Made by a program: the position numbers and the translations under genes
From: Candidatus Omnitrophota bacterium
GTDB lineage: Bacteria > Omnitrophota > Gorgyraeia > Gygaellales > JAQTUX01
Assembly (NCBI GenBank): GCA_028707125.1
Contig: JAQTUX010000001.1
Location: 1,066,438 to 1,130,437, forward strand
Reading direction: 5' to 3'
Length of the DNA stretch: 64,000 nt
Shown here: positions 1 to 64,000 of the stretch, one piece after another
How positions within the stretch are numbered: position 1 is the stretch's first letter
How the letters are laid out: every line of letters begins with the position of its first letter
Notes under the pieces: generated by a model
The model's database searches: none
What the model saw: only the letters and a program-made list of their open reading frames with translations
What the model was told of the DNA's origin: nothing

Positions 1-1257
1 AAATTAGATCCGGGAGGAGATACCAGCGAACAGGACAAAGAGAAATCGTTTGCCAGTATCGCCAGGATACAGTTAGATGCAGACCTTACGGACAACGTCG
101 CGACAACCGTGCGTTTACTGAATGAAAGGTATTGGGATAACGAAACGCACAACGGCGCTGGTACTTCTGACGCCTCAACAACTGATATAGCGTTGGATCT
201 AGCGTACGTAACGTTAAAGGAATTTATGGACCTTCCTTTGACATTGTCTGTGGGCCGCCAGGAGATCCATCTTGGCAGCGAAATGATCATGGGTGATGTG
301 GACACAAACAACGCGGTAAGCACAGCCAGCGCGTTCAGCGGCCGCGATCCTGACTTAAGCGCTCGCAAGGCATTTGACGCGATACGCGCTACCTTGGATT
401 ATAACCCGCTGACCGTTGACCTCGTTGTCGCGAAGATAGATGAAAACACCATCGCGGAGAGCGATGATGATGACCTCTATGCCGCTTACGCTAGCTACAA
501 CGTAGGCGATAAATATGACAGCATAGTGGATCTGTATTATTTCTTACAGCGCGAGGCACTTAACCAATTTACAGCTGAGACGGGTTTCAAAAATCGCACT
601 GTGAATGTAATAGGTTCGCGCGTTGTAACCCATCCAATTGAAAACCTGACCTATAGCTTGGAAGGCGCGTATCAGTTTGGCAATTGGCATAACGGCACCG
701 TCAATCATTCAGCCAATCTAAAGGCATGGGCGTTAGAGACAGGGGCTACCTACGTCTGGAAAGACGCGAATTATACCCCTGCCTTGACAATGCTTTATGC
801 TTACTTCAGCGGTGATGACGACGATGCCGCTTTCAGCGATAATGACAGGTATAGGATGTGGCAGCCAATGTATGAAAACCAGAACTTTGGCCATATCGCC
901 GGCGCGTTGTTAGCTCAGCAGAATATTCACATTCTAGGCGGTAAATTGTCTGTGGCGCCGATGGAAGACCTGACCTTAAGCGGTGAATATTATGCCTTCT
1001 GGTGGGCCAAAGCGTATGGTGATAAAGTAGCGGGCGTATCAGACAGCATCGCCGCAACAGCCACAACCAGCACTAGGCTCTATATGACGAATAAGAGTTT
1101 TGCGGCGCAAGAAGTTGATCTTAAAGCCACCTATAATTATACCGAAGATGTTGAATTATCATTATTAGGCGGCGTGCTTGTTCCCGGCGGCTCATTTGAC
1201 AAGGGCAGCGACAGCACAGTAGGAGAATTAATAGCTTCAATGAAAGTAACATTCTAA
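1..1257 (+). CDS. Partial (5'-truncated by window edge) putative outer-membrane beta-barrel protein, alginate-export/porin-like
   Basis: Reading frame is open from nt 1. Alternating hydrophobic beta-strand pattern, Asp/Gly-rich loops, and a C-terminal ...KVTF ending in Phe, as is typical of outer-membrane beta-barrels. Followed by a strong terminator. Confidence 0.4.
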   Translation, partial: KLDPGGDTSEQDKEKSFASIARIQLDADLTDNVATTVRLLNERYWDNETHNGAGTSDASTTDIALDLAYVTLKEFMDLPLTLSVGRQEIHLGSEMIMGDVDTNNAVSTASAFSGRDPDLSARKAFDAIRATLDYNPLTVDLVVAKIDENTIAESDDDDLYAAYASYNVGDKYDSIVDLYYFLQREALNQFTAETGFKNRTVNVIGSRVVTHPIENLTYSLEGAYQFGNWHNGTVNHSANLKAWALETGATYVWKDANYTPALTMLYAYFSGDDDDAAFSDNDRYRMWQPMYENQNFGHIAGALLAQQNIHILGGKLSVAPMEDLTLSGEYYAFWWAKAYGDKVAGVSDSIAATATTSTRLYMTNKSFAAQEVDLKATYNYTEDVELSLLGGVLVPGGSFDKGSDSTVGELIASMKVTF

Positions 1258-1273
1258 CGAATCATATGTAAAC

Positions 1274-1316
1274 AAAAAACCCTCCGGGTTTTCAAAATCC
1301 GGAGGGTTTTTTGTTT
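1274..1316 (+). terminator. Rho-independent terminator (bidirectional A-tract/hairpin/T-tract)
   Basis: aaaaaaCCCTCCGG-gttttcaaaat-CCGGAGGGttttttg: an 8-9 bp GC stem, 11-nt loop, T-run, directly after the stop at 1257. Confidence 0.75.
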
Positions 1317-1397
1317 GTCTGCTCTTTGAGATACGTTCGGCGACGCCTTATCTTACCAAGTCGCCTCAGTATCAACACCGAGATGCATACAAGGGTG

Positions 1398-1426
1398 TTG
1401 ACACATAACCCCTTTTATGATATAAA
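1398..1426 (+). promoter_or_regulatory. Near-consensus sigma70-type promoter (TTGACA-N17-TATAAA)
   Basis: TTGACA at 1398-1403, a 17-nt spacer, TATAAA at 1421-1426. This is ~20 nt upstream of the ATG at 1447, so the 5'UTR would be short or the transcript leaderless. Confidence 0.4.
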
Positions 1427-1446
1427 GATATCAATTATCCAATCTT

Positions 1447-2016
1447 ATGTACGAATATTTAGCCAAGACATATTTCGAACCCGCGGAAAAAACAAAACCA
1501 ACAGGAAAGAGGCGAAGGTTTTTCTTTTTATCGGCGGCTATCCTCCTGGGGCCGGCTTTAATTTTACTTGCCATAGCAGCCAACAGGAATATTCCGGCCC
1601 CGCGGCCGGCTAAAAACTTTAACCTTGTGCTCATACCGGACTCAATAAAATTAAACTACAATTTCAACGTTGCCGGCAAGATCGAAAGCTTTGACTATGG
1701 CTTGAACAATTTAAACGCGGGTGAATTTGATTTCATTCAATTCAACGTAAAGAAGTCGGATTACAACAACAGTGTCAACCTGAGGGTGGAGGTCATAAAT
1801 ACTTTAAAGGAAAGGTCTGAAATATATATAAGCGGCGTACCATCCCGATGGAAAACGGTATCACTGCCGTTGAGGTCTTTTAATAAGATAACCGACTGGG
1901 GGAGCCTGAGCAACTTGATATTCTCAATTGAAGAATGGAATGTATTAAAAAAACAGGGGCAGGTCTATATAGATGACGTCAAACTCACAAAAGGCAAGGG
2001 AGGGGGAGAAATTTGA
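1447..2016 (+). CDS. Hypothetical membrane-anchored protein (N-terminal TM, possible carbohydrate-binding beta-sandwich)
   Basis: 189-aa ORF with an N-terminal hydrophobic helix (FFFLSAAILLGPALILLAIAA). Its stop overlaps the ParA start (ATGA), suggesting co-translation with the downstream ATPase. Confidence 0.4.
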   Translation: MYEYLAKTYFEPAEKTKPTGKRRRFFFLSAAILLGPALILLAIAANRNIPAPRPAKNFNLVLIPDSIKLNYNFNVAGKIESFDYGLNNLNAGEFDFIQFNVKKSDYNNSVNLRVEVINTLKERSEIYISGVPSRWKTVSLPLRSFNKITDWGSLSNLIFSIEEWNVLKKQGQVYIDDVKLTKGKGGGEI

Positions 2017-3089
2017 TGCGTATAATATCTATATCCAACCAGAAGGGAGGCTGCGGTAAAACGACCACGGCGGTAAACCTGGCCGCGTCTTTGGCGCAGA
2101 ACGGCAAGCGCATACTGCTTATAGACCTTGACCCGCAGGCGCACGCCACATCAGGGCTCAACATCAATAACGAATTAAGCGTGTATAATGTGCTCTCAAA
2201 GATAGCCAATAAGAAGGCGCGTTTTGAGGATATCATCGTAAAGGTATCCAACCTTTTTGACCTGGCCCCTTCAAATATGTTATTGGGCACCCTCGAGCAG
2301 GAACTGGCTGATGAAATCGGCAGGGAATCGCGCCTCTTTGACTGCCTCAAGAAAGTCACCCACGGTTATGACTATGTGCTTATTGACTGCCCTCCCAACC
2401 TGGGAATACTCACGATCAACGCCATAAGGGCGAGTGAAAAGATCATCATACCCGTTGAGGCAAGCCGCTTTTCGCTGGAAGGCCTCAACCACCTGATCAA
2501 GATCATAAACCTTGTAAATGAGCGCCTGGAGCACAATGTAACGTTTTCCGTGCTGGTCACCATATTTGATTCGCGCCTGAGGCACTCCTTCCAGATGCTT
2601 AACAGGATAAGAAGCCAATTCAAAAAAAGCATGTTCAATACCATCGTACACACAAACGTAAAGCTCAAAGAATCTCAGGCGGAGGGCAAACATATATTTG
2701 ACTACGACAAGTATTCGCGCGGGGCCAAGGACTATTTCAGCCTTTCGCGGGAGATCATAAGCATAGAAGAATCGGCAGGCCAGGGGATACGGGAGAAAGA
2801 CGCCGCTGAAGAGATACCTCTTGCCGGGCCCAGGAAAGCCACGTTTCTCCTGCGCGCGCCGGAAGCAAAGGTGGTCAACGTAGTGGGCGACTTCAATAAC
2901 TGGCTCATAGACGACAACAGTAAATTGTTTAAAAGAGGCGACGTCTGGGAAAGGAACTTCTATATTAAGCCGGGAAACTACAAATACAGATTCGTAGTTG
3001 ACGGTAAAAGATGGCTGGAAGACCCTGAGAACCCCCAGACCCTGGTCAATCCCTTTGGAGAACTGGATTCCATATTAAAACATGAATAA
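2013..3089 (+). CDS. ParA/MinD-family P-loop ATPase with C-terminal CBM48/AMPK-beta-type glycogen-binding domain
   Basis: Deviant Walker A KGGCGKTT at the N-terminus, as in ParA/Soj. The C-terminal ~90 aa read GDFNNW...YKYRFVVDGKRWLEDPEN, which is characteristic of the CBM48/E-set glycogen-binding fold. Confidence 0.75.
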   Translation: MMRIISISNQKGGCGKTTTAVNLAASLAQNGKRILLIDLDPQAHATSGLNINNELSVYNVLSKIANKKARFEDIIVKVSNLFDLAPSNMLLGTLEQELADEIGRESRLFDCLKKVTHGYDYVLIDCPPNLGILTINAIRASEKIIIPVEASRFSLEGLNHLIKIINLVNERLEHNVTFSVLVTIFDSRLRHSFQMLNRIRSQFKKSMFNTIVHTNVKLKESQAEGKHIFDYDKYSRGAKDYFSLSREIISIEESAGQGIREKDAAEEIPLAGPRKATFLLRAPEAKVVNVVGDFNNWLIDDNSKLFKRGDVWERNFYIKPGNYKYRFVVDGKRWLEDPENPQTLVNPFGELDSILKHE

Positions 3090-3402
3090 AGGCGGCGGCA
3101 ACATAAAGCAAGACAGGATATTCGCCCTGTTATCGTATCTCTGGATATTATGCATAGTGCCTCTTCTGCTTGAAAAGGAGGACAGATTTGTGCTGGGGCA
3201 CGCGAAGCAGGGGCTGGTACTGTTTATTGCCGAGACCATCGCCTTCATACTCAAGATCTTTCCCTTTTTCAGCCAACACATCTGGAATATGTGCCTGATG
3301 ATCTTCACTGCCGTATCTCTGTACGGCATCTTTGCCGCCTTATCCGGCAGGCCTGCCAGGATAGCGATCGTATCCGGCCTGGCAGAAAAAATACATATTT
3401 AA
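3082..3402 (+). CDS. Small integral membrane protein (DUF4870-like)
   Basis: 106 aa with hydrophobic helices and a GHAKQG motif reminiscent of DUF4870 small membrane proteins. Confidence 0.35.
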   Translation: MNKGGGNIKQDRIFALLSYLWILCIVPLLLEKEDRFVLGHAKQGLVLFIAETIAFILKIFPFFSQHIWNMCLMIFTAVSLYGIFAALSGRPARIAIVSGLAEKIHI

Positions 3403-3417
3403 CCAGGGAGGGGTATA

Positions 3418-3794
3418 TGGCGGTCAAAAGAAAACCATCCGGAAAAAAAGGGGTAAAGGCCCGGAAGCCCCGCGGACAAAAGAAGCCCGTCAAGAAGGCC
3501 GTAAGGAAACCAACGAAAAGGACACCGGCTAGAAAAAAGCTAAAGATCGAAGGTGATCTCATAGGTAAAGTCACTCACTACTTTCCGCACGTGAACGCCG
3601 CCGTATTAAAACTGTTAAAGCCGCTTTCAGTAGGAGATACCATTAAGATAAAGGGCCATACCACCGATTTTACTCAGGCCGTTGAAACCATGCAGATAGA
3701 CCACGCGCCTCAACAGTCGGCTGGAAAAGGCGATGAGATCGGGTTAGGCGTGCGGCAAAGAGTCAGGAGAAAAGACAAGGTATATAAAATATAA
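3418..3794 (+). CDS. Lysine-rich histone H1-like protein with C-terminal beta-barrel-like domain
   Basis: ATG at 3418 is preceded by AGGGAGGGG. The N-terminal 60 aa are K/R/P-rich (KKGVKARKPRGQKKPVKKAVRKPTKR). The longer six-frame ORF from 3291 is rejected as the start because it lacks an RBS. Confidence 0.45.
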
Positions 3795-3803
3795 GGGAGA
3801 ACC

Positions 3804-3989
3804 ATGAAATACACCTGCCAGATATGCAACAGAGAGATAAGCGATAAGATCGGCCTTACGCACATTAAGGCCGAAGAGTATATACTGGATCTGATCAAGA
3901 AAGACCATCCTGAGTGGAATCATAAAAAAGACATATGCAAGAAGTGCGTTGACTACTACCGTAACCTGATCAAGAAGGCGAAGATATAA
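3804..3989 (+). CDS. Small zinc-ribbon protein
   Basis: 61 aa with CxxC...CxxC (CQICN...CKKCVDYY). RBS GGGAGAAC upstream. Confidence 0.4.
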   Translation: MKYTCQICNREISDKIGLTHIKAEEYILDLIKKDHPEWNHKKDICKKCVDYYRNLIKKAKI

Positions 3990-4001
3990 TTCAATATACA
4001 G

Positions 4002-6008
4002 ATGCAGCGAACCCGGACCTCAGAGTTTCTATCTCTGGTTGAGGTAGAAAACTACGAAGATATTTACAGCAAAGACATCCAGGACGGCCTGTATTTCGGC
4101 ATGCCGCTGGAATGCGTCATTGAAACAGAAAAACGCCTTCGCTCCAGTCCCGAACGCTCCATCGCCTATTTTTCAATGGAGTACGGCTTGGGCTCGAGTT
4201 TCTATAACTCATTTAAAACCGCCCGCGGCATACACCCTAATAACAGCAACCAGGAACATGAGGTCTTTTCAAATTTCAGGCTGGCCGACTACTTCTTTAC
4301 CTTCCAGATAGAAAGCATAATGGACCTTCCTCTGTATAGCGGCGGCCTGGGCGTGCTCGCGGGGGATACCCTGAAAACAATGGCGGACTACAAACTCCCC
4401 GTAGTCGCGCTGGGAATGCTCTGGAACACCGGCTACTTCAGGCAGAGATTCTGGTTCAAATACGGACAAATGCCTGAGGCAATACACTGGGACCCTGCTT
4501 CTTATCCCGGGCTCATACCGCTTAAGAACAGGGTGAAGATCAAGCTTAAATCGGAAACCATAGAGTTAAAGCTATGGAAATACTACTGTTACAGCTACAG
4601 ACATGATTATGCCATACCTTTAATACTGTTGGATTCCTGCCTGGAATCAAATACGGAAAAACTCAAATGCCTTACAGACCAGCTCTACAGAAGCGATGAT
4701 GTATGGATTAAAATAATGCAGCGGGTGATCCTGGGCATGGGCGGTGTGGCGGCGTTAGAAGAACTGGGATACAACATTGGCACATACCATATGAATGAAG
4801 GCCATGCCGTATTCGCGTTTTTGGCCAAGGCAAGAGGGCTGGGAGACAAAGACATTGAGGGCCTCAAACAACACTTTGCTTATACCTGCCATACTCCGGT
4901 TGAGGCCGGGCATGACAGATTCTCCACAGGCGACCTCGGCAGGATACTGCCCAAAGAAGATATGGAAATAGCGCAAGAATTCGGCAGGGAGGGCGAAGGC
5001 GCCGTAAACCTGACGTTATTGGCGATGAACGTCTCATCCAGAATAAATGCCGTATCAAAGGCGCATCAGAAAGTAACGCACCTGCAGTTTCCCGCGTACC
5101 GGGATACGATAGGGTTTGTGACAAACGGCGTGCACACGCACACCTGGATATCGGACAGTTTTATGCAGCTATTTGAGGATTTTCGCGATACCTTCGGCGA
5201 CATAAAGGCCAACCCCATGGCTTTAGCCAAGGCAAGCGATCTGAGAAAAGAACCCGGATTCAGGGAGGCGTTATGGCAGGCGCATCAAGTCAATAAATCG
5301 CGGCTCTGCGGGATGCTCTACAAATGGGGCTTGAATAAAGACCTCTTTACCATATGCTGGGCGCGCAGGGTAGCCGCGTATAAAAGGCCGAGCATGATAC
5401 TGCAGGATGTAAACCGCCTGCTTGAGATCGCCGGGAAATACGGCCCGATCCAGATAATCTTTGCCGGTAAAGCGCACCCAATGGACAATATGGGATTTAC
5501 CTATATAAATGAGATGCTGGATAAGGTAGACGGGCTCAACGAAGAATACGACATGCTTAAGATCATAATGCTGGAAAACTACGAGACATTCCTGGCAAAG
5601 ACGCTTACCTCAGGGGTAGACGTATGGCTCAACAACCCTCTCCCGCCGTTTGAGGCATCCGGCACAAGCGGTATGAAAGCGATCTTGAACGGCGTAATAC
5701 AGATGACTACGCTGGACGGCTGGGTAGTAGAAGCGGAAGATAAAGGCATAGGGAAGATCTTCGGCTACAGGAACAAAGAAGGCCATATAGGCGGCGAGCA
5801 TAACCTCCATATGGAAGACGACGCCCGCCAGCTATATAAAGCGCTTGAGGAAACAGTCGCTTTATATTACCGGACTAACGCGCAAGGCAAAGTTGACGCC
5901 TCTTCTCCCTGGATAGACATGATGATAAACTGCATAGCCGCGGGAGCCGATTTCAATACCTACAGGATGCTTGATGAGTATAAAGAGAAAATATGGCAGA
6001 TCAAGTGA
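4002..6008 (+). CDS. glgP: Alpha-glucan (glycogen/maltodextrin) phosphorylase, GT35 family
   Basis: 668 aa with GGLGVLAGD and the PLP-lysine motif EASGTSGMK, the signature of the alpha-glucan phosphorylase family. Confidence 0.8.
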   Translation: MQRTRTSEFLSLVEVENYEDIYSKDIQDGLYFGMPLECVIETEKRLRSSPERSIAYFSMEYGLGSSFYNSFKTARGIHPNNSNQEHEVFSNFRLADYFFTFQIESIMDLPLYSGGLGVLAGDTLKTMADYKLPVVALGMLWNTGYFRQRFWFKYGQMPEAIHWDPASYPGLIPLKNRVKIKLKSETIELKLWKYYCYSYRHDYAIPLILLDSCLESNTEKLKCLTDQLYRSDDVWIKIMQRVILGMGGVAALEELGYNIGTYHMNEGHAVFAFLAKARGLGDKDIEGLKQHFAYTCHTPVEAGHDRFSTGDLGRILPKEDMEIAQEFGREGEGAVNLTLLAMNVSSRINAVSKAHQKVTHLQFPAYRDTIGFVTNGVHTHTWISDSFMQLFEDFRDTFGDIKANPMALAKASDLRKEPGFREALWQAHQVNKSRLCGMLYKWGLNKDLFTICWARRVAAYKRPSMILQDVNRLLEIAGKYGPIQIIFAGKAHPMDNMGFTYINEMLDKVDGLNEEYDMLKIIMLENYETFLAKTLTSGVDVWLNNPLPPFEASGTSGMKAILNGVIQMTTLDGWVVEAEDKGIGKIFGYRNKEGHIGGEHNLHMEDDARQLYKALEETVALYYRTNAQGKVDASSPWIDMMINCIAAGADFNTYRMLDEYKEKIWQIK

Positions 6009-6061
6009 GGACATAAGTTATGGAGCCCCATAACTGGCGTGCTCATTGAAAGGAGGGATGT

Positions 6062-6364
6062 ATGGCGGCAAAAGGAAAGAAGGGGGGATCCAAGATATCC
6101 AAAGACCTGTCCAATCTCTGGAAAGACGTCCGCAGGGAATTCAACGCCTTATCAGGCAAGGCGAACAGATTAATGGCAAGGGGTGAGAAATACCTTAAAC
6201 GCGTGCCTGCCGAAGCCAGGGAAAAGTCGGATGCGCTGGTCATGAGGGCAAAGCGCGAACAACTGTACTATAATTTAGGTAAGGCGGTAGCGAACAGGGA
6301 TACGCGTAAAATAATGCTCCTGCGCAACAAGATATCTACGCTTAGCAGGAAAATCAACGTATAA
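6062..6364 (+). CDS. Hypothetical coiled-coil basic protein
   Basis: 100 aa, RBS AAAGGAGGG, charged helical sequence; no recognisable domain. Confidence 0.35.
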   Translation: MAAKGKKGGSKISKDLSNLWKDVRREFNALSGKANRLMARGEKYLKRVPAEAREKSDALVMRAKREQLYYNLGKAVANRDTRKIMLLRNKISTLSRKINV

Positions 6365-6373
6365 CAGCGCTCT

Positions 6374-6712
6374 ATGCGCCTATATGATAAAGACCTGAGG
6401 GTAGAGTTCTATAAAAGCGGCGGCCCCGGCGGCCAGCATAAGAATAAAAGGCAAACAGCAGTAAGGATAACCCATCTGCCGACCGGGATCTCCGCGGTTG
6501 CCGCGGAAGAACGCTCTCAAGCGCAAAACAGGAATATGGCAATCGCGCGCCTGAGAGGCAAATTAAAGGCGCTGATATCAAAAAGAAAGCCCAGAATACC
6601 CACCAGGACACCGGCTGCCGTAAAACAAAGGGTAAAACAGAGAAAGATCCTGAGGTCTGAAAAGAAAAAATCCAGGGCAAAGGTAGTTATTTCTGGTCCC
6701 TACTCAGAATAA
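6374..6712 (+). CDS. arfB: ArfB-like peptidyl-tRNA hydrolase (stand-alone RF-1 GGQ domain protein)
   Basis: [25 protein letters not shown] is the GGQ catalytic motif of class-I release-factor domains. A basic C-terminal tail follows, as in ArfB/YaeJ. Confidence 0.7.
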
Positions 6713-6754
6713 ATACAGGGTTATTTTGAGTAGGGACTCATAATAAACCACTCG

Positions 6755-6780
6755 TTAAATATAAGTAAGTTTGAGTAAAT
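6755..6780. repeat. Left copy of 26-nt inverted repeat (TTAAATATAAGTAAGTTTGAGTAAAT) flanking the DUF134 gene
   Basis: Its reverse complement matches 7330-7355 at 22/26, including a perfect 15-mer TTAAATATAAGTAAG. Confidence 0.6.
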
Positions 6781-7150
6781 GGACCCGCGCGGAAGGCCTA
6801 AAAAGTATAAAATAGTGCGAAATGACCCCCATATCTGGCGCTTCAGCCCCAGAGGAAAGGCAGGGAGGCCGGAAGAGATCGACCTTAAGATCGAAGAATT
6901 TGAGGCATTCCGGCTGTCTGATAATGACGGCCTTAAACAGGCCCAGGCAGCCGAATTAATGCGCATATCCCAGCAAACCTTCAGCCGGCTTCTTAAGAAG
7001 GCAAGGACAACCCTGGCAGACGCCCTTGTAAACGGCAAGATAATCAAAATACAGGGTGGCTGCTATGTATTAAGTACCCGCCAGAACAATAACCACAACA
7101 ATCACGAGAAGCACGAAGCACCCAGGACCCAAGACAGAATCCCAGAATAA
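6779..7150 (+). CDS. DUF134/UPF0251 family predicted DNA-binding protein (sigma-70 region-4-like HTH)
   Basis: An N-terminal PRGRPKK... motif, then the LSDNDGLKQAQAAELMRISQQTFSRLLKKARTTLADALVNGKIIKIQGG pattern typical of DUF134. Confidence 0.65.
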   Translation: MDPRGRPKKYKIVRNDPHIWRFSPRGKAGRPEEIDLKIEEFEAFRLSDNDGLKQAQAAELMRISQQTFSRLLKKARTTLADALVNGKIIKIQGGCYVLSTRQNNNHNNHEKHEAPRTQDRIPE

Positions 7151-7329
7151 CGCTTACCACGCCGGCTCAAACCTCCGGGAGTCCCTTAGAAACCCCTCAA
7201 TTCAGCATACCCCAACTTCCTATAATATATCTTATGTTAACTTGAGCCAGCAACAAAAACATAATCTAACTAATTGTGCAATAAAGAGTTAGATATAATA
7301 AGTTTTTTCCTGTGGATAACGAATATTTC

Positions 7330-7439
7330 ATTTACTTTGACTTACTTATATTTAACTGGGGATAGATTAACCTGTTCTACTCTAATGGCTTATAAGTAAG
7401 GCGAGGATTTACTTATATTTACGCTGACTTACTTTACCC
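7330..7439. repeat. Right IR copy plus additional direct/inverted copies of the ACTTATATTTA / GACTTAC motif
   Basis: ATTTACTTTGACTTACTTATATTTAA at 7330-7355, TATAAGTAAG at 7391-7400, ATTTACTTATATTTA at 7407-7421, GACTTACTTTACCC at 7426-7439. All lie in a 300-bp AT-rich spacer. Confidence 0.55.
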
Positions 7440-7457
7440 GAAGTTCCTTAGATTTGA

Positions 7458-8303
7458 TTAGGTTGCGGAGAGTTCCCGCAGAAAAATACCGGCCCTTTCG
7501 GAAAACCTGTTTGCGGGATAATTACTGAGTATTTGGCGGTATAACAACCGCGCTTTCTCATTTCTGCCGTAAAGATGGTAATTTCTGGCCTTATAGAGCA
7601 TTCTGGCGGCCGGATCCTTGATCTTTGGCGCTGTCATGCCCAAATAGGCGTCCTGGTACACGACGGCAAACGCCCTGCCGAATATCCGGGCATATTTATT
7701 CGCGATCAAGTCAAAAAGGTGCTTTTCAGAGAGAAAATCATCGGAACGCACCGGCGCGTGCCGGATGGGATAAAGATACGCGGGAGAACCTGTCTCAGCG
7801 GTGATCTCTTCTAATGTAACTGCCTCCCCCCTATCGTTACGGTAAATAAGGTTGTGCAGCGGGTCAACAACCCCCCATTTACCTCTATAATATACTTCGG
7901 CTACTGTGTGGGGTGAGCTTGACACATCATCATTCACCATAAGGAACGCGTAGCGGCCGGATATGCCTTTCGCGGCCAGCAGCTTGCATAAAACCTTTGC
8001 CTGATAATCGCACCACCCCACCCCCTCTACCAGATAGTCAAAGGGCTTCCCCGCGTATGGCCTGCTATCGCTGAAATAATGTCCCAGGCGCGACCTCGTA
8101 TAATCAACGGCGGACTGAATCGTGCCCTCCAATGAAGCTGATGACGGCAGTTCCTTCATTGCTATTACCTGAAATGAAACCTCGTGGTAGGCATGCCTGC
8201 CCAGGGAAGAATTCGCGAACAATAAAGAAATCAGCGGCGACAAGAGTATTACTGACGCCGCCGCTATAAGGAAAATGGTGAAAATTCTCAATAAAACGCG
8301 CAT
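7458..8303 (-). CDS. Transglutaminase-like cysteine protease domain protein, membrane-anchored
   Basis: N-terminal TM helix, GVGWCDYQAKV (Cys core of the transglutaminase-like fold), and a C-terminal TPR-like segment. Confidence 0.55.
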   Translation of the reverse strand: MRVLLRIFTIFLIAAASVILLSPLISLLFANSSLGRHAYHEVSFQVIAMKELPSSASLEGTIQSAVDYTRSRLGHYFSDSRPYAGKPFDYLVEGVGWCDYQAKVLCKLLAAKGISGRYAFLMVNDDVSSSPHTVAEVYYRGKWGVVDPLHNLIYRNDRGEAVTLEEITAETGSPAYLYPIRHAPVRSDDFLSEKHLFDLIANKYARIFGRAFAVVYQDAYLGMTAPKIKDPAARMLYKARNYHLYGRNEKARLLYRQILSNYPANRFSERAGIFLRELSAT

Positions 8304-8305
8304 GC

Positions 8306-10180
8306 CTACTTGACCTGTTTAGTTGAAGCCGACCGTATCAGCCGACAGACCACCGCCTTTTCTTTCTTTCTCAGGCCGGTAAACTCGACGCCTACCATAT
8401 TATTCCTTACCCATGCCACCCTTACGGGCAAATAAAGATATTCCTTTGACCCGGGCGCTTTCAGGCCTATCTTAAGCTGCTTCTTCATTCCAAGATCAAA
8501 AGCGCTTCTGCCGGCCAGGCGCAGCCCGCCTTCGGATATGTCTACCGTGTAAGCCGAGACCCTGTCCTCATAGGGGATGATCTTTATACTGGACCTGTAA
8601 TTAAACCTCTTGAATTTCCTTACCTCAAGGCCCAGGCGCATGCTCATAATGTGTAAACATGAGATCTGCCTGACAGCAGGGCTGTCTGTATCTGAAGGAG
8701 TTGAGATCTGTATGTTTATAAAAAAGTTCTTAAGCCGGTATGACTCTAATAACCGCTTGATCTCCAGATTAAGCAAAGTATGCATGCCGCTTATTTTCGC
8801 CTCGGTCGCCTGGGGCGCTATAATGCTGAATTCAGCTCCGGGGCCTTCGTGGCTGAACACCGGGCATTGCAATTTGCCCAAAACAGCGTCAAGTTTCCGC
8901 GTGAACTCCCGGGAGGGGGCCTTTATCCTTTTCAGGAATTTACCGTAGTTAACTATGGCCAGGTGGATCAGATAAAACTGCTCGTTTTTTTCCAGCAAGC
9001 CGTTTATGTTCTCCCTCATTTGTCCAGGGAGCGGGCTTGCGCTGTAAAACAGCGGTAGCGTAAAATAGAACTTACTGCCTACGCCTAACCGGGATTCTAT
9101 CTCTATTTCTCCCCCGTGCCTCTGCACCAGTTCCTTTACTATATAAAGCCCCAGCCCTACGCCTTTTTTCTCTGAGGCAGGTGTCCGGGATACCTGCACG
9201 AACTTCGCGCACAGCCGGGGTATATCCTGCTCGGCAATGCCTACACCCGTATCCAGCACCCCTACTCTGACCCTTGCCTGCAGCAGTTCCACCTCTACGC
9301 TTACCCTCCCCCCTTCTTCCGTGAACTTTATCGCGTTGTTAATAAGGTTGGATAGGGCCTGGTTGACCCTTTCGGCGTCAATAAACAGGTTTATCTGCCC
9401 GGCAGGGATGTTATAACGCAGGGTTATCTTTTTCTGCCGCGCTAATTTCCGGAAATGCGCCGAACTATCATTGATTATGCCGCATAGATCAGCCAGCGAA
9501 TAATGCAGGGAAAACGCCCCTCTTTCAATCCTGGAGATATCAAGCAGCTCGCTTATGATCTTGTTCAACCGCTCTATATTATTCCTGCCGGTAGTAAGGA
9601 TATCCCTCTGCTTATCGTTGAGTATGCCCCCGACATTATCCAGGATAAGCATTACCGATTCCTTGATGATCGCTAAGGGTGTCCTGAGCTCATGAGAAAC
9701 GGCGGAGACAAATTCCGATTTCATCCTGTTCATTTCCTCTAACGACTCAAGGCGCTTCTCAATCTGTTCCTTCTCTTTCTGCAGGCGTTCCAGGTGGAAA
9801 CGCCGAGTTATATCCCTGGTGATACCCATAAGGCCGATGATATTGCCTTTCTCGTCATGCCTGGGTATCTTGGTGGTGGAGACATAATTGTCAATGCCGT
9901 CAGGCCTCGTTGACCTCTCGATCTTGTCAATGATGGGCTTGCCTGTGCTCATCACATATTCATCGTCCCTGGCCATTATCTCGGCGCGTTCCTTCGGGAA
10001 AAAATCAAAGTCGGTCTTGCCGGCGACTTCATCCGGCTTAAGCCCCAGGCCCTTGGCGTGGGCTTCGTTCACCAGGATAAGCCGCCCCTTTCTGTCTTTA
10101 ATATAGACGACGTCGGGAATATGATTTATAAGTTCCAAAAGGATGCTCTCGTGATACCTGTCGGTTTTCGCCTTCATCAA
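8306..10180 (-). CDS. PAS sensor histidine kinase with C-terminal PilZ domain
   Basis: PAS region, HisKA H-box SHELRTPL, HATPase_c G-boxes (DTGVGI, GVGLGL). At the C-terminus, RFNYR...VDISEGGLRL gives the PilZ RxxxR and DxSxxG motifs. Confidence 0.7.
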   Translation of the reverse strand: MMKAKTDRYHESILLELINHIPDVVYIKDRKGRLILVNEAHAKGLGLKPDEVAGKTDFDFFPKERAEIMARDDEYVMSTGKPIIDKIERSTRPDGIDNYVSTTKIPRHDEKGNIIGLMGITRDITRRFHLERLQKEKEQIEKRLESLEEMNRMKSEFVSAVSHELRTPLAIIKESVMLILDNVGGILNDKQRDILTTGRNNIERLNKIISELLDISRIERGAFSLHYSLADLCGIINDSSAHFRKLARQKKITLRYNIPAGQINLFIDAERVNQALSNLINNAIKFTEEGGRVSVEVELLQARVRVGVLDTGVGIAEQDIPRLCAKFVQVSRTPASEKKGVGLGLYIVKELVQRHGGEIEIESRLGVGSKFYFTLPLFYSASPLPGQMRENINGLLEKNEQFYLIHLAIVNYGKFLKRIKAPSREFTRKLDAVLGKLQCPVFSHEGPGAEFSIIAPQATEAKISGMHTLLNLEIKRLLESYRLKNFFINIQISTPSDTDSPAVRQISCLHIMSMRLGLEVRKFKRFNYRSSIKIIPYEDRVSAYTVDISEGGLRLAGRSAFDLGMKKQLKIGLKAPGSKEYLYLPVRVAWVRNNMVGVEFTGLRKKEKAVVCRLIRSASTKQVK

Positions 10181-10938
10181 TGCCTCCCGGAAAATGATAT
10201 TATCAAAACCGCGCAGGACAACGCCAGGCAGTAGTAGGCAAATAAATGCAATTTCGCCTTATTGAGCATGAGCGCAAGCGCCTTTAACGCCAATAAGCCG
10301 CTGAAGAAAGCGGCGATAATACCCAAATACATGGCAGGAGACAGTGTTAAGGCGTCTGTCCCTGCCTCAAGCAGGAACGCGCCGATGACTGCCGGTATGG
10401 ATGCCAGGAATGAATATCTGAATGCTCCCTGCCTGCTGAATCCCAAGAACAGCAATACGCCTATGGTAAGCCCTGAACGCGACAATCCGGGGATGATCGC
10501 AAAGCCCTGCGCTATGCCTAATATCAGAGAGTCCGATATACCTATATCCTTCAGGCCCTTGACGCCATATAGATATTTCTTTAAGCGAAAAAGCACGAGC
10601 GAAGTAAGCAATAACCCGAAAGAAACCCAAACAAGCGAATTAAACAAGGACTCAAAGAACTGCTTGCCCGCGAAGGCTACCAGGCCCGTGGCCAACGTGG
10701 TAACGGCAATATTCCTTGCCGTCTTGATGCTTTTTAAGGCCGCCAGGATATCTTTGAAAAAATAGACCAGTAAGGAAATGACCGTGCCAAGATGCAGCGC
10801 TGCCGCGACCTTCACAATTCCGCTTGTCGCGCCTAATGCCTTCTGGGCAATAACTAAATGGCCGGAACTGCTTACAGGCAGGAATTCCGTCAGGCCCTGC
10901 AATACGCCTAAAAAAATAAATTTAATTGCTTCTACCAT
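10177..10938 (-). CDS. uppP: Undecaprenyl-diphosphate phosphatase
   Basis: LGVLQGLTEFLPVSSSGHL and PGLSRSG are the conserved BacA/UppP motifs. 253 aa, polytopic. Confidence 0.85.
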   Translation of the reverse strand: MVEAIKFIFLGVLQGLTEFLPVSSSGHLVIAQKALGATSGIVKVAAALHLGTVISLLVYFFKDILAALKSIKTARNIAVTTLATGLVAFAGKQFFESLFNSLVWVSFGLLLTSLVLFRLKKYLYGVKGLKDIGISDSLILGIAQGFAIIPGLSRSGLTIGVLLFLGFSRQGAFRYSFLASIPAVIGAFLLEAGTDALTLSPAMYLGIIAAFFSGLLALKALALMLNKAKLHLFAYYCLALSCAVLIISFSGRH

Positions 10939-10958
10939 CTTAGCTTAACCTTTTCCTT

Positions 10959-11123
10959 TCTTACTTCCTGGATTGTAATTCTTTTAGGACTTCGTCAATC
11001 TGAACTGATATCTTTTTCAACATCTGTAAACTCTCCTGCTGCAGCCGCTCCTGGCGGTCATACGCCTCCTTAACGGCGCCGGCGACCTTCATCATATTGC
11101 CCATTTCCTTAAAATCAAACATG
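10959..11123 (-). CDS. Candidate small protein (54 aa, MFDFKEMGNMMKVAGAVKEAYDRQERLQQESLQ...)
   Basis: Below the ORF-track cutoff. Preceded by a G-rich RBS (GGGAGGGGGAGG) and sits between the radical SAM gene and uppP on the same strand. Confidence 0.25.
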
Positions 11124-11134
11124 CCTCCCCCTCC

Positions 11135-12091
11135 CTATTCGGTATTACGCTTTATATTCACACCCGCGAATCTCTGCAAGCCTCCTGATTCCTGCGCCCA
11201 GCCGTTATGCAGGCCGCGCTTCTCCATCGCGCGCCTGGCCTGTTCGTACTCTTCCAGAGCAGGCCTTCTGTTTATTTCAGGGAATTCCTCAGCATTATAA
11301 CAGGGAAAATACTGGCTCATCAAACTAATATAAACATCCTGCGATAATTCCTCTGATATGAACCTGAATATTTCCTCGCTGCCGGCCTGGCCCTGCGGCA
11401 GGACAAGGTGCCTGATGATCATGCCGCGCTGAATAATACCCTCTTCGTCAAATACGCCTACCCCTACTTGACGGAACATCTCCTTTACGGCAGAGCGGTT
11501 GATCAAAGGATAGTCCGGAGCAGAGGAATACTTTAAGGCCGCCTTGTCATCGGCGTATCTCATATCCGGAAGATAGATATCAATGATGCCGTCCAACAAT
11601 TCTATCATCTCGCTGAACTCGTAACCGCTGCTGTTATAGACAAGCGGGATATTCAATCCCTCCTCAATCGCGACTGTTAACGCGGACAAGATCTGCGGCA
11701 GGACATGTGTAGGCGTGACAAAATTTATATTATGGCAGCCCAATTTCTGCAAATATAGCATATATTTGGCTAACTTCCGCGGCTCTGCCTCGCTGCCCCG
11801 CGCTGACTGGCTGAACTCATAATTCTGGCAATAGGCGCATCTTAGATTACAGCCGGAGAAGAATATAGTACCTGACCCGCGGCTTCCGGATATTGCCGGC
11901 TCTTCTCCTCTGTGCGGCATATAACTGAATACACGCGCGTTAAGCCCTGTCCGGCAGAACCCCGTCTCATTCCTGAGACGGTTAACCTTGCATCCGCGCG
12001 GGCATATCCGGCAGCTCTTTAGCAGGGACGCTGCCTGCTTAGCCGCCTTTTTTAACTGCTTGAGGTTGTCCAGGTATGACGGCTGCGCCAT
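11135..12091 (-). CDS. PflX-like radical SAM protein (putative pyruvate-formate-lyase-activating-enzyme family; AmmeMemoRadiSam-type)
   Basis: CRICPRGC N-terminal cysteine cluster plus the radical SAM CNLRCAYCQN (CxxxCxxC). The annotated start overlaps the M48 gene by 53 nt, so the start is uncertain. Confidence 0.6.
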   Translation of the reverse strand: MAQPSYLDNLKQLKKAAKQAASLLKSCRICPRGCKVNRLRNETGFCRTGLNARVFSYMPHRGEEPAISGSRGSGTIFFSGCNLRCAYCQNYEFSQSARGSEAEPRKLAKYMLYLQKLGCHNINFVTPTHVLPQILSALTVAIEEGLNIPLVYNSSGYEFSEMIELLDGIIDIYLPDMRYADDKAALKYSSAPDYPLINRSAVKEMFRQVGVGVFDEEGIIQRGMIIRHLVLPQGQAGSEEIFRFISEELSQDVYISLMSQYFPCYNAEEFPEINRRPALEEYEQARRAMEKRGLHNGWAQESGGLQRFAGVNIKRNTE

Positions 12092-12869
12092 TCGGCCTTT
12101 TCACTTTGTGGATCTCCGCTTTTATATTCTCTATCCTCTCCTCAACAGCAGGGTGCGAACTTAACAAGGTAATGTGGTAGCCGCGGCCATCCTGCTTAAG
12201 GAGCTTATTGAAAAAAGAGATCATCGCCTCGGGCTTATAGCCGGACCTGTAGGCATATCTTACAGACAACTTATCCGCCTCCCTTTCGTCCTGTCTACTG
12301 TAGCCCAGCGTGATCAGGTTCTGCATTATATTTAAGGCGTTACTCAACGCGGCCGCATTTACGTTACGCAACGCGAGCGAGACCAATAGTTGATAACCCA
12401 GGCCGGCCTGCAGCCTTTTAACGGCGTGCTTTGCCGCGACATGTCCCACTTCATGCGCGATCACGCAGGCAAGTTCATCATCCGTCGCCGCTTCCATGAG
12501 CCCGGAGTTGACGTATAAAAACCCCCCGGGCAAGGCAAAGGCATTCAAATCCTTGCTCTCTACTACCTTGAAATGGTAGGACAGGTCTTTCCTGTCCGAT
12601 ACATTCACCACCTTCCTGCCTACTCTCTCCAACCTTCCTGTTACCGCGGCGTCTTTTATCAGTTTCAGTCCAAACGACATCTTCTTATCCAAAACACTCC
12701 CTAAGGCTACTTCTTGCGGAGTGTTGATCAATATCAACTCTTTTCTTTCGGTCGCCGGATTATATACGGTTATGCAACCTGAAAGCAGAATACATAAGAT
12801 AAAAAAACTTTTTAACGCGGATTCTCGCAGATTCAATTTGCGGAAATCCGCGTTAAACATTTTTCTCAC
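12039..12869 (-). CDS. M48-family zinc metalloprotease (BepA/LoiP-like), signal-anchored
   Basis: HEVGHVAAKH zinc motif (HExxH) with a downstream glutamate region, and an N-terminal signal/lipoprotein-like helix. Confidence 0.7.
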   Translation of the reverse strand: MRKMFNADFRKLNLRESALKSFFILCILLSGCITVYNPATERKELILINTPQEVALGSVLDKKMSFGLKLIKDAAVTGRLERVGRKVVNVSDRKDLSYHFKVVESKDLNAFALPGGFLYVNSGLMEAATDDELACVIAHEVGHVAAKHAVKRLQAGLGYQLLVSLALRNVNAAALSNALNIMQNLITLGYSRQDEREADKLSVRYAYRSGYKPEAMISFFNKLLKQDGRGYHITLLSSHPAVEERIENIKAEIHKVKRPNGAAVIPGQPQAVKKGG

Positions 12870-13389
12870 CCTTAATCTGCCCTCTATAAATCTCTCTTAT
12901 CTTATTGAATACATCAATGTATTCTTTACTCCTGTAATCCGGGTATGTCCATTCCATTGGAGAGAAACTATCCTTCTTGTAACAGAGTGTTACCTCCGCG
13001 AAGATGCCCCGCCCGATGTAGATCCTATGGCTGTAATCCTTGGTCGTTGCCAGGACCAACCTTGACATATCAAGGCAGCCGGGATCGATATTGACCTGCC
13101 GCCTGGAATTTATGGCAAACCTTGCTTCCAGCTTATTGGTAAACGCCTTTATCCCGCACAGCCCGCCGGGGTCGATCAATCTCGAAAAGCTGATAAACCG
13201 CCTCTTAAGGCCGCCTCCCATCTCAAGCCGGTAATAATCGGTAAAGTTGAAATCAATAACGCCGCTTTCAAAATCCATAGCGGAGAACCTTTTGCAAAGA
13301 AGCGCTTTCGTTGAAGAAAGCGCTTCTTCCTGAGAAAAAATTATACCGCAAACCAACTTGACTTTAGGGATTAGGGCAGGTTTCCCCAT
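12853..13389 (-). CDS. DUF4416 family protein
   Basis: 178 aa; the sequence pattern (KVKLVCGIIF...DFNFTDYY) resembles DUF4416. Confidence 0.45.
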   Translation of the reverse strand: MGKPALIPKVKLVCGIIFSQEEALSSTKALLCKRFSAMDFESGVIDFNFTDYYRLEMGGGLKRRFISFSRLIDPGGLCGIKAFTNKLEARFAINSRRQVNIDPGCLDMSRLVLATTKDYSHRIYIGRGIFAEVTLCYKKDSFSPMEWTYPDYRSKEYIDVFNKIREIYRGQIKGEKNV

Positions 13390-13409
13390 TTGATCCGAGG
13401 ACTCCCGGG

Positions 13410-13805
13410 CTAAGTATAGAAAGTAAGATGCGGGGTGGCCTCTACTGTTGTATCATTTAAGTGCCCTGCGACATACCTGGCTATCTTCTGGGTATCCGGT
13501 CCGGATATTTCATTAAAGAAGACGGCTATATTGTAGCCGCCCCTTCTGCTCTCTTCGGTCCTGACAACCACACCCTGACAGCGCACCTTTTTCGTTACCG
13601 TCCTGTTCTTTTCCTTTATCGGCAAAAGGATCATAATGTTCAATTTAGTCATCGGCTCTATATACTTATCCACATGGCAATAAGCGCCTGACTGGCTTAT
13701 ATTGATCGTCTCGGTGACGGAATCAAAATCCCTGCCCTTGATTTTAAGCGCCAGCTGCTTGTCTATACGCGGATGCCTGCGCCGCTCTATAGAATCGCGT
13801 TTCAT
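13410..13805 (-). CDS. PilZ domain protein (c-di-GMP receptor)
   Basis: RRRHPR (RxxxR) and NISQSG (D/NxSxxG) motifs. Confidence 0.6.
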   Translation of the reverse strand: MKRDSIERRRHPRIDKQLALKIKGRDFDSVTETINISQSGAYCHVDKYIEPMTKLNIMILLPIKEKNRTVTKKVRCQGVVVRTEESRRGGYNIAVFFNEISGPDTQKIARYVAGHLNDTTVEATPHLTFYT

Positions 13806-14041
13806 TTCTTCTCTTCCTGCTTGTCTTCAGCCGGCTGGGGCTGAGGCGCTGCCGCTTCCTTTTCCTTTGCCTCTTCCTTCTGCTTGGCCTTAAAGCTTTT
13901 ATAGCACTTCCTTGAACAATAATAAATGCCGTCTTTATAATACCTTCTCACTTTTTTCAGCGGCTTGTTGCATGATTTACAGTTCTTTTGGGCCTCCTTA
14001 ACCTCTTCAACCACGCTGTTTTCTCCTTTTTTAATGAGCAC
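13802..14041 (-). CDS. Small zinc-ribbon protein with Lys/Glu-rich tail
   Basis: CKSCNKP...YYCSRKCY gives CxxC...CxxxC. Its stop overlaps the PilZ start. Confidence 0.4.
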   Translation of the reverse strand: MLIKKGENSVVEEVKEAQKNCKSCNKPLKKVRRYYKDGIYYCSRKCYKSFKAKQKEEAKEKEAAAPQPQPAEDKQEEKK

Positions 14042-14200
14042 ACGACTTACGGAGTAGTCGCTACGCTCCTAACGACGTAAGTCGTTGTGCGAATTAAACC
14101 CTTGACATCTTGGATGCGTCATCCGTGATGTCAAGGGTCAAGTTCAGTCACAAACTTATGTTCGCTGTCGCTCCATAAGTTTGGACTTCACTTGACCTTT
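14042..14200 (-). other. Cluster of three stable hairpins in a 160-nt intergenic spacer (terminator stack or structured RNA)
   Basis: Hairpin 1: 14042-14051 pairs 14076-14085 (10 bp). Hairpin 2: CCCTTGACATC..GGATGcgtCATCC..GATGTCAAGGG (11 + 5 bp). Hairpin 3: CAAACTTATG-13nt-CATAAGTTTG (10 bp). Confidence 0.45.
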
Positions 14201-14536
14201 CTAGCTGTTTAGCAGTATAAATTCCCTCAAATTCGATCTTTCTTTAACGTTCATGCCTATAAACTGTATACCGGAGTTATACCTGTCGGCATGGGGCAAA
14301 CGCTGCGACCAGACCACTTGCCCGGAGGCGTATATGATCTCACTATTCAGATTAAGCTCCAAACATATTGGAGTGCAAGGCGTTAGGTAATTTTCAAATG
14401 CCGCCCTCACGCCTCCTTCGCTTATGTCAAGGGTGGTGCTTTTACCGTGAGAAGAACAATTGCTTATCTTGTAGCTTATAGCCACCTTTGAGGGGATACG
14501 CGTCCATCTCCTTTTCTCAATAAGTGAACTATCCAT
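14201..14536 (-). CDS. PilZ domain protein
   Basis: EKRRWTRIP (RxxxR) and LDISEGGVRA (DxSxxG). Confidence 0.6.
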   Translation of the reverse strand: MDSSLIEKRRWTRIPSKVAISYKISNCSSHGKSTTLDISEGGVRAAFENYLTPCTPICLELNLNSEIIYASGQVVWSQRLPHADRYNSGIQFIGMNVKERSNLREFILLNS

Positions 14537-14601
14537 TATAGAGTGAGTTTAACACAGAGTTATCAAGGTGTCAATACCTTATCGCGCGCGGTAGTGGGCG
14601 T

Positions 14602-15087
14602 TTATTCTTTTTGCTCAGTCGCCTCTTGCAGCCTGTCCATAAATTCCTTGACGGTATGCGTGCGGCTGATAATCTTCTGCGCGACATCAGGAGGAATAGG
14701 ATGCGGGCCCATGGGGTCGAGGGCATCGCCCACAATCATATTTATAATATGTATATCATTGCCGATATAGTGCATAAACATATCCCCGACCATAGGGTGC
14801 ATCGGGATCTTTTCCTTGAAGTCCGGGAAGTGTGGATCCTTATCCGAAGCCGAGACTATCTTGCTCACGACCGCCTTTATATTCTTGGTATAAGACAGGA
14901 TTTTCTCCGCTTCCTTCATGGGTATTTTCTTATTATCTTTAAGATAGTATTGACAGAGCAGGTTTATGGCGGTTATATCGTCCCCTATGCGGTTATAGAA
15001 CAAATCCCAGATTTCATGGTCAATGGTGATTTTTTCTCTTTCTATCCGTTCGTAACACTCTTTTTCGTTGGGCATTGGATTGGCCAT
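14602..15087 (-). CDS. Hypothetical protein co-transcribed with response regulator and histidine kinase
   Basis: 161-aa ORF, His-rich (HPMVGDMFMHYIGNDIH), with no confident family assignment. Confidence 0.4.
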   Translation of the reverse strand: MANPMPNEKECYERIEREKITIDHEIWDLFYNRIGDDITAINLLCQYYLKDNKKIPMKEAEKILSYTKNIKAVVSKIVSASDKDPHFPDFKEKIPMHPMVGDMFMHYIGNDIHIINMIVGDALDPMGPHPIPPDVAQKIISRTHTVKEFMDRLQEATEQKE

Positions 15088-15099
15088 ATATCACCCCTT

Positions 15100-15489
15100 T
15101 TAAAGTTTGTGCTTTTCCCGCGCCTCATTGATTACCCTGTCTATATCTTCTATGTCCAGCGGCTTCAGGAGATAGGCAAACGCGCCTAATTGTTTGGACG
15201 CATCCACTTTATCCCTCTCGGTTATGCGGGTTACCATAATGCAAATGGCATTGTTATCTATCTTCTTTATCCTTTTCAATGTTTCGACTCCGTCAATGGG
15301 AGATAAAGGCATATGCACGTCAATCAGGGTGATCTCCGGCCTTTCTTTCTCGAAGATCTCCACCCCTTTTAGTCCGTCGACTGCCCCGAATACGGCATAT
15401 CCCCTCTTCTTATAAATCTTCTGAGTGTAATCGACTATGCCTTCTTCATCGTCGATTACCAGGAATTTTAAGGATTTCTGTTTATTCAT
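15100..15489 (-). CDS. Stand-alone response-regulator receiver (CheY-like)
   Basis: LVIDDEEG...ITLIDVHMP (phospho-Asp) ...KPLD, a classic REC domain, with no output domain. Confidence 0.75.
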   Translation of the reverse strand: MNKQKSLKFLVIDDEEGIVDYTQKIYKKRGYAVFGAVDGLKGVEIFEKERPEITLIDVHMPLSPIDGVETLKRIKKIDNNAICIMVTRITERDKVDASKQLGAFAYLLKPLDIEDIDRVINEAREKHKL

Positions 15490-15501
15490 AGCTCCCCCTT
15501 T

Positions 15502-17619
15502 TTAGAATAACCTCTTGCCTTTTGACTTTTCTTCGCGCAAGCCCGTCTGCTTCAGTTCCTCATCGGTAATATCTTTGGCAACCGGCAATTCTATAAACAA
15601 TGCTGCCCCCTTGTTCTCTCCTTCTGACTCTGCCCAAATTCTGCCCTTATGCCGGTCTATTATCTTCTTTGCGTTATACAGACCCATGCCCGTGCCTTCT
15701 GTCGAGGCCTTTGTAGTAGTAAAGGATGAGAAAATTATGGGTAATATGTGTTTCTTAATGCCGTAGCCGGTATCCAAAAAGGATATTTTTATTGTATCAC
15801 GGTCGGCTAATTCTGCCCTGATATTAATCGTTTTCTCTTTGGCGTATTTCATCGCATGCATCGCGTTATTGGCAAATATCACCAATACCTGCATAAGTTC
15901 TGCCTTCTCTCCGCGCACGTAAGGCAGGTCATCCGTTATATCCTGCGTAAGGCGGATATTCTCAACCTTCAACTGCGGGGCCATAAGATACTGGAAGCTG
16001 GTTATCACGTCTTCTATCTTTAGGGGAGCGAGTTTCCCGGTTGAGACCTGGCCGAATTCCCTTATAGCCTTAACCATCTTTGACACGCGCTCTGCCGCCT
16101 CCTTCATAAGATACAGGGACCTGCCCATCTCTTCCCTTTCCTCTTTAGGCAGCCGGCCCTCCTCCATCAGGGAATCCTCCATAAATGCCACATGCCCCCT
16201 TATGACCTGCATAGGATTGTCTATCTCATGGGCCAAGGAATACGAGTAGGTATCCATTTCTTGAAGCCGCGCCTTGCGCTGCCTGTCCTCTATTTCCCTC
16301 CAGAAGATACAGTTCTCAATGGCCAAAGACATTGAATAGGAAAGCGTCTCAAACACGAGCATATCATCGGTAGTATACATCTGGCCTCTGTGTTTTGGGC
16401 CCAGCACAAGGAAGCCCAATAAATTGTCTTCCATAAAACAGGGAATCAGCAGGCCGAAATTAAGGGAAAGGTCCTCCACAGCGCCTATTTCTTCCTGCAG
16501 CAGCGGCCTCTTCTGCCTGCCAAGCTCACCCACCAGGCCTGAATCCACGGATACGAATTCCTTCAATCCCAGCCCTTCGCCTCCGCGATGGCAGCACTTG
16601 AGATGATAGCTGTTATGCAGCTCATCTTTCAGATATACAGCAGCGTAGGGGATCTTAACGGTATCCACAACGGTTGAAACAATGGTATTAAGCAATTTAT
16701 CCAGGTCCCTGATTCTGGTCATTGTCTCAGAGAGTTTGCGAAGGGCGTTTTGATACTTCCTCTGTTCTTTTAAGATAGCGTTTTCCGCCCGCCGGCGCAG
16801 GTAGGCGTAGATAAACGGGCCGGAGGTAGCAAGCAAAACTGCCAAAGTGGTAGAGAATAGCCATGACTTTGTAGTATATCCAAGCCAGAAAGGAACTCCC
16901 AAGACTAAAGCATAGACAATAGCAAATATACTGGCGCGGGTAACAATAATACGCACATCAAGAAAGCGATAGCGAATAATAGAATAGGTAGCAATAATAC
17001 AATATGCTGAGATAGCAAAATTACTATAAGGATAGATTCTAGACCCAAAAGCCGGCAAGAAATTTATTGCTCCACCGATAAATCCGATTGCTGTTGAAAG
17101 TAATAAATAAAGAAGCTGATTTCTTTTAATTCCGCGAGACTGTCGATATGATTTGAAAAGATTGTAGTAAGCATAACCTAATATTAACATCCAGGTTAAA
17201 TAAAGAAGCGGATACGCTGATCCTGTGGCAACCGGGTAATAAAAAGATCTGAACATAAATTCCAATTTGGTAAAAAATCCGGCAATGGTAGCGGCCGCTG
17301 CCAGCAAACATAATACATACGCAGCAATAAGAATGTTTTTAGAGCGAAGTCCGCATAAAACATAAACAACATGGAAGAATAAAACAGAAGTAAATATAAC
17401 TCCTGCCAGACCAAACTTAAAGAAAGTTACCGCTAACGCTTCTGTCCTCGTCTGGGTTACTAAAAATCCTCCTATTCCCCATATAAGGACTGCGGTATTA
17501 AACAAAATCCACAACCAATGAAGAAATGATCTCTTGCTATAAATCAAAACAATAGCAATCACACCAACACAGGCAACAATGAGTAATAAACAGGATATCG
17601 AAAAAGGATTGAATATCAT
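15502..17619 (-). CDS. Sensor histidine kinase with N-terminal 7TM (7TMR-DISM-like) region and GAF domain
   Basis: ~7 hydrophobic helices, a GAF-like middle, H-box LAHEIDNPMQ, and HATPase_c motifs (DTGYGI, GTGMGL). Confidence 0.75.
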   Translation of the reverse strand: MIFNPFSISCLLLIVACVGVIAIVLIYSKRSFLHWLWILFNTAVLIWGIGGFLVTQTRTEALAVTFFKFGLAGVIFTSVLFFHVVYVLCGLRSKNILIAAYVLCLLAAAATIAGFFTKLEFMFRSFYYPVATGSAYPLLYLTWMLILGYAYYNLFKSYRQSRGIKRNQLLYLLLSTAIGFIGGAINFLPAFGSRIYPYSNFAISAYCIIATYSIIRYRFLDVRIIVTRASIFAIVYALVLGVPFWLGYTTKSWLFSTTLAVLLATSGPFIYAYLRRRAENAILKEQRKYQNALRKLSETMTRIRDLDKLLNTIVSTVVDTVKIPYAAVYLKDELHNSYHLKCCHRGGEGLGLKEFVSVDSGLVGELGRQKRPLLQEEIGAVEDLSLNFGLLIPCFMEDNLLGFLVLGPKHRGQMYTTDDMLVFETLSYSMSLAIENCIFWREIEDRQRKARLQEMDTYSYSLAHEIDNPMQVIRGHVAFMEDSLMEEGRLPKEEREEMGRSLYLMKEAAERVSKMVKAIREFGQVSTGKLAPLKIEDVITSFQYLMAPQLKVENIRLTQDITDDLPYVRGEKAELMQVLVIFANNAMHAMKYAKEKTINIRAELADRDTIKISFLDTGYGIKKHILPIIFSSFTTTKASTEGTGMGLYNAKKIIDRHKGRIWAESEGENKGAALFIELPVAKDITDEELKQTGLREEKSKGKRLF

Positions 17620-19133
17620 ATTATTTTAAACTTTCTTTTTAAGATCTGATTTGCTACCCGCTCTCCACCCAATATTACGCCTGTGATGCCTCCTCCAAGC
17701 TGTGTCCATGCGCTGGATAAGTAAACATTATCAATCGGAGTTCTTGTTTTGAAACGACTTAGCCCGCTTTGAGAGACGATTCTGCTCCACCCATATAATG
17801 CCCCTTTATAATTGCCGGTATATCTTTCCATTGTAAGCGGCGTTGCAATAGACATTTCTTCAATATATGAAGATAAATCGGGTATAATCTTCTCTGTTCT
17901 CTTAATTAAAATGTCTGCCAATCGTCGTTTTTCTTCTCTGTACTGTTCCTTTGATAATTTTTTCCAAAAGTCATATCCCGCAAGCGTAATAATACCCATT
18001 ATAAATTTACCGGTCGGAGCAATATCCGGCTGGAGATTAGAGTATAAAGTTATGACATATGGAACAGTGTCCATTTTGTTATCTTCTATATCCTTGTATT
18101 GAGTATCTAAATCATAGCTTGGGTTATAAAATATTTCATAATCTGTAAAACCTTTATTTCTTAAATCTACATTCAAACCTAAATAAATCTGAAAAGCAGA
18201 AATGGATGGCTCCATACCACCGATTCTTTTTATGGTTCTTTCAGGAAGATATTCTTTACCGATTAAGTTAAAAAATGTTTTAGTTGAGTCAACATTTGAA
18301 ATGATTATATCTCCGAAAAATTCTTCCTTATCCTTCGCCCTGACTCCTTGGGCGACATTATCTCTTAGAAGTATCTTTTCTGCCTCTTTGTTTAAAATTA
18401 TCCTGCCGCCTTCCTCTTTAATTGCTTCGCAAAGACCGTTTGAAAGAGATTGACTCCCGTTCTTAATATAGCATCCGCCATTATGCAAATAATCATGCCA
18501 GGCATAAGCTAAATAGAAAGACGGCAGCATGCTCGGCGGCAAACCAACATATTCCCAAAGTTGTGAAACCACGGCCTTCAAACGGCTATCCCTTAAAAAA
18601 TTATCTAATAATTTCTGAAATGGCTTATTTGCATAGAGGAATAATTTTGGAAATTTTATGGGAAAATAAAGCATTTCAATGCTGGGAGGAAGATCGTTAG
18701 CATATAGAAATTTCACCACCTCATGATATATTTTGGATATTTCATTGGATAATTTTCTTAGACCGATATGCTCTGAAGGGAATGCCTTTATTAAGTCATT
18801 TAAATATTGCTGGGGATTATTCTGGGATATCCGTAAGTCAAAATCAGGGAATATTGAACGATAAAGATACGCCGATTTTAGGAAGCTGATTTTACCTATA
18901 ACGCCACATCTCTTAAGTACTTTATAGGTAGCACCCTCTTTATCACAGCCACAAATCAAATGTAGCGATGCATCAAATTTAAAATCACCCCTTCTAAAAT
19001 CCGCCGCATACCCACCGGCAACCGGGTTTTTCTCAAGCACGAGCACTTTCCTGCCGCTTTTTGCAAGCAGGGCAGCGGCAGTGAGACCGCCTATGCCTGC
19101 GCCTATGACGATGACGTCATACTTATTTTTCAT
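17616..19133 (-). CDS. FAD-dependent oxidoreductase, phytoene-desaturase (CrtI/CrtD) family
   Basis: N-terminal Rossmann VIVIGAGIGGLTAAALLAKSG...VLEKN; 505 aa. Confidence 0.65.
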   Translation of the reverse strand: MKNKYDVIVIGAGIGGLTAAALLAKSGRKVLVLEKNPVAGGYAADFRRGDFKFDASLHLICGCDKEGATYKVLKRCGVIGKISFLKSAYLYRSIFPDFDLRISQNNPQQYLNDLIKAFPSEHIGLRKLSNEISKIYHEVVKFLYANDLPPSIEMLYFPIKFPKLFLYANKPFQKLLDNFLRDSRLKAVVSQLWEYVGLPPSMLPSFYLAYAWHDYLHNGGCYIKNGSQSLSNGLCEAIKEEGGRIILNKEAEKILLRDNVAQGVRAKDKEEFFGDIIISNVDSTKTFFNLIGKEYLPERTIKRIGGMEPSISAFQIYLGLNVDLRNKGFTDYEIFYNPSYDLDTQYKDIEDNKMDTVPYVITLYSNLQPDIAPTGKFIMGIITLAGYDFWKKLSKEQYREEKRRLADILIKRTEKIIPDLSSYIEEMSIATPLTMERYTGNYKGALYGWSRIVSQSGLSRFKTRTPIDNVYLSSAWTQLGGGITGVILGGERVANQILKRKFKII

Positions 19134-19816
19134 TCCTTCTTTGGTTTAACTGCAAACGCGCCGCTGGTTTTAGCCACTACCGTATCCCCTACCATTGCTA
19201 TTGTCTCTATTATGCCGCTGGTATCAAGGATTTTTACGCTCTTGGCCTCTATAGTAAGTGTGTCACCGGGATACACAGGAGAAAGGAGCTCTGTATTGAC
19301 CTTTACCAGATAGTAATCAGGATGGGTATTTGCGATTTGTGGTTTTGCAGTGTAGTAAAGTATGAGGGATGCCTGGGCCATTGCCTCAATAATCAATGCG
19401 CCCGGCATTATGGGCTTGTTGGGGAAGTGGCCTTCAAAGTATTTTTCTTTTGGATCAATATATTTTTTAGCCACGATGCGCCTGCCTTCGTCTATCTCAA
19501 CAACCTCATCAATAAACAGAAACGGCTCTCTGTGGGGCAGTATGCTTTTGATTTTCTCTTTATCCATCCTGCCATACCCTGATTGCTTTAGGTTCCTGGC
19601 GAGTTCAATTACTTTATTCAGAGTTCTGGCCTTTGGGATTTCTGTTTCCGGCACAGTTATCTTAAATCTCCTCTCCAGCGCCGCGACTATCTCAAGACCC
19701 TTCATTGAGTCAACCTCAAGGTCGGCAAAATCCTTGTCGGGATCAATTTTATCTGCAGGAATCTCAATAATCTCTGATACAAGTTCGGCTATTTCGTTTT
19801 CAAATTTAGCAGGCAT
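19130..19816 (-). CDS. Acyl carrier protein fused to FabZ/FabA-type 3-hydroxyacyl-ACP dehydratase (hotdog)
   Basis: The N-terminal 80 aa are an ACP fold with the Ser attachment motif LEVDSM. The C-terminus has the HxxxGxxxxP dehydratase motif EGHFPNKPIMPG. Confidence 0.6.
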   Translation of the reverse strand: MPAKFENEIAELVSEIIEIPADKIDPDKDFADLEVDSMKGLEIVAALERRFKITVPETEIPKARTLNKVIELARNLKQSGYGRMDKEKIKSILPHREPFLFIDEVVEIDEGRRIVAKKYIDPKEKYFEGHFPNKPIMPGALIIEAMAQASLILYYTAKPQIANTHPDYYLVKVNTELLSPVYPGDTLTIEAKSVKILDTSGIIETIAMVGDTVVAKTSGAFAVKPKKE

Positions 19817-19839
19817 AGCATCGTCTCCATACTTCTATA

Positions 19840-20154
19840 TTATATTTTCTTCTCAAGATAATCCACGACATCTTTAATGATAGACATCTTCTCTGCATCT
19901 TCATCAGGAATCTCCATACCGAATTCCTGCTCTATGGACATAAGCAGCTCAATGCCTTTCAGGGAATCCATGGACAAATCCTTGTTGAAGTTTAAATCCG
20001 GTGTTATTGTATTGGGGTCACTGATCTTGAATTCCTCTGCCACTACCTTCTGTATGCGCAGGAAAATCTCCCGGCGCTTTGATTCCCTGGCGCCATCCTG
20101 CTCTTTACGCTTCTTCCTGAAAATGGCCATGACCCTGTTCTCCTTTTGGGTCAA
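19840..20154 (-). CDS. Acyl carrier protein (with basic N-terminal extension)
   Basis: DLSMDSLKGIELLMSIEQEF carries the phosphopantetheine DSL motif. Confidence 0.6.
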   Translation of the reverse strand: MTQKENRVMAIFRKKRKEQDGARESKRREIFLRIQKVVAEEFKISDPNTITPDLNFNKDLSMDSLKGIELLMSIEQEFGMEIPDEDAEKMSIIKDVVDYLEKKI

Positions 20155-20211
20155 TTTTCTATACTACTCTCATTAATAATGTCTATCAAGGAGTAATTTT
20201 CCCTATCTATC

Positions 20212-20457
20212 TTATAGCATATCATCTGGTAAATCCGTCCTGTATTGTTCTTTAATTTCTTTAACTTTATCCCTACCCGTAAAAGTGTCATATCTATAAA
20301 TCTCGTCGAACTGAATGTCTTTATTGAAATTATCTACGACGGACTCGTACCCAGCTACTAGGGAATACTGTTTACCTTTATCATTTTCCCAATCGATAAA
20401 AATATAAGCCCTGTACTTCTTCTCGTTACTCATTGTGAGGCAACGGCTCAGAGGCAT
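20212..20457 (-). CDS. Hypothetical small protein
   Basis: 81-aa ORF in the AT-rich island edge; no family recognised. Confidence 0.3.
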   Translation of the reverse strand: MPLSRCLTMSNEKKYRAYIFIDWENDKGKQYSLVAGYESVVDNFNKDIQFDEIYRYDTFTGRDKVKEIKEQYRTDLPDDML

Positions 20458-20525
20458 GGGGACTGTCCCCGGACTTCGCGTTTAGCATTAAATGCAGCTG
20501 TCCCGTTTTTTTAGCGAAGGTTTAA

Positions 20526-20906
20526 TCATTTATCAGTAAACACTATTGCTGTACCTGTTTCGTACATCCCCATTTGTTTTATATCTATGACTGCATCTGC
20601 CCCAACCTCTCGCGCTTTTTTTATCATATCTCTTTCATCGCTAATACGGTGAGGAGTACCACCAGTCCCAAAAAAGCTAGCGCATTTACTTATTTTAATA
20701 ATACCGATTTCTTTATAGGGTCTATCGGGTTTAATTGTAGAAAATAGCGAAATCTCCTCTTTCTCAGTTTTAGGAGGATATTCAGCTTCTGTAAACTTTG
20801 TAAATCTTACTGAAGAAGAACCATACATAAGATAATTACACCCATTAATGGATACCGCTAGCGCTAATAAGGCAATAACCTTTTTCATGCTTCCCTCCTC
20901 AAGCAT
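20526..20906 (-). CDS. Putative lipoprotein
   Basis: MKKVIALLALAVSINGC is a signal peptide with a lipobox. The likely start is the internal MKK. Confidence 0.4.
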   Translation of the reverse strand: MLEEGSMKKVIALLALAVSINGCNYLMYGSSSVRFTKFTEAEYPPKTEKEEISLFSTIKPDRPYKEIGIIKISKCASFFGTGGTPHRISDERDMIKKAREVGADAVIDIKQMGMYETGTAIVFTDK

Positions 20907-20963
20907 ATCCTGATTACCTGTTTTCTATCCTTACGCCGCATTTGAGGCAAAGGTTAACTTAGC

Positions 20964-24020
<3,057 letters not shown>

Positions 24021-24046
24021 ATCAATTAAGCATTTTACAACAAATA

Positions 24047-25864
24047 TTATTTCTTCTTGGCAAAATGTCGCTTTATCTTTCCATCTAGTTCAGCGGTACG
24101 CACGCCCATAGGTATATCTGCTTTATTGGTACCTATATTTTTCCGACAGAACTTTACAAAATCATCAAAAGATTTATCGAAAATCGAATAAAACTCCTTA
24201 TCTTCCTTAAGGGTCTTTAAAATCCGTTCTGATGCTGATATTAACAATGCTCTATCATAATTACCACCGATTATACAATGAAGATAAAAACAACCAATGT
24301 GGAATTTACCATACGACAACAACATATTTTTATACGGATCTACAATGCTTTTATTACGCTGCAGATATCTAATATTTTTATTTAAACGCACATCAATTTC
24401 GACTGGAATACGATAAAGCCTATAATCAACCACGCGTTCTTTCTCGGAAGGAAACACCTCATCATATTTCACTTTAAAAAGTCGCTTAGGATGGCTCTTT
24501 GCTTGAGAAGGCATATCTAAAATATATGATAAATATAGCTGAAATAACTTTTGGATACTCACAACATTTCGTTTACCTTGATTACGATAGAAATTTGTAC
24601 GTCGCTCGTAATAAATACCGAAATCGAGCAAGTATCTTTCTATGTTCTTCTGAATGTCTTCACCAGCCCGCAGAGAAAAAGTTTTAATAGGCGTTTGGGA
24701 ATTGGTGGCCTCCGTTATTTTAAAAATTAAATCTCGGTCCTTTGTGGCGATAATCTTAACAAGCACATGTGCCCCATCTTTTAATAATCTTAGCTGTTTA
24801 GATTCATCCAAATTTTCTCCTCGTTCAGTTCTTTCTCTATTATTTAAAGCAATATATAGAGCATTTGCTGTTTGGCAGCCATTTACAACCTGACAACCAT
24901 ATAATTTCAATCGATTATTTGGCATTTCATCGACATGGCGACAAATAATAGTCATACCATTATTTAAGCCCCAAAAATACTTAGAATCATCCTCGCTCGA
25001 ACATGTATCAATTATCTTAGTATTTAGTTCGTTGCGTTGATAATAATCCCTAATATTAGCTTCAAATAAAGCCCCTTGCCACACTTTAACCAAATTTGCG
25101 ATTTGACTACTCTTTATAATACAAATATATCCTGTTAAACTCCTATTTGCTTCAATTGGAGTGATATATTTTAAATTTGCAACATATTCAACCGATTCAA
25201 TGATCTCATCACCCTTATCTTGTAAATCAACTAATTCTTGTGCGCCTATCAATTTAATATCAACATTGGCATAACCTGCGGTTTTTAAGATTTGTTCTAT
25301 TTCCTGAATATGTGGGGACAATACCGGATCGTCCAGAACAGTATCTTTTACTCCAGAAAAGATAAAATAAACAATGACTTTAACTTGGTCTGGAGAATAA
25401 CGAGTATAAATTTCTTCACGAACAGAAGCGATATCTATGGTACGCTGATAAAGATATGAATTAAGATTGTCTTGTATTTCATTCCGAATAAATGATTTTT
25501 GAATGCCATCCTTCATCTTTAATATAGAATCCAAATCAAGGCCGCTCCGTTTGAATTGAAAAAGATGAAAAATAAATTTTGAATCTTCATTACATTCAGA
25601 AAGATCTTCTATTGAATTAAGTATTCTTCGATTAGCTGTAAGATATAACGCGTCCACCCCATAATCATGCCCTACCTTACGATAAGAACTATCTGTAATA
25701 CCCTCTTCAATCTCTACCAGTTGCAATTCTTTAAAAACTTGCTCTAATGAATATAGCATAAATTCCGAACCACGCTTTACATCATTATCTAAACCATCTG
25801 TAAAATCGCGATAAGAATCCGAAAGTGCGTTTACACGGTTATCGAGCAATGTAAAAATACTCAT
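24047..25864 (-). CDS. AIPR-family abortive-infection protein
   Basis: 605 aa and AT-rich. It has the conserved QVVNGCQT motif and sits between hsdS and hsdR, the canonical context for AIPR. RBS GGAGGGAG. Confidence 0.5.
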
Positions 25865-25890
25865 AATCTCCCTCCATCCTTATACAGATC

Positions 25891-25933
25891 ACCCTTATCT
25901 TTCCTGACATCAGCTTTAGCAAAAGAGAATCGC
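25891..25933 (-). repeat. 43-nt duplicate of hsdS 3' end (remnant encoding ..DSLLLKLMSGKIRV..)
   Basis: 39/43 nt identical to 26934-26976, which is inside the hsdS C-terminus (..DSLLPRLMSGKIRV). This is a direct repeat bracketing ORF 25955-26911. Confidence 0.65.
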
Positions 25934-25954
25934 ACGCCTAAACAACTTTATTGA

Positions 25955-26911
25955 TCACATTGATACCATTTCTCGCTCGAGATCTTCAATTCCCCAAGAG
26001 CCCCACGAATCGGCCTCTTTATTAAATTCATTCCACTCTTTGTCTAAGATCTCAACTCCTTCCGGAGAAACTAATGGTTTATCAATAAATTCAAGATGAT
26101 CATATTGAGGAACTGGCAAAAAACCACCACTTCCTCCGAACAGTATATACACATTAATGAAGTCAACGACTTGACAAATTACTTTATGTGCTTTCCATAG
26201 ATATCCTAGCGTGATTGAAACCTGATCGGCGTTATCATATTTTCTACTTTCCGGGGTAGCCGCGTGAGCTATATTTTTGTCCACATGAGCCTTTATATCA
26301 TCAGTAGCTGATTTAATTTTCTTAATAAGGTAACTAAAAATTTCTTTGCGAATATAATCATTGGGCGTTCGCTGATTCTCTTTAATTCCGGATAAAGCAT
26401 CTATCTGCTCATGCCGCATCCTCAAGAGCTGACTATCTAATTCACGTGGCAAGAAAAAAGCGCCCGAACCACTCCGCAACTTCTCCAACCTATAAGCTGA
26501 CGCACGCTGCTCTACAGCCTCATAATCATACTCCCTGTCTTCAGCTAGAAATAAATATCTTCGGGTCATTAAAGAAGTCTTTGCTCTCATATCGTTTAAT
26601 AATGATACCAAAGAAAATGCCCCCTTCTTCCCAGTAAGTGGATGCGGATCAATTAGGCGTCTGATAGCCAGAAATTGGCTGTCGAAAAAACATTCATCAA
26701 TAAAATAATGCAATGTTCCATTAATTTCTTTATTACCCTGATGATTATCTGGCGCAATTTTTCTAGCACAATTAATCAGTCTAAAAACCGCAGCATTCCA
26801 AATCATCTGATAAACCTGATGAATAATTGAGTTGCGATCGTTTAATGCAAAGCACTCAACCCATAAATCACGTCTTAGTTTAAATTTATTGAATTGCGCA
26901 TCACAAACCAT
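25955..26911 (-). CDS. Hypothetical 318-aa protein embedded in the Type I R-M operon (candidate defense protein with HEPN-like RNxxxH motif)
   Basis: Its start is adjacent to the hsdS stop at 26913, so the two are translationally coupled. AT-rich. Contains RNSIIH and RRLIDPH (Rx4H) motifs and no other recognisable domain. Confidence 0.5.
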   Translation of the reverse strand: MVCDAQFNKFKLRRDLWVECFALNDRNSIIHQVYQMIWNAAVFRLINCARKIAPDNHQGNKEINGTLHYFIDECFFDSQFLAIRRLIDPHPLTGKKGAFSLVSLLNDMRAKTSLMTRRYLFLAEDREYDYEAVEQRASAYRLEKLRSGSGAFFLPRELDSQLLRMRHEQIDALSGIKENQRTPNDYIRKEIFSYLIKKIKSATDDIKAHVDKNIAHAATPESRKYDNADQVSITLGYLWKAHKVICQVVDFINVYILFGGSGGFLPVPQYDHLEFIDKPLVSPEGVEILDKEWNEFNKEADSWGSWGIEDLEREMVSM

Positions 26912-26912
26912 A

Positions 26913-28115
26913 TTAATTCTTAATAGAATCGACCCGTATCTTTCCTGACATCAGCCTTGGCAAAAGGGAATCGCGAACTTCAGTTAACCTGCGATTTTCC
27001 TCTTCATTTTTGCGAATCATTGCTTCAATAGAATTAATAACTATGTCAAACTGTTGCATAATAGCATCGGCTGGAATTACCACGTCGATCTTATGAAATT
27101 CTTTCTTATTTAAGCATCCAAAAACCGTTCCTTCCGAGTTAAACCGGTCCCATAAATCCTTTCTCGTAACAAGAAAATAGAAAAGAAACCCGTTTGAATA
27201 ATTTTTCATTCTTAGAGCCGCAACTCCACGTCCAATTGCGCACTTTCCCAATGTAATATTAAGAGCTCCGACAGGAGCGCGCACACTTATAAGAATGTCT
27301 TTGGCTTCTGCTATTCTTGTTGGAGCGGTACAATAAACCCTTGGCGTAGGGAAGCGAAAGCCAAAATCTCTGTTTCCCTGATAGAAAACCGCACCTTCTC
27401 CAGATTCATTATAAGTTTCACCTGGCGGCGATTGCCCCATGACAATATCGCAAATATCAATCAACTTTCCCTTAAGCCATCCTTGCGGTAAACCATCAAC
27501 AAATTTAGCCTTTTCGTATCCCGGAAACTCGAAATCCACAAACCACCGCTTGAAAATCGCCTGGGCGATGGATCCAAGGGTTTTATTCATCCGGCGGTTA
27601 AGCTCGATTTTTGCGTCAAGGTCGGAGAGGATTTTAGTAATAGCCCTCCGCTCCTCATCATTTTTTACCCATGGGAATTTTATCTTATTTAAGTTTTCTT
27701 GACTCAATTTAGGCTGAACAGCACCAGTAATAAACGCATTAATAGTAGTATTTTTTAATTGGTAATAAAGAAACAAGGTATTGCCATAGGAATCGCTTTG
27801 CAGAACATGAGCATGATTACTCACCCAAAACTTCCCGCGTGGCAATTGAAGCATTGGCTTAAAACCGTCGCAGGTAACTGTTCCGTCTTCGGCAATAAGA
27901 AGATAATCTCCATCGTATTTATAGTCATTAACATAATCTATTATTCCAGCAGCACCATAATAAGGATACTGCCCCTTACTTTTTGACCTTTCAGCAGAGC
28001 TTAATGGTTTTCTTTTATTGTCAAAATTAGAAGCGACATCAGGGATTGTAACCATTTCCCAATCTTCAGGAATCATCCCGATTTCAGTCTCTTTGAGTTT
28101 TGTTTTTTGTTTCAT
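26913..28115 (-). CDS. hsdS: Type I restriction-modification specificity subunit
   Basis: 400 aa with two TRD halves, a central conserved helix (ITKILSDLDAKIELNRRMNKTL) and a C-terminal conserved helix (LTEVRDSLLPRLMSGKIRV). Confidence 0.8.
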   Translation of the reverse strand: MKQKTKLKETEIGMIPEDWEMVTIPDVASNFDNKRKPLSSAERSKSKGQYPYYGAAGIIDYVNDYKYDGDYLLIAEDGTVTCDGFKPMLQLPRGKFWVSNHAHVLQSDSYGNTLFLYYQLKNTTINAFITGAVQPKLSQENLNKIKFPWVKNDEERRAITKILSDLDAKIELNRRMNKTLGSIAQAIFKRWFVDFEFPGYEKAKFVDGLPQGWLKGKLIDICDIVMGQSPPGETYNESGEGAVFYQGNRDFGFRFPTPRVYCTAPTRIAEAKDILISVRAPVGALNITLGKCAIGRGVAALRMKNYSNGFLFYFLVTRKDLWDRFNSEGTVFGCLNKKEFHKIDVVIPADAIMQQFDIVINSIEAMIRKNEEENRRLTEVRDSLLPRLMSGKIRVDSIKN

Positions 28116-28657
28116 CTGTTATTTTCTAAAAATATGTCCATTAGTTCTTTTAAGGTTTTATATCCATACTCCACAGCAAACCGATCCCTTTCACGCTCTG
28201 GGTCTTTTGTACCGTGAAATAAATTATTTCTGATACTGCACCAAAATTCAACCATGTTCCCCCAATCACTGAGCGAATGAATAACCCCCTTTATTTCTTG
28301 TCGCTCTTCCGGAGACATCTCATCAAGGTTATTTTTTGAGCAATTCCACCACTTTATTTCTTCTACAGAATTGAGGTCCCGAGAAGCATTGCCGAGCCTC
28401 AGTTTATCTAGTTCTTGCTTAATATGCTCCCAATCCTTTCTCAGAAACTTTCTTGATTTTATGCGTTCTAAATATTTCTTTCTTATATCTTTAGCTTGCT
28501 TAAGCTTTTGAATAGCTTGCCTGTCTGAATCATTGCTTAAATATTTTTGAGTCTTCAAATATGCAATAAATGCTAGATATTCAAATACAAATTTAGAAAA
28601 ATAGTCTTCTTCACTTGCTTTCGCATGCCAATTCTTTATTAATTGCTCATAGCTCAT
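28112..28657 (-). CDS. HEPN-like protein inserted between hsdM and hsdS
   Basis: 181 aa with the C-terminal motif [12 protein letters not shown] (Rx4H with RN..H). Its start overlaps the hsdM stop and its stop overlaps the hsdS start. Confidence 0.4.
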
Positions 28658-30230
28658 ATCCCAAACCTTCCAAGTTTTTCTTTATTTCTTGCTCAAGCTC
28701 TTTTGATTTCTTGAATTGAAAATAAAGCTCAGATGTAAGCCTTTGCATTTTCTTTTCAAAAAGCTCATCATCCTCTTCAACCTCTTCGGTTCCGACATAT
28801 CTGCCCGGAGTCAAAATATGCCCGTGTTTCTGTATCTCATCGAGCTTAACTGCCTTGCAGAATCCTCTAACATCTTTATATTTCCCGCCTTCGCCTCTCC
28901 AAGCGTGATAGGTTAAGGCAATCTTTTTTATTTCCTCATCGGTTAATTCACGATGGCGCCTGTCAATCATCGCCCCCATATTCCTGGCATCAATAAAGAG
29001 AATTTCTCCGCGCCTGTCTCTAAACTTATGGTTCTTCTTATCGCGGGAGACAAACCAGAGGCATACGGGAATCATGGTGTTATAAAAAAGCTGCGAAGGT
29101 AACGATATCATGCAGTCCACAAGGTTTGCCTCTATGATATTCTTTCGGATTTCGCCTTCACCAGAGGTATTAGAAGACATAGAGCCATTGGCTAAAACAA
29201 ACCCTGCTGTGCCGCTTGGAGAAAGATGATGAATGAAATGCTGCACCCAGGCAAAGTTGGCATTCCCTGCAGGAGGCACTCCATATTTCCAGCGCGCATC
29301 TTCTCGCAGAAGCTCGCCTTTCCAATCGCTGTCATTGAAAGGCGGATTGGCGATAACAAAGTCGGCCTTCAGGTCCTTGTGGGCGTCATTCAAAAAGCTG
29401 CCTTCATTATTCCAGGTAATATGCGCATCTATGCCGCGGATGGCAAGGTTCATCTTACATAGACGCCAGGTTGTCTGGTTGGATTCCTGTCCGTAGACCG
29501 CGATATCTCCGATGCGTCCGCCGTGCGCCTGCACAAACTTCTCGCTCTGAACAAACATACCGCCTGAGCCGCAGCAGGGATCAAATACCCTGCCTTTATA
29601 CGGCTCGAGCATTTCAACCAACAGCTTAACAATGCAGCGCGCAGTATAAAATTGGCCGCCCTTCTTACCTTCGGCATCGGCAAATTGGCCGAGAAAATAC
29701 TCATATACACGGCCTAAAATGTCCTTACTGCGGCCCTCTTTATCGCCAAGCACTATGGTCCCTATCAAATCAATTAGTTCGCCAAGGCGCTGCTTATCAA
29801 GGGATGACCGGGCATAATTCTTAGGAAGCACTCCTCTAAGAGAAGAATTCCCTTTCTCAACCGCATCCATAGCATCATCAATAATCTTGCCTATGGTTGG
29901 CTGTTTGGCATTCTTCTGCAGATAATCCCAGCGCGCCTTTTTAGGAACATAAAAGACATTCTCGGCCCTGTATTCATCGGGATCATTCAATGTTTCATAC
30001 CGCGCCTGCGGCTCGGCAAGATAATATTCGCCCTTACTATCAGACAGTTCTTTCTCTAAATCATTGTAATGTTCCTCAAAGGCATCAGAGATGTATTTCA
30101 AGAAAATAAGCCCCAGGACAACATGCTTATACTCGGCAGCGTCCATATTATTACGGAGCTTATCCGCGGCCTGCCACAGCTTTGCCTCAAAGCCAAGATT
30201 GGCTCCGTTGTCTTTCTTCTTTTTAACCAT
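28647..30230 (-). CDS. hsdM: Type I restriction-modification N6-adenine DNA methyltransferase subunit
   Basis: HsdM N-terminal domain, then motif I (DPCCGSGGM) and motif IV (VIANPPFN). Confidence 0.9.
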
Positions 30231-30265
30231 TATCGCTTCCTCCCTATGACCGCCAAACTTAAAAG

Positions 30266-30291
30266 CCGGGACATCTCCTCCCCGGCATAAG
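30266..30291 (-). terminator. Possible intrinsic terminator downstream of the PLD gene
   Basis: On the minus strand the sequence reads GCCGGGgaggagatgtCCCGGCttttaagttt, i.e. a 6-bp GC stem followed by a T-rich tract. Confidence 0.35.
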
Positions 30292-30369
30292 CGTTTTATA
30301 AGTGTCTGGGCGTCATCTTCATCTCTGCCATATAGTTACATATTATAGCACCCCTATATTTGTGAGCAA

Positions 30370-31554
30370 TTATTTTCTTATGAGGGGGAGCATCCTGTAA
30401 ACATTGGCTTTCCTGTCGGAATAATCAGGGGGTGTTGGCTTGTCTCTGGTGATTTCAATGAGCCCGTTTGACTCTAATTCCAAGAGACCTAATGAGATAG
30501 TCGTATCGCTTATGCCGTAGAGCTTGGACATATCTTCCTGGCTGCGGAACCAGAAAGGGTATTTTGTAGAGCGGGATGCTTCATACAGGCAAACAAGATA
30601 CATATACTTTGCCCGCATAGAGAGTTTGTCGGAGTATCCCTGATGCCAATATTCAAAGGGAATTGTTATTGGGGCGGAGAGCGCGGCGGTATCGGACTTT
30701 AGTGTGACTTTGCCTTTCCTGTAGTCTATAAGGCCGCAGCGCCTGAGGCGTTTCAGTAAACGGTGCACCCTCTCATAGAAGTAGTGGTGTTCATTGCGAT
30801 AGGTGCCCGGTTTCTTTGGAGCTTGGTATTTCATATCTTTGGCTATAGAGTCGTAATCAAGGTCAAAGGATGACTGGTCTCTCTCTTGCCGGAGTTTATG
30901 TAACAGTAGATAAATGTCAAATTGTCTGTCTGCCTGGGCTTTAATGAGACGGCGGCCTAACTTAGGGGAAAGAAGAAAACTGCTTGAAACAGCTACGCCT
31001 TCTGCGGAAGGCAGGAATAGATCTTTATCCTGAAGAGGGATATCGTTAATCTGCTCCTTCAAGGCAATGGCGTCTTCGGGAGAGTCCTTAAAATAGGTGG
31101 CCTCATAGTTATCTTCAATGGCCGCCTTTGACCAGTTGGCGCTGCCTACGAATACATATCTGTCATCAATAACGGCTGCCTTTGTATGCAAAAGATGCTC
31201 AGGCGTATCAAAGTATACGGCTATGTTGTTTTCCTTTAGCTTTTCATAGGCAAGGCGGTTCTCCTTTAGCTTTGAGTCCTCCAAGATGACCTTTATCGCT
31301 ACTTTACGCTGTTTCGCGGCTATGAGATCATTAAGCAGCTCGTTAACCGGGTTGGCCTGGTCATCAGGGCCTATTATGATAAAGTAGATCGCTATGGTAA
31401 TTGAGGTCTTGGACTCGGATAGGTATTTATGCAGGTATTGGTGGTAGGAGCTGCCGAAAAGGATTTCCGCAGAGCTGATCTGGCCGCAAAATACAAAATA
31501 AGCCAATGCAGCCAGAGATATATAGTTGACTCTTAGCTTATTTATGTTTCTCAC
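30370..31554 (-). CDS. Phospholipase-D-family (Nuc-like) nuclease with signal peptide and C-terminal winged-helix domain
   Basis: The N-terminus has a signal peptide. The HKD motif is HTKAAVIDDRYVFVGSANWS. The C-terminal ~200 aa end in a wHTH-like segment MSKLYGISDTTISLGLLELESNGLIEI. Confidence 0.6.
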   Translation of the reverse strand: MRNINKLRVNYISLAALAYFVFCGQISSAEILFGSSYHQYLHKYLSESKTSITIAIYFIIIGPDDQANPVNELLNDLIAAKQRKVAIKVILEDSKLKENRLAYEKLKENNIAVYFDTPEHLLHTKAAVIDDRYVFVGSANWSKAAIEDNYEATYFKDSPEDAIALKEQINDIPLQDKDLFLPSAEGVAVSSSFLLSPKLGRRLIKAQADRQFDIYLLLHKLRQERDQSSFDLDYDSIAKDMKYQAPKKPGTYRNEHHYFYERVHRLLKRLRRCGLIDYRKGKVTLKSDTAALSAPITIPFEYWHQGYSDKLSMRAKYMYLVCLYEASRSTKYPFWFRSQEDMSKLYGISDTTISLGLLELESNGLIEITRDKPTPPDYSDRKANVYRMLPLIRK

Positions 31555-31642
31555 CTTGGCTTGATTATACTATAAAAACTCCGGAAAGAGCAAAAAATTA
31601 TAATGGCCTTTTAATTAGCGAAAAATTGAGTATAATATAGAT

Positions 31643-32455
31643 ATGTACTGCGATTTCTTCAATCTAAAGGAAAGGCCATTTAACGTTACCGCTGACCCCT
31701 CCTTCTTTTTCTCTGCCAGGCACCACAAGGAGGCCCTGGCGCATTTGATCTACGGCATAAAGGAAAGAAAGGGGGTGATACTTATCACAGGCGAGGTGGG
31801 CACGGGAAAGACCACCCTTTGCAGGGCGCTGTTAAACATCCTGGATGACAATACCAAGACGGCGTTCGTGATCAATCCGTCATTCTCCGGGAACGAACTG
31901 CTCAAGGCAATAACCGGCGATTTCGGCATACCTGTCACAAAAAATACAAATCTATCCTATATCTGGGCGCTGAATAAATTCCTTATAAATGAATCCGGCA
32001 AAGGTAAAAACGTCGTGCTGGTAATAGACGAGTCGCAAAACTTAAACCCTGAAGACCTGGAATTGGTACGCCTGCTCTCCAATCTTGAGACAGAGAAGGA
32101 CAAGCTGCTGCAGATCATACTGATCGGGCAGCCGGAGTTGAACGCGCTGCTTGACCTGCATGTCCTGCGGCAGCTGAAACAGAGGATAGCGGTGCATTAC
32201 CACCTGAACCCCATGGATAAAGAAGAGACAAGGCAATACATACTTCACAGGGTAAAGGTCGCCTCCAGGGAAAAATGCGTTCTGGCGTTTGATGACGGCG
32301 CCGTAGAGATGATCTACGAATTCTCGCGGGGCGTGCCTCGCTTGATCAATATTGCCTGCGACAGGGCGCTGTTGGCGGCATTTAACCGCAGCAACCCGAG
32401 GATCCACCCGGACCTGACAAAAGAAGCGATAAAAGAACTGCAGTTTATACCATGA
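31643..32455 (+). CDS. ExeA/GspA-like AAA+ ATPase
   Basis: GEVGTGKTT Walker A and DESQNL Walker B. The family is otherwise recognised from pilus and type II secretion assembly. Confidence 0.65.
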   Translation: MYCDFFNLKERPFNVTADPSFFFSARHHKEALAHLIYGIKERKGVILITGEVGTGKTTLCRALLNILDDNTKTAFVINPSFSGNELLKAITGDFGIPVTKNTNLSYIWALNKFLINESGKGKNVVLVIDESQNLNPEDLELVRLLSNLETEKDKLLQIILIGQPELNALLDLHVLRQLKQRIAVHYHLNPMDKEETRQYILHRVKVASREKCVLAFDDGAVEMIYEFSRGVPRLINIACDRALLAAFNRSNPRIHPDLTKEAIKELQFIP

Positions 32456-32928
32456 GTATAATATACGAAGCGTTAAAAAAGACCCAGGCGCAAACACACT
32501 TCATCCCCAAACCAGCCGTAAGGCGCCGCCGCCTCCCTGCCGCCGCGGTATTAATATTGCCTGTCGCCGCTATTGTTGCCGCGGGAATATTCCTGAAGAT
32601 CAAGCGTCAGCCGCGTAACGATGAAATGATCTTAGCGCGCACAGAACAGGCGCAGAGCATCGAAGAGGCGCCGGCCGCTGAACAGGCAGATGCCGGCCCC
32701 GCAATATCAGGCCAGCGTGAGCAGGACCCTGCCTCCCTGCCGCCGCCCGCGCCGGAATTCAATCTCAGCGGGATCCTTTATTCCGAAGACGAAAAATGGG
32801 CGATCGTTAACGGTTTGACCTTGCACGAAGAAGACACTGTAGAGGGACGAAAGATACTGGAGATCCACCCTGATGAAGTGGTGCTGGAATACGGCGGGGA
32901 AATAACTATAGTAAAATATAATAAGTAG
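32452..32928 (+). CDS. GspB-like bitopic protein (partner of ExeA-like ATPase)
   Basis: A single TM helix, a Pro/Ala-rich linker and a C-terminal domain. Its start overlaps the stop of the ATPase gene. Confidence 0.4.
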   Translation: MSIIYEALKKTQAQTHFIPKPAVRRRRLPAAAVLILPVAAIVAAGIFLKIKRQPRNDEMILARTEQAQSIEEAPAAEQADAGPAISGQREQDPASLPPPAPEFNLSGILYSEDEKWAIVNGLTLHEEDTVEGRKILEIHPDEVVLEYGGEITIVKYNK

Positions 32929-32939
32929 CGGGGCCGGAT

Positions 32940-34028
32940 CTACTTCCGCAGCGCTTTCAATGAATCCCGTATAACACGTTCAGGGATGTTTTCGCGCACT
33001 AACGCCTTCCCGATACCCTTTATCAAAACGAACCTGTTGACCTTGCCTGAGAATTTTTTATCGTGCGCCTGCGCCCGCATGATCGGCTCTACGCCTATAC
33101 CCGTGATCCTGGACGGCAGCCCCATAGCTTTTATAAGGCCGGCTATTCTTTTGTGGTCCTGGCTGCTGAGCAGGCCCAATCGCCTGCTGATATCAGCTTC
33201 GGCAGCCATGCCCAACGCGAGCGCCTCGCCGTGCCCGTATAAGCTGTATCTGCCTGCCTGTTCGATCGCGTGGGCCACGGTGTGACCGAAATTCAATATC
33301 GTGCGCAGGCCCTTCTTCTCCCTCTCATCCCTGGAAACTATCCCCGCCTTAAGCGCGGCGCATCTTCTGACAACCGGCTCCATTATGTTCCGGTCGCAGG
33401 AAAGCAGCTTCACATATTCTTTTTCAATGAGCCGGAATAAATCCTTGTCCATTATAAGGCCGTATTTAACCGCCTCTGAAAGCCCCGCGCGTATCTGCCT
33501 GGCCGGTAATTCCCGCAATAACGCAATATCGCTGATCACGGCTATGGGCTGATAAAACGCGCCGCAAAGATTCTTGCCTGAAACAAGGTCAATTCCGGTC
33601 TTGCCGCCAATACTGGAATCAACCTGCGAAAGCAGGGTCGTAGGGACCTGGACATAAGGGATACCTCTCTTATACACGGCCGCGACGAAACCGGTCAGGT
33701 CGCCTATTACTCCCCCTCCCAGCGCCACAAGGAATATCCGCCTATGCACATCCATACGGGCGATCTTTTCGACCAGGGCCCAGGCACACTTTATGGACTT
33801 CGCGGTTTCTGAATCAGGGACTTCAATGATCTTTACCGATATACCGGAAGATCCCAGGGAGCCGCGGATACCGGAAGAGAATCTGTTTTTTAGAAAACGG
33901 TTGGTTACGATCAAGGCGTCCGTGCCGGGATCCAGGCGGCGCAATATACCGCCCGCCCTGGCGATCACGCCGCTGCCGATGTGTATATCGTAGGAACGCT
34001 CGCCCAGGTCAACTTTAATATTCTTCAT
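32940..34028 (-). CDS. aroB: 3-dehydroquinate synthase
   Basis: 362 aa with the GGGVIGDLTGFVAA NAD-binding motif; also the GKTGID motif and the metal-binding His/Lys pattern typical of AroB. Confidence 0.85.
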   Translation of the reverse strand: MKNIKVDLGERSYDIHIGSGVIARAGGILRRLDPGTDALIVTNRFLKNRFSSGIRGSLGSSGISVKIIEVPDSETAKSIKCAWALVEKIARMDVHRRIFLVALGGGVIGDLTGFVAAVYKRGIPYVQVPTTLLSQVDSSIGGKTGIDLVSGKNLCGAFYQPIAVISDIALLRELPARQIRAGLSEAVKYGLIMDKDLFRLIEKEYVKLLSCDRNIMEPVVRRCAALKAGIVSRDEREKKGLRTILNFGHTVAHAIEQAGRYSLYGHGEALALGMAAEADISRRLGLLSSQDHKRIAGLIKAMGLPSRITGIGVEPIMRAQAHDKKFSGKVNRFVLIKGIGKALVRENIPERVIRDSLKALRK

Positions 34029-34645
34029 ATGCCGAATATCCTTATTATGGCATTGACCGCCGGCAGCAGTATCCTGCCGAACAGCCCGGCAAACAGCAGA
34101 AACAACAGGACAAACATACCTATCGGTTCCAGCGCCGCGTAAGCCATAGAGATCCTGGAAGGCAAGATACCCATTAAGACCCTGGATCCGTCAAGAGGAG
34201 GTATAGGTATAAGATTGAATACGGCAAGCAGAAGGTTAATGTACACTGCCAGCCTCAAAAAATATAGCGCCTTTAAACTCAAAACAGGGGTAAATCTTAT
34301 AACTAAAGCAAGCAATAAGGCGATCATAAAGTTTACGGCGCATCCGGAAAGCCCTACCCAGATCATATCCCTCTTGGGGTTATGGAGATTCCTGAAATTA
34401 ACCGGCACGGGTTTTGCCCAGCCAAAAATAAACCTGGAACCGCTTAGAATAAGCAAGGCGGGGAATACTATCGTCCCGAAGATATCTATATGGACCAAAG
34501 GATTGAGAGTAAGGCGCCCTGCCATTAGAGCGGTGTGGTCGCCGAGCTTAAGCGCGACAAAACCATGGCTGACCTCGTGGAACACCACGGCAAAGTAGAA
34601 TATGACCACCATTAATACTGTCGCGCTTAGATCTTGGGCTATCAT
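34025..34645 (-). CDS. Site-2 protease (M50) family zinc metalloprotease
   Basis: HEVSHG (HExxH) within the first TM and LDGS in a later TM; polytopic. Confidence 0.6.
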   Translation of the reverse strand: MIAQDLSATVLMVVIFYFAVVFHEVSHGFVALKLGDHTALMAGRLTLNPLVHIDIFGTIVFPALLILSGSRFIFGWAKPVPVNFRNLHNPKRDMIWVGLSGCAVNFMIALLLALVIRFTPVLSLKALYFLRLAVYINLLLAVFNLIPIPPLDGSRVLMGILPSRISMAYAALEPIGMFVLLFLLFAGLFGRILLPAVNAIIRIFGI

Positions 34646-34684
34646 TCGTAGGTTTTAGGCGGGAACTTTAAATCTGTGAAATCA

Positions 34685-34981
34685 TTACTTTCCGGATGGA
34701 GCCGCGCCTTTAGATGGAGCCGCGCCCTTAGGCGCTGCTTCCCTGGTTCCGCCCGCGGGAGCGCCGCCTGCTGCCGCGGCCTCGGCAGTGGGTTCCTTAA
34801 CCGCCTTTTCCTTCTTGATCTTGATCCTTACGGTCTTTATCTTGGGCAAGCCGAAGACAGACTCACCCTCGCTCCATTTGCCTTTCTCTAATAACGATTT
34901 TAACTTTTCCGTTCTCTTTAAAACCGACTTCTGTTTTTTGTGTTTAATGGATGAACCAAGCGACGGGTGTATCGACATCAT
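34685..34981 (-). CDS. Small basic protein (Lys/Ala/Pro-rich)
   Basis: 98 aa, highly basic, with a low-complexity C-terminal tail. Confidence 0.35.
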   Translation of the reverse strand: MMSIHPSLGSSIKHKKQKSVLKRTEKLKSLLEKGKWSEGESVFGLPKIKTVRIKIKKEKAVKEPTAEAAAAGGAPAGGTREAAPKGAAPSKGAAPSGK

Positions 34982-35571
34982 AACCTCCTGACAAAACTGT
35001 CACTATATTGTTTTTCCTTCTTAAGCTCCTTCAGTGAAACCTGCGCCTTGTCTTTTGAAGGAAAATTGCCGATGCATAAAACCACATATTTGCCCTTAGG
35101 CATAACTATCGTCTTGTAGCCCTTTTTCTCAAACCTCTGCGCTGCTGATTTCGCGTGCTCTTGTTTAGTATAAGAGGCGATCTGTATCGTATAGTATTCG
35201 CTTGCTCCGGGGGCGCTGCCCTGTATCCGCGCGCTCCCCCCCTTCGCCAGCAGGACTTCCCCGCCTGACTTCTCAGCAGGCCTCTGGATCTCTGCCCCTT
35301 TCTGAACTGCCTTAGGCGCGGCGATCGCCTTCATCCGGGTATTGCCTGCCCCGGCGATTCCGCCGGAACCTGCCAGGCGCCTGCCTCTTTCAAAACCAAA
35401 AGAAAAGAACACGACGCCGCATACTATAAAACATATAAGCAGCATTATCTGCTTCTCATGCCGCTTGATGCTAATTTTGAACGACCGCTTGCAGGCGCCG
35501 CCCCTTGGCGCCGGGCCGTGCTCTCCCTCAGAAAAAAGCTCTAATTGTGTGGATGTATGCCTGAAATCCAT
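34978..35571 (-). CDS. SPOR-domain (septal peptidoglycan-binding) membrane protein
   Basis: TM helix, then C-terminal YTIQIASYTKQEHAKSAAQRFEKKGYKTIV, the SPOR fold signature. Confidence 0.6.
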   Translation of the reverse strand: MDFRHTSTQLELFSEGEHGPAPRGGACKRSFKISIKRHEKQIMLLICFIVCGVVFFSFGFERGRRLAGSGGIAGAGNTRMKAIAAPKAVQKGAEIQRPAEKSGGEVLLAKGGSARIQGSAPGASEYYTIQIASYTKQEHAKSAAQRFEKKGYKTIVMPKGKYVVLCIGNFPSKDKAQVSLKELKKEKQYSDSFVRRL

Positions 35572-35572
35572 A

Positions 35573-36655
35573 TTATTTCATTATAACTTTTGAGCGTTCC
35601 CTCTTCAAGTATTTTTTTATCCTGAAACTCTTCAATACCTTCAGAAATGCATCTACTACCTTGGGATCGAACTGCGAGCCGCTCTGCCTCTTTATCTCAT
35701 TTACCGCCTGAATGACATTCATCCTCTCTTTATAGGGGCGGCCGAAAACCATGGCCTCAAAGGCGTCGGCAACCGACATTATCCTCGCGCCCAGAGGGAT
35801 CCTGCCTTTCTTAAGCCCGGAAGGATAACCCTGTCCGTCATATTTTTCGTGATGATGCAGTATTATGGGTATGACGGGCTTAAGGATCTGAAGGGGCTTG
35901 AACATCTTCGCGCCCGCGACAGGATGGCCTTTGATCAATCCGAACTCTTTCTTTGTAAGCGGTGTCGGCTTCATAAGTATTTCACTGGGGATATCTATCT
36001 TGCCGACATCATGAAGCATGCTCGCGTACTTCAGGATACGTATGTCGCTTTCGTTCAACCGCATCTGATGCGCGATATCCCCCACCAGCTTGCTGAAGTA
36101 AGGCGTATGCGTGTATTCACGGGGGACCTTCGCGTCAAGGAGCTTCACCATGGATTTTATGCTGCCGAGTATCAACTTCTGCTGCTCTTCATAAAGCTGG
36201 ATATTCTTTATGCCCATTGATACCTGCGTAACCAGCATAGAAAGTATATCCTGATCAACGGAATCAAACGGCTGCTGATGCCTGCCGCGCTTTAATATGA
36301 CAATGCCGATTATGTCTTCAGACATAAGAGGCGCGGCCATAACACAGCCCTTATTAACAGGGGTGGCCGTCTTCGCGATCTCCTTCTCCAGATAATTAGA
36401 CAACCTGCCCCTGCGCTCAACAATGATCCTCTTATTTATACGGTAGGCGCATTTAAGATCGGCATATTGCTTCGTATTGTCAAGCAGGATCACGGTGCAC
36501 TGCGCCGCCTCCATAACCTGGCAAAGAAGTTTTGAAAGGCGGAGCAAAAGGCCTTTGATATCAAAACTGGAATTTATCAGGCGGTAAAGCGAATGCTGCG
36601 AAGAGATCGCCCGTTTATACTTTTTCGTGAGGGTCAAATAGTTTCTTGTGCTCAT
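35573..36655 (-). CDS. HD-GYP-type c-di-GMP phosphodiesterase with N-terminal GAF-like sensor
   Basis: HD motif HDVGK and HHHEKYDGQGYP, the HD-GYP signature. Confidence 0.65.
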   Translation of the reverse strand: MSTRNYLTLTKKYKRAISSQHSLYRLINSSFDIKGLLLRLSKLLCQVMEAAQCTVILLDNTKQYADLKCAYRINKRIIVERRGRLSNYLEKEIAKTATPVNKGCVMAAPLMSEDIIGIVILKRGRHQQPFDSVDQDILSMLVTQVSMGIKNIQLYEEQQKLILGSIKSMVKLLDAKVPREYTHTPYFSKLVGDIAHQMRLNESDIRILKYASMLHDVGKIDIPSEILMKPTPLTKKEFGLIKGHPVAGAKMFKPLQILKPVIPIILHHHEKYDGQGYPSGLKKGRIPLGARIMSVADAFEAMVFGRPYKERMNVIQAVNEIKRQSGSQFDPKVVDAFLKVLKSFRIKKYLKRERSKVIMK

Positions 36656-37808
36656 CCAGCGCGCACCTGTCGGTCATCGCGGCTATATAGTCGCAAATCA
36701 TCCTTCTGGTGTCCTCCTGCGAGCCCCTTGGTTGGTCCAGGGCGGGTGCTGATCCTGTCGAAGCAGGGCCCTTCCTGCTTACAGGAAGCTGCTCCGGGCT
36801 CTCCAGGTATAAATTAAACAATTCCGTGATAAACCTCTTTGCCTTATGAGACATCCTTAACACTCTATAATGGCGGTAAAGATCCCTGATCAGAAGGCGG
36901 CGTAACTCTAATCTGCGTTCCTTTATATCATCGCTGAAGACGATAATCTTTTCCTTAAGGCCCTTCGCGTCATCCGGAGAAGAAGGCGCGAATTCTTTTA
37001 GTTTCTTCCGCGAATTATTGATGAGGTCGGTCACCTGGATGTCTATAAGCGACCTTATCATCAGGTACTTCCTCATCTGCGGATCCAGCTTCCGGTGTTT
37101 CGCCCAGGTCCCCTCGAATACATCACGCCAGAGAGAAACCTTCTTAAGTTCGCTCTCCTGGATAAGCCCTGAGGTAATACCGTCATCTAAATCATGATTA
37201 TCATACGCTATTTCATCCGCGATGTCAACGACTTGTGTTTCCAGCGCGGGCAGTTTATCCGGCTCAAATGTCTCGTTTCCGGCTATGGTATCATAAGCCG
37301 ACATATGCTTTGCTATGCCTTCCCTGACTTCCCAGGTCAAGTTCAATCCGGGAAAATCAGGATATTTTTCCTCCAATAGATCCACGACCCTTAAGCTCTG
37401 CGCGTTGTGGTTGAACCCGCCGTAATCCCGCATCAGATCATTAAGCGCCTCCTCGCCCGCGTGCCCGAAAGGCGTATGGCCCAGATCATGGGCGAGCGAA
37501 ATGGCCTCTACCAGATCTACGTTCAGCCTCAACGCCCAGGCGATCGTCCTGGCTATCTGAGAGACCTCCAATGTATGCGTAAGGCGGGTCCGGTAATAAT
37601 CGCCTTCGTGATTGACAAATACCTGCGTCTTGTATTCCAGGCGCCTGAAAGCAGCCGAATGTATTACCCTGTCCCTGTCTCTCTGGTAACAACCGCGGTA
37701 GGTATGCTCTTTTTCCTTATGCTGCCTGCCGCGCGTCCGGCTGCTTTTCTGGGCGTAAGGCGCGAGAAACCTGCTTTCAAACTCTTCTATGTAATTGCTT
37801 TTCCGCAT
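36615..37808 (-). CDS. dgt: dGTP triphosphohydrolase-like HD-domain phosphohydrolase
   Basis: HSAAFRRLEYKTQV...THTLEVSQIAR...LAHDLGHTPFGH, the dGTPase HD motifs. Confidence 0.75.
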   Translation of the reverse strand: MRKSNYIEEFESRFLAPYAQKSSRTRGRQHKEKEHTYRGCYQRDRDRVIHSAAFRRLEYKTQVFVNHEGDYYRTRLTHTLEVSQIARTIAWALRLNVDLVEAISLAHDLGHTPFGHAGEEALNDLMRDYGGFNHNAQSLRVVDLLEEKYPDFPGLNLTWEVREGIAKHMSAYDTIAGNETFEPDKLPALETQVVDIADEIAYDNHDLDDGITSGLIQESELKKVSLWRDVFEGTWAKHRKLDPQMRKYLMIRSLIDIQVTDLINNSRKKLKEFAPSSPDDAKGLKEKIIVFSDDIKERRLELRRLLIRDLYRHYRVLRMSHKAKRFITELFNLYLESPEQLPVSRKGPASTGSAPALDQPRGSQEDTRRMICDYIAAMTDRCALDEHKKLFDPHEKV

Positions 37809-38277
37809 GCCTCAAGATATTATACAGCTCTTCCAGCGACTGTGATATTACTTTGGTGCCGGCTATAACCGGCATAAAATTCGTGTCTTCAGCCCAGCGC
37901 GGCACGATGTGTATATGCAGGTGCCCGGGGAAGCCCGCGCCGCTTACCTTTCCCAGATTCATGCCTACATTGTATCCCTGCGGCTTAAGCACCTTATCCA
38001 GGAGAAGCTTAGACCTGTTCAACAGCCCGATAAGGTCTGCTATCTCTTCCTTACTAAGCCCTGACAGCTCTGCCACATGCCTGCGCGGCACTACCATAAG
38101 ATGGCCATTGTTATAGGGAAATATATTCAACAGGGCCAGGGAATTCCTGCTTCGCAAGACCACAAAATGCTTCTTATCGGATCTTGTGCCGGCCGCGCCA
38201 CAGAATATACATTTGCGTTTATTCCCGCCTTGCCTGAGATATTTCATGCGCCACGGCGCCCATAACTTGTCCATCAT
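37777..38277 (-). CDS. HIT-family nucleotide hydrolase/transferase
   Basis: Histidine triad HLHIHIVPR and an N-terminal CxxC zinc site (CIFCG). Confidence 0.6.
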   Translation of the reverse strand: MMDKLWAPWRMKYLRQGGNKRKCIFCGAAGTRSDKKHFVVLRSRNSLALLNIFPYNNGHLMVVPRRHVAELSGLSKEEIADLIGLLNRSKLLLDKVLKPQGYNVGMNLGKVSGAGFPGHLHIHIVPRWAEDTNFMPVIAGTKVISQSLEELYNILRHAEKQLHRRV

Positions 38278-38302
38278 GTACCTCTTAGTTAAATCGGATT
38301 TA

Positions 38303-38800
38303 TCAATTAATACGGATTATTTTACCTTTTATACCCTTGTCTACCTCCAATATGCCGTAAGAGTTATACGGCGCGAATATTTTATCGCAAAGCGAGCCGG
38401 GATTAAAATAAAGCACCCCGCCTATTTCTTTGTTGAACGGCTTATGTGTGTGGCCGAACACGATCGCGTCAAGCCGTTCGCCTTCAAATATCTTATTAAC
38501 CATGTCTATGATATCATCGGGATGCCCGCAGCCGTGAGTAAGCCCTATCTTAAAACCGCCGGCCTCCAGTATCTGCTTAACAGGAAGGGCGTTCTTTGCC
38601 TTCGCGGAATCCATATTCCCCCTTACCGCCTTCACTTCTACGCCGGGCAATCTTTCCCTGAAGATATCAAGGACCGCGATGTCTGTTAAGTCCCCGCAGT
38701 GCAATACAAGGTCGGCCGACTTAAGGCCGCTGAATACCGCGTCGGGCAGCCGGCTGCAGGTTTCAGGATAATGCGTGTCGGAAACAACCCCTATCTTCAT
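38303..38800 (-). CDS. YfcE-like metallophosphoesterase
   Basis: MKIGVVSDTHYP...HCGDL...GHTH, the calcineurin-like phosphoesterase motifs. Confidence 0.7.
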   Translation of the reverse strand: MKIGVVSDTHYPETCSRLPDAVFSGLKSADLVLHCGDLTDIAVLDIFRERLPGVEVKAVRGNMDSAKAKNALPVKQILEAGGFKIGLTHGCGHPDDIIDMVNKIFEGERLDAIVFGHTHKPFNKEIGGVLYFNPGSLCDKIFAPYNSYGILEVDKGIKGKIIRIN

Positions 38801-40431
38801 TTAATGATGCGGGGTTTCCCGTAGAAATCCATCAGCAGGTTCAGATTGTCCAGATTCCAGGTCATTATCTTCTCCTCTTTGGCAAGGAGCCGGGCATTAG
38901 CGTCTATATCTTCGGATACGATTATAAACTTTTTCCGCGCCTTTGAACGGAACTTCTTGCAGCCGCCGGCAAATTCCATTATGTCTTCATAGGTAAGGCA
39001 CGCGCCGTCCTGACCGTTAAAGGCGGCGACCCATACAATATCGGAGGACCTGCCGAGGATGCCGTCCCTCACGCGGCTGCCGCTGAATTTAAGCGGTTTT
39101 ATCTCGCGAAAATGGCTTAATTTCAGCCGTTTTCGCTCTATCACCACCGACTCATCATTAAAATTATAGAAAAGCTCGGTCATCCTTTCCAGGATATCTT
39201 TATTGTTATTCTCAATAAAACTCTTTACCTCATCCGTTATCCTTGCCTTAAGCCTCGTGATAAACTCTTCACCCATCAGGGGGTTTCCCGACGCGTAGTC
39301 GGAATAAACGAATTTAAACCACAGATTATATAGCCGGTCATTAAATGTATAGAAATCCCCGCTTCTCGTCAGGACATCTCCCGCGATCAAGGCGTCCAGT
39401 TCATCTACTATCTTATTTTTTTGCCGGCGGAGGTTCAGCCGTATGTCCTTTATTCTGTTGCAGCCGTCGGTAATGAAGGCGAGTATCTTAAGGCGGTCCC
39501 GGGATGAGGCGGTATCGGCCAACTGCCGCGTCCTGAAAAGGAAATTTTTGTTCAGCACGCTCCACCTGTCGGAAAGAGAGCGGACAATACCCTCCACAAA
39601 TACCTCTGAATCAATGATGTTCTTCTCGTGGCCGCGCGCGCAGGATGTCATTGACTCGCATATCGTCTTTAAATAAAACGGGTGCCCCCCTGTAAAATAT
39701 ATAAGGAACTTCCTGAAGTTATGGTCTATGAAAAAGGGCGCGAAATGCCTGTTTATCATTTCATTGCTGCAGCGGGCGTCAAAGGGCGCCAATTCGATGA
39801 TCTCAAAATTGCCGAACAAAAGCGAAAGGTCTTCCTGCAGTATCTTCTGCGCCTTTTTCCCGCGGGAACTTATGAGGATATACATAATGTTTTTCTGCAC
39901 GCATATCGCCTTTCCCCATTCCCTGTAAAGGTTCTTGACCTTAAAATTCTCTATATTCTGGAATTCGTCAAATACGACAACGCAGGATTTTGACGTCTCT
40001 TTATAGAAAACATCCAGGATAGATAGCATCTCAAAAAACACCCCGGACGCCCTGCTGCCTGCCTTAGCGACCTCTGCCAGGACGGCGATCCTGCCTGCCG
40101 TATCCGGAATGAATCTCCTGGAGGCGTTGACCAGAAAGCCGTAATCGTTCTGCAGGGATATGCCGCTATTCTGCAGGAAACTGTAGAGCATCGCGCAGAA
40201 AAAACGCTTCAGAAATGACTGAAGGTCCTCATCCGGCTTTACCTCAAGATATACCGGCACTACCGCGTTATCCTGGAACCTGCCGAAGAAGTCCAAAACC
40301 GCGCTGCTTTTACCAACGAGCTCGCTTCCCAGAACGGCTATATTCTGCCTGTAACCCTCCCTGAACCCCTGCAGGCGTTTGCCGAGGATATCTTTGATCT
40401 CCTGCCTTCCTATAAACTCACCTGTTTTCAT
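38797..40431 (-). CDS. AAA+/Arch-ATPase-like ATP-binding protein (DUF234-type)
   Basis: Walker A GSELVGKSS near the N-terminus and Walker B VVFDEFQ; 544 aa. Confidence 0.5.
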   Translation of the reverse strand: MKTGEFIGRQEIKDILGKRLQGFREGYRQNIAVLGSELVGKSSAVLDFFGRFQDNAVVPVYLEVKPDEDLQSFLKRFFCAMLYSFLQNSGISLQNDYGFLVNASRRFIPDTAGRIAVLAEVAKAGSRASGVFFEMLSILDVFYKETSKSCVVVFDEFQNIENFKVKNLYREWGKAICVQKNIMYILISSRGKKAQKILQEDLSLLFGNFEIIELAPFDARCSNEMINRHFAPFFIDHNFRKFLIYFTGGHPFYLKTICESMTSCARGHEKNIIDSEVFVEGIVRSLSDRWSVLNKNFLFRTRQLADTASSRDRLKILAFITDGCNRIKDIRLNLRRQKNKIVDELDALIAGDVLTRSGDFYTFNDRLYNLWFKFVYSDYASGNPLMGEEFITRLKARITDEVKSFIENNNKDILERMTELFYNFNDESVVIERKRLKLSHFREIKPLKFSGSRVRDGILGRSSDIVWVAAFNGQDGACLTYEDIMEFAGGCKKFRSKARKKFIIVSEDIDANARLLAKEEKIMTWNLDNLNLLMDFYGKPRIIK

Positions 40432-41069
40432 GGCAAATAGTAAAGAGGATCTTTGGGTATATGGCCTTTGCGCACCTCAAAATGGAGAAGGGCGTGAGCG
40501 CCGCCTGATGCATTGATCAGACCGATCGTATCTCCCGACGCGACCCTGTCTCCTGCCCCGGCATTTATCCGCGAAAGCCCGGCATATACCGTTTCAAAAC
40601 CGTCTCCGTGGTCAATTATCAGGGAATTACCCCATCCGTGAAGGTCTCTTCCCACGAATGTCACAACCCCGCCCCTGGAAGCAGATACATTTGAAGCCGA
40701 ATTTACCTGAATGTCAATTCCTTTATTATTTACCCTGTTTCTTAGATTCCCGAAAGCGGATACTATGCTGCCCCTTACCGGCCAGGCAAAATCCCGGGAG
40801 GCGGCGGATGAACGCTCAATATTGTCAAATTCCTTTATTTCGGGTATCAATAACCTACGCCCGGTTTCTACCTGGCGCGGATTGGTAATACCGTTTGCCT
40901 CAACCAGCGCGTCAACAGACACGCTATGCATCCTGGCTATCCTCCAGAGGGTCTCGCCGCGCCGGACATTGTGATACTTGCCCGCGCTCACCGTAGGAGT
41001 AACCGGCTGCCTCATCGCGCATCCGCTTAACAAAAATAATATAGAGGCAATAGCAACTATTTCTCTCAT
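40428..41069 (-). CDS. LysM-M23 peptidoglycan endopeptidase lipoprotein
   Basis: Start is taken at the internal Met (MREIVAIASILFLLSGC lipobox) to avoid the tRNA. LysM is YHNVRRGETLWRIA. The M23 HxH is HLHFEVR. Confidence 0.7.
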   Translation of the reverse strand: MREIVAIASILFLLSGCAMRQPVTPTVSAGKYHNVRRGETLWRIARMHSVSVDALVEANGITNPRQVETGRRLLIPEIKEFDNIERSSAASRDFAWPVRGSIVSAFGNLRNRVNNKGIDIQVNSASNVSASRGGVVTFVGRDLHGWGNSLIIDHGDGFETVYAGLSRINAGAGDRVASGDTIGLINASGGAHALLHFEVRKGHIPKDPLYYLP

Positions 41070-41083
41070 AGAACTTTTTTCAA

Positions 41084-41154
41084 AGCGGGCGATGGGAATT
41101 GAACCCACCTATCCAGCTTGGGAAGCTGGTGTTCTACCGATGAACTACGCCCGC
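41084..41154 (-). tRNA. tRNA-Gly (anticodon CCC)
   Basis: Reverse complement reads GCGGGCG-TA-GTTC-ATCGGTA-GAAC-A-CCAGC-TTCCCAA-GCTGG-ATAG-GTGGG-TTCAATT-CCCAT-CGCCCGC-T. This folds as a cloverleaf with CCC at positions 34-36. 71 nt; no CCA encoded. Confidence 0.8.
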
Positions 41155-41157
41155 AAT

Positions 41158-42438
41158 CTATTTTACGCAATTCTCGACTAATTTCAAGGAACAAAACTTT
41201 CCGCACATTGTGCAGACGTCCGAAAGCGCGGGCAAAGAAGAAGCCCTATATTCCTCCGCTTTCCTGGGATAAACCGCGTACTTGATCTGCTCTTTCCAAT
41301 CCCTGTTCTTTCGCGCGATAGACATCTTCCTGTCCCAATCCACGGCGCCTTTTACTCCCTTGGCTATATCGGCCGCGTGAGCCGCTATACGGGAAGCGAT
41401 AACGCCGTCTTCTACGTCCTGGGTGGCAGGATGCCTGAGATGCTCGGAAGGGGTTACATAGCAAAGAAAATCCGCCCCGAAACCGGCCGCCAATGCCCCG
41501 CCTATCGCCCCGGAAATATGGTCGTAGCCGGCCGCGACATCGCAGACAAGCGGACCTAGGACATAAAACGGCGCGTTTCTGCATATCTTTTTCTGCAGCA
41601 GGATATTCCTCTTTATCTGGTTTAGCGGAACATGCCCGGGGCCTTCTATGATCACTTGGACGCCTTTCTTCAGGGCCCTCTTTGCCAATCCGCCGAGTAT
41701 CCTCAATTCATGCAGCTGCAATGCGTCGGTAGCATCCAATATGCTTCCCGGGCGCATCCCGTCCCCCAGGCTCAAAGTGATGTCAAACTTACGCGCCATA
41801 TCCAGCACATCATCAAAAAATTCATATAGGGGATTTTCCTTATTGGAGCGCGCTATCCAGGCAGTCAGCATCGCCCCTCCCCTGCTTACAACGCCGAGAA
41901 CGCGGCGCCTTTTTTGGGCGATAGACACGGCGGACTTTGTCACGCCGGAATGTATGGTGAAAAAATCCACGCCCATCTCCGCCTGCGTCTTTAACGCGCC
42001 AAAGATATCGTCTTTCGTCATCTTCAGGAAACTGCCCCTGGAACGCTCGGCGATCAACGCCGCCTGATAGATCGGCACTGTGCCGACGGGGACACAAGAA
42101 CGCTTGATCATTGACCGCAGCATGCCCTCAATGTTACCGCCTGTGCTTAGATCCATGACCGTATCTGCTCCGGCCTCTACGGCAACGTCAAGCTTCTCTA
42201 ATTCATAATTACTGTCCGCCTTATCCTCGGATGTCCCTATATTGGCGTTTACCTTTGTCCTCAGCCCTTTGCCTATGCCGCAGGGCCTGGCGACATCATG
42301 GAAGGTATTCTTAGGAATAACGATCTCTCCTTTTGCTATCTTTTTCAGAAGATAACTTATAGAAACACCTTCACATTTGGCGATGCCGCGGATCAAGGTA
42401 TTGGCCTTATTCCTTCTTGCCTCTTCAATAAGTGTCAT
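41158..42438 (-). CDS. thiC: Phosphomethylpyrimidine synthase
   Basis: 426 aa with ThiC-wide conservation and the C-terminal CxxCxxxxC Fe-S motif (CTMCGKFCS). Confidence 0.9.
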   Translation of the reverse strand: MTLIEEARRNKANTLIRGIAKCEGVSISYLLKKIAKGEIVIPKNTFHDVARPCGIGKGLRTKVNANIGTSEDKADSNYELEKLDVAVEAGADTVMDLSTGGNIEGMLRSMIKRSCVPVGTVPIYQAALIAERSRGSFLKMTKDDIFGALKTQAEMGVDFFTIHSGVTKSAVSIAQKRRRVLGVVSRGGAMLTAWIARSNKENPLYEFFDDVLDMARKFDITLSLGDGMRPGSILDATDALQLHELRILGGLAKRALKKGVQVIIEGPGHVPLNQIKRNILLQKKICRNAPFYVLGPLVCDVAAGYDHISGAIGGALAAGFGADFLCYVTPSEHLRHPATQDVEDGVIASRIAAHAADIAKGVKGAVDWDRKMSIARKNRDWKEQIKYAVYPRKAEEYRASSLPALSDVCTMCGKFCSLKLVENCVK

Positions 42439-42441
42439 TGG

Positions 42442-43152
42442 TTATTGTGATATACGTTTTTTTAAAAAAGATACTTTTTTACTTACGTCCTTTGCGCCGC
42501 AGATCTCCCTTACTACGGCTATCCTCTCTGCCCCGCTATCAATTACAGAATTAAGGTTACCCGAATTGATCCCGCCTATGGCAAAAAACGGTATGCCCAC
42601 ATTCTTAGCCGCCCACCTGATTAAACTTAACCCTACAGGCGCGTACGCGGGCTTGGTAGGGGTCTTAAAAACCGGCCCCACGCTTATATAGTCGGCGCCT
42701 TCCTTCTGCGCCTTAAGGCACTGATTGATACTATGGCAGGATATGCCGATGAGTTTGCCCCTGCCGATGATCTCACGGGCGCGCTCCAACGGCAGGTCGT
42801 CCTGGCCCAAATGCAGCCCATCAGCATCCACTATCCTGGCAATGTCTGCCCGGTCATTAAGGATCAGTGGTATGCCGTATTTGGATAAGATGCCTTTGAT
42901 CCGGTAAGCTATACCGATTATTTCTGCCGCGGCAGCGTTCTTTGCCCGAAACTGGATCAGGCCAACGCCTGCCCTGGCCGCTTGAGCGGATACAGCCGGC
43001 AGCCGCTTTGTATCAGCGCATATATCCTTATCCAGCACAAGGTATAGATTACGCTCATCCAAACAGAATTTTTTCAAGTGAGTATGTCCTGTAGCGCGCG
43101 TATTTTGCCCGCCCCGCAAGCCGCTCATCCACCAATTTAAGGAACTCCTCAA
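42442..43152 (-). CDS. thiE: Thiamine-phosphate synthase (start uncertain; may begin at a TTG near 43074)
   Basis: LYLVLD..., GADYISVGPVFKTPTK, FAIGGI are ThiE motifs. The 5' end overlaps the upstream ORF by ~100 nt as annotated. Confidence 0.75.
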   Translation of the reverse strand: MRSSLNWWMSGLRGGQNTRATGHTHLKKFCLDERNLYLVLDKDICADTKRLPAVSAQAARAGVGLIQFRAKNAAAAEIIGIAYRIKGILSKYGIPLILNDRADIARIVDADGLHLGQDDLPLERAREIIGRGKLIGISCHSINQCLKAQKEGADYISVGPVFKTPTKPAYAPVGLSLIRWAAKNVGIPFFAIGGINSGNLNSVIDSGAERIAVVREICGAKDVSKKVSFLKKRISQ

Positions 43153-43468
43153 GGACCCTGAGAGATTCCTTTACCCTTTGTATATTAGCAAGCAGTATGC
43201 GGTTCTGATCCGCCCTTTTCAGTTCCGCTTTTATATGCCTTATTCCCACGTCTTCGTCTATATTCCTGTATTTGAGGAGGATCTTATAGTCAAACGCGCC
43301 GGAGATCAAATCAATACTATGGCGTATCTTCTTGAATTCCCGCGTAGCGCGCTTATCGTCAAAAATAAACCGCGTAGTATCCTCACATACGCGAAGCCCT
43401 TCCTTTACCCTGTTTAAATTCGCGTCTATGACCCTGAAGACCTTACTGTTATTGCCGCGCTTATTCAA
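43055..43468 (-). CDS. Hypothetical 137-aa protein upstream of thiE
   Basis: ORF with a coherent charged helical sequence. It overlaps thiE in another frame. No family recognised. Confidence 0.35.
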   Translation of the reverse strand: MNKRGNNSKVFRVIDANLNRVKEGLRVCEDTTRFIFDDKRATREFKKIRHSIDLISGAFDYKILLKYRNIDEDVGIRHIKAELKRADQNRILLANIQRVKESLRVLEEFLKLVDERLAGRAKYARYRTYSLEKILFG

Positions 43469-43944
43469 CCTTTTCCTTTGATCGCCTTTATCAGAGCGCT
43501 GGTAGAATAGTCCTTGATATAAGGCAAGCTCACTACCCTGCCTCCGTAACCGCGGACAAATGAACCGCCGGCTATCTTCTCCACGCTCCAGTCGCCGCCC
43601 TTGACCAGCACATCCGGCCTTATCTTCCTGATCAGATCTTCCGGGGTCAACCCGGCAAAAAACGTGATGAAATCAACGCATTCCAACGCTGAAAGCACAT
43701 ATGCCCTGTCGTTCTGATTGTTGACCGGCCGCTTATCGCCTTTTATCTTTCTTACCGAACTGTCCGTGTTCAGGCCCACGATAAGAATATCAGCGCGGCT
43801 CTTCGCCTTCCGCAGATAAGCGATATGCCCTTTGTGCAGGATGTCAAAACAGCCGTTGGTAAAAACCACCCTCAGCCCTTTCTTTCTAAGGGACGCGGCG
43901 ATCCTGGATATCTCCCGCTGAGATTTGATTTTACTATTTATCAA
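43465..43944 (-). CDS. rfaE2: D-glycero-beta-D-manno-heptose 1-phosphate adenylyltransferase (RfaE domain II / HldE C-terminal-type cytidylyltransferase)
   Basis: VFTNGCFDILHKGHIAYL is the nucleotidyltransferase H-x-G-H motif; 159 aa. Confidence 0.75.
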   Translation of the reverse strand: MINSKIKSQREISRIAASLRKKGLRVVFTNGCFDILHKGHIAYLRKAKSRADILIVGLNTDSSVRKIKGDKRPVNNQNDRAYVLSALECVDFITFFAGLTPEDLIRKIRPDVLVKGGDWSVEKIAGGSFVRGYGGRVVSLPYIKDYSTSALIKAIKGKG

Positions 43945-44515
43945 ATGACCCCTCTACTATCTCGCAAATTATATGGCCGATAATTATGTGGGCTTCCTGT
44001 ATCCTCGCGGTCACCGCGGAAGGGACTACTATGGAAATACCGGCCTCTTTACTTAACTTCCCGCCGCTGCCGCCGGTGAGCGCGATCGTCCCGGCGCCAA
44101 GTTCCTTTGCCTTTGCCAGCGCCTTAATGACGTTGGAGGCATTGCCGCTGGTTGATATGCCTATTACCACGTCCTTTTTTTCCGCCAGCGCCTCTATCTG
44201 ACGGGAAAAGACGATATCGTAGCCGTAATCATTGGCCAGGGCGGTCAAAACAGAGGTATTGGTGGAAAGCGCGATAGCGGGATAGGCCTTCCTTTCCTTC
44301 TGAAACCTGCCGATGAATTCCGCCGCTATGTGCTGAGCGTCGGCGGCGCTGCCGCCGTTGCCGCAAAGTATGACCTTACCGCCGGAACGCAGCGCGCCGG
44401 TTACAACGGCAGCGGCCCTGATAATATCATCCAGGTGACGCTCTTTGATCTCCTGCTTTATTTTAAGGGATTCGTTAAGAACCCGCTCCGCTATGTTTCT
44501 GGCTTCTCTATCCAA
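43934..44515 (-). CDS. gmhA: Phosphoheptose isomerase (SIS domain)
   Basis: ILCGNGGSAADAQHIAAEF, the GmhA signature. Confidence 0.8.
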   Translation of the reverse strand: MDREARNIAERVLNESLKIKQEIKERHLDDIIRAAAVVTGALRSGGKVILCGNGGSAADAQHIAAEFIGRFQKERKAYPAIALSTNTSVLTALANDYGYDIVFSRQIEALAEKKDVVIGISTSGNASNVIKALAKAKELGAGTIALTGGSGGKLSKEAGISIVVPSAVTARIQEAHIIIGHIICEIVEGSFDK

Positions 44516-45536
44516 AGAACACCTTCGCTATTTCATAAAGTTCCGGATCTATCGTCTTAAGTTTTGTCACCGCCTCTTCCAGCGGCACATCGACTATTTT
44601 GTTGCCCTTTAAGCTCACCATATGCCCGAACTTTTTTGTCTTGACCAGCTCTACCGCCTTGACGCCGAAACGCGTGCCCAGGACGCGGTCAAAGGCCGTG
44701 GGGCTGCCGCCCCTCTGAATATGCCCGAGGACGCTTACGCGCGTTTCGTATCCGGTGCGCTTTTCTATTTCCCTGGCGAGCAGGTCGCCTATGCCCCCCA
44801 ATCTTACATGTCCGAATTCGTCAAGTTTTTGCTCCTGCAGGACCATAGAGCCCTTTTTAAACTCGGCGCCTTCCGCCACAACCACGATGCTGAAGGTCTT
44901 GCCGCGGCCGTGCCTCTTTTTAAGCAGGATCGCCACCTCTTCAACATCAATAGGGTATTCCGGTATGAGGATGATGTCCGCGCCCCCAGCGATGCCGGCC
45001 TCCGCGGCGATCCACCCCGCGTGCCTGCCCATGACCTCAACGACTATTATGCGATGGTGGCTTTCCGCGGTCGTATGCAATCTGTCAATGCATTCTGTGG
45101 CTATGTTTATCGCCGTGTCAAAGCCAAAGGTGTAATCCGTGGCAGAAAGATCGTTGTCTATGGTCTTTGGGACGCCCACAATATTCAATCCTTCCTTGCA
45201 CAGCTTATTGGCAACGCCAAGGGTGTCTTCCCCGCCTACCGCTACCAGGGCGTCAAGCCCCATTTTCTTATAATTATCTTTCGCGCGCTGGACAGAGCCC
45301 TCTTCTTTATAGGGATTTGTGCGGCTGGTGCCTAATATCGTGCCGCCCCTGGGAAGTATGCCTGAAATCGCCTGAAGGTCCAATTCCATAGTGTCGTTCT
45401 CGATCAACCCCTTCCAGCCGTTCTTTATCCCTATGACCCTGATATTCTCATTAAAGCTTTTCCTTACGACCGCCCTGATAACCGGGTTTAATCCGGGGCA
45501 GTCGCCTCCGCCGGTGAGAATTCCAATAGTAGCCAT
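44508..45536 (-). CDS. pfkA: 6-phosphofructokinase
   Basis: IGILTGGGDCPGLN, VAVGGEDT, MGRHAG motifs; 342 aa. Confidence 0.85.
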   Translation of the reverse strand: MATIGILTGGGDCPGLNPVIRAVVRKSFNENIRVIGIKNGWKGLIENDTMELDLQAISGILPRGGTILGTSRTNPYKEEGSVQRAKDNYKKMGLDALVAVGGEDTLGVANKLCKEGLNIVGVPKTIDNDLSATDYTFGFDTAINIATECIDRLHTTAESHHRIIVVEVMGRHAGWIAAEAGIAGGADIILIPEYPIDVEEVAILLKKRHGRGKTFSIVVVAEGAEFKKGSMVLQEQKLDEFGHVRLGGIGDLLAREIEKRTGYETRVSVLGHIQRGGSPTAFDRVLGTRFGVKAVELVKTKKFGHMVSLKGNKIVDVPLEEAVTKLKTIDPELYEIAKVFFG

Positions 45537-45560
45537 GCCTTTATTCCTCCTTATTATGTA

Positions 45561-46169
45561 TTAATGGCGCCCGTAACCAAAGGGGACAGCCGGCCCTTTG
45601 GCATATCTGCCTTCTTCATGCTCTTTCTTGTTCTTTTCCTCATGCGAGATTATCTTGGCGACGTGTATCCTCGCCATGACCTCGGCATCTATGCCTAACT
45701 CCTGTATCCTTGACTTTATCATTTCCTGAAGCCTGCTGGTCACATCGGGTATGTTCGTCTCAGACCTCAAGATCAACCGTATGTTCACTTCTATGTTATT
45801 TTTCTTCCCCGCTATGACTTTGGGCTTTAACTCCCTTATCTCGGGTATGCCGCTGGAAATCCTCTTGATGAGGTCTTCAACCGCCGAGAGCGCGATGGTC
45901 ACCTCTCCGGTGGGCATCTTAAAGGCGATCGTCCTTTCGCGCTGCCATCTGCCTGTAATGCCCTGGGTGAAAAAGAGATTGAACAGAAAGATAAACACGG
46001 CTACGAGAAAAATTATCTGCCGCGACTGCATATCGTCATATATCAAATGGAGCGCGCTGGAGATGTGCTCCGGGTATATCCAATGCAGCGACAGAGAGAT
46101 CAACAGTCCGGCCAAAGCGCATATGACTATTGTATAAAAGATAAGCCCCAAAACAGTAAAGAATTTCAT
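45561..46169 (-). CDS. Asp23/Gls24-family protein with N-terminal transmembrane anchor
   Basis: Two TM helices followed by an Asp23-like region (GEVTIALSAVEDLI...VNIRLIL). Confidence 0.5.
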   Translation of the reverse strand: MKFFTVLGLIFYTIVICALAGLLISLSLHWIYPEHISSALHLIYDDMQSRQIIFLVAVFIFLFNLFFTQGITGRWQRERTIAFKMPTGEVTIALSAVEDLIKRISSGIPEIRELKPKVIAGKKNNIEVNIRLILRSETNIPDVTSRLQEMIKSRIQELGIDAEVMARIHVAKIISHEEKNKKEHEEGRYAKGPAVPFGYGRH

Positions 46170-46172
46170 CGC

Positions 46173-46529
46173 CTACCCCCTTTCTATGCCCTGAATATTT
46201 ATATTGATATCTTTAATGACCAGGTTGGTCGTCTTTTCCAGATTCCTTCTTACATTCTCCTGGACCTGCGAGGCAACATCAGGGATGCTGTATCCGTACT
46301 TCACTACCAGCGGGATATCTATCTTGACCTCGCCGTTTGAATCTATATCAACCTTGATGCCTCCTGTTTGCCTGTCTCTGCCGATAAATTCAAAAATAAA
46401 CCTTCGCATATCGCTTCCCAGCCCCTTTACGCCGTCTATTTCGCAGGCGGCGATAGAGGCGACGGAAGAGATCGCTTTTTTATGGATCTTGACCAAACCG
46501 AATTCTGTCCTGGATTCTTCCCTATTCAT
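46173..46529 (-). CDS. Asp23/Gls24 alkaline-shock-family protein
   Basis: ISSVASIAACEIDGVKGL...VKIDIPLVVKYGYSIPDVASQVQENV matches the Asp23 family pattern. Confidence 0.6.
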   Translation of the reverse strand: MNREESRTEFGLVKIHKKAISSVASIAACEIDGVKGLGSDMRRFIFEFIGRDRQTGGIKVDIDSNGEVKIDIPLVVKYGYSIPDVASQVQENVRRNLEKTTNLVIKDININIQGIERG

Positions 46530-46550
46530 GCCTTCCCCCTTGAATTTTTG

Positions 46551-47909
46551 TTATTCTTCCGATTCTTCCTTCAAAATCTCCTGCACAAAATGCGTGGAAA
46601 AGTTCCCGCTCACAAAAAGCGGATTATTCAGGATTATTTTATGAAAATCAATCGTCGTGTGTATGGGGGCTATCACGAATTCGTCCAGCGCCCTCCTCAT
46701 AGTGCCTATGGCCTCGGTCCTGTCCTTGCCGTGCACGATGAGCTTGGCCACCATAGAATCGTAAAAGGGGTTTACCGTGTAGCCCTGGTATACATGGGTA
46801 TCCACTCTCACTCCCGGGCCGCCCGGCAGTATAAGGGTTTCGATCTTCCCGGGAGAAGGCATAAAGGCCTTGCTGTGATCTTCCGCGTTGATGCGGCATT
46901 CAATGGCCGCGCCTTCCATCTTAACGTCTTCCTGGCTCACCTTCAGCTTCTCGCCCGCGGCGATCCTTATCTGCTCCTTGATGATATCCATGCCGGTCAC
47001 CATTTCCGTTACCGGATGCTCAACCTGGACCCTGGTGTTCATCTCTATAAAGTAATATTTCCCGGTATTTTCATCGAGCAGGAATTCTACCGTGCCGCAG
47101 GACAAATACCCTATGCTCTTTGCCCCCTCGATAGCCATCTGGCCGAGGTGCTTCCTGCTTTTGGGGTCGACCAACGGCGAGGGGGACTCTTCAAGGAGCT
47201 TCTGGTGCCTCCTCTGGATACTGCAATCCCTCTCACCCAGATGTATTATGTTGCCTGCCTTATCGGCAATGATCTGTATCTCTATGTGGCGCGGCTTCTC
47301 AATATATTTTTCTATATAGACGTCTGAATTGCCGAAACTCGCCTCGGCCTCTGTCTGCGCGGTCATCAAAGCTCCGATAAGCCGCACATCGTTATGACAG
47401 ATCCTCATCCCTCTGCCGCCTCCGCCCGCTACGGCCTTGATGATCACGGGATAGCCCACCTGTTTGGCTATCTTCAGCGCCTCTTCCTTGCTCTTTATGG
47501 AGGACTTGCTCCCGGGAATGACAGGAAGCCCTATCTTAAGCATGGTTTCCCTTGCCAGCATCTTATCGCCCATCTGCCGTATATTTTCAGGAGTAGGCCC
47601 TATAAAGGTGATCTGGCAGGACTGGCATATCTCGGCAAAATGGGCATTCTCGGCAAGAAAGCCGTAACCGGGATGTATGGCCTCAACGTCTGTGATCTCC
47701 GCGGCGCTTATCAAGGCCGGGATATTAAGGTAGCTCTCTTTGCTCGCCGCCGCGCCTATACAAACCGCTTCATCGGCAAACCTCACATGCAGCGAGTCCT
47801 TATCCGCTTGCGAATATACCGCCACAGTGCGTATGCCCAACTCTTTGCATGCCCGTATTATCCTGAGGGCGATCTCGCCCCTGTTGGCTATGAGGACCTT
47901 TGAGAACAT
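46551..47909 (-). CDS. accC: Acetyl-CoA carboxylase biotin carboxylase subunit
   Basis: [26 protein letters not shown] and ATP-grasp motifs; 452 aa. Confidence 0.9.
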
Positions 47910-47914
47910 ATTAT

Positions 47915-48361
47915 TTATAACGGTTCGATTAAAAAGACGGGTTGGCCGAATTCGACTGGTTCAGCGTTATCAACTAAAACTTCCTTTATCCTGCCCCTTA
48001 CCTCTGCCTTTATTTCGTTCATCAGCTTCATCGCCTCTATAATGCAAATAACCTGGCCCGGCTCTATGGCATCGCCAGCGTTTACAAATGGCGCCGATTC
48101 AGGAGACGGCGCCCTGTAAAAGGTGCCGACCATGGGGGATTTGATCTCTGCCAGCTTGCCTGCTTCCTTAGCTGCTGCCTGCGACTCCTGGGCCCTGGGC
48201 AGTACCTGCTCTTTTTCAACTATAACGGGGGAATTCAGGTCGCCTGACTGTGAGGAGCCCTTGCGCAATTTAATGCGAGTCCCGTCCTTTTCGATCTCAA
48301 GCTCGGTGAGCCCGTTCTCGTTCATAAGATTTATCATTTCCTTGATCTCTTTAAGGTTCAT
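47915..48361 (-). CDS. accB: Biotin carboxyl carrier protein
   Basis: EAMKLMNEI biotinylation motif (AMKM-type). Confidence 0.8.
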
Positions 48362-48376
48362 CTCTCCACCTCTCGG

Positions 48377-48934
48377 TTATGCCCTTTCAATATATTCCCC
48401 GGTCCGGGTATCCACCTTTATCATATCGCCCGTGTTGACAAACAACGGGACATAGACCACCGCTCCGGTCTCAATAGTGGCCGGCTTGCCGCTGCTTTTT
48501 GCCGTATCGCCTTTAATGCCCGGCTCCGTATGCTCTACTTTTACTATGATGGTATTCGGCAGGCTTATATTAAGAAGGTCTCCCTTATAAAAATACGCGC
48601 TCACCTCCAGGTTGTCCTTAAGAAAAGGCTCCTTGCCCTGCAGATTGTCTTTATGCAGCGCCAGGTCCTCAAAGTTATCCTGGTCTATGAAATGGAACAT
48701 GTCTCCCGCGCGGTAGGAATAGGCGAGCTTCCTCTCGTCCACAAAGGCCTCCTCGATCTTTTCTTCGCCCCTGAAGGTGTATTCCTGTATATTGCCGGTC
48801 TTCAGATTGCGCAGCTTCGTCCTGACAAACGCTGAGCCCTTGCCCGGCTTGACATGGTTGACTTCCACCACCATATACACGTTCCCTTCAACCAAGACCG
48901 TAAGCCCTGTCTTAACCTGATTAATGGATAGCAT
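48377..48934 (-). CDS. efp: Translation elongation factor P
   Basis: 185 aa; N-terminal KPGKGSAFVRTKLRNLKTG is the EF-P KOW signature. Confidence 0.9.
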   Translation of the reverse strand: MLSINQVKTGLTVLVEGNVYMVVEVNHVKPGKGSAFVRTKLRNLKTGNIQEYTFRGEEKIEEAFVDERKLAYSYRAGDMFHFIDQDNFEDLALHKDNLQGKEPFLKDNLEVSAYFYKGDLLNISLPNTIIVKVEHTEPGIKGDTAKSSGKPATIETGAVVYVPLFVNTGDMIKVDTRTGEYIERA

Positions 48935-48956
48935 AGAGGATTATTTTACTTAAGAT

Positions 48957-50006
48957 TTAACGCGTTGTCAATACTTCACATCCGCCTTCGGTCACCAGCA
49001 CCATGTCTTCTATACGCACGCCGAACTTACCCGGCAGATATATGCCCGGCTCAACCGTAAACACCATCCCCGGCAGAAGCCGCGTCATATTTGTTGAGTT
49101 GATATACGGCAGCTCGTGCGCTTCCAGGCCTACGCCATGGCCCAGGGAATGCCGGAAGAACTTTCCGTAGCCCCTGCTCGCGATATGGCCCCTCGCTTTA
49201 TGATCCACATCTTTAGCGCAGATCCCCGGCCTTATTGCCGATATAGCCAACTCTTGCGCCTCCAACGCCGTGTCGTAAATCTTTAGAAATTCCCTGCTCC
49301 TGCAGTTACGTTTAAATACCCGGGTTATGTCTGAGTTATAACCCTCAAAATTAACGCCCATATCGATCAGGACCGGCTCATCCCTCTTAAGCCGGCTTTC
49401 TCCTGTCGGATAATGAGGCATTGAGCCGTTCTTGCCAAAGGCCACTATGGTATCAAATGCCATGCTTCTGACGCCGTTGCCCCTGGCCAATGATTCTATA
49501 GCGATCTGAATATCTATCTCTTTTCTGCCGCGCCTGAGCGTCTTTCTTACCTGTTCAAGGCATTTAGCCGTCCTTGCTATGGCCTTCCTTATCTTTGCTA
49601 TTTCCCGGCTGCCTTTGAACTGCCTCAATGATTCAACCAGGTCAAATGTATAAACGCAATCAAGGCCGCGGCAGGCATGCTTTATCCTCTTAAGTTCAGC
49701 TACGGATAACGACTTGGCCTCAAATCCCATCCGCCTTACTCTCGCTTTTGTAGCCAGCGAGCAGAGCGTTTGGAATATGTTATGGTCTATTATGGCTATC
49801 TTAAAAATGCCGGGATATTTTCTCGCCTCTTCTTCGTAACGAAAATCCGTGATCAGGTATTGGGCGCGCCTGGTGATCAACAGATAAGCATCTCTTGATT
49901 CAAGGCCGGTCACATATGAAATATTCGGCTGGCTGCTTACAAACAGCGCGTCCAGGCGCAGCTTATATAGTTTTTTCCTCAGCTGAGTTATGGTGTCCCG
50001 CGCCAT
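48957..50006 (-). CDS. pepP: Xaa-Pro aminopeptidase (M24B)
   Basis: M24 pita-bread motifs HSLGHGVGLEAHE and metal ligands D/D/H/E/E. Confidence 0.8.
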   Translation of the reverse strand: MARDTITQLRKKLYKLRLDALFVSSQPNISYVTGLESRDAYLLITRRAQYLITDFRYEEEARKYPGIFKIAIIDHNIFQTLCSLATKARVRRMGFEAKSLSVAELKRIKHACRGLDCVYTFDLVESLRQFKGSREIAKIRKAIARTAKCLEQVRKTLRRGRKEIDIQIAIESLARGNGVRSMAFDTIVAFGKNGSMPHYPTGESRLKRDEPVLIDMGVNFEGYNSDITRVFKRNCRSREFLKIYDTALEAQELAISAIRPGICAKDVDHKARGHIASRGYGKFFRHSLGHGVGLEAHELPYINSTNMTRLLPGMVFTVEPGIYLPGKFGVRIEDMVLVTEGGCEVLTTR

Positions 50007-50012
50007 AGGGCC

Positions 50013-50447
50013 CTACCGCAGGAGTGCTGCCAACGCCTTGAGGCCGAGCAGATAACTGTTTAAACCAAAACCGCTGATCTGGCCGCAAGCTACAGGGGCA
50101 ACCAGAGAAGTGTGCCTGAATTCCTCTCTGGCGTAAATATTAGAAAGATGGACCTCAACAACGGGTAGTCCCGAAGCGGATATGGCGTCCCTTATCGCGA
50201 CGCTTGTATGAGTATATGCGGCGGGGTTTATAAGCAGGCCGTCTATGCCCTTCTTTGCCTTGCCTATCTTCTCTACTATGTCACCCTCATGATCGGACTG
50301 AAATATCTCCAGCCCTACCTTCTCTTTCTTCGCTGCCTTCATTAGCTCCTCGTTTATCTTCTTAAGCGTGACCTTACCGTAAAACTGCGGCTCTCTTTTT
50401 CCCAATAGATCGAGATTCGGCCCGTGTATTATGAGTATCTTTTTCAT
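50013..50447 (-). CDS. aroQ: Type II 3-dehydroquinate dehydratase
   Basis: [21 protein letters not shown]...[10 protein letters not shown], the type II DHQase signature. Confidence 0.85.
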
Positions 50448-50450
50448 ATT

Positions 50451-50606
50451 TTATGCCTCCGCCTCATCGATCAGCATAACCGGTATACCGTCGCGAACAG
50501 GATATTTACGGCCGCAGGATTTGCAAACGATCTTGCTGTCTTTCAACTCCACATCGTTCTTGCAGGCAGGACAAGCAAGAATATCTAACAACTCTTTATC
50601 TATCAT
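50451..50606 (-). CDS. Trm112/YcaR-like zinc-ribbon protein (UPF0434)
   Basis: 51 aa, not in the ORF track: MIDKELLDILACPACKNDVELKDSKIVCKSCGRKYPVRDGIPVMLIDEAEA, the typical Trm112-like pattern. Confidence 0.55.
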   Translation of the reverse strand: MIDKELLDILACPACKNDVELKDSKIVCKSCGRKYPVRDGIPVMLIDEAEA

Positions 50607-50619
50607 TCTATCACCTCGA

Positions 50620-51441
50620 TTAGTTAATGATTACTCCGGCATATCCGACTACGGAACTGTTGTCTCCGGTAACATCTCCGCTTGTCTGATATTTGATCAA
50701 CTCAGCGTACTTCGCGCCAAGCGCCTTAGCCGCCACCATAGCCACTATTACAGGAGCGATGCCGCACATAGTCATATCCAGCTTTCTGGCGTCGTTAAAT
50801 AACTTGCGTTCATCCATGCGGGCTATGTCATTCAGGGCGGCCATGTCCTTCTTTTTCGCGGACTCGGCGGACTCATAATGGGTCATATCGCTGCTGGCGA
50901 CGATCAAGGTATCTTTCTCCGCGTGGCCGGCCTTTAAGGCCCTGGCAATATTTATGCCTATAGCTTCCAGCGTGTCGATCTCCGCGTTTAACACCACTAT
51001 CGGCACGATACTGATATCCGGCTTCAGGTATTGCAGGAACGGCACCTCTACCTCTATGGAATGTTCAAAACGGTGGGCATCGTAATCCTCTTCCAGGAGC
51101 GGGTCATTCTCAAGAAGCAGCGACGCGAGAGCGCCGTTAACCGCGACATCCCCCAGAGGCGTATGCCATTTGCCCGAAGCTATCAGGCTGAATGGCTTAC
51201 CATAGCCGGTATGATTAGGCCCCAATATGATCGCGCTGCTCTTGATCTTGATCTTGGAAACAACGGCGCCCGCCACCTTTCCGGAATAGGTGTAGCCGGC
51301 ATGCGGCATAATACAAGCCAGGGCATCTTTCTTAAAAGAGCGATCTTGCACTAACGACCCGAGTTCGCCTCTAAGTTGGGTCTGCGAGCCCGGATAAAAC
51401 TGGCCCGCGACCGCGGGCATCCGTATCTTGACCTCAGTCAT
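50620..51441 (-). CDS. Memo-like protein (AmmeMemoRadiSam system protein B)
   Basis: N-terminal AGQFYPG motif and His/Asp/Cys metal ligands of the MEMO1 family. Confidence 0.7.
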   Translation of the reverse strand: MTEVKIRMPAVAGQFYPGSQTQLRGELGSLVQDRSFKKDALACIMPHAGYTYSGKVAGAVVSKIKIKSSAIILGPNHTGYGKPFSLIASGKWHTPLGDVAVNGALASLLLENDPLLEEDYDAHRFEHSIEVEVPFLQYLKPDISIVPIVVLNAEIDTLEAIGINIARALKAGHAEKDTLIVASSDMTHYESAESAKKKDMAALNDIARMDERKLFNDARKLDMTMCGIAPVIVAMVAAKALGAKYAELIKYQTSGDVTGDNSSVVGYAGVIIN

Positions 51442-51449
51442 TTTTGGCG

Positions 51450-51620
51450 TTATCTGCTTCGGCTTCCTATTGAATACCTTCTGCGCCGCTTCTCGCTAGG
51501 CTTCTCGTAATGCTTCCTGTCCCTGAGTTCCCTTAGAATACCTTCCCTGTCTATCTTCTTTTTAAACCGCCTTAAGGCAGACTCAAAGGATTCGTTCTTC
51601 CTTACCTCAATTTCCGACAT
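51450..51620 (-). CDS. rpsU: 30S ribosomal protein S21
   Basis: 57 aa, not in the ORF track: [56 protein letters not shown], preceded by a GGGGGTG RBS. Confidence 0.75.
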
Positions 51621-51704
51621 CCTGCTTACACCCCCTTAATTTGCGTTTTGCACAGATTAATATATCACCCATTCTCTTGTGTGTCAACAGATTAGAGGAC
51701 GGCG

Positions 51705-52346
51705 CTACTCTACTTCAAATGATATGGCTACTGTAAAGGGGAGTTCCGGGTAATCCAGGTCCTTGGGGAAAGGCGGGAACGGCGAGGCATCATAAATACT
51801 CTTCAGGGCTATTTCTTTCAGGTAGGGGCCGGCAAAGGTCCTGCCTTGAGCTATCCCGCTATTGATAACCGCCCCGGAAGAGGAGACCGTAAAGGCGATA
51901 TTGACCTCTCCTGTTTCGGAACGAAAATAATGCTTGTACGCGCTCCTCCTGATCTTTTCTCTTATTATCTCATAATAGCTCATATAGGCGGGGCTTTTGA
52001 TCTTATCCGCCCCCAGGACGGGAACGGTTATTTTCTTCTTAAATGTGGCCTGGGCCGATTGCGTGGGCAGGGGCTTGTTCACTTTTAAGGCGGAGCGCTC
52101 TATGGCGGGGGTTTCATTCTTAATAAAAGGCGGCAACCCTCTGCCCTTAGGCAGCTCCCTCTTCATTTTATTCTGCTGTTGAGCCGTGTTTTTAAGCGGC
52201 GCGGCCCTGAGTATTTTATAGGTGATCTCTATCTCATTAAGCGCCTTTCGCGAGGGCAGCATTGTTTTCGGCAGGCGTAAAAATAATACGGCGTGCGTGA
52301 GCAGCGAAAAACAGACCGCCATCTTGAAACTTCTCTCGGTAAGCAT
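51705..52346 (-). CDS. tonB: TonB-family energy transducer (C-terminal TonB domain)
   Basis: N-terminal TM anchor, Pro-rich spacer, and a C-terminal TonB_C pattern (VNIAFTVSSSGAVIN...). Confidence 0.6.
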   Translation of the reverse strand: MLTERSFKMAVCFSLLTHAVLFLRLPKTMLPSRKALNEIEITYKILRAAPLKNTAQQQNKMKRELPKGRGLPPFIKNETPAIERSALKVNKPLPTQSAQATFKKKITVPVLGADKIKSPAYMSYYEIIREKIRRSAYKHYFRSETGEVNIAFTVSSSGAVINSGIAQGRTFAGPYLKEIALKSIYDASPFPPFPKDLDYPELPFTVAISFEVE

Positions 52347-52384
52347 ACGTTTATAGTTTACTAGAATACGGCGCGTATGTCACT

Positions 52385-54208
52385 CTAAAATTCTATCTTG
52401 ACGCCGCTCCTGAGCGAAAAGCCGGGCATAGGATAGCCCTGTATCTGGCTGTATTTTCTGTTCAGCATATTATCGATAGACAGAGTATATTCGATATTTT
52501 TAATGAGTTGCCGCGAGGCATCCACGCTCATTACAAAGAAATGATCCAGATAGTCCGAGTTGTTTGTCTTGGTGAACCTGTTAGAAACGAACTGTCCGCC
52601 GAGTTTCACCTCCCAGCCCCAGACATCATCCGCCGTTATAAACATATCAACCTTATGCTTGGGCCTGTTAGTAAGATACTTATCCGTATCCTTGTCTTTA
52701 GACCTCAAGTAATTATAGGAAACGTCTCCTGTTAAATCAAAAAATAAGGGGAATACCGCTTTTAATTCCAACCCTTCAATCATGGCGGAATTGATATTTG
52801 TGGGCGTCCATACACCGCCGCTTCCCTCAGCCCAGTTAATCAGCTTATCCGTATCATTTCTGAAGTAAACTACCTCAATGAAATGGCCGTTGGATAACCA
52901 TTTTTGCAGGCCCATCTCGCCTGACCAGCCCACTTCCGGCTGCAGATTTGGGTTGCCTTCGTATATGCCTGCGGCAGGGTAATATAAATCATTAAACGTC
53001 GGCACCCTGAACGACCTGCCTGCGAATGAATGCAACTTTACTGAATCGTTCAGCCAGTAAGAGACGCTGAAAGAAGGCATCAGCTTCTCTCCGAAATTTG
53101 AATAGTCGTCCTGCCTTAAGGATGCCTCTATATTAAAATCATCTGACAATGTAAAGGTATTATTAAGATATATCCCCAGTAGCCGGTAGTCGTGCTTGCC
53201 GGAACTTGAGCTGTTAAGCAGGTTCTTCTGCCTGTTTAACCCAAGCAGAAACTTATACCTGTCACTGAACCTCTTTTCTATATGCCCGTCAAAGCCGCGC
53301 GCCTTGTCATTGGCCGCGTTTTTATTCAAAGGGTCCCTCTTTTCTATAAATTCAATCCGGTCAAAATTGTAATATGACTTGATAGTAAAATTTAATGTAT
53401 CATCAACCTCTGAATCCCATAATATCTGCGTATAGTTTGACTTATCTATCTGCTCATCATCTAAATCCTGCGCGTTCACCTTTCCCGGTATGCCGTGTTT
53501 TTCATAGTGCGCGCCGGTATGGACTGTGAGTTTGTTGGTTTCATTAATGTCATACACCGCTTTAAACGCCTGGATATTTGCCCTGTATTTGGAATTATCT
53601 CTGTGCCCCTGCGATGTTTTTCTAGTCCCGGATACTATATACCCTAATTTCCCGAATGTCCCCGAGTTATATAGCGTATTGATATTTGTCCTGAATGTGC
53701 CGAACTCACTCCTTATGTATGTATGCTGCTTCTTATCCGGCTCTTTTGTGATTATGTTGGCTACGCCTCCTACCGCGCTTGAGCCGTAGAGGTTTGATGC
53801 CGGCCCCCTGACTATTTCAACCCTGTCTATCATATCAAGCGGTATCTTTGCCAGGTTTGCCTGTCCGTGCCGTGAATTATTCAAGGAAACCCCGTCAAGC
53901 AGTATCAGCGTCTGGTTGTCGGTAGCCCCCCTTATACGCAGCGTCTTCTGCGCCCCTATGCCGCCGTAACTTAGCACCTGCGCCCCTGAAGCATAATCCA
54001 GCGCATCCGCTACATCGTCTATGTTTCCGGATCCAATATCTTCGCTGTCAACAATATCTAAACTTCTTGTGGTTTCCTTGTACTTCTGCTTGGAGCGCGA
54101 CGCGCTGACTACGATTTTATCCAACTCATACTCTTCGGCCAGGGCGCTGCCGCCGAACACCATCACTAAAATTAATCCCGCGATAAAAACCAAATTTCTC
54201 CTGTTCAT
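52385..54208 (-). CDS. TonB-dependent outer-membrane receptor, BtuB-like (start taken at MNRRNL signal peptide)
   Basis: Signal peptide, a plug domain with a TonB box (DKIVVSAS), a 22-strand barrel, and a C-terminal F. RBS AAGGAGAAG. Sits downstream of a B12-riboswitch-like leader. Confidence 0.75.
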   Translation of the reverse strand: MNRRNLVFIAGLILVMVFGGSALAEEYELDKIVVSASRSKQKYKETTRSLDIVDSEDIGSGNIDDVADALDYASGAQVLSYGGIGAQKTLRIRGATDNQTLILLDGVSLNNSRHGQANLAKIPLDMIDRVEIVRGPASNLYGSSAVGGVANIITKEPDKKQHTYIRSEFGTFRTNINTLYNSGTFGKLGYIVSGTRKTSQGHRDNSKYRANIQAFKAVYDINETNKLTVHTGAHYEKHGIPGKVNAQDLDDEQIDKSNYTQILWDSEVDDTLNFTIKSYYNFDRIEFIEKRDPLNKNAANDKARGFDGHIEKRFSDRYKFLLGLNRQKNLLNSSSSGKHDYRLLGIYLNNTFTLSDDFNIEASLRQDDYSNFGEKLMPSFSVSYWLNDSVKLHSFAGRSFRVPTFNDLYYPAAGIYEGNPNLQPEVGWSGEMGLQKWLSNGHFIEVVYFRNDTDKLINWAEGSGGVWTPTNINSAMIEGLELKAVFPLFFDLTGDVSYNYLRSKDKDTDKYLTNRPKHKVDMFITADDVWGWEVKLGGQFVSNRFTKTNNSDYLDHFFVMSVDASRQLIKNIEYTLSIDNMLNRKYSQIQGYPMPGFSLRSGVKIEF

Positions 54209-54340
54209 CTCTTCTTCTCCTTTCGAGAATACTTTCCGTAATAGATAATCGACCGGGCTTATGCCCTTATCGGGCAATCACCGTTGCGGGGCAGCGGAAG
54301 GATTCACACCTTCGCTTCCTTTATCTATCCGGTAACGTTG
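54209..54340 (-). promoter_or_regulatory. Cobalamin riboswitch-like leader
   Basis: The minus strand reads ..AAAGGAAGCGAAGGUGUGAAUCCUUCCGCUGCCCCGCAACGGUGA..AAGCCCGG.. This matches the conserved GGUGnnAAUCC and GCnGCCCCGCAAC core and has a B12-box-like AAGCCCGG. Confidence 0.55.
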
Positions 54341-54868
54341 TTAATATTCTATCCCCTTCCTTCCTTGCGCGCCGTTACGGTAATGATGCCTCACCTCCTT
54401 TATGTTGGAAACCATATCGGCGTAATCCCTTAATTTCTTCGGCGCGCCTCTGCCGGTTATGACCACATCTACATCGCCTCTCAGCGGCTCCAAAATAGAT
54501 ACAATGTCATTTATTTTCATATATCTGTCTCGTAAGGCAATGTTTAATTCATCCAAAACCAGCATACCGCAGCCATGGCATTCAAGTATTTTCCTTATGC
54601 ATTCCATAGCGCTGCCGCATTCTTTTACTATGTTATCGCGCGGCTCGGACTTGAAAAAATGCGGATGACGAGGCGCGAAGGAATACAACTTAACGCCTAT
54701 CTTTTTCAGCATCCTCGCCTCACCGGTGTATATCCGGCTGTAGTCCTTAAAAAAGGAGATCCAGCATACCTTGATGCCATGCCCCCGCGCCCTTAACGCC
54801 TGGCCAAGCGCCGCCGTGGTCTTACCCTTGCCGTCACCTGTGTAAATCAACACCAGTCCTTTTTTCAT
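54341..54868 (-). CDS. cobO: Cob(I)alamin adenosyltransferase (CobA/CobO/BtuR type)
   Basis: MKKGLVLIYTGDGKGKTTAALG P-loop, typical of the family; 175 aa. Confidence 0.85.
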   Translation of the reverse strand: MKKGLVLIYTGDGKGKTTAALGQALRARGHGIKVCWISFFKDYSRIYTGEARMLKKIGVKLYSFAPRHPHFFKSEPRDNIVKECGSAMECIRKILECHGCGMLVLDELNIALRDRYMKINDIVSILEPLRGDVDVVITGRGAPKKLRDYADMVSNIKEVRHHYRNGAQGRKGIEY

Positions 54869-55661
54869 CTATCCTCTCCTTTGTCGCCAGCAAAATATAC
54901 GGCTTACGCGAAAACGGGTTCTCCCTTACCACGACTACGGTCTGATATACATCTTCGATATTCTGATAGGTAAGCACTTCGCGCGGATCGCCTGATCTGA
55001 ACACCTCGCCTTTATTCAGTAGAATAAGCCGGTCGGCGTACTCTGCCGCGAGGTTCAGATCATGCAGGACAGCAAGCACTGTGATCCCCTGTTTTTTATT
55101 AAGATTCTTCAGCAGCTCCATTATGCTTATCTGATGACCTATATCAAGGTGGGATGTCGGCTCATCCAGAAGCAGAAGTTTGGGTTCCTGCGCCAGCGCC
55201 TGCGCTAAAAGCACTCTTTGCTTTTCCCCGCCGGACAATTCATTCACAAAACGCCTTGATATAACTTGCGTATCGGTCAGGGACATGACATTTTCAATTA
55301 TGGCGTAGTCGTCGTTGCTCAGCCCTTCAAACCTTTTCTTATGGGGATAACGGCCCATCAGTATAAACTCTTCCACCGTGAATGAGAAATTGAGTTCTAC
55401 GCCCTGCGGCAATACGGCGATCTCTTCGGCGATCTCCCTGGCGCTGAGCCGGTTGACATCTTTATTGCGGTATATTACCTCTCCCGATCTTATATGCAGG
55501 AGTTTGGTGACCGCTTTAAACAAGGTTGTTTTTCCCGCGCCGTTAGGACCGATGATGCCGACGAATTCCCCTTCTGCCACGGAAAAACTGATATTGTGGA
55601 TTACATCCTTGCTGCCATAACCGCAGAACAGATTTTTTATTGTCAGTATATCTGTGCTCAT
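54834..55661 (-). CDS. ABC transporter ATP-binding protein (corrinoid/siderophore FecE-BtuD type)
   Basis: Walker A GPNGAGKTT, signature LSGGEKQR, Walker B LLLDEPTSHLD. Confidence 0.8.
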   Translation of the reverse strand: MSTDILTIKNLFCGYGSKDVIHNISFSVAEGEFVGIIGPNGAGKTTLFKAVTKLLHIRSGEVIYRNKDVNRLSAREIAEEIAVLPQGVELNFSFTVEEFILMGRYPHKKRFEGLSNDDYAIIENVMSLTDTQVISRRFVNELSGGEKQRVLLAQALAQEPKLLLLDEPTSHLDIGHQISIMELLKNLNKKQGITVLAVLHDLNLAAEYADRLILLNKGEVFRSGDPREVLTYQNIEDVYQTVVVVRENPFSRKPYILLATKERIDEKRTGVDLHR

Positions 55662-55668
55662 CTGTGTA

Positions 55669-56637
55669 TTAAAACATCCTCCAGTCCTTTGCCCTGATCA
55701 GCAGGATCAGGAAAAATACGCCACCGAAAAGCCCGGTGATCACCCCCACAGGCAGTTCAAGGGGCTTAACGACTGTGCGCGCGAGCGTGTCCGCCAACAC
55801 AAGAAAAGTTGCCCCTGCCAGGACAGAAGCGGGGATGAGAAATCTGTGGCCCGGCCCGACGAGCTTCCTTGTAAAATGCGGAATAACCAGCCCGACAAAA
55901 CCGATGATCCCGCAGGCAGCAACCCCTACAGCGGTGATCAGCGATGCCGCGATAAAGATTATCGCCTTTATCCTGGCGACGGCCAGCCCCAAGTGCGTTG
56001 CCTTTTCTTCGCCGAGAGTAAGGATATCAATATCCGGGCTGAGATAAAAAATAGCCAGCCAGCCAAAAACAAAAAACGGCAGCATCAATTTTAGCGTCCG
56101 CATATCCGCCAGAGAAATGTCGCCCATAAGCCAGAGTATGGCCTGATGCACATTTTCCGACTTTGCCACGGCAAAAAGGAACATAACCAACGATGAGAAT
56201 ACAAAATTCAGCATTACGCCGCCCAATATCATGCCGGTGTTGGAAAACCTCTTGTTGCCGGCGACCATATACACAAGCGCGATGCATAATATCGCCCCTG
56301 AAAACGCGCTTACAGGCAGCCAGAACGCGCCTAAACCAAGAATTATACATAAGGAAGCGCCGAACGCCGCACCGCCTGATATCCCTAATGTATAAGGGTC
56401 TGCCAGGGGATTGCTCAATACCGCCTGAAAAACGCATCCGCTTACCGCAAGGGACGCGCCTACCATAAGCGCGAGCATTACGCGCGGCAATCTGATCTTA
56501 TATAAAATGGTCCCTGCCTGGCTGTCAGCCCTGAATAAATCCGGCAAATTCACTTTGGCCGGGCCTGAGAAAAGCGAGAATACGACTGACAGGACAAGCG
56601 CGATAAACAAAACTATCAAAACAACCCGCTTGCTCAT
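55669..56637 (-). CDS. ABC transporter permease, FecCD/BtuC family
   Basis: 322 aa, ~9-10 TM helices, FecCD family conservation. Confidence 0.8.
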   Translation of the reverse strand: MSKRVVLIVLFIALVLSVVFSLFSGPAKVNLPDLFRADSQAGTILYKIRLPRVMLALMVGASLAVSGCVFQAVLSNPLADPYTLGISGGAAFGASLCIILGLGAFWLPVSAFSGAILCIALVYMVAGNKRFSNTGMILGGVMLNFVFSSLVMFLFAVAKSENVHQAILWLMGDISLADMRTLKLMLPFFVFGWLAIFYLSPDIDILTLGEEKATHLGLAVARIKAIIFIAASLITAVGVAACGIIGFVGLVIPHFTRKLVGPGHRFLIPASVLAGATFLVLADTLARTVVKPLELPVGVITGLFGGVFFLILLIRAKDWRMF

Positions 56638-57473
56638 TGCTGCCTTGCCTCCTTCACCAATCCAGCGGTCTTCTCCAGCGCGACTATAAAATTATCCGGC
56701 GTGGGTGTGCAGGCGAAATGCATATCATATACGTACACCCTGTTATTCCTCACAGCGTCTATCCCCGGAAACCTGCGCCACAGATCCAGTTCGCTGCCGG
56801 TAATGTCGCCCATTGTAACTACGATTATGATCTCCGGGTTTCTCTTAATTACCTCTTCTATGCTGACTCTGGGATAACGGCCGGCCATATCCGAAAATAT
56901 GTTCACGCCGCCTGCCCAGTTAATTATCTCATCCGTGAATGTGCCGGCTGAAGCGCTGACTATGGGCCTTGCGCCCAATTGCCAGAATATTTTTATCTTA
57001 TCCGCGGCGGCAGATTCTTTTCTGATGGCCTCGATCTTTGCATTTATGCCGTCCATGATCTGCCTTGCTGTCTCAAAGCGTCCCAGGATCACTCCCAACC
57101 TCAAGAAATTGCGTTCTATATCGCGGAATCCTTTTGTTTCGTTAAACGCGACTACGTTTAACCCCAGGGCGGCCAATTTCTTTATTGACTCCTGCCTGTT
57201 GCCTTCATTTGTGGCCAGGACCAGATCCGGCTTAAGAGACACTATTTTCTCCATACTCGGCTCAAGCACTGTCCCGATGATCTCCTTGTTTCGCGCCTCT
57301 TCGGGATATCGGCAATACGAGGTAACGCCTATTAAGGAATCCTCTGCGCCTAAAAGATATATCTCTTCAGTAATGGAAGGAGCCAGAGAAACCACCCTTT
57401 TGTGATCCGCGTACGAGGTGCCGCTGAAAAACAGCAGGAATAATGCTAATATACTTTTATATTTAACACCCAT
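56634..57473 (-). CDS. Periplasmic substrate-binding protein, BtuF/FecB-like
   Basis: Signal peptide and class III PBP fold pattern (RVVSLAPSITEEIYLLG...). Confidence 0.7.
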   Translation of the reverse strand: MGVKYKSILALFLLFFSGTSYADHKRVVSLAPSITEEIYLLGAEDSLIGVTSYCRYPEEARNKEIIGTVLEPSMEKIVSLKPDLVLATNEGNRQESIKKLAALGLNVVAFNETKGFRDIERNFLRLGVILGRFETARQIMDGINAKIEAIRKESAAADKIKIFWQLGARPIVSASAGTFTDEIINWAGGVNIFSDMAGRYPRVSIEEVIKRNPEIIIVVTMGDITGSELDLWRRFPGIDAVRNNRVYVYDMHFACTPTPDNFIVALEKTAGLVKEARQQ

Positions 57474-58111
57474 CTGTCATCAACCTTTTCAACCGCGCCT
57501 TCTTCAATCTTCAATTCCCTGGAGAATATCGGCCCGTTAAACACAAAACTGTGGTATTCCCCGTTTTCTCCGCAGGGGTCGACTCCGGCAGGAAGCCCTG
57601 ATAAAAGATCATTGTCAATTGTCCTGCCCAGTATACTCTTATCCAGTTTATCCGCCTTCACATTAATGATCTTGGATCTAAAACCTGCGCCGATGAATTC
57701 GCGCGCCAGTTTCTCCGTATCCTCTTTCCAGAGAGGGAATACCGGCTTAACCCCCGCGGCGGCGCTTACATCGCTGAGCCAATCGTAATGCTCCCGCACA
57801 AAGATATCGCCGAATATCGCGTGATCTACACCCTGTTCCTTCAGTGACTTTAAGGCAGCGGTATAAACATCCCTGGCGTTATTTCTTTCCGCGTCTTTTT
57901 GCAGAAGCTTAATGCCCATTGCCTCTGCCTGTTTTACTATCGCCTCCCTGCCAAGATTGTGCGATATAGAACACTTGCTTCCCTTCAGCGTTACGTTAAA
58001 CAGCCGTTCCACGCTATACCCGTCATTCATCGCCCTGAAAAGAGCAAGGCATGCATCCTTGCCTCCACCCCAGAGACAGACGGCCCTTCTGACCTCAGAG
58101 TTCGTATTCAT
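57446..58111 (-). CDS. Dph6/MJ0570-family PP-loop ATP pyrophosphatase
   Basis: AVCLWGGGKDAC is the SGGKDS-type PP-loop of the diphthine-ammonia-ligase-like alpha-hydrolase family. Confidence 0.5.
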   Translation of the reverse strand: MNTNSEVRRAVCLWGGGKDACLALFRAMNDGYSVERLFNVTLKGSKCSISHNLGREAIVKQAEAMGIKLLQKDAERNNARDVYTAALKSLKEQGVDHAIFGDIFVREHYDWLSDVSAAAGVKPVFPLWKEDTEKLAREFIGAGFRSKIINVKADKLDKSILGRTIDNDLLSGLPAGVDPCGENGEYHSFVFNGPIFSRELKIEEGAVEKVDDRWVLNIKVY

Positions 58112-59423
58112 ACTCTAATCCTTTCAATACCTCTGACTTGATAAATTCAGAGTATTTTTCATCCGCTATAAGTTTAAAGGCGTAAGTAATTATTTTCTTG
58201 TAAAACCGGCAAAATACCGACTTCTTATTCATACTGCCCTTATACGCGTAAAGTTCAGCCGGGCAGGGAGCGCCGCATATATTCCTTAATACGCACACAT
58301 CGCACTCCTTTATATCTTCCACTACGCGGCCGCGTATTTTCCTGAAGGCGGATGAGTCCATAGCGGAGGCGATAGAACCATCACGGAATATGTTCCCGCC
58401 GGAGAACTCTCTTAAGCCCGCAAATTCACCGCAAGGTATCATATCTCCGTCCGCGGTTATGTTCAGGAAAACCCTGCCGCCTCCACAAGGCGAGATATCG
58501 CACATAAGACGGCGCGCCATAGGCGCGACTATGGCAAGGATAACGTTCTCAAAGTTTCCGATCGCTATTTTGCGGCCGGATTTAAGCGACAGACGCGTAG
58601 CCGTCTTAACAGCAAGCAGGAAATACTTAGCCATATCCGCCTGTTTCGGCCTTACCTTACGCGAATGTTTCTGCGTCAGGCGCACAGGGTTAAGTAAGGC
58701 GCAGGGCACCCTAAGCTTATGCAGAAAGCTTACAATTTCCGGCAATTGGCGCACGTTGAATTTATTAATGGTCGTGATCACATTCAGCCGCGGGTATCCG
58801 TTAAACCATTTTAACGCCCTTACGGCGCATTTGAAATTGCCTCCGCCCTTTGATGAACGCGCCTTATTGTTGGACATCTCATCATATGAATCCAGCGATA
58901 TGCCCACATTTACCCTGTATTTTATCAGGAAATCAACATCCTTTTTTTCCAGCAGGATGGCGTTTGTCTGAACACCGAAGAGTATCCTGCCGCTGAATTT
59001 CCTCACCGCCAGAAACAGCAGGTCTTTCTTCAGCAGCGGCTCTGCCGCGTGGAATATGACTAACGGCTTAGACGCGCCCTCTGTCTTGAAGTGCCGGATA
59101 ATACTGTTAAGGATAAACTCTAATTTATCCCAGTCCAGTTCAGCGCCTGACTGTCGTATCTGGTGAGGTATATAGCAATACGAGCAATTGGCGTTGCATC
59201 TATCTGTCAGATTGACGTAGACCGCGGCAAGCTTTCTATTCTTCCTGAAGGCATTGAAATCCCGGCTGATCTTAGGGTTGACCCGCTCATAGAGGGAGAC
59301 CGCATCCTGAAAGCCGCCGGCCTTCGGATCCGATCCCCCTCTTGATATCGCCCAGAACACATTGTCCGGGTCGATCATTAAATTGATATTTTTAGCTATT
59401 CTTCTCTTCTCCATAGACCACAT
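58095..59423 (-). CDS. Radical SAM enzyme with C-terminal SPASM domain and ~100-aa N-terminal extension
   Basis: CNANCSYC (Cx3Cx2C) at about residue 116. A Cys-rich C-terminus (CDISPCGGG...CGEF...CDVCVLRNICGAPCP) gives the SPASM auxiliary clusters. Confidence 0.7.
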   Translation of the reverse strand: MWSMEKRRIAKNINLMIDPDNVFWAISRGGSDPKAGGFQDAVSLYERVNPKISRDFNAFRKNRKLAAVYVNLTDRCNANCSYCYIPHQIRQSGAELDWDKLEFILNSIIRHFKTEGASKPLVIFHAAEPLLKKDLLFLAVRKFSGRILFGVQTNAILLEKKDVDFLIKYRVNVGISLDSYDEMSNNKARSSKGGGNFKCAVRALKWFNGYPRLNVITTINKFNVRQLPEIVSFLHKLRVPCALLNPVRLTQKHSRKVRPKQADMAKYFLLAVKTATRLSLKSGRKIAIGNFENVILAIVAPMARRLMCDISPCGGGRVFLNITADGDMIPCGEFAGLREFSGGNIFRDGSIASAMDSSAFRKIRGRVVEDIKECDVCVLRNICGAPCPAELYAYKGSMNKKSVFCRFYKKIITYAFKLIADEKYSEFIKSEVLKGLEYEYEL

Positions 59424-59532
59424 AATGCGAAAGCCCTGCTCCTGATTTATTGCATTTTGCCCGATAAGATACTGTTTCTTTTTTTTCCTCTGTCTTTTTC
59501 TCCGTGCATTTACCCCGCTTAGAACAACTCAT
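59392..59532 (-). CDS. Candidate 46-aa Cys-containing precursor-like peptide immediately upstream of the radical SAM/SPASM gene
   Basis: MSCSKRGKCTEKKTEEKKETVSYRAKCNKSGAGLSHYVVYGEEKNS. Preceded by a strong RBS GAGGAGGTG with a 6-nt spacer. Overlaps the radical SAM start by 32 nt. Confidence 0.3.
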   Translation of the reverse strand: MSCSKRGKCTEKKTEEKKETVSYRAKCNKSGAGLSHYVVYGEEKNS

Positions 59533-59547
59533 TTTGTTCACCTCCTC

Positions 59548-61044
59548 TCATGACTTAAGCAACCTGTAAATTTCCTTCATATCAATATTTTTCCTGACCA
59601 GCCGCGCCAGCTTATCTAAGTTGCCGTTGAGAGACGATCCGCTATTCCCCGCTTTATAGCCCAGGCCTTTGGCAGCGCACAGGCGCGTAATGAAATCCTT
59701 ACGGAATGGATCATTATCAAAGACGCCGTGGATGTATGTGCCCCATACCCTGCCCGTATCATTTGAGGCGCCGTCGCCTATATCTGCCTTCTTGTTATTT
59801 CGCCGCGTGATTTTAAATAACGGCCTTGAGCCGTTTAACAGGCGCGACTGTCCGTGGTGGATTTCGTATCCCTGAAGCATCAGGCCTGACGCCATATGCC
59901 TTGCCTTAACCTGGAATGTGGCCTTCTTTCCGCTGAAGGCAGTCATTACTTCCAACAGGCTAAAGCCCTTGACGCCTCCTGACTTTGATTCTATCCTGCC
60001 GTTATCTGTGATACTCCTGCCCAACATCTGATATCCGCCGCAGATGCCGATCACTTCACATCCCTTCTTCAGTAAATGATCCAGCTTCTTTGCCAGGCCT
60101 GCCTTGCGCAGCGCCGCGAGGTCTGAAATAGTATTTTTGCTGCCGGGGATTATCAAAACATCCGGCTCCGCGATCTCGTTTATGTCCCTGATGTAATTCA
60201 GGTTAACCACCGGCTCTTTTTCCAACGCGTCAAAATCGGTAAAATTAGAGATATGCGGAAGATAAAGCACATCTATGTTGATCTTATCACGTTCATATCC
60301 GCGCTGCCCCAACCTTTCAAGCGAAACAGAGTCCTCCTCGGGCAGGCGTATGGTATCAGGGCCGAAGAACGGCACCACACCTAAGACCTTTTTCCCTGTC
60401 TTTTTTTCAAGGAAACTCAAGCCCCCTTTGAGCAGCCGCTTATCGCCCCTGAACTTATTTATTATGAACCCGGCTACCTGCCTTCTCTCATCAGGCGTGA
60501 GCAGCTCCATTGTCCCGACTAGAGACGCGAATACGCCGCCTTTGTCAATATCGGCGACTATTATGACCGGGGCATTGGCGAACTTTGCCATGCGGGTATT
60601 GACGATGTCGTGCCGCTTCAGATTTATCTCCGCGATACTGCCCGCTCCCTCTATCACGACAACATTAAACTCAGCCGATAATCTCCTGAAAGAATCCTCA
60701 ACCGTTTTCCTCAGCCCGGCCTTTGCCTTCGTGTAGCGCAACGCGGACATATTTCCTAACGGCCTGCCTCTTACTATTACCTGCGCGCCGGTATCGCGCG
60801 TCGGTTTTAATAATATGGGGTTCATATCTACTGTGGGGTTTATCCTGGCCGCCTCTGCCTGCATTGCCTGCGCCCTGCCTATTTCACCGCCGTCTCGCGT
60901 AACGCAAGAATTAAGCGCCATATTCTGCGCCTTGAACGGCGCCACCTCATAGCCGTCCTGCCGAAAAATCCTGCAAAGCGCGGCAACCAGTACGCTTTTA
61001 CCTACTCCAGAACCTGTGCCGCAGATCTGTATCGCTTTAGACAT
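59548..61044 (-). CDS. cobQ: Cobyric acid synthase
   Basis: 498 aa with an N-terminal P-loop GTGSGVGKS and a C-terminal glutamine amidotransferase domain (GICGGYQMLG). Confidence 0.85.
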   Translation of the reverse strand: MSKAIQICGTGSGVGKSVLVAALCRIFRQDGYEVAPFKAQNMALNSCVTRDGGEIGRAQAMQAEAARINPTVDMNPILLKPTRDTGAQVIVRGRPLGNMSALRYTKAKAGLRKTVEDSFRRLSAEFNVVVIEGAGSIAEINLKRHDIVNTRMAKFANAPVIIVADIDKGGVFASLVGTMELLTPDERRQVAGFIINKFRGDKRLLKGGLSFLEKKTGKKVLGVVPFFGPDTIRLPEEDSVSLERLGQRGYERDKINIDVLYLPHISNFTDFDALEKEPVVNLNYIRDINEIAEPDVLIIPGSKNTISDLAALRKAGLAKKLDHLLKKGCEVIGICGGYQMLGRSITDNGRIESKSGGVKGFSLLEVMTAFSGKKATFQVKARHMASGLMLQGYEIHHGQSRLLNGSRPLFKITRRNNKKADIGDGASNDTGRVWGTYIHGVFDNDPFRKDFITRLCAAKGLGYKAGNSGSSLNGNLDKLARLVRKNIDMKEIYRLLKS

Positions 61045-61948
61045 TTAATAATACTCCCGAAACCAAAGTGATCATCGCGCAAGCATAACTTAATTTTATG
61101 CTTTCTGATATATGGATAATATCCGGGGCGCTGTTGCCTTTGCCGAAAACCGGCTTTTCTATCGCCTGTCCCTGGTAGTGATTTACCCCGCCTATTTCAA
61201 TGCCTAACGCCCCGGCAAACCCTGCCTGAATTATTGAAGTATCCAGCCGCCGGCTTGGCCTGAATGCCTCACGCCAGTTCTTCCTCAGGATAAATGCTGC
61301 GATAGCAACAACGGCCGAAGACAACATAGAAGGAATGATATTAAGGAAATGATCCATCCGCGCGCTTGCCCAGCCAAAATCCCTGTATTTCTCATTCCTG
61401 TATCCTACCATTGAGTCAAGCGTGTTTATTGCCTTATACATCCAGGCAAGCGGTATGCCGCCTAAAAAGGCAAAGAATATAGGAGCGATTATGCCGTCAA
61501 CCGTGCTTTCCGCGGTCGTCTCAACGGCTGCCCGCGCGATATCGCCTTTATCCAGATCGCCGGTATCCCTGCCGACAACCTTGGAGAGCTCCTTCCGCGC
61601 CAGTTCAATATCGCTGTTTTTAAGCGCTCTGCTTACGGATTCAACGTGCGCCTTCAGGTCTTTGATGCTGATCACAAAGTAGAACAGCAGCGCGGCAACA
61701 GCCGTGCCTAAGGCCGCGTTCATCGCAAAAAGCAGCTTCAGGGCCAACCATGCCAGCCCCGGCCAGAATACGGCGATAGTTAAAGCGAATATTATCCCGT
61801 TGATCCTGTCGTTATGGCTCAACTTCCTGAAATACTTCTCTGAGGCGCCTATCTGCCTGCCCAATAAACGCACAGGATGCCATTTAAGCCATTGCGGGTC
61901 GCCCAGCCACAAGTCCAGGAGAAAACCTATCACGATCGCTATTGTCAT
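61037..61948 (-). CDS. cbiB: Adenosylcobinamide-phosphate synthase
   Basis: 303 aa polytopic protein with CbiB/CobD family conservation. Confidence 0.8.
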   Translation of the reverse strand: MTIAIVIGFLLDLWLGDPQWLKWHPVRLLGRQIGASEKYFRKLSHNDRINGIIFALTIAVFWPGLAWLALKLLFAMNAALGTAVAALLFYFVISIKDLKAHVESVSRALKNSDIELARKELSKVVGRDTGDLDKGDIARAAVETTAESTVDGIIAPIFFAFLGGIPLAWMYKAINTLDSMVGYRNEKYRDFGWASARMDHFLNIIPSMLSSAVVAIAAFILRKNWREAFRPSRRLDTSIIQAGFAGALGIEIGGVNHYQGQAIEKPVFGKGNSAPDIIHISESIKLSYACAMITLVSGVLLNV

Positions 61949-62997
61949 ATTAATATCTTTTTTAGCTCATTGACCAAACGCAGATTCTCTTTTCTCGTCC
62001 TGACCGCCACTCTGAAATACTTACTCCCCAGCCCGCGGAAAGTAGAGCAATCGCGTATGAGTATCCCCTTCCTGCCCAATAAATCAGCCAGCCGGCTTGA
62101 ATTAACGCTGCTTTTACAAAAAATAAAATTGGCGGTTGGAACTGACGGCTTGACCCCATCTATCAGGCAGAGCTGCCTGTATAGATACTCCCGTTCCCTG
62201 AACATAAATTCCCTGCTTTTTTCAATAAACCTTCTGTCTTTCAGCAATGCCTCTGAAATGAGCTGCGCGGGATAATTGACCATCCAGGGATAACGGAATT
62301 TATTCAATTTTGACAGCGTCCTGTTATGCGCCGCCACATACCCCGCTCTCAAGCCGGCAAGCGCGAAGAATTTGGTAAGCGATCCGAGGATAATTATCCT
62401 GCTGTTCTTGAGCGCCTGCCTTATCAAGGTATACCTGTCTTTGTCCTTTACGAAATCCATAAACACTTCGTCAATTAGAAAATAAGCCGATGGTAATCTT
62501 TTAATAAAACTTATTAGATCTCCCGCCTCAAACAGGTCTGCCGTAGGGTTGTTTGGGTTGCAGATAAATACAATATCAGGCCTTCGACCGCGCTCAGGGT
62601 TGAAATCACCGATTTCGCGACGATAGATCTTTGAACCGACCGCGTTAAGCGCCCTTTCGTATTCGGAAAACGCTGGCGTAAAGATAAGCGCGCCGCGGGG
62701 GCGTAAAGCTGACACGACAAGATAAATGAGTTCAATTGAGCCGCAACCCGGCATTATATTATGCCGATCGACGCCTAGATATCCGGCAATGGCCTTTGTC
62801 AGGCCCGCGGCATCTGGCTGAGGATAACGGCGTATCTTGGTGAAATTGTCACGGATCAATTTCCGTATCGCGGGCGGATGACGCAGGGGATTTATGCTCG
62901 CGCTGAAATCCACTATTTTATCTTCAGGTATGCCGTACTGCCCTGATGCCGCCTTTATATCTCCACCGTGGTATGCCGCCTGCCTGCTCTCTTTCAT
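61945..62997 (-). CDS. cobD: L-threonine-O-3-phosphate decarboxylase (class I/II aminotransferase fold)
   Basis: PLP-lysine motif GSLTKFFALAGLRAGY; 350 aa; sits in a cobalamin operon. Confidence 0.7.
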   Translation of the reverse strand: MKESRQAAYHGGDIKAASGQYGIPEDKIVDFSASINPLRHPPAIRKLIRDNFTKIRRYPQPDAAGLTKAIAGYLGVDRHNIMPGCGSIELIYLVVSALRPRGALIFTPAFSEYERALNAVGSKIYRREIGDFNPERGRRPDIVFICNPNNPTADLFEAGDLISFIKRLPSAYFLIDEVFMDFVKDKDRYTLIRQALKNSRIIILGSLTKFFALAGLRAGYVAAHNRTLSKLNKFRYPWMVNYPAQLISEALLKDRRFIEKSREFMFREREYLYRQLCLIDGVKPSVPTANFIFCKSSVNSSRLADLLGRKGILIRDCSTFRGLGSKYFRVAVRTRKENLRLVNELKKILI

Positions 62998-63743
62998 ATG
63001 GCAAGAATGATCAGTGTGACTGCTTCCGTAAACTCAATTATAGCTCCGAGGTTATCGCCTGTTATGCCGCCGAATGTCCGGCTTAACACAAAAGAAAACA
63101 ACGCGGCTAATACGCATATGACCGGAAAAAATAATACTCCTTTGGCGCCAAGCGCGATGCCGGCTATGACTAAAGCGGTGATAGCGGCGATAACAACGGT
63201 TTTAGGGCGGATATTGTCAAAAAATGCTTTTGCCTTACCGGACTCCCTTGGATAACTGAATAAAAAAATTGGCAGCGTTACGCTGAATCTTCCCAGAACA
63301 GGAGCAACTATTAATGCGCCTGTCCTCATGCTGCCCAGGGAATGAAGGGCGAAAACCTTAAACAGAATAAGGAATACTACCGCGGCCATACCGAACGCCC
63401 CTATCCTGCTGTCCCTCATGATCTCAAGCATTGCTTGTCTGGGCTTTCCGCTGCCTAACGCGTCAAAGGTATCTGCCGTCCCGTCAAGATGCATCCCGCC
63501 TGTAATGAGCAGCCATAATCCGGCTAATATAACGCTAAGAAGCAAAGGCGGCAGTATGCCTGAAAGCAAGGCACTTACTCCGGCCAACAGCAGGCCAATA
63601 AACAATCCCACAACCGGAAAATAGATCAGGGACGCGGCAATGCCGCGGTCCTTCAACTCCCCCCGTATTCTGACCGGCAGTATCGTAAGGAATTGCAGCG
63701 CGATAAGCAGTCCTTTCATATTATTTATCTCTCTCGGATACAT
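62994..63743 (-). CDS. cobS: Adenosylcobinamide-GDP ribazoletransferase (cobalamin synthase)
   Basis: 249 aa polytopic; CobS family. Confidence 0.8.
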
Positions 63744-64000
63744 TGGCGTCTTTAAATGTCGCCATTTCCCTGAGGATCTTCACCGCTGCCTCGCATAAAC
63801 CGATGCCCAAAGCGGCGCCCGTGCCTTCGCCTAACCTCAAATCCAGATCAAACAATGGCTTAAGCCCGATGTGGTCAAGGGCGATCCTGTGTCCCGGCTC
63901 AACAGAACAGTGCCCCGCGATCATATATTGTTTTGACTTAGGATTTATGGTATAGGCGATCAACGCGCTCGCGCCGCAATTAAAGCCGTCGATCACAACC
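63721..64000 (-). CDS. cobT: Nicotinate-nucleotide--dimethylbenzimidazole phosphoribosyltransferase, C-terminal part (3' portion only; N-terminus beyond window)
   Basis: [27 protein letters not shown] is the conserved CobT C-terminus. The ORF runs off the window end. Confidence 0.7.

Follow-up and report, generated by a model that had tools for sequence, protein, structure and literature searches.

The window, i.e. the whole 64 kb stretch of a contig from an uncultured Omnitrophota bacterium that was analysed, carries near its start an operon whose open reading frames all lie on the + strand according to the ORF listing, and whose central gene encodes a ParA-type ATPase fused to a CBM48 module. 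The features are the following.

109-1257: Alginate_exp porin gene, the upstream neighbour, truncated by the window start
1269..1317, + strand: hairpin and U-run, terminator of the porin gene (sequence, folding)
1398..1426, + strand: promoter-like site TTGACA-17-TATAAA (consensus match)
1447..2016, + strand: orfU, 189 aa, candidate partner
2013/2016-3089, + strand: ParA-CBM48 fusion, starting with TTG at 2013 or ATG at 2016
2016..2780, + strand: its ParA/Soj-type ATPase domain, residues 2-256 in the numbering of the ORF list (AAA_31, 2e-56)
2781..2828, + strand: its acidic disordered linker, residues 257-272 (pLDDT <50 for 257-269)
2829..3089, + strand: its CBM48/AMPK-beta-type module, predicted to bind alpha-glucan, residues 273-358 and stop codon
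3082..3402, + strand: 106-aa membrane protein
3417..3794, + strand: lysine-rich 125-aa protein
3804..3989, + strand: 61-aa CxxC...CxxC protein
4002..6008, + strand: GT35 alpha-glucan phosphorylase, 668 aa (Phosphorylase 3.5e-36; TIGR02094)
6062..7150, + strand: 100-aa coiled-coil-like ORF, 112-aa RF-1-domain (ArfB-like) protein and 123-aa DUF134 protein

The hairpin at 1269..1317 is highly stable (dG -32.8 kcal/mol, z -8.9; 0 of 200 shuffles equally stable), and this terminator sets the porin gene apart from the operon. The TTGACA-17-TATAAA site, a putative promoter by consensus alone, lies 21 bases 5' of the first gene, orfU, and is the sole match within the 64 kb, 0.06 being expected. According to the preliminary description orfU overlaps the fusion gene by ATGA, which is wrong: the junction reads TTGATG, and orfU with its stop codon TGA (2014-2016) has one base in common with a fusion gene starting at the ATG and four with one starting at the TTG. 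The Shine-Dalgarno sequence GGGAGGGGGAG is found at 1998-2008, ahead of the fusion start. The lysine-rich gene and glgP do follow downstream as described, and two extra small genes also belong to the operon, that of the 106-aa protein, which overlaps the stop codon of the fusion, and that of the 61-aa protein, 13 bases past which the phosphorylase gene starts (TIGR02094 score 399.6 bits, cut-off 191.7). The three co-directional genes at 6062..7150 possibly share the transcript.

A single 357-aa ORF (2016-3089) with an unbroken reading frame was confirmed to encode the fusion, in which a complete Soj/ParA-type ATPase is joined through a disordered linker to a CBM48/AMPK-beta-type module at the C-terminus. 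The families expected on either side pass their curated Pfam cut-offs, AAA_31 (E 2e-56) and CbiA (71 bits) in the ATPase part, AMPK1_CBM (score 32.8, cut-off 26.8) and CBM_48 (25.1, cut-off 22.4) in the C-terminal part. Among the matches listed there are at least 120 full-length relatives, the best 120 being 59–98% identical, each covering 99% or more of the query and containing AMPK1_CBM. Of 85 related ParA ORFs, namely the window's own and 84 read from the fetched loci (lengths 340–554 aa), 80 have the module; about 12 phylum-level labels are represented. An assembly or gene-calling artefact joining two genes has a negligible probability: no point favouring it was found, and it is refuted by these relatives and related ORFs, by the continuous frame and by two independent SRA assemblies with the same operon and gene calls. 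Nor is the fusion a one-off with a stop between its domains elsewhere, the same architecture being found across relatives and phyla. Close relatives that have no CBM (L057, L061, L073 and L074) share the same kind of partner, from which it follows that the core switch occurs also apart from the CBM.

The ATPase domain contains a deviant Walker A motif (K11-GGCGK16-T), D38/D40 and the Walker B residue D125; the family alignment shows no variation in the signature lysine or at the Walker A, A' and B positions. Invariant too are R188 and K217, which align with the arginines of the Soj 'DxR' and 'NVRL' motifs and so correspond to the arginines by which Soj binds DNA. The best matches were to ParA (8ray, E 8e-55) and Soj (1wcv, E 1e-43), BcsQ-type proteins also being among the matches, and Foldseek placed the fold closest to Soj/ParA (TM 0.9 on target, about 40% identity). 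Judged by the alignment, the ParA moiety retains all positions required for an ATP/DNA switch, those of the nucleotide sandwich and of DNA binding included. A MinD-type C-terminal membrane helix is absent from the fusion protein.

The C-terminal domain models as all-beta and CBM48-type with pLDDT >90, in agreement with its first assignment. Its profile matched the AMPK beta1 CBM in the PDB with an E value of 4.6e-16, and nearly all other matches were starch- or glycogen-binding modules, a ferulic acid esterase being also among them. Over 78 distinct fusions from about 12 phyla, the equivalents of the AMPK glucan contacts are W297 and W334 (78/78 each), R/K326 (72/78) and N/D352 (74/78). By sequence and model, this is a genuine CBM48/AMPK-beta-type module.

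At its N-terminus the protein encoded by orfU carries the conserved peptide YEYLAKTYF; it further has a K/R patch, a single transmembrane helix (about residues 25-46) and a jelly-roll (about 57-182). L5, A6, Y9 and W135 are invariant, giving the peptide the pattern L-A-x-x-Y. The AF2 barrel, mostly at pLDDT >90, resembles CBM11 (Foldseek, 6r31, E 1.9e-6), then CBM30 and CBM28, its Pfam CBM_11 score being 17.7 bits, under the cut-off of 27. From the positive-inside rule, orfU is predicted to be N-in with a periplasmic CBM11/30-like domain. In other phyla a related motif, 'LGRGLxD(V/I)SHxFLS', is N-terminal in the downstream gene, and the partner there, a MinD-like pseudo-ATPase or another protein, is soluble and not membrane-bound. 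Motifs of this type occur in 38 of 186 adjacent ORFs and in 11 of 2822 background ORFs, a roughly 50-fold enrichment which is inflated because the pattern was derived from the loci in which it was counted. Partners of ParA/MinD ATPases work via a positively charged, disordered N-terminus (PMC10241942). The adjacent gene is a candidate partner of ParA-CBM48 with a conserved ParB-like N-terminal peptide, one of this kind being always near the fusion, and the earlier idea of a cargo adaptor that is simply built into the ATPase is therefore too simple. No ParB (ParBc/HTH) gene or parS-type context is adjacent in any locus examined.

The 106-aa protein has three predicted membrane helices and is of the DUF4870/MamF_MmsF type. 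Its family stands at +1 in 13 Omnitrophota loci; PF09685 was recorded for the homologue in L001 and was only faint for others, and the Pfam search of the window's own protein gave no match. In the 125-aa protein a roughly 45-aa tail rich in K/R/P/A precedes an 80-aa beta-barrel like domain 2 of EF-Tu (SelB/EF1A domain 2, E 7e-4; PF03144 in 14 of 16 family members, best E 1.3e-6, under cut-off). Of 21 Omnitrophota loci, 19 have it on the downstream side of the fusion, and it is "histone-like", as it had been called, in composition only, having no HU/IHF or histone domain. The 61-aa protein has counterparts in seven related loci.

Alpha-glucan enzymes are linked to the fusion gene in four different arrangements: in 13 Omnitrophota loci the partner gene is preceded, at a distance of 23–35 bases, by GH57; GT35 follows the fusion in the window and in L001; L071 is adjoined by MalQ, a GH57-like protein and GlgP; and next to L037 are a GH57 branching enzyme, a GT4 and a CBM48 standing free. 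The operon linkage with glgP holds for the window but does not extend beyond its sub-clade (the window, L001, L087 and L088), most relatives having GH57 in its place or no glycogen gene. Outside the main Omnitrophota clade neighbours are heterogeneous, and an alpha-glucan enzyme lies within 10 kb in only 3 of 61 loci. Since housekeeping genes upstream are also conserved, the Omnitrophota synteny partly reflects mere shared ancestry. Omnitrophota MAGs encode glycogen synthesis (PMC8542988).

No paper describing this ParA-CBM48 system was found in the literature, and known systems resemble it in part. Soj/ParA (T. thermophilus 1wcv, H. pylori 6iub/8jmj, 8ray) has the same fold with about 40–45% identity over 250 residues, the deviant Walker A with signature lysine and the DNA-binding arginine equivalents, and the partners of many relatives carry the 'LGRGL'-type N-terminal peptide. 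Unlike chromosomal ParABS, the fusion has no adjacent ParB/parS and bears an extra CBM48 on a flexible linker, and its partner has as its body either a jelly-roll anchored in the membrane or a MinD-like pseudo-ATPase. With McdA/McdB it would share an orphan ParA-type ATPase for a metabolic, non-DNA cargo, encoded beside the cargo genes, and the McdAB partner, too, works by way of an N-terminus that is charged and disordered (PMC10241942, PMC13052382). However, McdB is a separate adaptor whereas the cargo-binding module is here fused to the ATPase, the sequence resembles McdA only distantly (E 1e-14, about 21% identity), and a protein shell would be replaced by polysaccharide. The AMPK beta CBM (CBM48; 1z0m, 1z0n, 2f15), the best solved relative of the module, has the same Trp/Trp/Lys/Asn contact positions and likewise sits on a nucleotide-dependent regulator instead of a glycoside hydrolase; the host is a kinase scaffold there and a ParA ATPase here, where the module may regulate or only tether. 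BcsQ, involved in cellulose synthase localisation, also ties a ParA/MinD-family ATPase to polysaccharide biology, but there are no bcs genes here and identity is only 16–18%. HubP, which acts as a hub for ParA-like ATPases at the pole, is anchored in the membrane and has a domain of glycan-binding type outside the cytoplasm; orfU, as predicted, resembles it in joining such an anchor to a ParA-like ATPase, but has the inverse topology and no homology to it. In PhaF and PhaM (PHB granules) and AlgP (polyphosphate), histone-H1-like lysine-rich tails couple granules to the nucleoid (PMC13052382, PMC9239181) in systems without a ParA ATPase (PMC13052382). The 125-aa protein has such a tail, here on a separate EF-Tu-D2-like barrel protein.

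We tentatively favour, at somewhat less than an even chance, an ATP-switched tether that would couple glycogen to the nucleoid under partner control. It would be a two-component ParA-type system in which the ATPase bears its own glycogen handle, the CBM48 keeping it attached to glycogen particles. ATP-bound ParA domains would dimerise and bind nucleoid DNA non-specifically, and glycogen, thereby attached to the chromosome and distributed over it, would pass to both daughters. The ParB-like peptide of the partner would bind the ParA dimer and trigger ATP hydrolysis and release, making a cycle and not a static glue. The Omnitrophota partner orfU would be an inner-membrane protein, and release or capture would therefore take place at the envelope and determine where glycogen lies with respect to the nucleoid and the membrane. 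The lysine-rich protein would be a likely second binder of polyanions (DNA), like PhaF, PhaM or AlgP, and GH57 or GT35 would be co-transcribed because both act on the same polymer. The conserved architecture, the competence of the ParA domain, the glucan contacts of the CBM48, the four arrangements with alpha-glucan enzymes, the partner peptide and the two literature findings on partner N-termini and on glycogen synthesis in Omnitrophota favour the tether. Several points count against it: its ParA would itself be fixed to the cargo, a departure from the classical ratchet, in which ParA coats the nucleoid and the partner is on the cargo; the folded domain of orfU is predicted to lie outside the cytoplasm, which suits a role centred on the membrane better than one centred on the nucleoid; glycogen genes are scarce near loci outside the main Omnitrophota clade, and the Omnitrophota synteny is in part shared ancestry; and E. 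coli glycogen can localise without any ParA (PMC12706056).

Glycogen might instead sequester or modulate a ParA switch with another job, e.g. chromosome segregation or placement of the division site or of polar complexes, the CBM48 reporting the state of the store as in AMPK. We consider such a sensor rather unlikely. The regulatory AMPK beta CBMs are the nearest solved relatives of the module, the ATPase is about 40–45% identical to chromosomal Soj/ParA, most loci of other phyla have no glycogen genes nearby and the CBM-less relatives share the same kind of partner; however, the loci examined have no adjacent ParB or parS-type partner, coupling to GH57 or GT35 in Omnitrophota is tight, and no other cargo is indicated by any evidence. 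If the sensor is true, the cell cycle would be coupled to the carbon reserves.

Decidedly unlikely in our view is a HubP/BcsQ-like arrangement in which orfU would mark an envelope site via its periplasmic domain and recruit ParA-CBM48 via its cytoplasmic peptide. The membrane or pole, and not the nucleoid, would then be where the ATPase keeps glycogen or a route by which alpha-glucan is taken up or exported. The N-in topology of orfU, its single helix and confident carbohydrate-binding-type jelly-roll, the second small membrane protein after the ATPase, the BcsQ-type matches and the Alginate_exp outer-membrane porin upstream in 15 Omnitrophota loci speak for it. Yet the window's porin gene forms a transcription unit of its own, a terminator and a promoter-like site lying between it and the operon, the operon has no transporter, synthase or secretion gene, partners in other phyla are soluble, the Soj DNA-binding equivalents are invariant and the fusion has no MinD-type membrane helix. 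It is very improbable that the module is a generic E-set/Ig-like protein-interaction domain which has lost glucan binding, the glycogen genes being coincidental synteny. CBM48-like folds are known from non-glucan settings, as the ferulic acid esterase match illustrates, and the majority of distant loci have no glycogen genes, but the conserved tryptophans and the basic and Asn/Asp contacts, the four kinds of linkage to alpha-glucan enzymes and the replacement of one such enzyme by another (GH57 and GT35) at the same operon all argue against it.

Of the first interpretation, then, the architecture, the CBM48 identity, the competence of the ParA domain and several arrangements with glucan enzymes stand, and the built-in adaptor and the histone-like protein do not. 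Positioning of glycogen granules, as first proposed, is what we infer, and the computed data fit sensing or membrane anchoring alike. If the tether or the sensor is true, the fusion, which occurs across about 12 phyla, would form with its partner a hitherto undescribed machine for organising or sensing the glycogen store.

The gene for ParA-CBM48, a Soj/ParA-type ATPase joined by a linker to a C-terminal CBM48/AMPK-beta-type module, lies in a row of co-directional genes. From orfU, its candidate partner gene directly upstream, to the phosphorylase gene glgP, neighbouring genes either overlap or are separated by at most 14 bases.

Genes of the operon and its borders (window positions)
109-1257, + strand: Alginate_exp porin gene, 5' end cut by the window start; precedes the operon
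1447-2016, + strand: orfU, 189 aa
2013/2016-3089, + strand: ParA-CBM48, 357-358 aa
3082-3402, + strand: three-helix membrane protein, 106 aa
3417-3794, + strand: lysine-rich protein, 125 aa
3804-3989, + strand: CxxC protein, 61 aa
4002-6008, + strand: GT35 alpha-glucan phosphorylase (glgP), 668 aa
6062-6364, + strand: unnamed ORF, 100 aa
6374-6712, + strand: RF-1-domain protein, 112 aa
6779-7150, + strand: DUF134 protein, 123 aa

The GT35 assignment of 4002-6008 comes from TIGR02094 (399.6 bits against a cut-off of 191.7) and Pfam PF00343 (125 bits), which bears out the glycogen phosphorylase named in the preliminary description. A very stable hairpin followed by a U-run (1269-1317; dG -32.8 kcal/mol, z -8.9) and the sole match to TTGACA-17-TATAAA in the whole window (1398-1426) are both situated between the porin gene and orfU, suggesting that orfU is probably the operon start in the source genome. 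The junction of orfU and the fusion had been described as an ATGA overlap; it actually reads TTGATG, the stop codon TGA of orfU having one base in common with the ATG at 2016. Upstream of this junction stands GGGAGGGGGAG, and ParA-CBM48 is predicted to be translationally coupled to orfU. The orfU product is 100% identical to the NCBI entry 'hypothetical protein PHR44_05350 [Candidatus Omnitrophica bacterium]'. An Rfam search gave no match within or close to the operon, a second ParA was not found elsewhere in the window, and parB and glgA/B/C are absent among its 30 largest ORFs. The protein at 6374-6712, which is transcribed in the same direction as the operon, is a stand-alone RF-1 (GGQ) domain protein that resembles ArfB and scores under the NCBIfam cut-offs; it recurs downstream in two loci of Omnitrophota relatives (L001 and L006).

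Several other features of the window were recorded. A defence island (20964-32455) contains a type I restriction-modification system with hsdR (20964-24020), hsdS (26913-28115) and hsdM (28647-30230). Between hsdR and hsdS lie an AIPR abortive-infection protein (24047-25864) and a HEPN AbiU2 protein (25955-26911), and the island ends with a PLD-nuclease+HTH protein (30370-31554) followed by an AAA_22 ATPase (31643-32455). On the - strand, 8306-10180 encodes a PAS-HisKA-HATPase histidine kinase whose C-terminal PilZ domain suggests that it may read c-di-GMP directly. Also on the - strand, one gene row (15502-19816) encodes a 7TM-GAF histidine kinase and an amine-oxidase-like flavoprotein, together with one polypeptide in which an acyl-carrier (PP-binding) domain is joined to a FabA-like dehydratase. 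A 544-aa ORF (38797-40431, - strand) has no Pfam match at E 1e-5. A tRNA-Gly(CCC) gene (41084-41154, - strand) lies downstream of thiC at a distance of 4 bases. It covers the 5' end of the ORF at 40428-41108, so that the true start of this ORF lies further in.

Our analysis confirmed that the fusion is genuine and not a one-off. The domain combination proposed earlier, CbiA/ParA with AMPK1_CBM/CBM48, was recovered by Pfam, with AAA_31 and CbiA at residues 2-227 and AMPK1_CBM and CBM_48 at residues 274-342, all exceeding the curated cut-offs. Two independent SRA assemblies carry the identical operon with identical gene calls, which excludes an assembly error or artefact. Each of the best 120 relatives listed (59-98% identity) covers at least 99% of the query and contains AMPK1_CBM, and the named members among these 120 are Omnitrophota. 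The preliminary description had allowed that related genomes might lack the fusion or carry a stop between the domains; the C-terminal module is instead retained in 80 of 85 related ParA ORFs (family HMM; 84 from the fetched loci of relatives plus the window's own), which are 340-554 aa long with linkers of varying length.

Distant relatives were collected as near-whole-protein matches in contigs representing one genome per species, with taxa taken from the MAG labels. At 33-47% identity, the fusion was also found in MAGs assigned to Myxococcota and 'Deltaproteobacteria', to Phycisphaerae, Sedimentisphaerales, Tepidisphaerales and Pirellulales, to Eisenbacteria and Krumholzibacteriia, to Gemmatimonadales, Rokubacteria, Margulisbacteria and Acidobacteriota, and to Auribacter, Thermodesulfobacteriota, Bacteriovoracaceae and Gammaproteobacteria. 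In databases, proteins of this family are named no more specifically than 'AAA family ATPase' or 'chromosome partitioning protein'. For a family count, residues 200-358 were searched against 1.84 billion representatives; proteins with 3-18 tandem CBM copies dominated the matches, so that no count was obtained. Such tandem arrays of the AMPK-type CBM occur in many uncharacterised public-metagenome proteins, e.g. P0140 (1812 aa, 18 matched stretches), P0141 and P0146, as well as numerous proteins about 480 aa long in which 4 stretches matched.

The ATPase half (AAA_31, E 2e-56) has its best solved relatives among chromosomal-type ParA/Soj proteins (8ray, E 8e-55; T. thermophilus Soj, E 1e-43). 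An AF2 model of the fusion (mean pLDDT 82) gave Soj/ParA structures as top Foldseek matches (TM, normalised on the target, 0.87-0.90; identity 36-42%). Among 46 aligned family members, the deviant Walker A motif with its signature lysine (K11-G-G-C-G-K16-T17), D38, D40, the Walker B residue D125, R188 and K217 are all invariant. The last two align with the Arg of the Soj 'DxR' and 'NVRL' motifs, and we take them to be the equivalents of the DNA-binding R189/R218 of B. subtilis Soj (the position was checked). By these residues, the fusion is predicted to have what an ATP-dependent, dimerising, DNA-binding ParA requires. MinD profile models score far under cut-off on the fusion, and a MinD-type C-terminal amphipathic membrane-targeting helix is absent, the C-terminus consisting of an acidic linker and a predicted beta-sandwich. 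No ParBc match was found among the window genes or the recorded Pfam matches of the examined neighbours, nor is ParBc among the top 25 families listed from 149 neighbours of the distant loci L024-L061. A canonical chromosomal ParABS system was therefore rejected, as no ParB is adjacent in the window or the examined neighbourhoods.

The C-terminal module scores 32.8 bits with PF16561 (cut-off 26.8) and 25.1 with PF02922 (cut-off 22.4). In the AF2 model, residues 270-358 form an eight-strand beta domain (pLDDT >90) preceded by a disordered acidic linker (257-269). The whole-chain Foldseek search was dominated by ParA matches. A CBM profile built from 24 diverse fusion CBMs was searched against the PDB. 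The carbohydrate-binding modules of AMPK beta1/beta2 were matched at E 4.6e-16 to 2e-14, followed by pullulanase, the glucan phosphatases SEX4 and LSF1, and the CBM48 domains of GlgB. Homology at E 1e-16 across the full domain implies a beta-sandwich (E-set) fold for the module. Contact positions were mapped by alignment with AMPK beta2, and their conservation was counted over 78 distinct fusions. The reference positions are W100, K126, W133 and N150 of rat AMPK beta1, which we take to be its glucan contacts and which were reportedly described by Polekhina et al. in 2005.

Presumed glucan contacts of AMPK beta1, corresponding residues of the window's fusion and their conservation
AMPK beta1 W100: window W297, 78/78 distinct fusions
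AMPK beta1 K126: window R/K326, 72/78 distinct fusions
AMPK beta1 W133: window W334, 78/78 distinct fusions
AMPK beta1 N150: window N/D352, 74/78 distinct fusions

That these contact residues are conserved in about a dozen phyla speaks for continued alpha-glucan binding by the module; a loss of glucan binding by the CBM appears unlikely.

A further component is the candidate partner. Word-indexed searches with orfU found only 3 and then 19 relatives. Homologues of orfU have little sequence in common save an N-terminal (I)Y(E)xLAK(T/I)Y(F/L) motif, with invariant L5, A6 and Y9, and one tryptophan of the C-terminal domain. Outside the N-terminal motif, the family is fast-evolving. Residues 1-25 of orfU read MYEYLAKTYFEPAEKTKPTGKRRRF; C-terminal to the motif come a patch rich in K/R, a single hydrophobic helix and a beta-structured stretch of about 130 residues. 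The AF2 model has a transmembrane helix at residues 30-46 and a jelly-roll that is mostly at pLDDT >90. From the K/R excess preceding the helix, a cytoplasmic N-terminus and a periplasmic jelly-roll are predicted. The best Foldseek PDB matches of the jelly-roll are CBM11 (E 1.9e-6), CBM30 and CBM28 (E 2e-6 to 3e-4, TM about 0.5), in agreement with a Pfam CBM_11 score of 17.7 bits, under the cut-off of 27; the modelled resemblance to CBM11 is one of fold, not of family membership.

In other phyla, the gene directly downstream of ParA-CBM48 begins with a clearly related peptide, e.g. KLGRGLSDVSHIFLSG, MPRDLADVLHYFMPEL, RDLSEISHLFLSS and KRGLESVCHFFLSA. A strict motif pattern was found in 38 of 186 adjacent co-directional ORFs versus 11 of 2822 other ORFs, a ratio that is optimistic as the pattern was drawn from the same loci; by locus, at least 37 of 84 carry the motif in an adjacent gene, and more do by eye. 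The body of the downstream protein is a MinD-like domain with a degenerate P-loop in 9 loci and elsewhere consists of unrelated proteins of 100-670 aa. The MinD-like proteins (L029 3339-4277, L031 10998-11996, L037 4476-5462, L041 11089-11949 and others), from Myxococcota, Thermodesulfobacteriota and other MAGs, have a degenerate or absent P-loop and a ParB-like 'LGRGLxD(V/I)SHxFLS' start, and look like pseudo-ATPases serving as ParA partners. The ParA-activating N-terminus of ParB is characterised by 'LGRGL'. For ParA/MinD ATPases, it has been stated that their partners usually work via an N-terminus that is charged and disordered (PMC10241942). The same kind of partner accompanies close ParA relatives without a CBM (L057, L073 and L074), so that a ParA with a peptide-bearing partner, extended by an added CBM48, may be the best description of the system. 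The earlier view of a built-in cargo adaptor is incomplete, as it does not take in the adjacent candidate partner with its ParB-like N-terminal peptide.

The main Omnitrophota clade (L001-L022, 49-77% identity) shows the gene order porin, (GH57), orfU, ParA-CBM48, (106-aa membrane protein), lysine-rich protein. The counts are 21 loci for orfU, 19 for the lysine-rich protein, 15 for the porin, and 13 each for the membrane protein and GH57. In the two loci checked, the GH57 gene ends about 35 (L002) and about 70 bases (L004) before orfU. A sub-clade of the window, L001, L087 and L088 is without GH57 here and has the GT35 phosphorylase downstream instead. The GH57 proteins preceding orfU (487-523 aa; L002 5908-7371, with homologues in 13 Omnitrophota loci) have no NCBIfam match, including to two GH57 branching-enzyme models that are strongly matched by the enzyme of L037. 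A magnetosome link via MamF_MmsF was rejected, as the Pfam matches are faint, the window copy has none and the family is one of generic small membrane proteins.

Independent links to alpha-glucan genes are provided by L071 (Omnitrophica RBG_13_46_9, 39% identity), which adjoins MalQ, a GH57-like 815-aa protein, GlgP (1197 bits) and a GT4, and by L037 (Thermodesulfobacteriota, 42%), where a free CBM48 protein of 101 aa, a GH57 branching enzyme (E 5e-100) and a GlgA-like GT4 are encoded 2 kb away. The free-standing CBM48 gene of L037 is directly beside the branching enzyme gene (6337-8256, - strand). In L041, a GH57 branching enzyme is 9.5 kb away. Outside the main clade, only 3 of 61 loci have an alpha-glucan gene within the fetched flanks, and a Pfam census of the 149 neighbours of L024-L061 revealed no dominant theme and no general enrichment of glycogen genes; recurrent families were ECF sigma factors, a second ParA-like protein, MerR and flavin reductase. 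Upstream housekeeping genes are likewise syntenic within Omnitrophota, so that shared descent accounts for part of the conservation there. The association with alpha-glucan genes is therefore genuine, though confined to certain lineages. Omnitrophota MAGs have been reported to encode glycogen synthesis (PMC8542988).

The lysine-rich protein, initially termed histone-like, combines in its family a K/R/P/A-rich tail of 40-90 residues with a conserved domain of 80 residues. The latter matches EF-Tu domain 2 in 14 of 16 members (best E 1.3e-6, under cut-off) and, in the PDB, domain 2 of SelB and EF1A (E 7e-4). Neither Pfam nor NCBIfam gave a match for the 125-aa protein, whether to an HU/IHF/histone domain, to H1-like repeats or to another family. 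The name thus holds for the H1-like composition of the tail, but not for the fold, which is EF-Tu-domain-2-like. In PhaF, PhaM and AlgP, histone-H1-like tails couple PHB/polyphosphate granules to the nucleoid (PMC13052382, PMC9239181); by analogy, a similar role of the tail is putative here.

In the working that we propose, the CBM48 would hold the ATPase on glycogen, ATP-bound dimers would bind DNA and thereby tether glycogen to the nucleoid, and the partner peptide would turn the ATPase off; in Omnitrophota, this switching would occur at the inner membrane. In the McdAB/ParABS ratchet, the nucleoid is coated by the ATPase and the cargo carries the partner alone, whereas in ParA-CBM48 the ATPase itself is predicted to be on the cargo. 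A tether-and-release cycle would be more plausible than a travelling gradient. We tentatively suggest, as a serious possibility short of a probable one, that ParA-CBM48 and its partner constitute a widespread, unrecognised ParA/MinD class, with members in Omnitrophota, Planctomycetota, Myxococcota, Gemmatimonadota, Acidobacteriota, some Gammaproteobacteria and others, that would actively distribute glycogen inside bacterial cells.

Two rival explanations are less likely. As in AMPK, glycogen might be sensed and modulate a ParA switch that has another target, which we consider rather doubtful. Alternatively, given its predicted transmembrane helix, orfU might act as a membrane-centred landmark with glycogen kept at the envelope; this we regard as improbable. 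Tethering of glycogen to the nucleoid, under control of the partner, is the reading that we favour.

ParA/MinD ATPases are the general means by which bacteria place large cargos, and the assignment of every new cargo (carboxysomes, chemoreceptor arrays, flagella) has started a research line. Glycogen is the commonest bacterial carbon store, and we know of no dedicated glycogen organiser in bacteria. A full-text literature search found no paper linking a ParA/MinD ATPase with glycogen, which is unmentioned in a 2025 review of bacterial organelle positioning (PMC13052382) and in a 2023 multi-cargo ParA/MinD study (PMC10241942). The ParA and CBM48 families are well known; their combination, its spread and the partner are undescribed in the literature found. 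If the proposal is true, a storage polysaccharide would for the first time have an active positioning machinery assigned to it, and no earlier ParA would have had a cargo-binding module inside the ATPase itself. The family offers a concrete, cloneable candidate with predicted point mutants (W297, W334, K11, K16, D40, R188, K217), a predicted partner peptide and orthologues in many phyla, which makes active positioning or sensing of glycogen directly testable. It would also be a naturally occurring example of a ParA that is attached to its cargo, and may therefore bear on the choice between tether and ratchet models.

Follow-up and report, generated by a model that had tools for sequence, protein, structure and literature searches.

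A Type I restriction-modification operon of a Candidatus Omnitrophota bacterium carries, between two abortive-infection genes, an orphan 3' end of the specificity gene hsdS that is probably a scar left when recombination brought together the cargo regions of two such operons from the same family. Cargo stretch here means the interval between hsdS and hsdR, and the window is the whole 64,000-nucleotide stretch of DNA that was analysed. The cargo stretch of one operon (hsdS-AbiU2-hsdR) would have been joined to that of another (hsdS-AIPR-hsdR), which would have orphaned a fragment of hsdS and produced a junction, J, between AbiU2 and AIPR. On this account the fragment is what survives, ~58 nt from the 3' terminus, of a second hsdS from that Type I family, a gene formerly intact and in translational coupling with AIPR.

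The operon and its decayed hsdS end

All genes of the operon lie on the minus strand, in the order hsdM, 181-aa gene, hsdS, 318-aa gene, hsdS remnant, AIPR and hsdR (Table 1). The locus is neighboured by genes for a PLD-HTH protein, an AAA ATPase, a T2SSB-domain protein and DHQ synthase, and by ACP/FabA genes. The hsdM product is 80-81% identical to those of the related loci L002, L003 and L004, and that of hsdR is 75-79% identical to those of L002, L003, L004 and L044 (79% for L044). A chimeric backbone, with hsdR drawn from another lineage than hsdM, was rejected, both genes being 75-81% identical to the same relatives. The 181-aa gene has zero matches in Pfam, NCBIfam and PADLOC; it is 64% identical to a 179-aa gene at the equivalent position in L003, and genes of 126-157 aa occupy that position in L002, L044 and L047.

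Table 1. Features of the Type I operon, with positions in the window
Feature	Position	Strand	Basis
hsdR, restriction subunit, 1018 aa	20964..24020	-	Pfam HSDR_N, SWI2_SNF2, T1RH-like_C
AIPR / AbiU1-like abortive-infection gene, 605 aa	24047..25864	-	Pfam AIPR (PF10592) 6.6e-36; PADLOC AbiU 3e-87
Junction J, 90-nt gap between AbiU2 stop and AIPR start; contains the scar	25865..25954	-	sequence
AIPR ribosome-binding site GGAGGG, just 3' of the remnant homology, within the restored hsdS frame	25870..25875	-	sequence
Orphan hsdS 3' end (remnant)	25876..25933	-	nucleotide homology 39/43, ~58 nt with gaps; peptide motif scan 14/14
~20 nt between AbiU2 stop and remnant, possible degraded hsdR 5' fragment	25934..25954	-	ATCAATAAAGTTGTTTAGG vs ATGAGTAAAGTTATTACAG of L004 hsdR, 13/19
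318-aa gene, HEPN AbiU2 family	25955..26911	-	Pfam PF18734 HEPN_AbiU2
hsdS, intact specificity subunit, 400 aa	26913..28115	-	Pfam Methylase_S 6.8e-34; PADLOC Specificity_I 1.4e-84
Functional repeat copy: conserved C-terminal region and tail of hsdS, RDSLLPRLMSGKIRVDSIKN then stop	26916..26974	-	alignment
181-aa gene between hsdM and hsdS, overlapping both; conserved in the family	28112..28657	-	position and homologues
hsdM, Type I methylase subunit, 527 aa	28647..30230	-	Pfam N6_Mtase 3.6e-110 and HsdM_N

A repeat search places two direct copies of a 43-nt segment at 25891-25933 and 26932-26974, with a spacing of 1041 and 39/43 positions identical. The preliminary description had reported this repeat with the right consensus string and peptides, although its second range (26934-26976) was displaced by 2 nt. 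Aligning the copies, as it had proposed, gives 39/43 without gaps, and gapped local alignment lengthens the homology 3'-wards in the direction of the genes to ~58 nt (25876-25933 against 26916-26974, with two 1-nt indels); nowhere do the copies agree without interruption for more than 19 nt. The match cannot be put down to chance: when the 11 kb around it were shuffled 30 times, the closest ungapped 43-mer match reached 25/43 (mean 22.9).

That the arrangement is an artefact or a coincidence, either a chimera of assembly or protein-level constraint acting on two real hsdS genes, is barely credible. The source is a metagenome-assembled genome (MAG) and the segment is conserved at the protein level across the family, but an independent Logan contig (L001, run SRR22315508, 1883 nt) is 100% identical to window positions 25679-27561, both repeat copies included, and shows the arrangement outside the MAG assembly as well. 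Moreover, the downstream copy lies outside any hsdS open reading frame, with a stop two codons upstream, and the same orphan architecture is repeated in other assemblies (L003/L010, L039, L013 and L025).

This downstream copy, an hsdS 3' end orphaned from its gene, is a pseudogene fragment located in the gap that runs from the stop of the 318-aa gene (25955) to the start of AIPR (25864). It reads stop then ACDSLLLKLMSGKIRV.., and the remnant at 25876..25933 reads ..C-DSLLLKLMSGKIRV.. Decay is evident in the TAG two codons upstream, in a leucine replacing a proline that is invariant in six real hsdS genes, and in the loss, after GGGT, of 1 nt that the real copy has. When the deleted base is put back, direct reading of the sequence gives a TGA stop that overlaps the ATG of AIPR, as ATGA, and therefore AIPR appears formerly to have followed an intact hsdS. 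L005, whose AIPR is 80% identical, has a similar TGGAGGG..ATGAGTAT ahead of that gene. In the window AIPR likely came in together with the remnant.

The ~20 nt upstream of the remnant may be a degraded hsdR 5' fragment; in comparison with hsdR 5' ends and with the hsdR halves of the junctions described below, the best match of this very short query was equalled in 60/1000 shuffles and is not significant. Junction J contains no promoter-like or terminator-like matches and no stable RNA fold (z = +1.1, no better than shuffles). At present no function of the scar itself can be detected; it provides AIPR with its native ribosome-binding region and the locus with a weak patch of homology (19 nt exact).

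Composite junctions in related operons

Orphan hsdS ends recur in the family. Two lie between cargo genes of L003 (J2 and J3) and one in L039, and independent hsdS-end orphans are present in L013 and L025. The earlier view that the repeat is the footprint of recombination, made from the conserved C-terminal part of hsdS, is thus supported. In J2, J3 and the L039 junction, 18 N-terminal codons of hsdR are joined to the last 15-19 codons of hsdS (hsdR5'::hsdS3'). By direct reading, J2 of L003 is MPHSIIESEVEQVAINIC|DSLLPKLISGKIRIKVG then stop, and J3 and the L039 junction are built alike. Against real hsdR 5' ends, the hsdR halves of these junctions are identical at 25-39/54 nt, a level reached in 0-1/2000 shuffles. 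Because the orphan ends of the relatives are fused to the start of hsdR, a fusion of the cargo of two operons is indicated, rather than a duplication of the target-site type or a simple displacement of one allele. The preliminary description had proposed the insertion of the bracketed gene as a cassette, or the displacement of an earlier hsdS allele, and these hsdR-5'::hsdS-3' junctions speak for fusion instead. Composite-junction loci found number only three, and a junction-specific DNA pattern matched a single locus, L039, in metagenome contigs; a general hsdS-end pattern gave zero matches in viral contigs.

The window junction may be placed in the same family by its start point, one codon and its position. 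The hsdS half begins at the same codon, at an Arg-Asp codon pair, in 4/4 junctions (J2, J3, L039 and the window). At that pair the junctions carry TGY (Cys) for CGY (Arg), namely TGC GAT in the window and L039 and TGT GAT in J2 and J3, and 5/5 real hsdS genes compared have CGY GAT. As to position, the window junction lies between AbiU2 and AIPR, within the hsdS-to-hsdR interval, and its restored frame keeps the ATGA link to AIPR.

The junctions of L003 are not copies of that locus's own genes. They match L003's own hsdS at 29/43 and its own hsdR at 31-33/54, which for J2 is below the match to other loci and for J3 at the low end of the range; at 29/43 the L003 orphans are clearly no copies of the hsdS present there. 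A derived Ile-Asn, where hsdR has Leu-Asp, is shared by J2 and the L039 junction, which suggests common descent of the two. Every orphan found retains a native stop/start junction to the gene that follows it: AbiU2 after J3 of L003, a 208-aa gene in L039, AbiU2 in L013 and a 145-aa gene in L025. The same cargo follows an intact hsdS elsewhere, with the same junction, as AbiU2 does in L002 and, in L044 and L047, the 208/209-aa gene. Pfam gave no family for the cargo ORFs of L013, L025, L039 and L044.

The fusion point of the relatives' composite junctions is located at a short ATTC.T microhomology. The formation of junction J would have been a rare event, a deletion between tandem operons or the circularisation of an hsdS3'-cargo-hsdR5' segment, after which J would have spread through homologous recombination. 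Every cargo set in the family is flanked by two conserved blocks, and because the halves of J correspond to these, J would be able to concatenate cargo sets. In the window nearly all of the hsdR half would since have been lost.

An extension of this scheme, itself quite unlikely, would make the junction a portable adaptor through which Type I operons belonging to one family could take defence cargo from each other and stack it, much as integrons do but by homologous recombination and with no dedicated integrase, intact forms perhaps being translated into a ~35-aa HsdR-N/HsdS-C regulatory peptide.

Selection on the junction as a functional element was also considered. The element would be an integron-like exchange site, or a mini-protein of the HsdR N-terminus and the HsdS C-terminal helix that couples translation or modulates complex assembly. 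Intact mini-ORFs are present in 2/4 junctions (35 aa in L003 J2 and 33 aa in L039), and a junction stands at every cargo-set boundary found in L003. By manual count, J2 and the L039 junction differ in the hsdS half by 5 synonymous and 5 conservative changes, and the hsdR half looks neutral. The conservative pattern is, however, equally explained by exchange with live hsdS genes, and the ORF is disrupted in the window (TAG, frameshift, Pro>Leu) and in L003 J3 (in-frame TAA, Gly>Glu). A padded query retrieved no candidate mini-ORF homologues from the protein collection. Recombinases are not consistent neighbours, the palindromic or stable fold, promoter and terminator are all absent, and L044, L047 and L004 stack cargo genes without any junction. 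A selected element is thus highly unlikely, and recombinational fusion of two cargo stretches remains the preferred account.

Probable resident and newcomer genes

The 318-aa gene, described at first as unknown, has now been identified: it matches PF18734 at 35.4 bits (cut-off 26.8, E = 9.5e-9) and by this match is a HEPN AbiU2-family abortive-infection protein. Homologues found number 77, and Arg and His residues are invariant across 45 homologues. It is also the usual resident of this operon family, since AbiU2 is located between hsdS and hsdR, adjoining hsdR, in five related operons (L002, L003, L004, L044 and L047). In the window the hsdS stop is located 1 nt ahead of the AbiU2 ATG, and this hsdS tail-to-AbiU2 junction is homologous to that of L003 J3 and to that of L002, where AbiU2 comes straight after an intact hsdS with the same junction sequence.

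The 605-aa gene scores 125 bits against PF10592 (cut-off 25) and 292 bits against the PADLOC AbiU model. Its nearest homologue (80%, L005) follows hsdR in an unrelated Type I locus, and homologues at 47% lie outside Type I loci. A scan of genome contigs with the AIPR protein found no relative, and none of the loci examined has the intact hsdS-AIPR junction expected of a donor. Sequence upstream of the L005 AIPR gene was compared with the window scar as a possible degraded scar, and the similarity was not significant (31/500 shuffles). The empty site suggested at the outset as a check, hsdS-AIPR-hsdR, was not found in the relatives either; L002 instead has hsdS-AbiU2-hsdR without AIPR. Because AbiU2 adjoins hsdR in the five related operons, AIPR with the remnant as its 5' leader is the likelier newcomer than the bracketed AbiU2 gene, although formally both descriptions give the same product.

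These observations bear on local duplication, in which the 318-aa gene entered as a cassette at the 3' end of the resident hsdS and brought with it a new end that pushed the original one downstream, in the manner of attL/attR, or in which unequal or illegitimate recombination duplicated the end. Exactly one gene lies between the two copies, which are mutual nearest relatives among the copies compared, the remnant being 39/43 identical to the resident hsdS end and 28-35/43 to those of other loci. Local duplication or gene conversion would also leave the remnant closest to the resident hsdS end, and L013 offers a parallel, where 28 nt of the hsdS end are repeated directly (26/28) on either side of a single 239-aa ORF. 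Yet the identity of the copies, cited earlier against protein-level constraint as the sole cause, is near the between-genome background: at 91% it is only slightly above the 63-86% (27-37/43) between hsdS ends across MAGs in the repeat segment, and does not show a recent local duplication. Annotation of the neighbouring genes revealed no recombinase or integrase near the locus, and the bracketed segment consists of the one HEPN gene. Further points against local duplication are the native hsdS-to-AbiU2 junction and seemingly resident AbiU2, the ATGA overlap of the restored remnant frame with AIPR, and the TGY codon, which links the remnant to the composite junctions of L003 and L039, themselves not local copies. 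Local duplication is accordingly unlikely.

Known systems and wider meaning

Abortive-infection genes within restriction-modification loci are familiar. AbiU2 is listed in R-M operons (PMC3710099), frequent RM association has been described for AbiU1/AIPR (PMC3506569, PMC3632139), and PrrC is embedded in a Type IC locus (PMC3710099, PMC12707154). The window resembles these RM-linked systems (PrrC in EcoprrI, AbiU1/AIPR and HEPN AbiU2) in having Abi-type genes co-oriented and tightly packed between hsdS and hsdR. The published descriptions concern gene content and function, to which the operon family compared here adds fragments of the hsdS end and hsdR start as boundaries of cargo. No description of hsdR::hsdS junction scars, or of such fragments bounding embedded genes, was found in the literature searched, an absence that is not proof of novelty. 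Like the lactococcal AbiU system (AbiU1 and AbiU2), the window encodes AbiU1-like and AbiU2-like HEPN proteins as neighbours, but here the pair is split by the scar. Since each is found apart from the other in every relative examined, they were apparently acquired as independent modules and not inherited as a pair.

Specificity shuffling of hsdS proceeds by recombination in conserved regions, with exchange of target recognition domains (TRDs), and 'domain movement' is known in Helicobacter hsdS. The same conserved C-terminal block is involved here, and TRDs have been reassorted between loci of the family: TRD1 of the window hsdS matches TRD1 of L044 at 71-89%, TRD2 is unrelated (9-22%), and conservation returns at ..RDSLLP. 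The suggestion in the preliminary description that this region serves specificity shuffling is borne out by such mosaic alleles. TRD exchange, however, replaces sequence and leaves no orphan, whereas the window keeps an extra non-coding copy downstream; and TRD exchange moves TRDs, whereas the material exchanged in this family is cargo genes, with the orphan fused to the hsdR start in relatives. The features of a phase-variable hsdS shufflon are missing from the window locus, where the copies are direct rather than inverted, the orphan has no TRD and there is no recombinase.

The geometry also recalls the attL and attR sites of integrative elements that target gene 3' ends, in that the gene is completed by the upstream copy, a displaced remnant lies downstream, and the insert is flanked by direct repeats tens of nt long. 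The window differs in having no integrase, an 'insert' of a single gene and repeats of 91% identity with no identical core, and in relatives the remnant is joined to an hsdR fragment, unlike an att site. Integron cassette arrays likewise consist of promoterless modules of one or a few genes in one orientation with a recurring short separator, but the window has neither intI nor an attC-like imperfect palindrome; the separator here comes from the coding ends of the flanking operon genes, and many related arrays lack it. Near-perfect 48-60-nt intergenic repeats in L011, L016 and L023 proved unrelated to hsdS.

Taken alone, the window gives a modest result, a scar in decay that shows no sign of functioning today. 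Defence genes nested in Type I operons are known, but their route of entry is seldom traceable, and here the seams can be read. Each cargo set retains the end of the hsdS that formerly preceded it and, in three relatives, also the start of the hsdR that it once preceded. As far as the compared loci go, this shows that hsdS-hsdR cargo stretches of different operons in one family appear to have been concatenated, and it points to two conserved gene ends, the hsdS end and the hsdR start, as the probable recombination handles. If the pattern is general, orphan gene ends would provide a simple sequence signature for delimiting cargo modules and for reconstructing the order in which defence islands were assembled.

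The hsd operon and its repeated hsdS end

Every gene of the window's hsd locus is carried on the minus strand, and the cargo, by which we mean the genes in the interval from hsdS to hsdR, consists of two. Protein names assign the window to a Candidatus Omnitrophica MAG. The 318-aa gene, called unknown in the preliminary description, encodes a protein with an above-threshold match to Pfam HEPN_AbiU2, and its neighbour (AbiU1-like, here AIPR) has a Pfam AIPR match and a match to the PADLOC AbiU model at 3e-87. AbiU2 (PMC3710099) and AbiU1/AIPR (PMC3506569, PMC3632139) are both listed as Abi families linked to restriction-modification operons. The neighbouring pair, at 24047-26911, matches the two halves of lactococcal AbiU.

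The 43-nt direct repeat noted earlier was recovered by a repeat search, with 39/43 positions identical; its second copy lies 2 nt from the range first given, and the other details quoted for it were correct. Homology extends to about 58 nt when gaps are allowed, and in shuffled versions of the surrounding 11 kb the best match never exceeded 25/43. Contig L001, assembled independently (Logan, SRA run SRR22315508), is 100% identical across both copies, excluding an assembly artefact. The hsdS-proximal copy encodes the true HsdS C-terminus (..RDSLLPRLMSGKIRVDSIKN and stop), with the stop one base ahead of the 318-aa gene's ATG. The copy before AIPR, the remnant, belongs to no hsdS ORF: it is preceded, two codons upstream, by a TAG; it has Leu in place of a Pro present without exception in six real HsdS proteins; and, compared with the real copy, it lacks one base after GGGT. 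Once that base is put back, the frame ends in a TGA that overlaps the start codon of AIPR (ATGA), and the ribosome-binding site of AIPR, GGAGGG, falls within the restored frame. This is the signature of a former coupled hsdS-AIPR pair and, on a direct reading of the sequence, shows the remnant to be a decaying orphan 3' end, left by a second hsdS that was once intact and translationally coupled to AIPR.

Features of the window and of the comparison loci (L numbers)
Locus	Feature	Coordinates	Strand	Remark
Window	PLD-HTH gene	30370-31554	-	directly upstream of hsdM
Window	hsdM	28647-30230	-	first in gene order
Window	181-aa gene	28112-28657	-	between hsdM and hsdS, overlaps both
Window	hsdS	26913-28115	-	third in gene order
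Window	resident hsdS end	26932-26974		gapped, 26916-26974
Window	318-aa gene (AbiU2)	25955-26911	-	then 90-nt gap, then AIPR
Window	remnant	25891-25933		gapped, 25876-25933
Window	AIPR	24047-25864	-	between 90-nt gap and hsdR
Window	hsdR, 1018 aa	20964-24020	-	last in gene order
L003	orphan hsdS ends	6112-6154; 7833-7875		each right before a cargo gene
L025	orphan hsdS fragment	9423-9500
L039	ORF upstream of junction	897-1847	-
L039, L044	208/209-aa gene	171-797; 2094-2723
L047	39-aa ORF	2241-2360
L002, L004	serine recombinase and DUF2924 gene	1-816; 252-2320		just upstream of hsdM
L011	direct repeats	2948-2995/4778-4825; 5895-5954/8321-8380		intergenic
L016	direct repeat	6076-6126/9089-9139		intergenic
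L023	direct repeat	15859-15912/18826-18879		intergenic

The 181-aa gene had no match in Pfam, NCBIfam or PADLOC searches. Its position is conserved, being occupied by a 179-aa gene in L003 (64% identical) and by 126-157-aa genes in L002, L044 and L047; it is a possible fourth component of the Type I family. In the PLD-HTH gene a nuclease or phospholipase domain of PLD-like type is followed by an HTH at the C-terminus; this gene may be a further defence gene of the same island.

Related operons and their cargo

Operons of similar build hold homologues of the 318-aa gene. The gene order is hsdM, small gene, hsdS, AbiU2, hsdR in L002; hsdS, 566-aa gene, AbiU2, hsdR in L004; hsdS, 209-aa gene (39 aa in L047), 312-aa gene, AbiU2, hsdR in L044 and L047; and hsdS, three genes, a DUF6119 gene, AbiU2, hsdR in L003, which shares a contig with L010. 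With hsdM 80-81% identical to that of L002, L003 and L004, and hsdR 75-79% identical to theirs and 79% to that of L044, the window and these loci form one operon family. The hsdR genes of L002, L003, L004 and L044 encode 1184-1199 aa, their C-terminal extension, with a weak Peptidase_S24 match, being missing from the window's hsdR. The 39-aa ORF of L047 is a 208/209-aa predicted membrane protein gene reduced by internal deletion, both ends being kept.

AbiU2 adjoins hsdR in every one of these relatives, and AIPR separates the two only in the window, where the hsdS-tail-to-AbiU2 junction is homologous to that of L002. Insertion of remnant and AIPR between AbiU2 and hsdR would convert an L002-type state to that of the window in one step. 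The reverse order, AbiU2 entering hsdS-AIPR-hsdR, would give the same product; no such starting locus was found among the related loci. Since AbiU1-like and AbiU2-like genes occur apart in every relative examined, their pairing in the window seems to have been assembled by recombination.

Because a serine recombinase lies upstream of hsdM in L002 and L004, their arrangement suggests that a mobile (integrative) element can carry the Type I operon as a whole. The window's flanks hold nothing like this recombinase-DUF2924 pair, and no recombinase is nearby.

Composite junctions between cargo sets

A motif scan of all fetched loci, together with self-comparisons, was used to seek further orphan hsdS ends. 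Their recurrence in homologous loci, predicted earlier, was found in L003 (two), L039, L013 and L025. The L003 ends belong to junctions in which an hsdR 5' end is fused to an hsdS 3' end. J2 is an intact mini-ORF, MPHSIIESEVEQVAINIC joined to DSLLPKLISGKIRIKVG and a stop, whose first 18 codons correspond to the HsdR N-terminus (compare MAHIIIESEVEQAALDIL in L002). J3 reads MSLTIIEFEVD, stop, VAFKIC, joined to DSLLPRLMSEKIRVNSTRG and a stop, with its ATG overlapping the stop of the preceding DUF6119 gene and the AbiU2 ATG following. The sole further match to a junction-specific DNA pattern in metagenome contigs, in L039, is MKHVITETQCERITINIC joined to DSLLPRLMSGKMRVN and a stop; it sits between an hsdS-like gene and the 208-aa gene, a gene that follows intact hsdS in L044 and L047 with the same tail junction. 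The L039 ORF upstream of the junction has an HsdM C-terminus-like start, a single TRD-like region (target-recognition domain) and a coiled-coil end, and may be an HsdM-half-HsdS fusion on a short contig.

Compared with real hsdR 5' ends, the hsdR halves agree at 25-39/54 nt, a level reached by 0-1 of 2000 shuffles. At the fusion point, hsdR GAT ATT CTT meets hsdS ATT CGT GAT, which reads as a short microhomology. The hsdS half begins at the same codon in all four junctions, the window's included, and all four carry TGY (Cys) in place of the CGY (Arg) present in the five real hsdS genes used for comparison. Since both have Ile-Asn in place of the HsdR Leu-Asp, J2 and the L039 junction are suggested to descend from one original fusion. 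Against L003's own genes its junctions score 29/43 (hsdS) and 31-33/54 (hsdR), values lower than those for the other loci in the case of J2 and near the bottom of the range in that of J3; judged by these matches, they are not copies of the resident genes.

The window's junction is more degraded. The stretch from the AbiU2 stop to the remnant is only some 20 nt long, and its match to hsdR 5' ends or to other hsdR halves is not significant (13/19 to L004 is suggestive). Its membership of the composite family would follow from three grounds only: start point, TGY codon and position. The remnant is closest to the resident hsdS end, and the two window copies are each other's nearest relatives; a local cassette insertion with duplication would account for this, and L013 resembles such an event, yet we consider it unlikely as the origin of the repeat. 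Gene conversion could explain the small excess of identity. The earlier argument from 91% identity against family conservation alone fails, because hsdS ends of different MAGs already match at 27-37/43.

Two of the orphan ends, in L013 and L025, are independent and carry no hsdR portion. GC-rich L013, from Phycisphaerae, has a 239-aa ORF flanked on both sides by a 28-nt repeat of its hsdS end, and there the stop codon of the orphan copy overlaps the start codon of AbiU2. The L025 fragment (..LQPKLLSGKIRMRDTESSAEEAV and stop) has its stop codon overlapping the beginning of a 145-aa gene, after which comes an AbiU2 homologue, in a neighbourhood where BLAST labels include no hsdM, hsdS or hsdR; this cargo module seems to have moved out of its operon and to have taken a fossil hsdS end along. 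Unrelated to hsdS are the repeats of other Omnitrophota MAGs (L011, L016, L023): 48-60 nt, near-perfect (98-100%), some with short palindromes, they bracket one to four genes near AbiU2 homologues.

Proposed assembly of cargo inside the operon

When six of the family's HsdS proteins were aligned, the window and L044 proved to have TRD1 in common (71-89%) and not TRD2 (9-22%), which L044 has in common with L004; conservation resumes at ..RDSLLP. With TRDs so reassorted, the hsdS C-terminal block is, by this comparison, a recombination anchor in the family, bearing out the preliminary description. Downstream of any cargo set, conservation is next met at the start of hsdR, and a junction built from both blocks can pair with the two ends of every other cargo set in the family.

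As read from the alignments, cargo sets are shown to retain their native junctions to hsdS and hsdR, and those of relatives to be concatenated through hsdR-5'::hsdS-3' junctions. A microhomology join would have created the junction, either by a tandem-operon deletion removing hsdR, hsdM and most of hsdS or by circularisation of an hsdS3'-cargo-hsdR5' segment. Homologous recombination through both halves would then have spread it and stacked the cargo sets, most of the hsdR half being subsequently lost in the window. Given the general homology requirements of recombination, the two copies in the window should now seldom recombine, since their longest exact match is 19 nt. A selected function of the junction, as recombination site or mini-protein, is unlikely, because two of the four are broken, a search of a protein collection found no homologous mini-ORFs, and several related operons stack cargo without a junction. 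The window's junction, moreover, gave no promoter-like or terminator-like matches and no stable fold.

Type I operons with embedded Abi genes are already known, as is the shuffling of TRDs at conserved hsdS regions; in a literature search of incomplete coverage, no account came up of seams between embedded cargo sets that consist of hsdS-end and hsdR-start fragments. Drawn from few loci, of which the window's is the most degraded example, the junctions offer a testable picture of the way in which Type I operons of this kind build up their defence cargo.

Follow-up and report, generated by a model that had tools for sequence, protein, structure and literature searches.

Results

A passenger gene in a Type I operon

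The window, by which we mean the whole stretch of 64,000 nucleotides that was analysed, contains a Type I restriction-modification operon whose genes, all on the minus strand, run in the order hsdM, a 181-aa open reading frame (ORF), hsdS, the gene under study, an AIPR gene and hsdR (Table 1). The gene under study, hereafter the AbiU2-like gene, is a passenger of this operon. The original prediction had placed a 318-aa ORF here, and the ORF listing bears it out with an ATG-to-stop frame that fills the interval exactly; the strand, left unstated at the time, is minus. The position claimed for it, between hsdS and AIPR, likewise agrees with the matches to Pfam Methylase_S on one side and to Pfam AIPR and PADLOC AbiU on the other, and its start does abut the hsdS stop, as only a single base separates the TAA at 26913–26915 from the ATG at 26909–26911. 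A promoter and terminator scan, itself performing at chance level, placed no terminator-like site on the minus strand from hsdS to hsdR, and the AbiU2-like gene is apparently co-transcribed with the Type I operon and translationally coupled to hsdS. The gene is also AT-rich, as had been noted, with a GC content of 0.383 against 0.473 for the whole window and 0.46–0.47 for hsdM and hsdR; within the same operon, hsdS stands at 39.8%, the 181-aa ORF at 34.8% and the AIPR gene at 33.6%.

Given its homologues and a confident structural model, the 318-aa ORF is certainly a genuine gene. The protein is identical to NCBI PHR44_05490, which comes from a Candidatus Omnitrophica MAG and is annotated as hypothetical. 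A protein database search returned 77 close homologues with identities down to 29%, and an exhaustive profile search put the family at no fewer than 1,566 clusters (at 50% identity) with E ≤ 1e-3, of which 706 reach E ≤ 1e-30. The AlphaFold2 model, built from a 38-sequence alignment, is all-helical with a pLDDT of 87.5 and a pTM of 0.87.

The 181-aa ORF may possibly be a further HEPN-like gene; it has no match in Pfam, PADLOC or NCBIfam. A homologue with 64% identity sits in the same slot of the L004 operon and keeps the RNNLFHG motif, and a single-sequence AlphaFold2 model of the ORF (pLDDT 48.8) was too poor for use.

Table 1. Features of the window and gene orders of the Type I operons in which relatives of the AbiU2-like gene are found
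Feature	Position	Strand	Basis or remark
hsdM, methyltransferase subunit, first gene of the operon	28647..30230	minus	Pfam HsdM_N, N6_Mtase
181-aa passenger ORF with RNNLFHG motif, between hsdM and hsdS	28112..28657	minus	ORF listing
hsdS, specificity subunit	26913..28115	minus	Pfam Methylase_S, E 6.8e-34
True hsdS 3' end, copy A of the 43-nt direct repeat, encoding DSLLPRLMSGKIRV	26932..26974	minus	
AbiU2-like gene, encoding a divergent HEPN_AbiU2-family protein, 318 aa	25955..26911	minus	ORF listing, Pfam PF18734, AlphaFold2
RNSIIH, residues 26–31, named in the original prediction	26819..26836	minus	Not a conserved R..H
RRLIDPH, residues 84–90, named in the original prediction	26642..26662	minus	H90 unconserved
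Signature block V210-D-K-N-I-A-H216-A-A-T-P-E-S-R223	26243..26284	minus	Alignment of 252, AlphaFold2 model
Fossil hsdS 3' end, reading CDSLLLKLMSGKIRV, outside any ORF	25891..25933	minus	91% identical to copy A
AIPR/AbiU1-type gene	24047..25864	minus	Pfam AIPR, E 6.6e-36; PADLOC AbiU, E 3e-87
hsdR, restriction subunit	20964..24020	minus	Pfam HSDR_N, SWI2_SNF2, T1RH-like_C
L037			hsdM, 126-aa ORF, hsdS, AbiU2-like homologue, hsdR
L038			hsdS, 566-aa ORF, AbiU2-like homologue, hsdR
L041			hsdS, 209-aa ORF, 312-aa ORF, AbiU2-like homologue, hsdR
L004			hsdS, further genes including DUF2326/ABC-3C and DUF6119, AbiU2-like homologue, hsdR
L014, more distant Type I example			With SIR2 and HerA-like genes
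L017, more distant			hsdM, AbiU2-like homologue, hsdS, hsdR; beside AbiEii
L007, more distant Type I operon			AbiU2-like homologue inside

Assignment to the HEPN_AbiU2 family

The protein had been described as unassignable and lacking a recognisable catalytic domain. This view has to be given up: the Pfam family HEPN_AbiU2 (PF18734) matches residues 71–254, over profile positions 45–170 of 193, with 35.4 bits (E 9.5e-9), above the curated gathering score of 26.8 bits. The same tag is precomputed on the identical protein in a public collection; 8 of 15 diverse relatives match HEPN_AbiU2 at E ≤ 0.01, with no other family matched among them, and distant relatives that contain the motif Arg discussed below match it too, centred on the block around His216. 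Because the score exceeds the curated cut-off, the guess of a HEPN protein in the original prediction was right.

Other resources had less to offer. PADLOC, NCBIfam and PHROGs contain no match to the protein, sequence and profile searches of PDB sequences gave nothing meaningful, and a profile search for named relatives led to entries called "hypothetical protein" only. Foldseek with the model against PDB and BFVD found no match at E < 0.5, HEPN or other. As Foldseek found nothing similar, the assignment of the HEPN fold depends on a single profile match, whose score is moderate, and the fold is predicted from the Pfam profile together with the topological position of the motif.

Judged in this way, the 318-aa protein belongs to AbiU2, a family of HEPN-domain proteins predicted to act as metal-independent endoribonucleases in abortive infection, and is divergent within it. 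Anantharaman et al. (PMC3710099) described AbiU2 in 2013 among six lactococcal Abi families that are HEPN domains, and Table 1 of that paper includes restriction-modification operons among the contexts of AbiU2. The presence of AbiU2 in such operons is therefore an arrangement already described, and the novelty claimed for the gene falls away.

Conserved residues and the missing arginine

Conservation was counted in an alignment of 252 family members. H216 and R117 are invariant (252/252 each), and high counts are also found for D171 (249), D185 (247), R223 (246), R181 (244), H167 (237) and K212 (225). The consensus of the block around His216 reads [V/A/R]210-[N/D/H]-K-x-[I/V/L]-A-H216-[A/S]-A-[T/D/S]-x-x-S-R223. 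In the AlphaFold2 model, the block lies at the C-terminal end of a long helix (189–213) and the start of the next loop, before helix 235–257, with H216 just past the long helix. The Rx4-6H motif of HEPN domains is similarly placed at a helix end or loop start in PMC3710099, according to which the residue following the motif Arg is typically N, D or H and the Arg itself is listed as conserved for AbiU2 (Table 1 therein).

This Arg is absent from the AbiU2-like protein, in which position 210 is Val. Across the 252 relatives, Val (157), Ala (33), Arg (32) and Thr (11) are seen at this position. A distant branch of 32 sequences, including a gene on a Sphingomonas plasmid, has the canonical R-N/H-K-x-I-A-H (consensus L-R-N-K-x-I-A-H); because its Arg falls on position 210, this position is equivalent to that of the motif Arg, and because the branch retains the canonical R-N-K-x-I-A-H, the Val clade has lost its catalytic Arg. 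By the alignment, the Arg is lost in about 80% of the sampled family, with Val, Ala or Thr in its place, and the His, the polar residue and the Lys are kept.

The two strings that had been put forward as HEPN motifs, RNSIIHQ and RRLIDPH, are present as described, at residues 26–32 and 84–90, but they are not conserved in the 252 relatives. Position 31 is mostly N, also Q, R or S and rarely H, and R26 is found in 97 of 252; R84 (220/252) and R85 (234/252) precede a position 90 that lies in a gap-rich, variable loop. Since H90 is unconserved, RRLIDPH does not qualify as an Rx4-6H motif. The protein has four R-x(4-6)-H pairs against a mean of 1.8 in shuffles, a count within chance (P = 0.10). The motif of the family is a different one, the conserved block surrounding His216, and in the clade of the AbiU2-like protein it is Arg-less.

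Genomic contexts of the relatives

The contexts examined comprise 33 loci of species-representative genomes, about 10 metagenomic contexts and 3 plasmids. Besides the window, a family member lies inside a Type I operon at at least seven loci (L037, L038, L041, L004, L007, L014 and L017; Table 1), and the operons of the first four are clear orthologues of that in the window (hsdM/hsdR scores of 980–1,870 bits). In these four, the homologue is the last passenger ahead of hsdR, with a 4-nt overlap between its stop and the start of hsdR in L038 and L041. Several Type I operons with a homologue are flanked by GmrSD, PD-(D/E)XK, DarT-Macro, Fic and serine recombinase genes, and the defence neighbours of the relatives include SIR2/HerA, AbiEii, ABC-3C, GmrSD and DarT. 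With PF18734 and at least seven Type I loci with such neighbours, the earlier description of a defence-type gene of a Type I operon stands.

Other homologues are solitary, some of them beside an integrase or within a mobile element and some between housekeeping genes (mutS, ileS, serS or an EF-G-family GTPase gene); plasmids and islands linked to an integrase or recombinase carry homologues as well. The order gatC, gatA, PD-(D/E)XK_3, AbiU2-like homologue, gatB is found in six Planctomycetota-type genomes. The identities among the homologues of this subclade are 65–78% as against 69–82% for GatA/GatB, and this divergence in step with GatA and GatB points to long vertical retention. The original prediction had named a consistent absence of homologues from defence contexts as evidence against it; the Type I loci show the opposite, yet one subclade does reside within gatCAB.

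Fossil gene ends at the junctions

The 3' end of hsdS is found twice in the window, as the true end of the gene and as a fossil copy (Table 1). The latter sits in the 90-nt gap between the AbiU2-like stop and the AIPR start, and its reading CDSLLLKLMSGKIRV compares with RDSLLPRLMSGKIRV at the true HsdS C-terminus. L004 has two 90-nt units, one preceding DUF6119 and the other the AbiU2-like gene, each joining ~17 codons from the start of hsdR to ~15 codons from the end of hsdS; in L007, the 3' ends of hsdM and hsdS are each repeated ahead of the next gene.

A simple insertion of the AbiU2-like gene alone, considered as the origin of the 43-nt repeat, was rejected, as the repeats in L004 precede each passenger; being junction fossils of this kind, the repeats do not convey the order of acquisition. 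As the fossil hsdS end divides the AbiU2-like gene from AIPR, however, it suggests that the two are separately acquired cassettes. On the simplest reading, the passengers once stood alone between hsdS and hsdR and were concatenated via recombination among Type I operons, and the adjacency of the AbiU2-like gene and AIPR in the window is secondary.

The AIPR neighbour

The AIPR protein also matches the PHROG "Abi alpha-like abortive infection mechanism" (E 1.5e-55). Its gene and the AbiU2-like gene, both on the minus strand, are 90 nt apart, and since the PADLOC AbiU/Pfam AIPR and HEPN_AbiU2 matches adjoin, the window reproduces the AbiU1 and AbiU2 domain pair. None of the AbiU2-like relatives in the 33 genomic loci and about 10 metagenomic contexts has AIPR beside it. 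Conversely, the closest AIPR homologue (80% identity) is downstream of another Type I hsdR, beside Fic and RhuM; neither this nor a homologue with 47% identity has an AbiU2-like neighbour, and more distant AIPR genes, including those on plasmids, stand alone. The metagenome scan gave no match to the AIPR protein, and tblastn searches with the AbiU2-like protein and with AIPR found no Lactococcus AbiU2 on plasmids. A functional pairing with AIPR is thus unconserved in any relative examined.

Discussion

We lean, with considerable reserve, towards the view that the AbiU2-like protein acts as a HEPN effector of the AbiU2 type, latent until triggered by infection, which would then damage RNA and abort the infection. 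The view starts from what we observed of the family: the membership itself, the position and conservation of the His216 block, the repeated embedding in Type I operons, where hsdR mostly follows directly, and the coupling of the genes to hsdS and hsdR. From there, we envisage a second-line effector that would be made along with the restriction genes and stay latent in uninfected cells; a phage infection may activate it, perhaps by way of a disabled restriction complex, as for PrrC in EcoprrI, and RNA damage through the invariant His216 site could then stop translation and bring about abortive infection. The RNase activity, the trigger and the abortive outcome are the steps that we infer.

Precedents for such a role exist. 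The model case of an RNase guard encoded within a Type I locus is PrrC (PMC3710099, PMC12707154), and genes embedded in Type I operons are often defence genes (10.1101/2024.01.29.577857, PMC11411939). An integron cassette encoding a HEPN AbiU2-domain protein is reported to have given, on its own, resistance to T4 and T7 (2026 preprint, 10.64898/2026.03.17.712381). On the other hand, over-expression of the L. lactis AbiU2 in E. coli caused no toxicity (PMC3985639), which counts against an effector. The same view is also weakened by the many solitary relatives beside housekeeping genes and by the one subclade that is stable in gatCAB.

The missing motif Arg is the chief reason to doubt an RNase activity, as this residue is required in PrrC and in the KEN domain (PMC3710099). 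With Val at position 210, any catalysis would have to draw on another invariant basic residue, R117, R223 or K212. Some HEPN families do keep the His and take the basic residue from elsewhere (PMC3710099), and an invariant R117 together with a nearly invariant R223 would agree with such a supply.

If the protein does not cut RNA, it could be a catalytically dead HEPN-like protein that binds RNA or nucleotides and serves its operon partners as a sensor, adaptor or regulator, these partners being HsdR in most relatives and perhaps AIPR in the window. We consider this unlikely, though still to be taken seriously. It would account for the Val in place of Arg in a clade whose distant branch has R-N-K-x-I-A-H, and both the probable role of motif-less HEPN domains as noncatalytic RNA binders (PMC3710099) and the lack of toxicity of L. 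lactis abiU2 in E. coli (PMC3985639) are in line with it. So is the tight coupling of the genes to hsdR in the relatives. Dai et al. also reportedly found, in 2001, that AbiU1 is sufficient for resistance and that this resistance may be dampened by AbiU2, which would fit a protein without catalysis. A His216 that is invariant in all 252 sequences, along with the adjacent polar residue, the Lys, R117 and R223, is however more typical of a preserved active site, and HEPN families that keep the His and obtain the basic residue from elsewhere have been described (PMC3710099).

A bolder, joint reading, which we consider unlikely, would make the Val clade a rewired HEPN enzyme, with the Arg taken from R117 or R223, that is partnered with HsdR as a guardian of the Type I system, and would combine this with the shuffling of cassettes in which an hsdS 3' end is followed by a gene and then by an hsdR 5' end. 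If true, the fossils in the window, in L004 and in L007 would be footprints of the recombination-based shuffling by which embedded defence arrays are built.

It is improbable, in our judgement, that the AbiU2-like gene and AIPR constitute a genuine two-gene AbiU system like that of Lactococcus lactis, for which the Type I operon was a mere landing site. The adjacent genes do form the domain pair of the L. lactis AbiU (PADLOC AbiU with E 3e-87 and HEPN_AbiU2), the gap between them is only 90 nt, and AbiU is made up of abiU1 and abiU2 (PMC3985639). But no AIPR gene neighbours the relatives in any of the genomic loci or metagenomic contexts, the AIPR homologues with 80% and 47% identity are without an AbiU2-like neighbour and those on plasmids are alone, a fossil hsdS 3' end lies between the two genes, and PADLOC defines AbiU by the AIPR gene alone.

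We find it very improbable that the AbiU2-like protein has nothing to do with defence and merely hitch-hikes in variable regions, Type I operons among them, as a housekeeping or selfish protein related to RNA or translation. The placement between gatA and gatB with a PD-(D/E)XK_3 gene in six Planctomycetota-type genomes, where it has long been retained vertically, and the homologues adjoining mutS, ileS, serS or an EF-G-family GTPase gene are what one would expect of such a protein. The repeated, independent embedding in Type I operons, in which stop and start codons overlap and known defence genes are co-passengers, is not, and neither are the occurrences on plasmids and in islands with an integrase or recombinase, the low GC relative to the core genes, and the reported protection against T4 and T7 by the AbiU2-domain cassette (10.64898/2026.03.17.712381). 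Finally, the model of an unclassifiable new effector with its active site at RNSIIH and/or RRLIDPH has next to no chance of being right: both strings exist and R84 and R85 are strongly conserved, but the curated Pfam match, a count of R-x(4-6)-H pairs within chance and above all the alignment, in which H31 and H90 are unconserved, refute it.

Returning to the effector that we favour, the analysis turns a mystery effector into an identifiable gene of the AbiU2 family and shifts the residues of interest for mutagenesis to H216, K212, R117 and R223, away from the R and H proposed earlier. The family itself is little charted: almost all of its members are annotated as hypothetical, there is apparently no solved structure, and experimentally it is represented by one screen hit. 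As most members are without the supposedly essential Arg of HEPN domains, whether they cut RNA bears on HEPN active sites generally. The junction fossils, for their part, provide a concrete picture of how accessory defence genes stack inside Type I operons.

Comparison with known systems

In its placement, the AbiU2-like gene resembles prrC of the Type Ic system EcoprrI, as in both cases a HEPN-type gene lies between hsdS and hsdR, and the latent RNase that backs up restriction in EcoprrI is the role proposed for the AbiU2-like protein. The likeness does not extend to the proteins, whose sequences are related at no level closer than the superfamily. An N-terminal ABC-ATPase and a canonical Rx4-6H, both present in PrrC, are absent from the AbiU2-like protein, in which Pfam, NCBIfam and PADLOC matched no ATPase family. 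HEPN-MNT (type VII) toxin-antitoxin pairs differ in that the HEPN gene adjoins a minimal nucleotidyltransferase; the AbiU2-like gene has hsdS and AIPR as its neighbours, and none of the related contexts contains an MNT gene.

The use of the name AbiU calls for some care. In PADLOC and DefenseFinder, AbiU is a single gene, AIPR/AbiU1, and it is the AIPR gene of the window that matches this definition; the AbiU2-like gene falls outside it and is unlinked to AIPR at the other loci examined.

TgvAB on VPI-2 of V. cholerae (PMC11411939) and the genes found through guilt-by-embedding (Payne et al. 2024) follow a like genomic logic, as accessory defence genes lying between core hsd genes. The protein families there are different, and the passages of these papers that were consulted make no mention of fossil hsdS or hsdR ends, whereas the junctions in the window keep fossil hsdS 3' ends and those in L004 also hsdR 5' ends.

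The closest likeness is to HEPN_AbiU2 as described in PMC3710099: the AbiU2-like protein matches the profile, is all-helical in the model, has the [NDH]-K-x-x-A-H block at the end of a long helix and is found in restriction-modification operons. The comparison with the founding AbiU2 of L. lactis is drawn through the Pfam profile. Differences are found in the Val, Ala or Thr that the clade of the window has for the motif Arg, in the conserved unit, which is the whole protein of ~318 aa and not just the Pfam domain of 193 positions, and in the gene being without a Sel1-repeat partner. The AbiU2-like gene thus belongs to a divergent branch of HEPN_AbiU2 that lacks the motif Arg, and the kind of operon in which it lies had been reported for the family before.

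Fossil gene ends and possible cassette stacking

In the Type I operons of the window, L004 (orthologous to the window's operon) and L007 (a more distant example), passenger genes, that is, accessory genes lodged among the core hsd genes, are preceded by fossils duplicating the 3′ end of the core gene that lies upstream. Those of L004 are composite: each unit joins the first ~17 codons of hsdR to the final ~15 of hsdS, and the unit is present in two copies with an identical breakpoint. These sequences suggest that recombination between operons stacks cassettes built as "hsdS 3′ end, gene, hsdR 5′ end." Fossils of this kind were not observed in the Type I operons of L037, L038, and L041 (orthologous) or of L014 and L017 (more distant).

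Coordinates of fossils, neighboring genes, and homologues of the AbiU2-like gene
Feature	Locus	Position	Strand	Remarks
Fossil and matching true hsdS 3′ end	window	25891-25933 and 26932-26974
Fossil units	L004	6147-6236 and 7868-7957
Fossil repeat pairs	L007	4960-5050/5901-5991 and 7165-7202/7930-7967
181-aa ORF	window	28112-28657	minus	between hsdM and hsdS, overlapping both
394-aa protein	window	30370-31554	minus	directly upstream of hsdM; N-terminal PLD-like nuclease domain (PLDc_2), C-terminal HTH
Serine recombinase + DUF2924 gene	L037; L038	1-816; 252-2320		directly upstream of hsdM
AbiU2-like subclade in gat operon	L018, L022, L023, L024, L025, L027	each around 8000
P0028, 520 aa	L044	8001-9563		Omnitrophica AbiU2-family homologue
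Plasmid-borne distant homologue with upstream partner	L001 (Pseudomonas aeruginosa pPALO532)	5213-7312		partner, 382-aa AAA-like ATPase
Plasmid-borne distant homologue with upstream partner	L002 (pSTY)	6994-8867		partner, DUF2971 protein

Other genes of the Type I island

The 181-aa ORF carries an RNNLFHG motif that is HEPN-like, with N after R; a homologue in L004 (64% identity) occupies the same slot and retains the motif. Searches of the ORF against Pfam, PADLOC, and NCBIfam returned zero matches and PHROG only a weak ParB-like one (E 0.0022), and its single-sequence structure model was of unusable quality. The window HsdR (20964-24020) is 1,018 aa long, whereas its orthologues in L037, L038, L041, and L004 measure about 1,184-1,199 aa, and it seems to lack an extension present in them; HsdR of the first three has a weak Peptidase_S24 match.

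The serine recombinase and DUF2924 gene adjoining hsdM in two orthologous operons suggest that an integrative element carries the Type I island in its entirety; the pair is absent beside hsdM in the window. The PLDc_2-HTH protein found there may be a further defense-island gene, and the genes past it, an AAA_22 ATPase beside a T2SSB-domain gene and a DHQ synthase, look like housekeeping genes.

Homologues in other contexts

In L044, the homologue P0028 is fused to an N-terminal basic secretory protein domain (BSP, PF04450), with a tyrosine integrase and a MauJ-like gene nearby. As the upstream partners of the two plasmid-borne homologues differ, the family may pair with lineage-dependent partners. 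In the six gat loci, the gene order is gatC, gatA, PD-(D/E)XK_3 (126 aa), AbiU2-like, gatB, and the AbiU2-like subclade has codiverged with GatA and GatB. Such a stable HEPN-like resident of a tRNA-amidotransferase operon would be an oddity for a defense gene.

Follow-up and report, generated by a model that had tools for sequence, protein, structure and literature searches.

A short open reading frame (ORF), a gene for a radical SAM/SPASM enzyme and a gene for a PP-loop ATPase lie side by side in a cobalamin operon of a Candidatus Omnitrophota bacterium, raising the question whether the three form a single RiPP module. The stretch of DNA analysed, hereafter the window, is 64,000 nucleotides long, and all features described below are on its minus strand. 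The gene order is cobQ, the 46-aa ORF (cbpA), the radical SAM/SPASM gene (cbpB), the PP-loop gene and btuFCD-cobO. Reading the sequence confirms the three ORFs where the first-pass annotation had placed them, between cobQ and the btuFCD genes. The genes are tightly packed: the overlaps are 32 nt between cbpA and the start of cbpB (start codon at 59423), 17 nt between cbpB and the PP-loop gene, and 28 nt between the latter and btuF. The upstream neighbours encode CobS, CobD, CbiB and CobQ; downstream are BtuF, BtuC, an ABC ATPase, CobA/O and a TonB-dependent receptor. We suggest, with a probability of about 75%, that the locus consists of two separate things: a CbpA/CbpB pair, in which CbpB would modify CbpA into a helper of cobamide metabolism, and an independent DUF71-B12 gene.

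The cbpA gene (59392..59532, stop codon included) is deposited as a "hypothetical protein" (GenBank MDD4910155.1). It encodes MSCSKRGKCTEKKTEEKKETVSYRAKCNKSGAGLSHYVVYGEEKNS, with cysteines at positions 3, 9 and 27. Its Shine-Dalgarno sequence, GAGGAGGTG (59539..59547), is positioned 6 nt 5' of the ATG, straight after the cobQ stop codon (59548-59550). The ORF list gives a 49-aa version of the peptide, starting from a GTG located within the Shine-Dalgarno sequence. The Shine-Dalgarno site had been ranked among the best of its kind in the window. It is well placed for cbpA, but the heptamer GGAGGTG occurs four times in the window, which is not above chance expectation for the motif; the Shine-Dalgarno sequence is thus notable for its position.

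Comparison with other genomes identifies the peptide. Using an HMM of 73 syntenic peptides from other genomes, with the window left out of the build, the window peptide is recovered at E=1.2e-11 (45.6 bits) and is the sole match in the window. Against TIGR04164, the curated CbpA model, it scores 22.9 bits, below the cutoff of 35. Scores of only 0-23.7 bits are also obtained for seven CbpA peptides of other genomes whose synteny is clear, indicating that the model is narrow, not that the window peptide is unrelated. In a close relative (locus L086), whose radical SAM enzyme is 84% identical, the 27-aa C-terminal core of CbpA is identical despite four synonymous substitutions, and the leader differs by four amino-acid replacements and a one-codon indel. 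By this pattern of substitution, the core is under purifying selection. Judged from sequence, the mini-ORF is a genuine conserved CbpA gene, far beyond chance.

Of 77 informative orthologous loci, from at least nine phyla, 75 have a homologous ORF of 40-60 aa immediately 5' of cbpB; none was detected beside cbpB in the other two (L012 and L072). The CbpB family itself comprises 2444 proteins at E<=1e-30. Together with the definitions of TIGR04163 (rSAM_cobopep, CbpB) and TIGR04164 (cobo_pep, CbpA), which likewise describe a short peptide upstream of the enzyme in a cobalamin operon, this synteny bears out the suspicion that the mini-ORF and the radical SAM/SPASM gene are a real precursor-peptide/maturase pair within cobalamin operons. 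The cobalamin context has one exception, locus L078, and a cobalamin riboswitch stands at the operon head in five of the nine cbpB loci scanned. In 57 of 67 loci, a strong hairpin lies 3' of cbpA, which fits a substrate peptide made in excess. Elsewhere, cbpA and cbpB are usually parted by a spacer bearing this hairpin, whereas the window pair overlaps.

In the CbpA peptides, the N-terminus is Lys-rich and varies, and the C-terminal core is strongly conserved as [SA][YF][RH]xKCxKTANGL[ST]H[FY]V. Across 77 peptides, the leaders range from 3 to 40 aa with 31% Lys, G-L-[ST]-H-[FY] is invariant, and the cysteine is present in 76, the exception (L070) having glycine in its place. The core of the window peptide (residues 21-46, VSYRAKCNKSGAGLSHYVVYGEEKNS; 59395..59472) keeps K-C, with Cys27, and the invariant G-L-S-H-Y, although, reading AKCNKSGAGLSHYVVYGEEKNS, it differs from the majority consensus (LKCAKTANGLSHFVMYGD...). 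Cys27 is the only one of the three cysteines conserved among homologues. The other two are in the non-conserved leader, and the multi-cysteine peptide of the first-pass annotation is therefore a misreading. With one conserved cysteine in the core, a multi-cysteine substrate of the sactipeptide or ranthipeptide kind was rejected. The targets of anSME carry a C/SxP/AxR motif; no CxPxR is present around the core cysteine of CbpA, where the sequence reads KCNKS or KCAKT.

The cbpB gene (58095..59423) encodes a 442-aa radical SAM/SPASM peptide maturase. It scores 461.9 bits against TIGR04163, "peptide-modifying radical SAM enzyme CbpB" (cutoff 375), the match spanning positions 11-426 of the 428-position profile. 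NCBI already names a 100%-identical protein CbpB, and the GenBank annotation of this genome gives the gene product the same name. The next-best family, PapB, reaches 110.8 bits against a cutoff of 340. Membership of PapB was rejected on this score, and the scores likewise exclude the SCIFF maturases (71.9 vs 425), StsB (73.2 vs 625) and anSME (99.4 vs 349). Pfam assigns Radical_SAM and SPASM domains; the AF2 model has a pLDDT of 89.8, and among solved structures CteB, anSME and ChlB come nearest. The cluster motif CNANCSYC (59175..59198) contains Cys76, Cys80 and Cys83, all invariant in 76 homologues. Equally invariant are eight cysteines of the SPASM region (308, 313, 331, 374, 377, 383, 387 and 405; 58209..58502), which by count would be enough for full ligation of two auxiliary [4Fe-4S] clusters.

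Does CbpB carry its own peptide-binding domain? About 100 residues had been counted ahead of the Cx3Cx2C motif; the motif begins at Cys76, so the actual figure is about 75. The N-terminal extension, about 65-75 aa, has a beta-beta-beta-alpha topology, and its domain proper (residues 1-64; 59232..59423) is composed of three beta-strands and one long helix with F23, W24, Y45 and R60 invariant in the family. The RRE-type domain proposed for this region is not recognisable. Pfam finds no PqqD match in any of 76 family members, the CbpB-CteB profile alignment begins only past the RRE of CteB, and the isolated domain model has no significant match in the PDB (best E=1.4; the RRE protein TbiB1 at E=3.5). 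A fused RRE, whether defined as a winged helix-turn-helix of three strands and three helices or by PF05402, was therefore rejected. The domain is a candidate peptide-docking module, though not a canonical RRE.

Comparison with known maturases suggests what CbpB may do. CteB, the SCIFF thioether maturase acting on CteA (PDB 5wgg/5why), is the best structural match (Foldseek E=4.5e-18; profile E=6e-24), yet only 16-17% identical; PapB, from the ranthipeptide maturases, is the best non-self HMM. With these cysteine-thioether maturases, the closest to CbpB, it shares a radical SAM core, a SPASM domain with two auxiliary clusters and a cysteine-containing peptide substrate. It differs in lacking a CteB-type RRE, in scoring far under the PapB and SCIFF cutoffs, and in having a single conserved substrate cysteine rather than several. 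In addition, the invariant Cys308 is absent from CteB and present in anSME. Owing to this extra cysteine, the first auxiliary cluster of CbpB may be fully ligated, which would exclude CteB-like binding of the substrate cysteine to the cluster. We infer that CbpB binds the conserved portion of CbpA, with the small N-terminal beta-sheet domain of the enzyme as a possible docking site, splits SAM to a 5'-deoxyadenosyl radical, abstracts a core hydrogen atom and makes one intramolecular modification there. Our best guess is a thioether from Cys27 to a nearby residue, for example the conserved Thr/Ser at i+3. A small peptide whose modified region varies little between taxa, a radical SAM/SPASM maturase, and placement in a primary-metabolism or cofactor operon instead of a bacteriocin cluster are also features of PqqA/PqqE and MftA/MftC. 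CbpB falls outside both families, and the locus has neither a PqqD/MftB-type RRE partner nor a processing peptidase; the parallel would be a functional analogy only.

The third gene (57446..58111) encodes a 221-aa PP-loop ATP pyrophosphatase, a Dph6 paralogue with the Pfam domain Diphthami_syn_2. Its PP-loop reads WGGGKD (58055-58072), and residues 182-187 form the signature ENGEYH (57551-57568). Identity as Dph6, the diphthine-ammonia ligase, was rejected on several grounds. The protein scores 118.3 bits with TIGR03679 (cutoff 197.3); ENGEYH replaces EGGE/DxE, with His at the position of the catalytic E188 in an alignment to PF0828/3rjz; and the ligase requires a diphthamide-making organism, whereas the host is bacterial. 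The protein belongs instead to the DUF71-B12 subgroup of DUF71/COG2102, defined by ENGE[F/Y]H and clustering with btuCDF (75/102 cases) or cbiB (18/102) and predicted in 2012 to function in B12 salvage (de Crecy-Lagard et al. 2012, PMC3541065); this function is a prediction only. The window protein carries the signature, its gene overlaps btuF, and cbiB is three genes away. The enzyme would carry out an ATP-dependent adenylation, for which salvaged corrinoids are the predicted substrates.

We asked whether the PP-loop enzyme could nevertheless belong with the peptide, amidating or ligating it after modification by CbpB, as the first-pass annotation had it. The gene adjoins and overlaps cbpB both in the window and in L086, it lies directly 3' of cbpB in six of 80 loci, and PP-loop enzymes adenylate carboxylates, making the peptide C-terminus or a side chain a chemically possible target. 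Against this, the gene is present in only 15 of the 80 cbpB loci, at varying operon positions, and the closest homologues of its product are encoded in B12 transport or biosynthesis loci (btuF/cobO or cbiD-cbiG) without cbpAB; the published definition of DUF71-B12 likewise makes no reference to a peptide (PMC3541065). It is thus not a dedicated tailoring enzyme, and a three-gene module is improbable. More probably, the DUF71-B12 gene accompanies btuFCD and cbiB whether or not cbpAB is there.

The role of the pair itself admits other readings. CbpB might act on a corrinoid or lower-ligand precursor, with CbpA as an accessory scaffold or carrier, or itself joined to the corrinoid. The near confinement of both genes to cobalamin operons under B12 riboswitches would agree with this, as would the undetectable RRE and a core, including its invariant His, conserved like a cofactor precursor or binding partner. 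We consider it unlikely, since the nearest relatives of CbpB in sequence and fold (CteB, PapB, anSME, ChlB, SuiB and SkfB) are all peptide or protein maturases, and genes for a precursor and a maturase typically show this strict pairing, with a hairpin after the peptide gene. The layout of peptide and radical SAM/SPASM enzyme also resembles sactipeptide and ranthipeptide clusters, and CbpA could be a secreted antimicrobial or signalling RiPP that is in a cob operon by happenstance. However, its core is near-invariant across at least nine phyla and its leader variable, the reverse of typical bacteriocins; cob and btu genes surround the pair in the loci scanned with Pfam; and no exporter, leader protease or immunity gene is obvious, on the basis of Pfam scans covering a few loci and of homology to the window genes rather than complete annotation of all 80 loci. 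With cobalamin riboswitches controlling the operons as well, a secreted product is very unlikely. Finally, the mini-ORF might have been a chance ORF, or a leader that serves only to couple translation to the radical SAM gene, given its small size, its overlap with the start codon of cbpB and its score under the TIGR04164 cutoff. Its homology to the syntenic peptides, the exclusively synonymous divergence of its core and the 691 peptide clusters recovered by a CbpA profile search already refute this reading.

We therefore favour modification of CbpA by CbpB, and the product is more likely an intracellular, cofactor- or chaperone-like aid to cobamide synthesis or salvage than an antibiotic, because the core is near-constant across phyla, the scanned loci have no obvious exporter, protease or immunity gene, and the operons carry cobalamin riboswitches. 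A narrower version, in which the modified peptide would itself serve cobamide metabolism alone, as a cofactor, ligand or carrier, is speculative and rather unlikely. Such a product could be a cobalt- or corrinoid-binding chaperone, acting through the invariant His in a Cys-derived macrocycle, or a scaffold peptide that yields a cobamide building block.

CbpA/CbpB is an already catalogued, bioinformatically defined B12-operon system, and DUF71-B12 is a separately known B12-salvage candidate; our literature search found no experimental characterisation of, or publication on, CbpA/CbpB. What this adds for the window is modest in practice: the "hypothetical" 46-aa gene can now be labelled cbpA, the Dph6-like gene is better read as DUF71-B12 than as diphthine-ammonia ligase, and the curated model TIGR04164 misses the members tested here. 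The system is widespread, occurring in at least 594 species genomes with about 700 peptide clusters, and is under B12 riboswitch regulation. That cobalamin operons encode a ribosomal peptide with so nearly invariant a core suggests that anaerobic cobamide synthesis or salvage involves a helper step that has gone unrecognised. If CbpA does serve as a cofactor, ligand, carrier or scaffold, it would rank alongside PQQ and mycofactocin, as the first RiPP to have a housekeeping role in the biosynthesis or salvage of B12.

A conserved precursor-like peptide is paired with a peptide-maturase-type radical SAM/SPASM enzyme in B12-regulated operons. In the window, the minus strand carries every gene of the cob/cbp/btu region. 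NCBIfam models confirm the identities of cobS (62994-63743), cobD (61945-62997), cbiB (61037-61948) and cobQ (59548-61044). These are followed by a 46-aa ORF (cbpA, 59392-59532), a 442-aa radical SAM/SPASM gene (cbpB, 58095-59423), a 221-aa PP-loop gene (57446-58111) and a btuF-like gene (56634-57473), the last again confirmed by NCBIfam. Beyond it, the same models identify btuC, an ABC ATPase, cobA/O and a TonB-dependent B12-type receptor (52385-54277). The sequence GAGGAGGTG lies directly 3′ of the cobQ stop codon, and the ATG of cbpA is found 6 nt further downstream. A 49-aa version reported by the ORF tool uses a GTG start inside the Shine-Dalgarno sequence; it is absent from the protein collection, where the 46-aa version is present. 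Because cbpA overlaps the start of cbpB by 32 nt, and the next two junctions overlap by 17 nt (cbpB/PP-loop) and 28 nt (PP-loop/btuF), the whole stretch has the layout of a single operon with translational coupling.

The peptide gene was analyzed by fetching 80 orthologous cbpB loci (L001-L080) and inspecting the DNA ahead of each radical SAM gene. Scanning with a regular expression detected a same-strand ORF of 40-70 aa upstream of cbpB in 74 loci, and a relaxed search added L004. Three loci with almost no upstream DNA (L019, L066 and L069) were left out as uninformative, and no CbpA peptide was detected in L012 and L072 despite ample DNA upstream of cbpB. Thus, cbpA precedes cbpB in 75 of 77 informative loci. 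The first-pass annotation had recognized the mini-ORF and the radical SAM gene as a peptide-maturase pair from the raw sequence, and this pairing is borne out. An HMM built from 73 syntenic peptides, excluding that of the window, matches the window ORF with E=1.2e-11 (45.6 bits), its single match when the window is translated in all six frames. The nearest relative, L086, encodes a radical SAM enzyme 84% identical to that of the window. The 27-residue peptide core is the same in both, with four synonymous substitutions, versus four replaced residues and an indel of one codon in the leader, a pattern characteristic of a core under purifying selection. Together, the HMM match and the core conservation indicate that the mini-ORF is a real gene and a CbpA homologue.

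Across the family, the N-terminus of CbpA is variable, 3-40 aa long and 31% Lys, and the C-terminal core is conserved. The motif G-L-[ST]-H-[FY] is invariant in 77 CbpA peptides, and the core retains Cys in 76 of them, Asn in 75, and Thr and the Lys preceding the Cys in 74 each. The peptide sequence and cysteine positions (3, 9 and 27) originally described are correct. The emphasis on several cysteines holds for Cys27, which is conserved, and not for Cys3 and Cys9, which fall in the variable leader. In L070 (4495-4626), a Gly occupies the position where all other peptides keep the conserved Cys (KGAKTSNGLSHF). The same locus belongs to a subgroup (with L031, L040, L050, L068 and L077) whose peptides end in ...NGLSH[YF]VP.EKK.LV and do not have the MYGD segment present in most members.

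The curated CbpA model, TIGR04164, misses every syntenic peptide on which it was tried. The window peptide scores 22.9 bits and the syntenic peptides of L004, L005, L016, L018, L029, L031 and L078 score 0-23.7 bits, all eight short of the cutoff of 35. In GenBank, the window peptide and consensus-type peptides are labeled "hypothetical protein". A profile of 24 peptides retrieved 691 clusters of 43-72 aa peptides among 5.8 billion proteins; most are unnamed or hypothetical, and the name CbpA is absent from the best 120. The shortfall of TIGR04164 and the mostly unnamed clusters constitute an annotation gap.

The enzyme clears its curated equivalog model, TIGR04163 ("peptide-modifying radical SAM enzyme CbpB"), with 461.9 bits, the cutoff being 375. 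Scores for other families are far under their own cutoffs (PapB, 110.8 vs 340; anSME, 99.4 vs 349), with DynA, YhhB, HxsB and others below anSME. A GenBank protein 100% identical to it, from a Candidatus Omnitrophica MAG, is already named CbpB. CbpA and CbpB are of a kind already catalogued (TIGR04163/TIGR04164), the enzyme being named in this very genome. The family comprises 2444 proteins at E<=1e-30 and occurs in at least 594 species-representative genomes, among them Omnitrophota, Nitrospirota, Nitrospinota, Planctomycetota, Bacillota, Firestonebacteria, Hydrogenedentota, Deferribacteres and Deltaproteobacteria. Across 76 homologues, neither the radical SAM cysteines nor eight cysteines of the SPASM region vary. 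Using Foldseek, the closest structure to the AlphaFold model of window CbpB (pLDDT 89.8) is the SCIFF thioether maturase CteB (E=4.5e-18), followed by anSME, ChlB, TigE, SuiB and SkfB; when the PDB is searched with sequence profiles, the leading matches come in the same order. No experimental work on CbpA/CbpB was found in the searchable literature, nor anything relevant on radical SAM enzymes in connection with cobalamin biosynthesis, cobamides, precursor peptides or RiPPs.

The N-terminal extension of CbpB had been described as about 100 aa long and of RRE type. The Cx3Cx2C motif begins at Cys76, which shortens the extension to about 75 aa, and an RRE was not detected by any of three tests. 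In 76 CbpB members, the N-terminus matched neither PqqD nor another Pfam domain, even at E<=10. The alignment of the CbpB family profile to CteB begins only at CteB residue 94, past the RRE of that enzyme. The isolated N-terminal domain model (pLDDT 84) has no match in the PDB better than E=1.4, and the lone RRE protein among its matches is TbiB1 (E=3.5, probability 0.08). We therefore treat the extension as a family-specific module: the model predicts three strands (5-10, 13-18 and 23-28) and one helix (39-60), followed by the TIM-barrel core, and F23, W24, Y45 and R60 are family-invariant. The module may still dock the peptide by beta-strand augmentation.

At least 61 of the 80 loci contain a clear homologue of the window cob or btu genes, CobT homologues are found in 37 and CobU homologues in 31, and several loci outside the 61 hold other cob genes. 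In L018, for example, a cbiA-like gene, cbiX-cbiC, cbiM, cbiQ and an ABC ATPase in the cbiO position precede cbpA-cbpB-cobO and corrin methylases; cbpB is followed by cbiD in L016 and L029, and by cobT in L057. The exception is L078 (Deltaproteobacteria MAG, 7257-12251), where cbpA-cbpB lies outside any cobalamin context, flanked by a HEPN-domain gene and by genes for a U32 peptidase, a BMFP-domain protein and an ABC1 kinase, the latter three of which we take to be a putative UbiU/V-UbiK-UbiB set. A second radical SAM protein of about 237 aa, with Fer4_12 and without SPASM, is encoded near or directly downstream of cbpB in five loci (L036, 9286-9999; also L023, L045, L053 and L075).

Cobalamin riboswitches are located upstream of cbpAB gene strings, on the same strand, in five of nine loci scanned. 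Within the window, no cobalamin riboswitch reaching the Rfam gathering threshold precedes the cbpA operon, whose head is probably beyond position 64000; the sole match at this threshold in the whole window is a tRNA gene (41084-41154, minus strand). An AdoCbl riboswitch match (RF01482; 54193-54345, minus strand) reaches 49.4 bits against a gathering score of 50 (E=1.1e-6). It is placed between cobA/O and the TonB-dependent receptor gene, which it presumably regulates. In L086, a DUF4430 gene (weak Pfam match, 5496-5924) is present between cobO and the receptor gene, a position occupied in the window by the riboswitch-like element alone. Between cbpA and cbpB, a strong GC-rich RNA hairpin is found just 3′ of the cbpA stop in 57 of the 67 loci whose spacer measures 60 nt or more (median z-score -4.86 against mononucleotide shuffles); that of L018 (7896-7923) scores as terminator-like. 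Such intergenic hairpins are common where more of a precursor than of its maturase is expressed. The window and L086 have no spacer; the two genes overlap by 32 nt instead, so that this stretch codes in two frames.

Two PP-loop proteins were considered as further partners. The gene downstream of window cbpB, counted as part of a three-gene module in the first-pass annotation, matches Diphthami_syn_2 in Pfam (E=1e-45) and scores 118.3 bits against the Dph6 equivalog cutoff of 197.3. De Crecy-Lagard et al. (PMC3541065) distinguished true Dph6 from a "DUF71-B12" subgroup found in bacteria and archaea. Of 102 cases of this subgroup, 75 cluster with btuCDF and 18 with cbiB; it carries ENGE[F/Y]H in place of the Dph6 motif EGGE/DxE188 and is predicted by these authors to function in B12 salvage, possibly in a manner analogous to CbiZ. 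The window protein has both features, an ENGEYH that aligns exactly with EGGEFE of PF0828 and a gene overlapping btuF, which place it in this subgroup, published in 2012. Homologues occur in only 15 of the 80 cbpB loci, immediately 3′ of cbpB in six and at other operon positions in the remaining carriers. Two of the three closest homologues examined reside in B12 loci without cbpAB (PP-loop-btuF-cobO-fecCD-ABC in L081/L082; cbiD...cbiG-PP-loop in L083), the third lies in an unrelated context, and the peptide HMM detected no CbpA-like peptide in the comparison loci L081-L085. From this loose link and the missing peptide we conclude, as judged by distribution, that the PP-loop gene is associated with B12 in its own right and does not encode a tailoring enzyme for CbpA. 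The other candidate, an AsnB-like gene, was rejected as a third partner since it adjoins cbpA or cbpB in only four of 80 loci (L036, 5960-6892; L045, 6875-7999; L053, ~6065-6994; L059, 7868-8797). Its product of about 310 aa has Asn_synthase (PP-loop SGGLD) as its only domain and ends in a zinc-ribbon-like tail rich in Cys. The gene may serve as an additional partner in some loci, or may be just one more member of the cob operon. In L045 no stop codon separates its reading frame from cbpA, into which it continues.

We infer that CbpB would modify the conserved CbpA core via a 5′-deoxyadenosyl radical. The nearest characterized relatives of CbpB, CteB and PapB, make Cys thioethers, and CbpA keeps a single Cys. 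Our best guess, at a probability of roughly one in three, is accordingly a single thioether ring that joins this Cys to, for instance, the conserved Thr/Ser found three positions further on. The CbpA of L070, with Gly for Cys, counts against it. An additional invariant cysteine of CbpB, Cys308, speaks against a strictly CteB-like mechanism: it is absent from CteB, anSME shares the CbpB state, and its presence suggests that the first auxiliary cluster is fully ligated. The Y-G-D stretch is unlikely to be the essential modification site, because one CbpA subgroup does not have the MYGD segment.

Conservation in CbpA is inverted, with a variable leader and a core near-invariant across phyla, and no obvious exporter, protease or immunity genes were observed in the loci examined. 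The inverted conservation, the absence of these genes and the riboswitch control argue for an intracellular role, tied to cobamide metabolism; in this the system is closer to PQQ or mycofactocin than to a bacteriocin.
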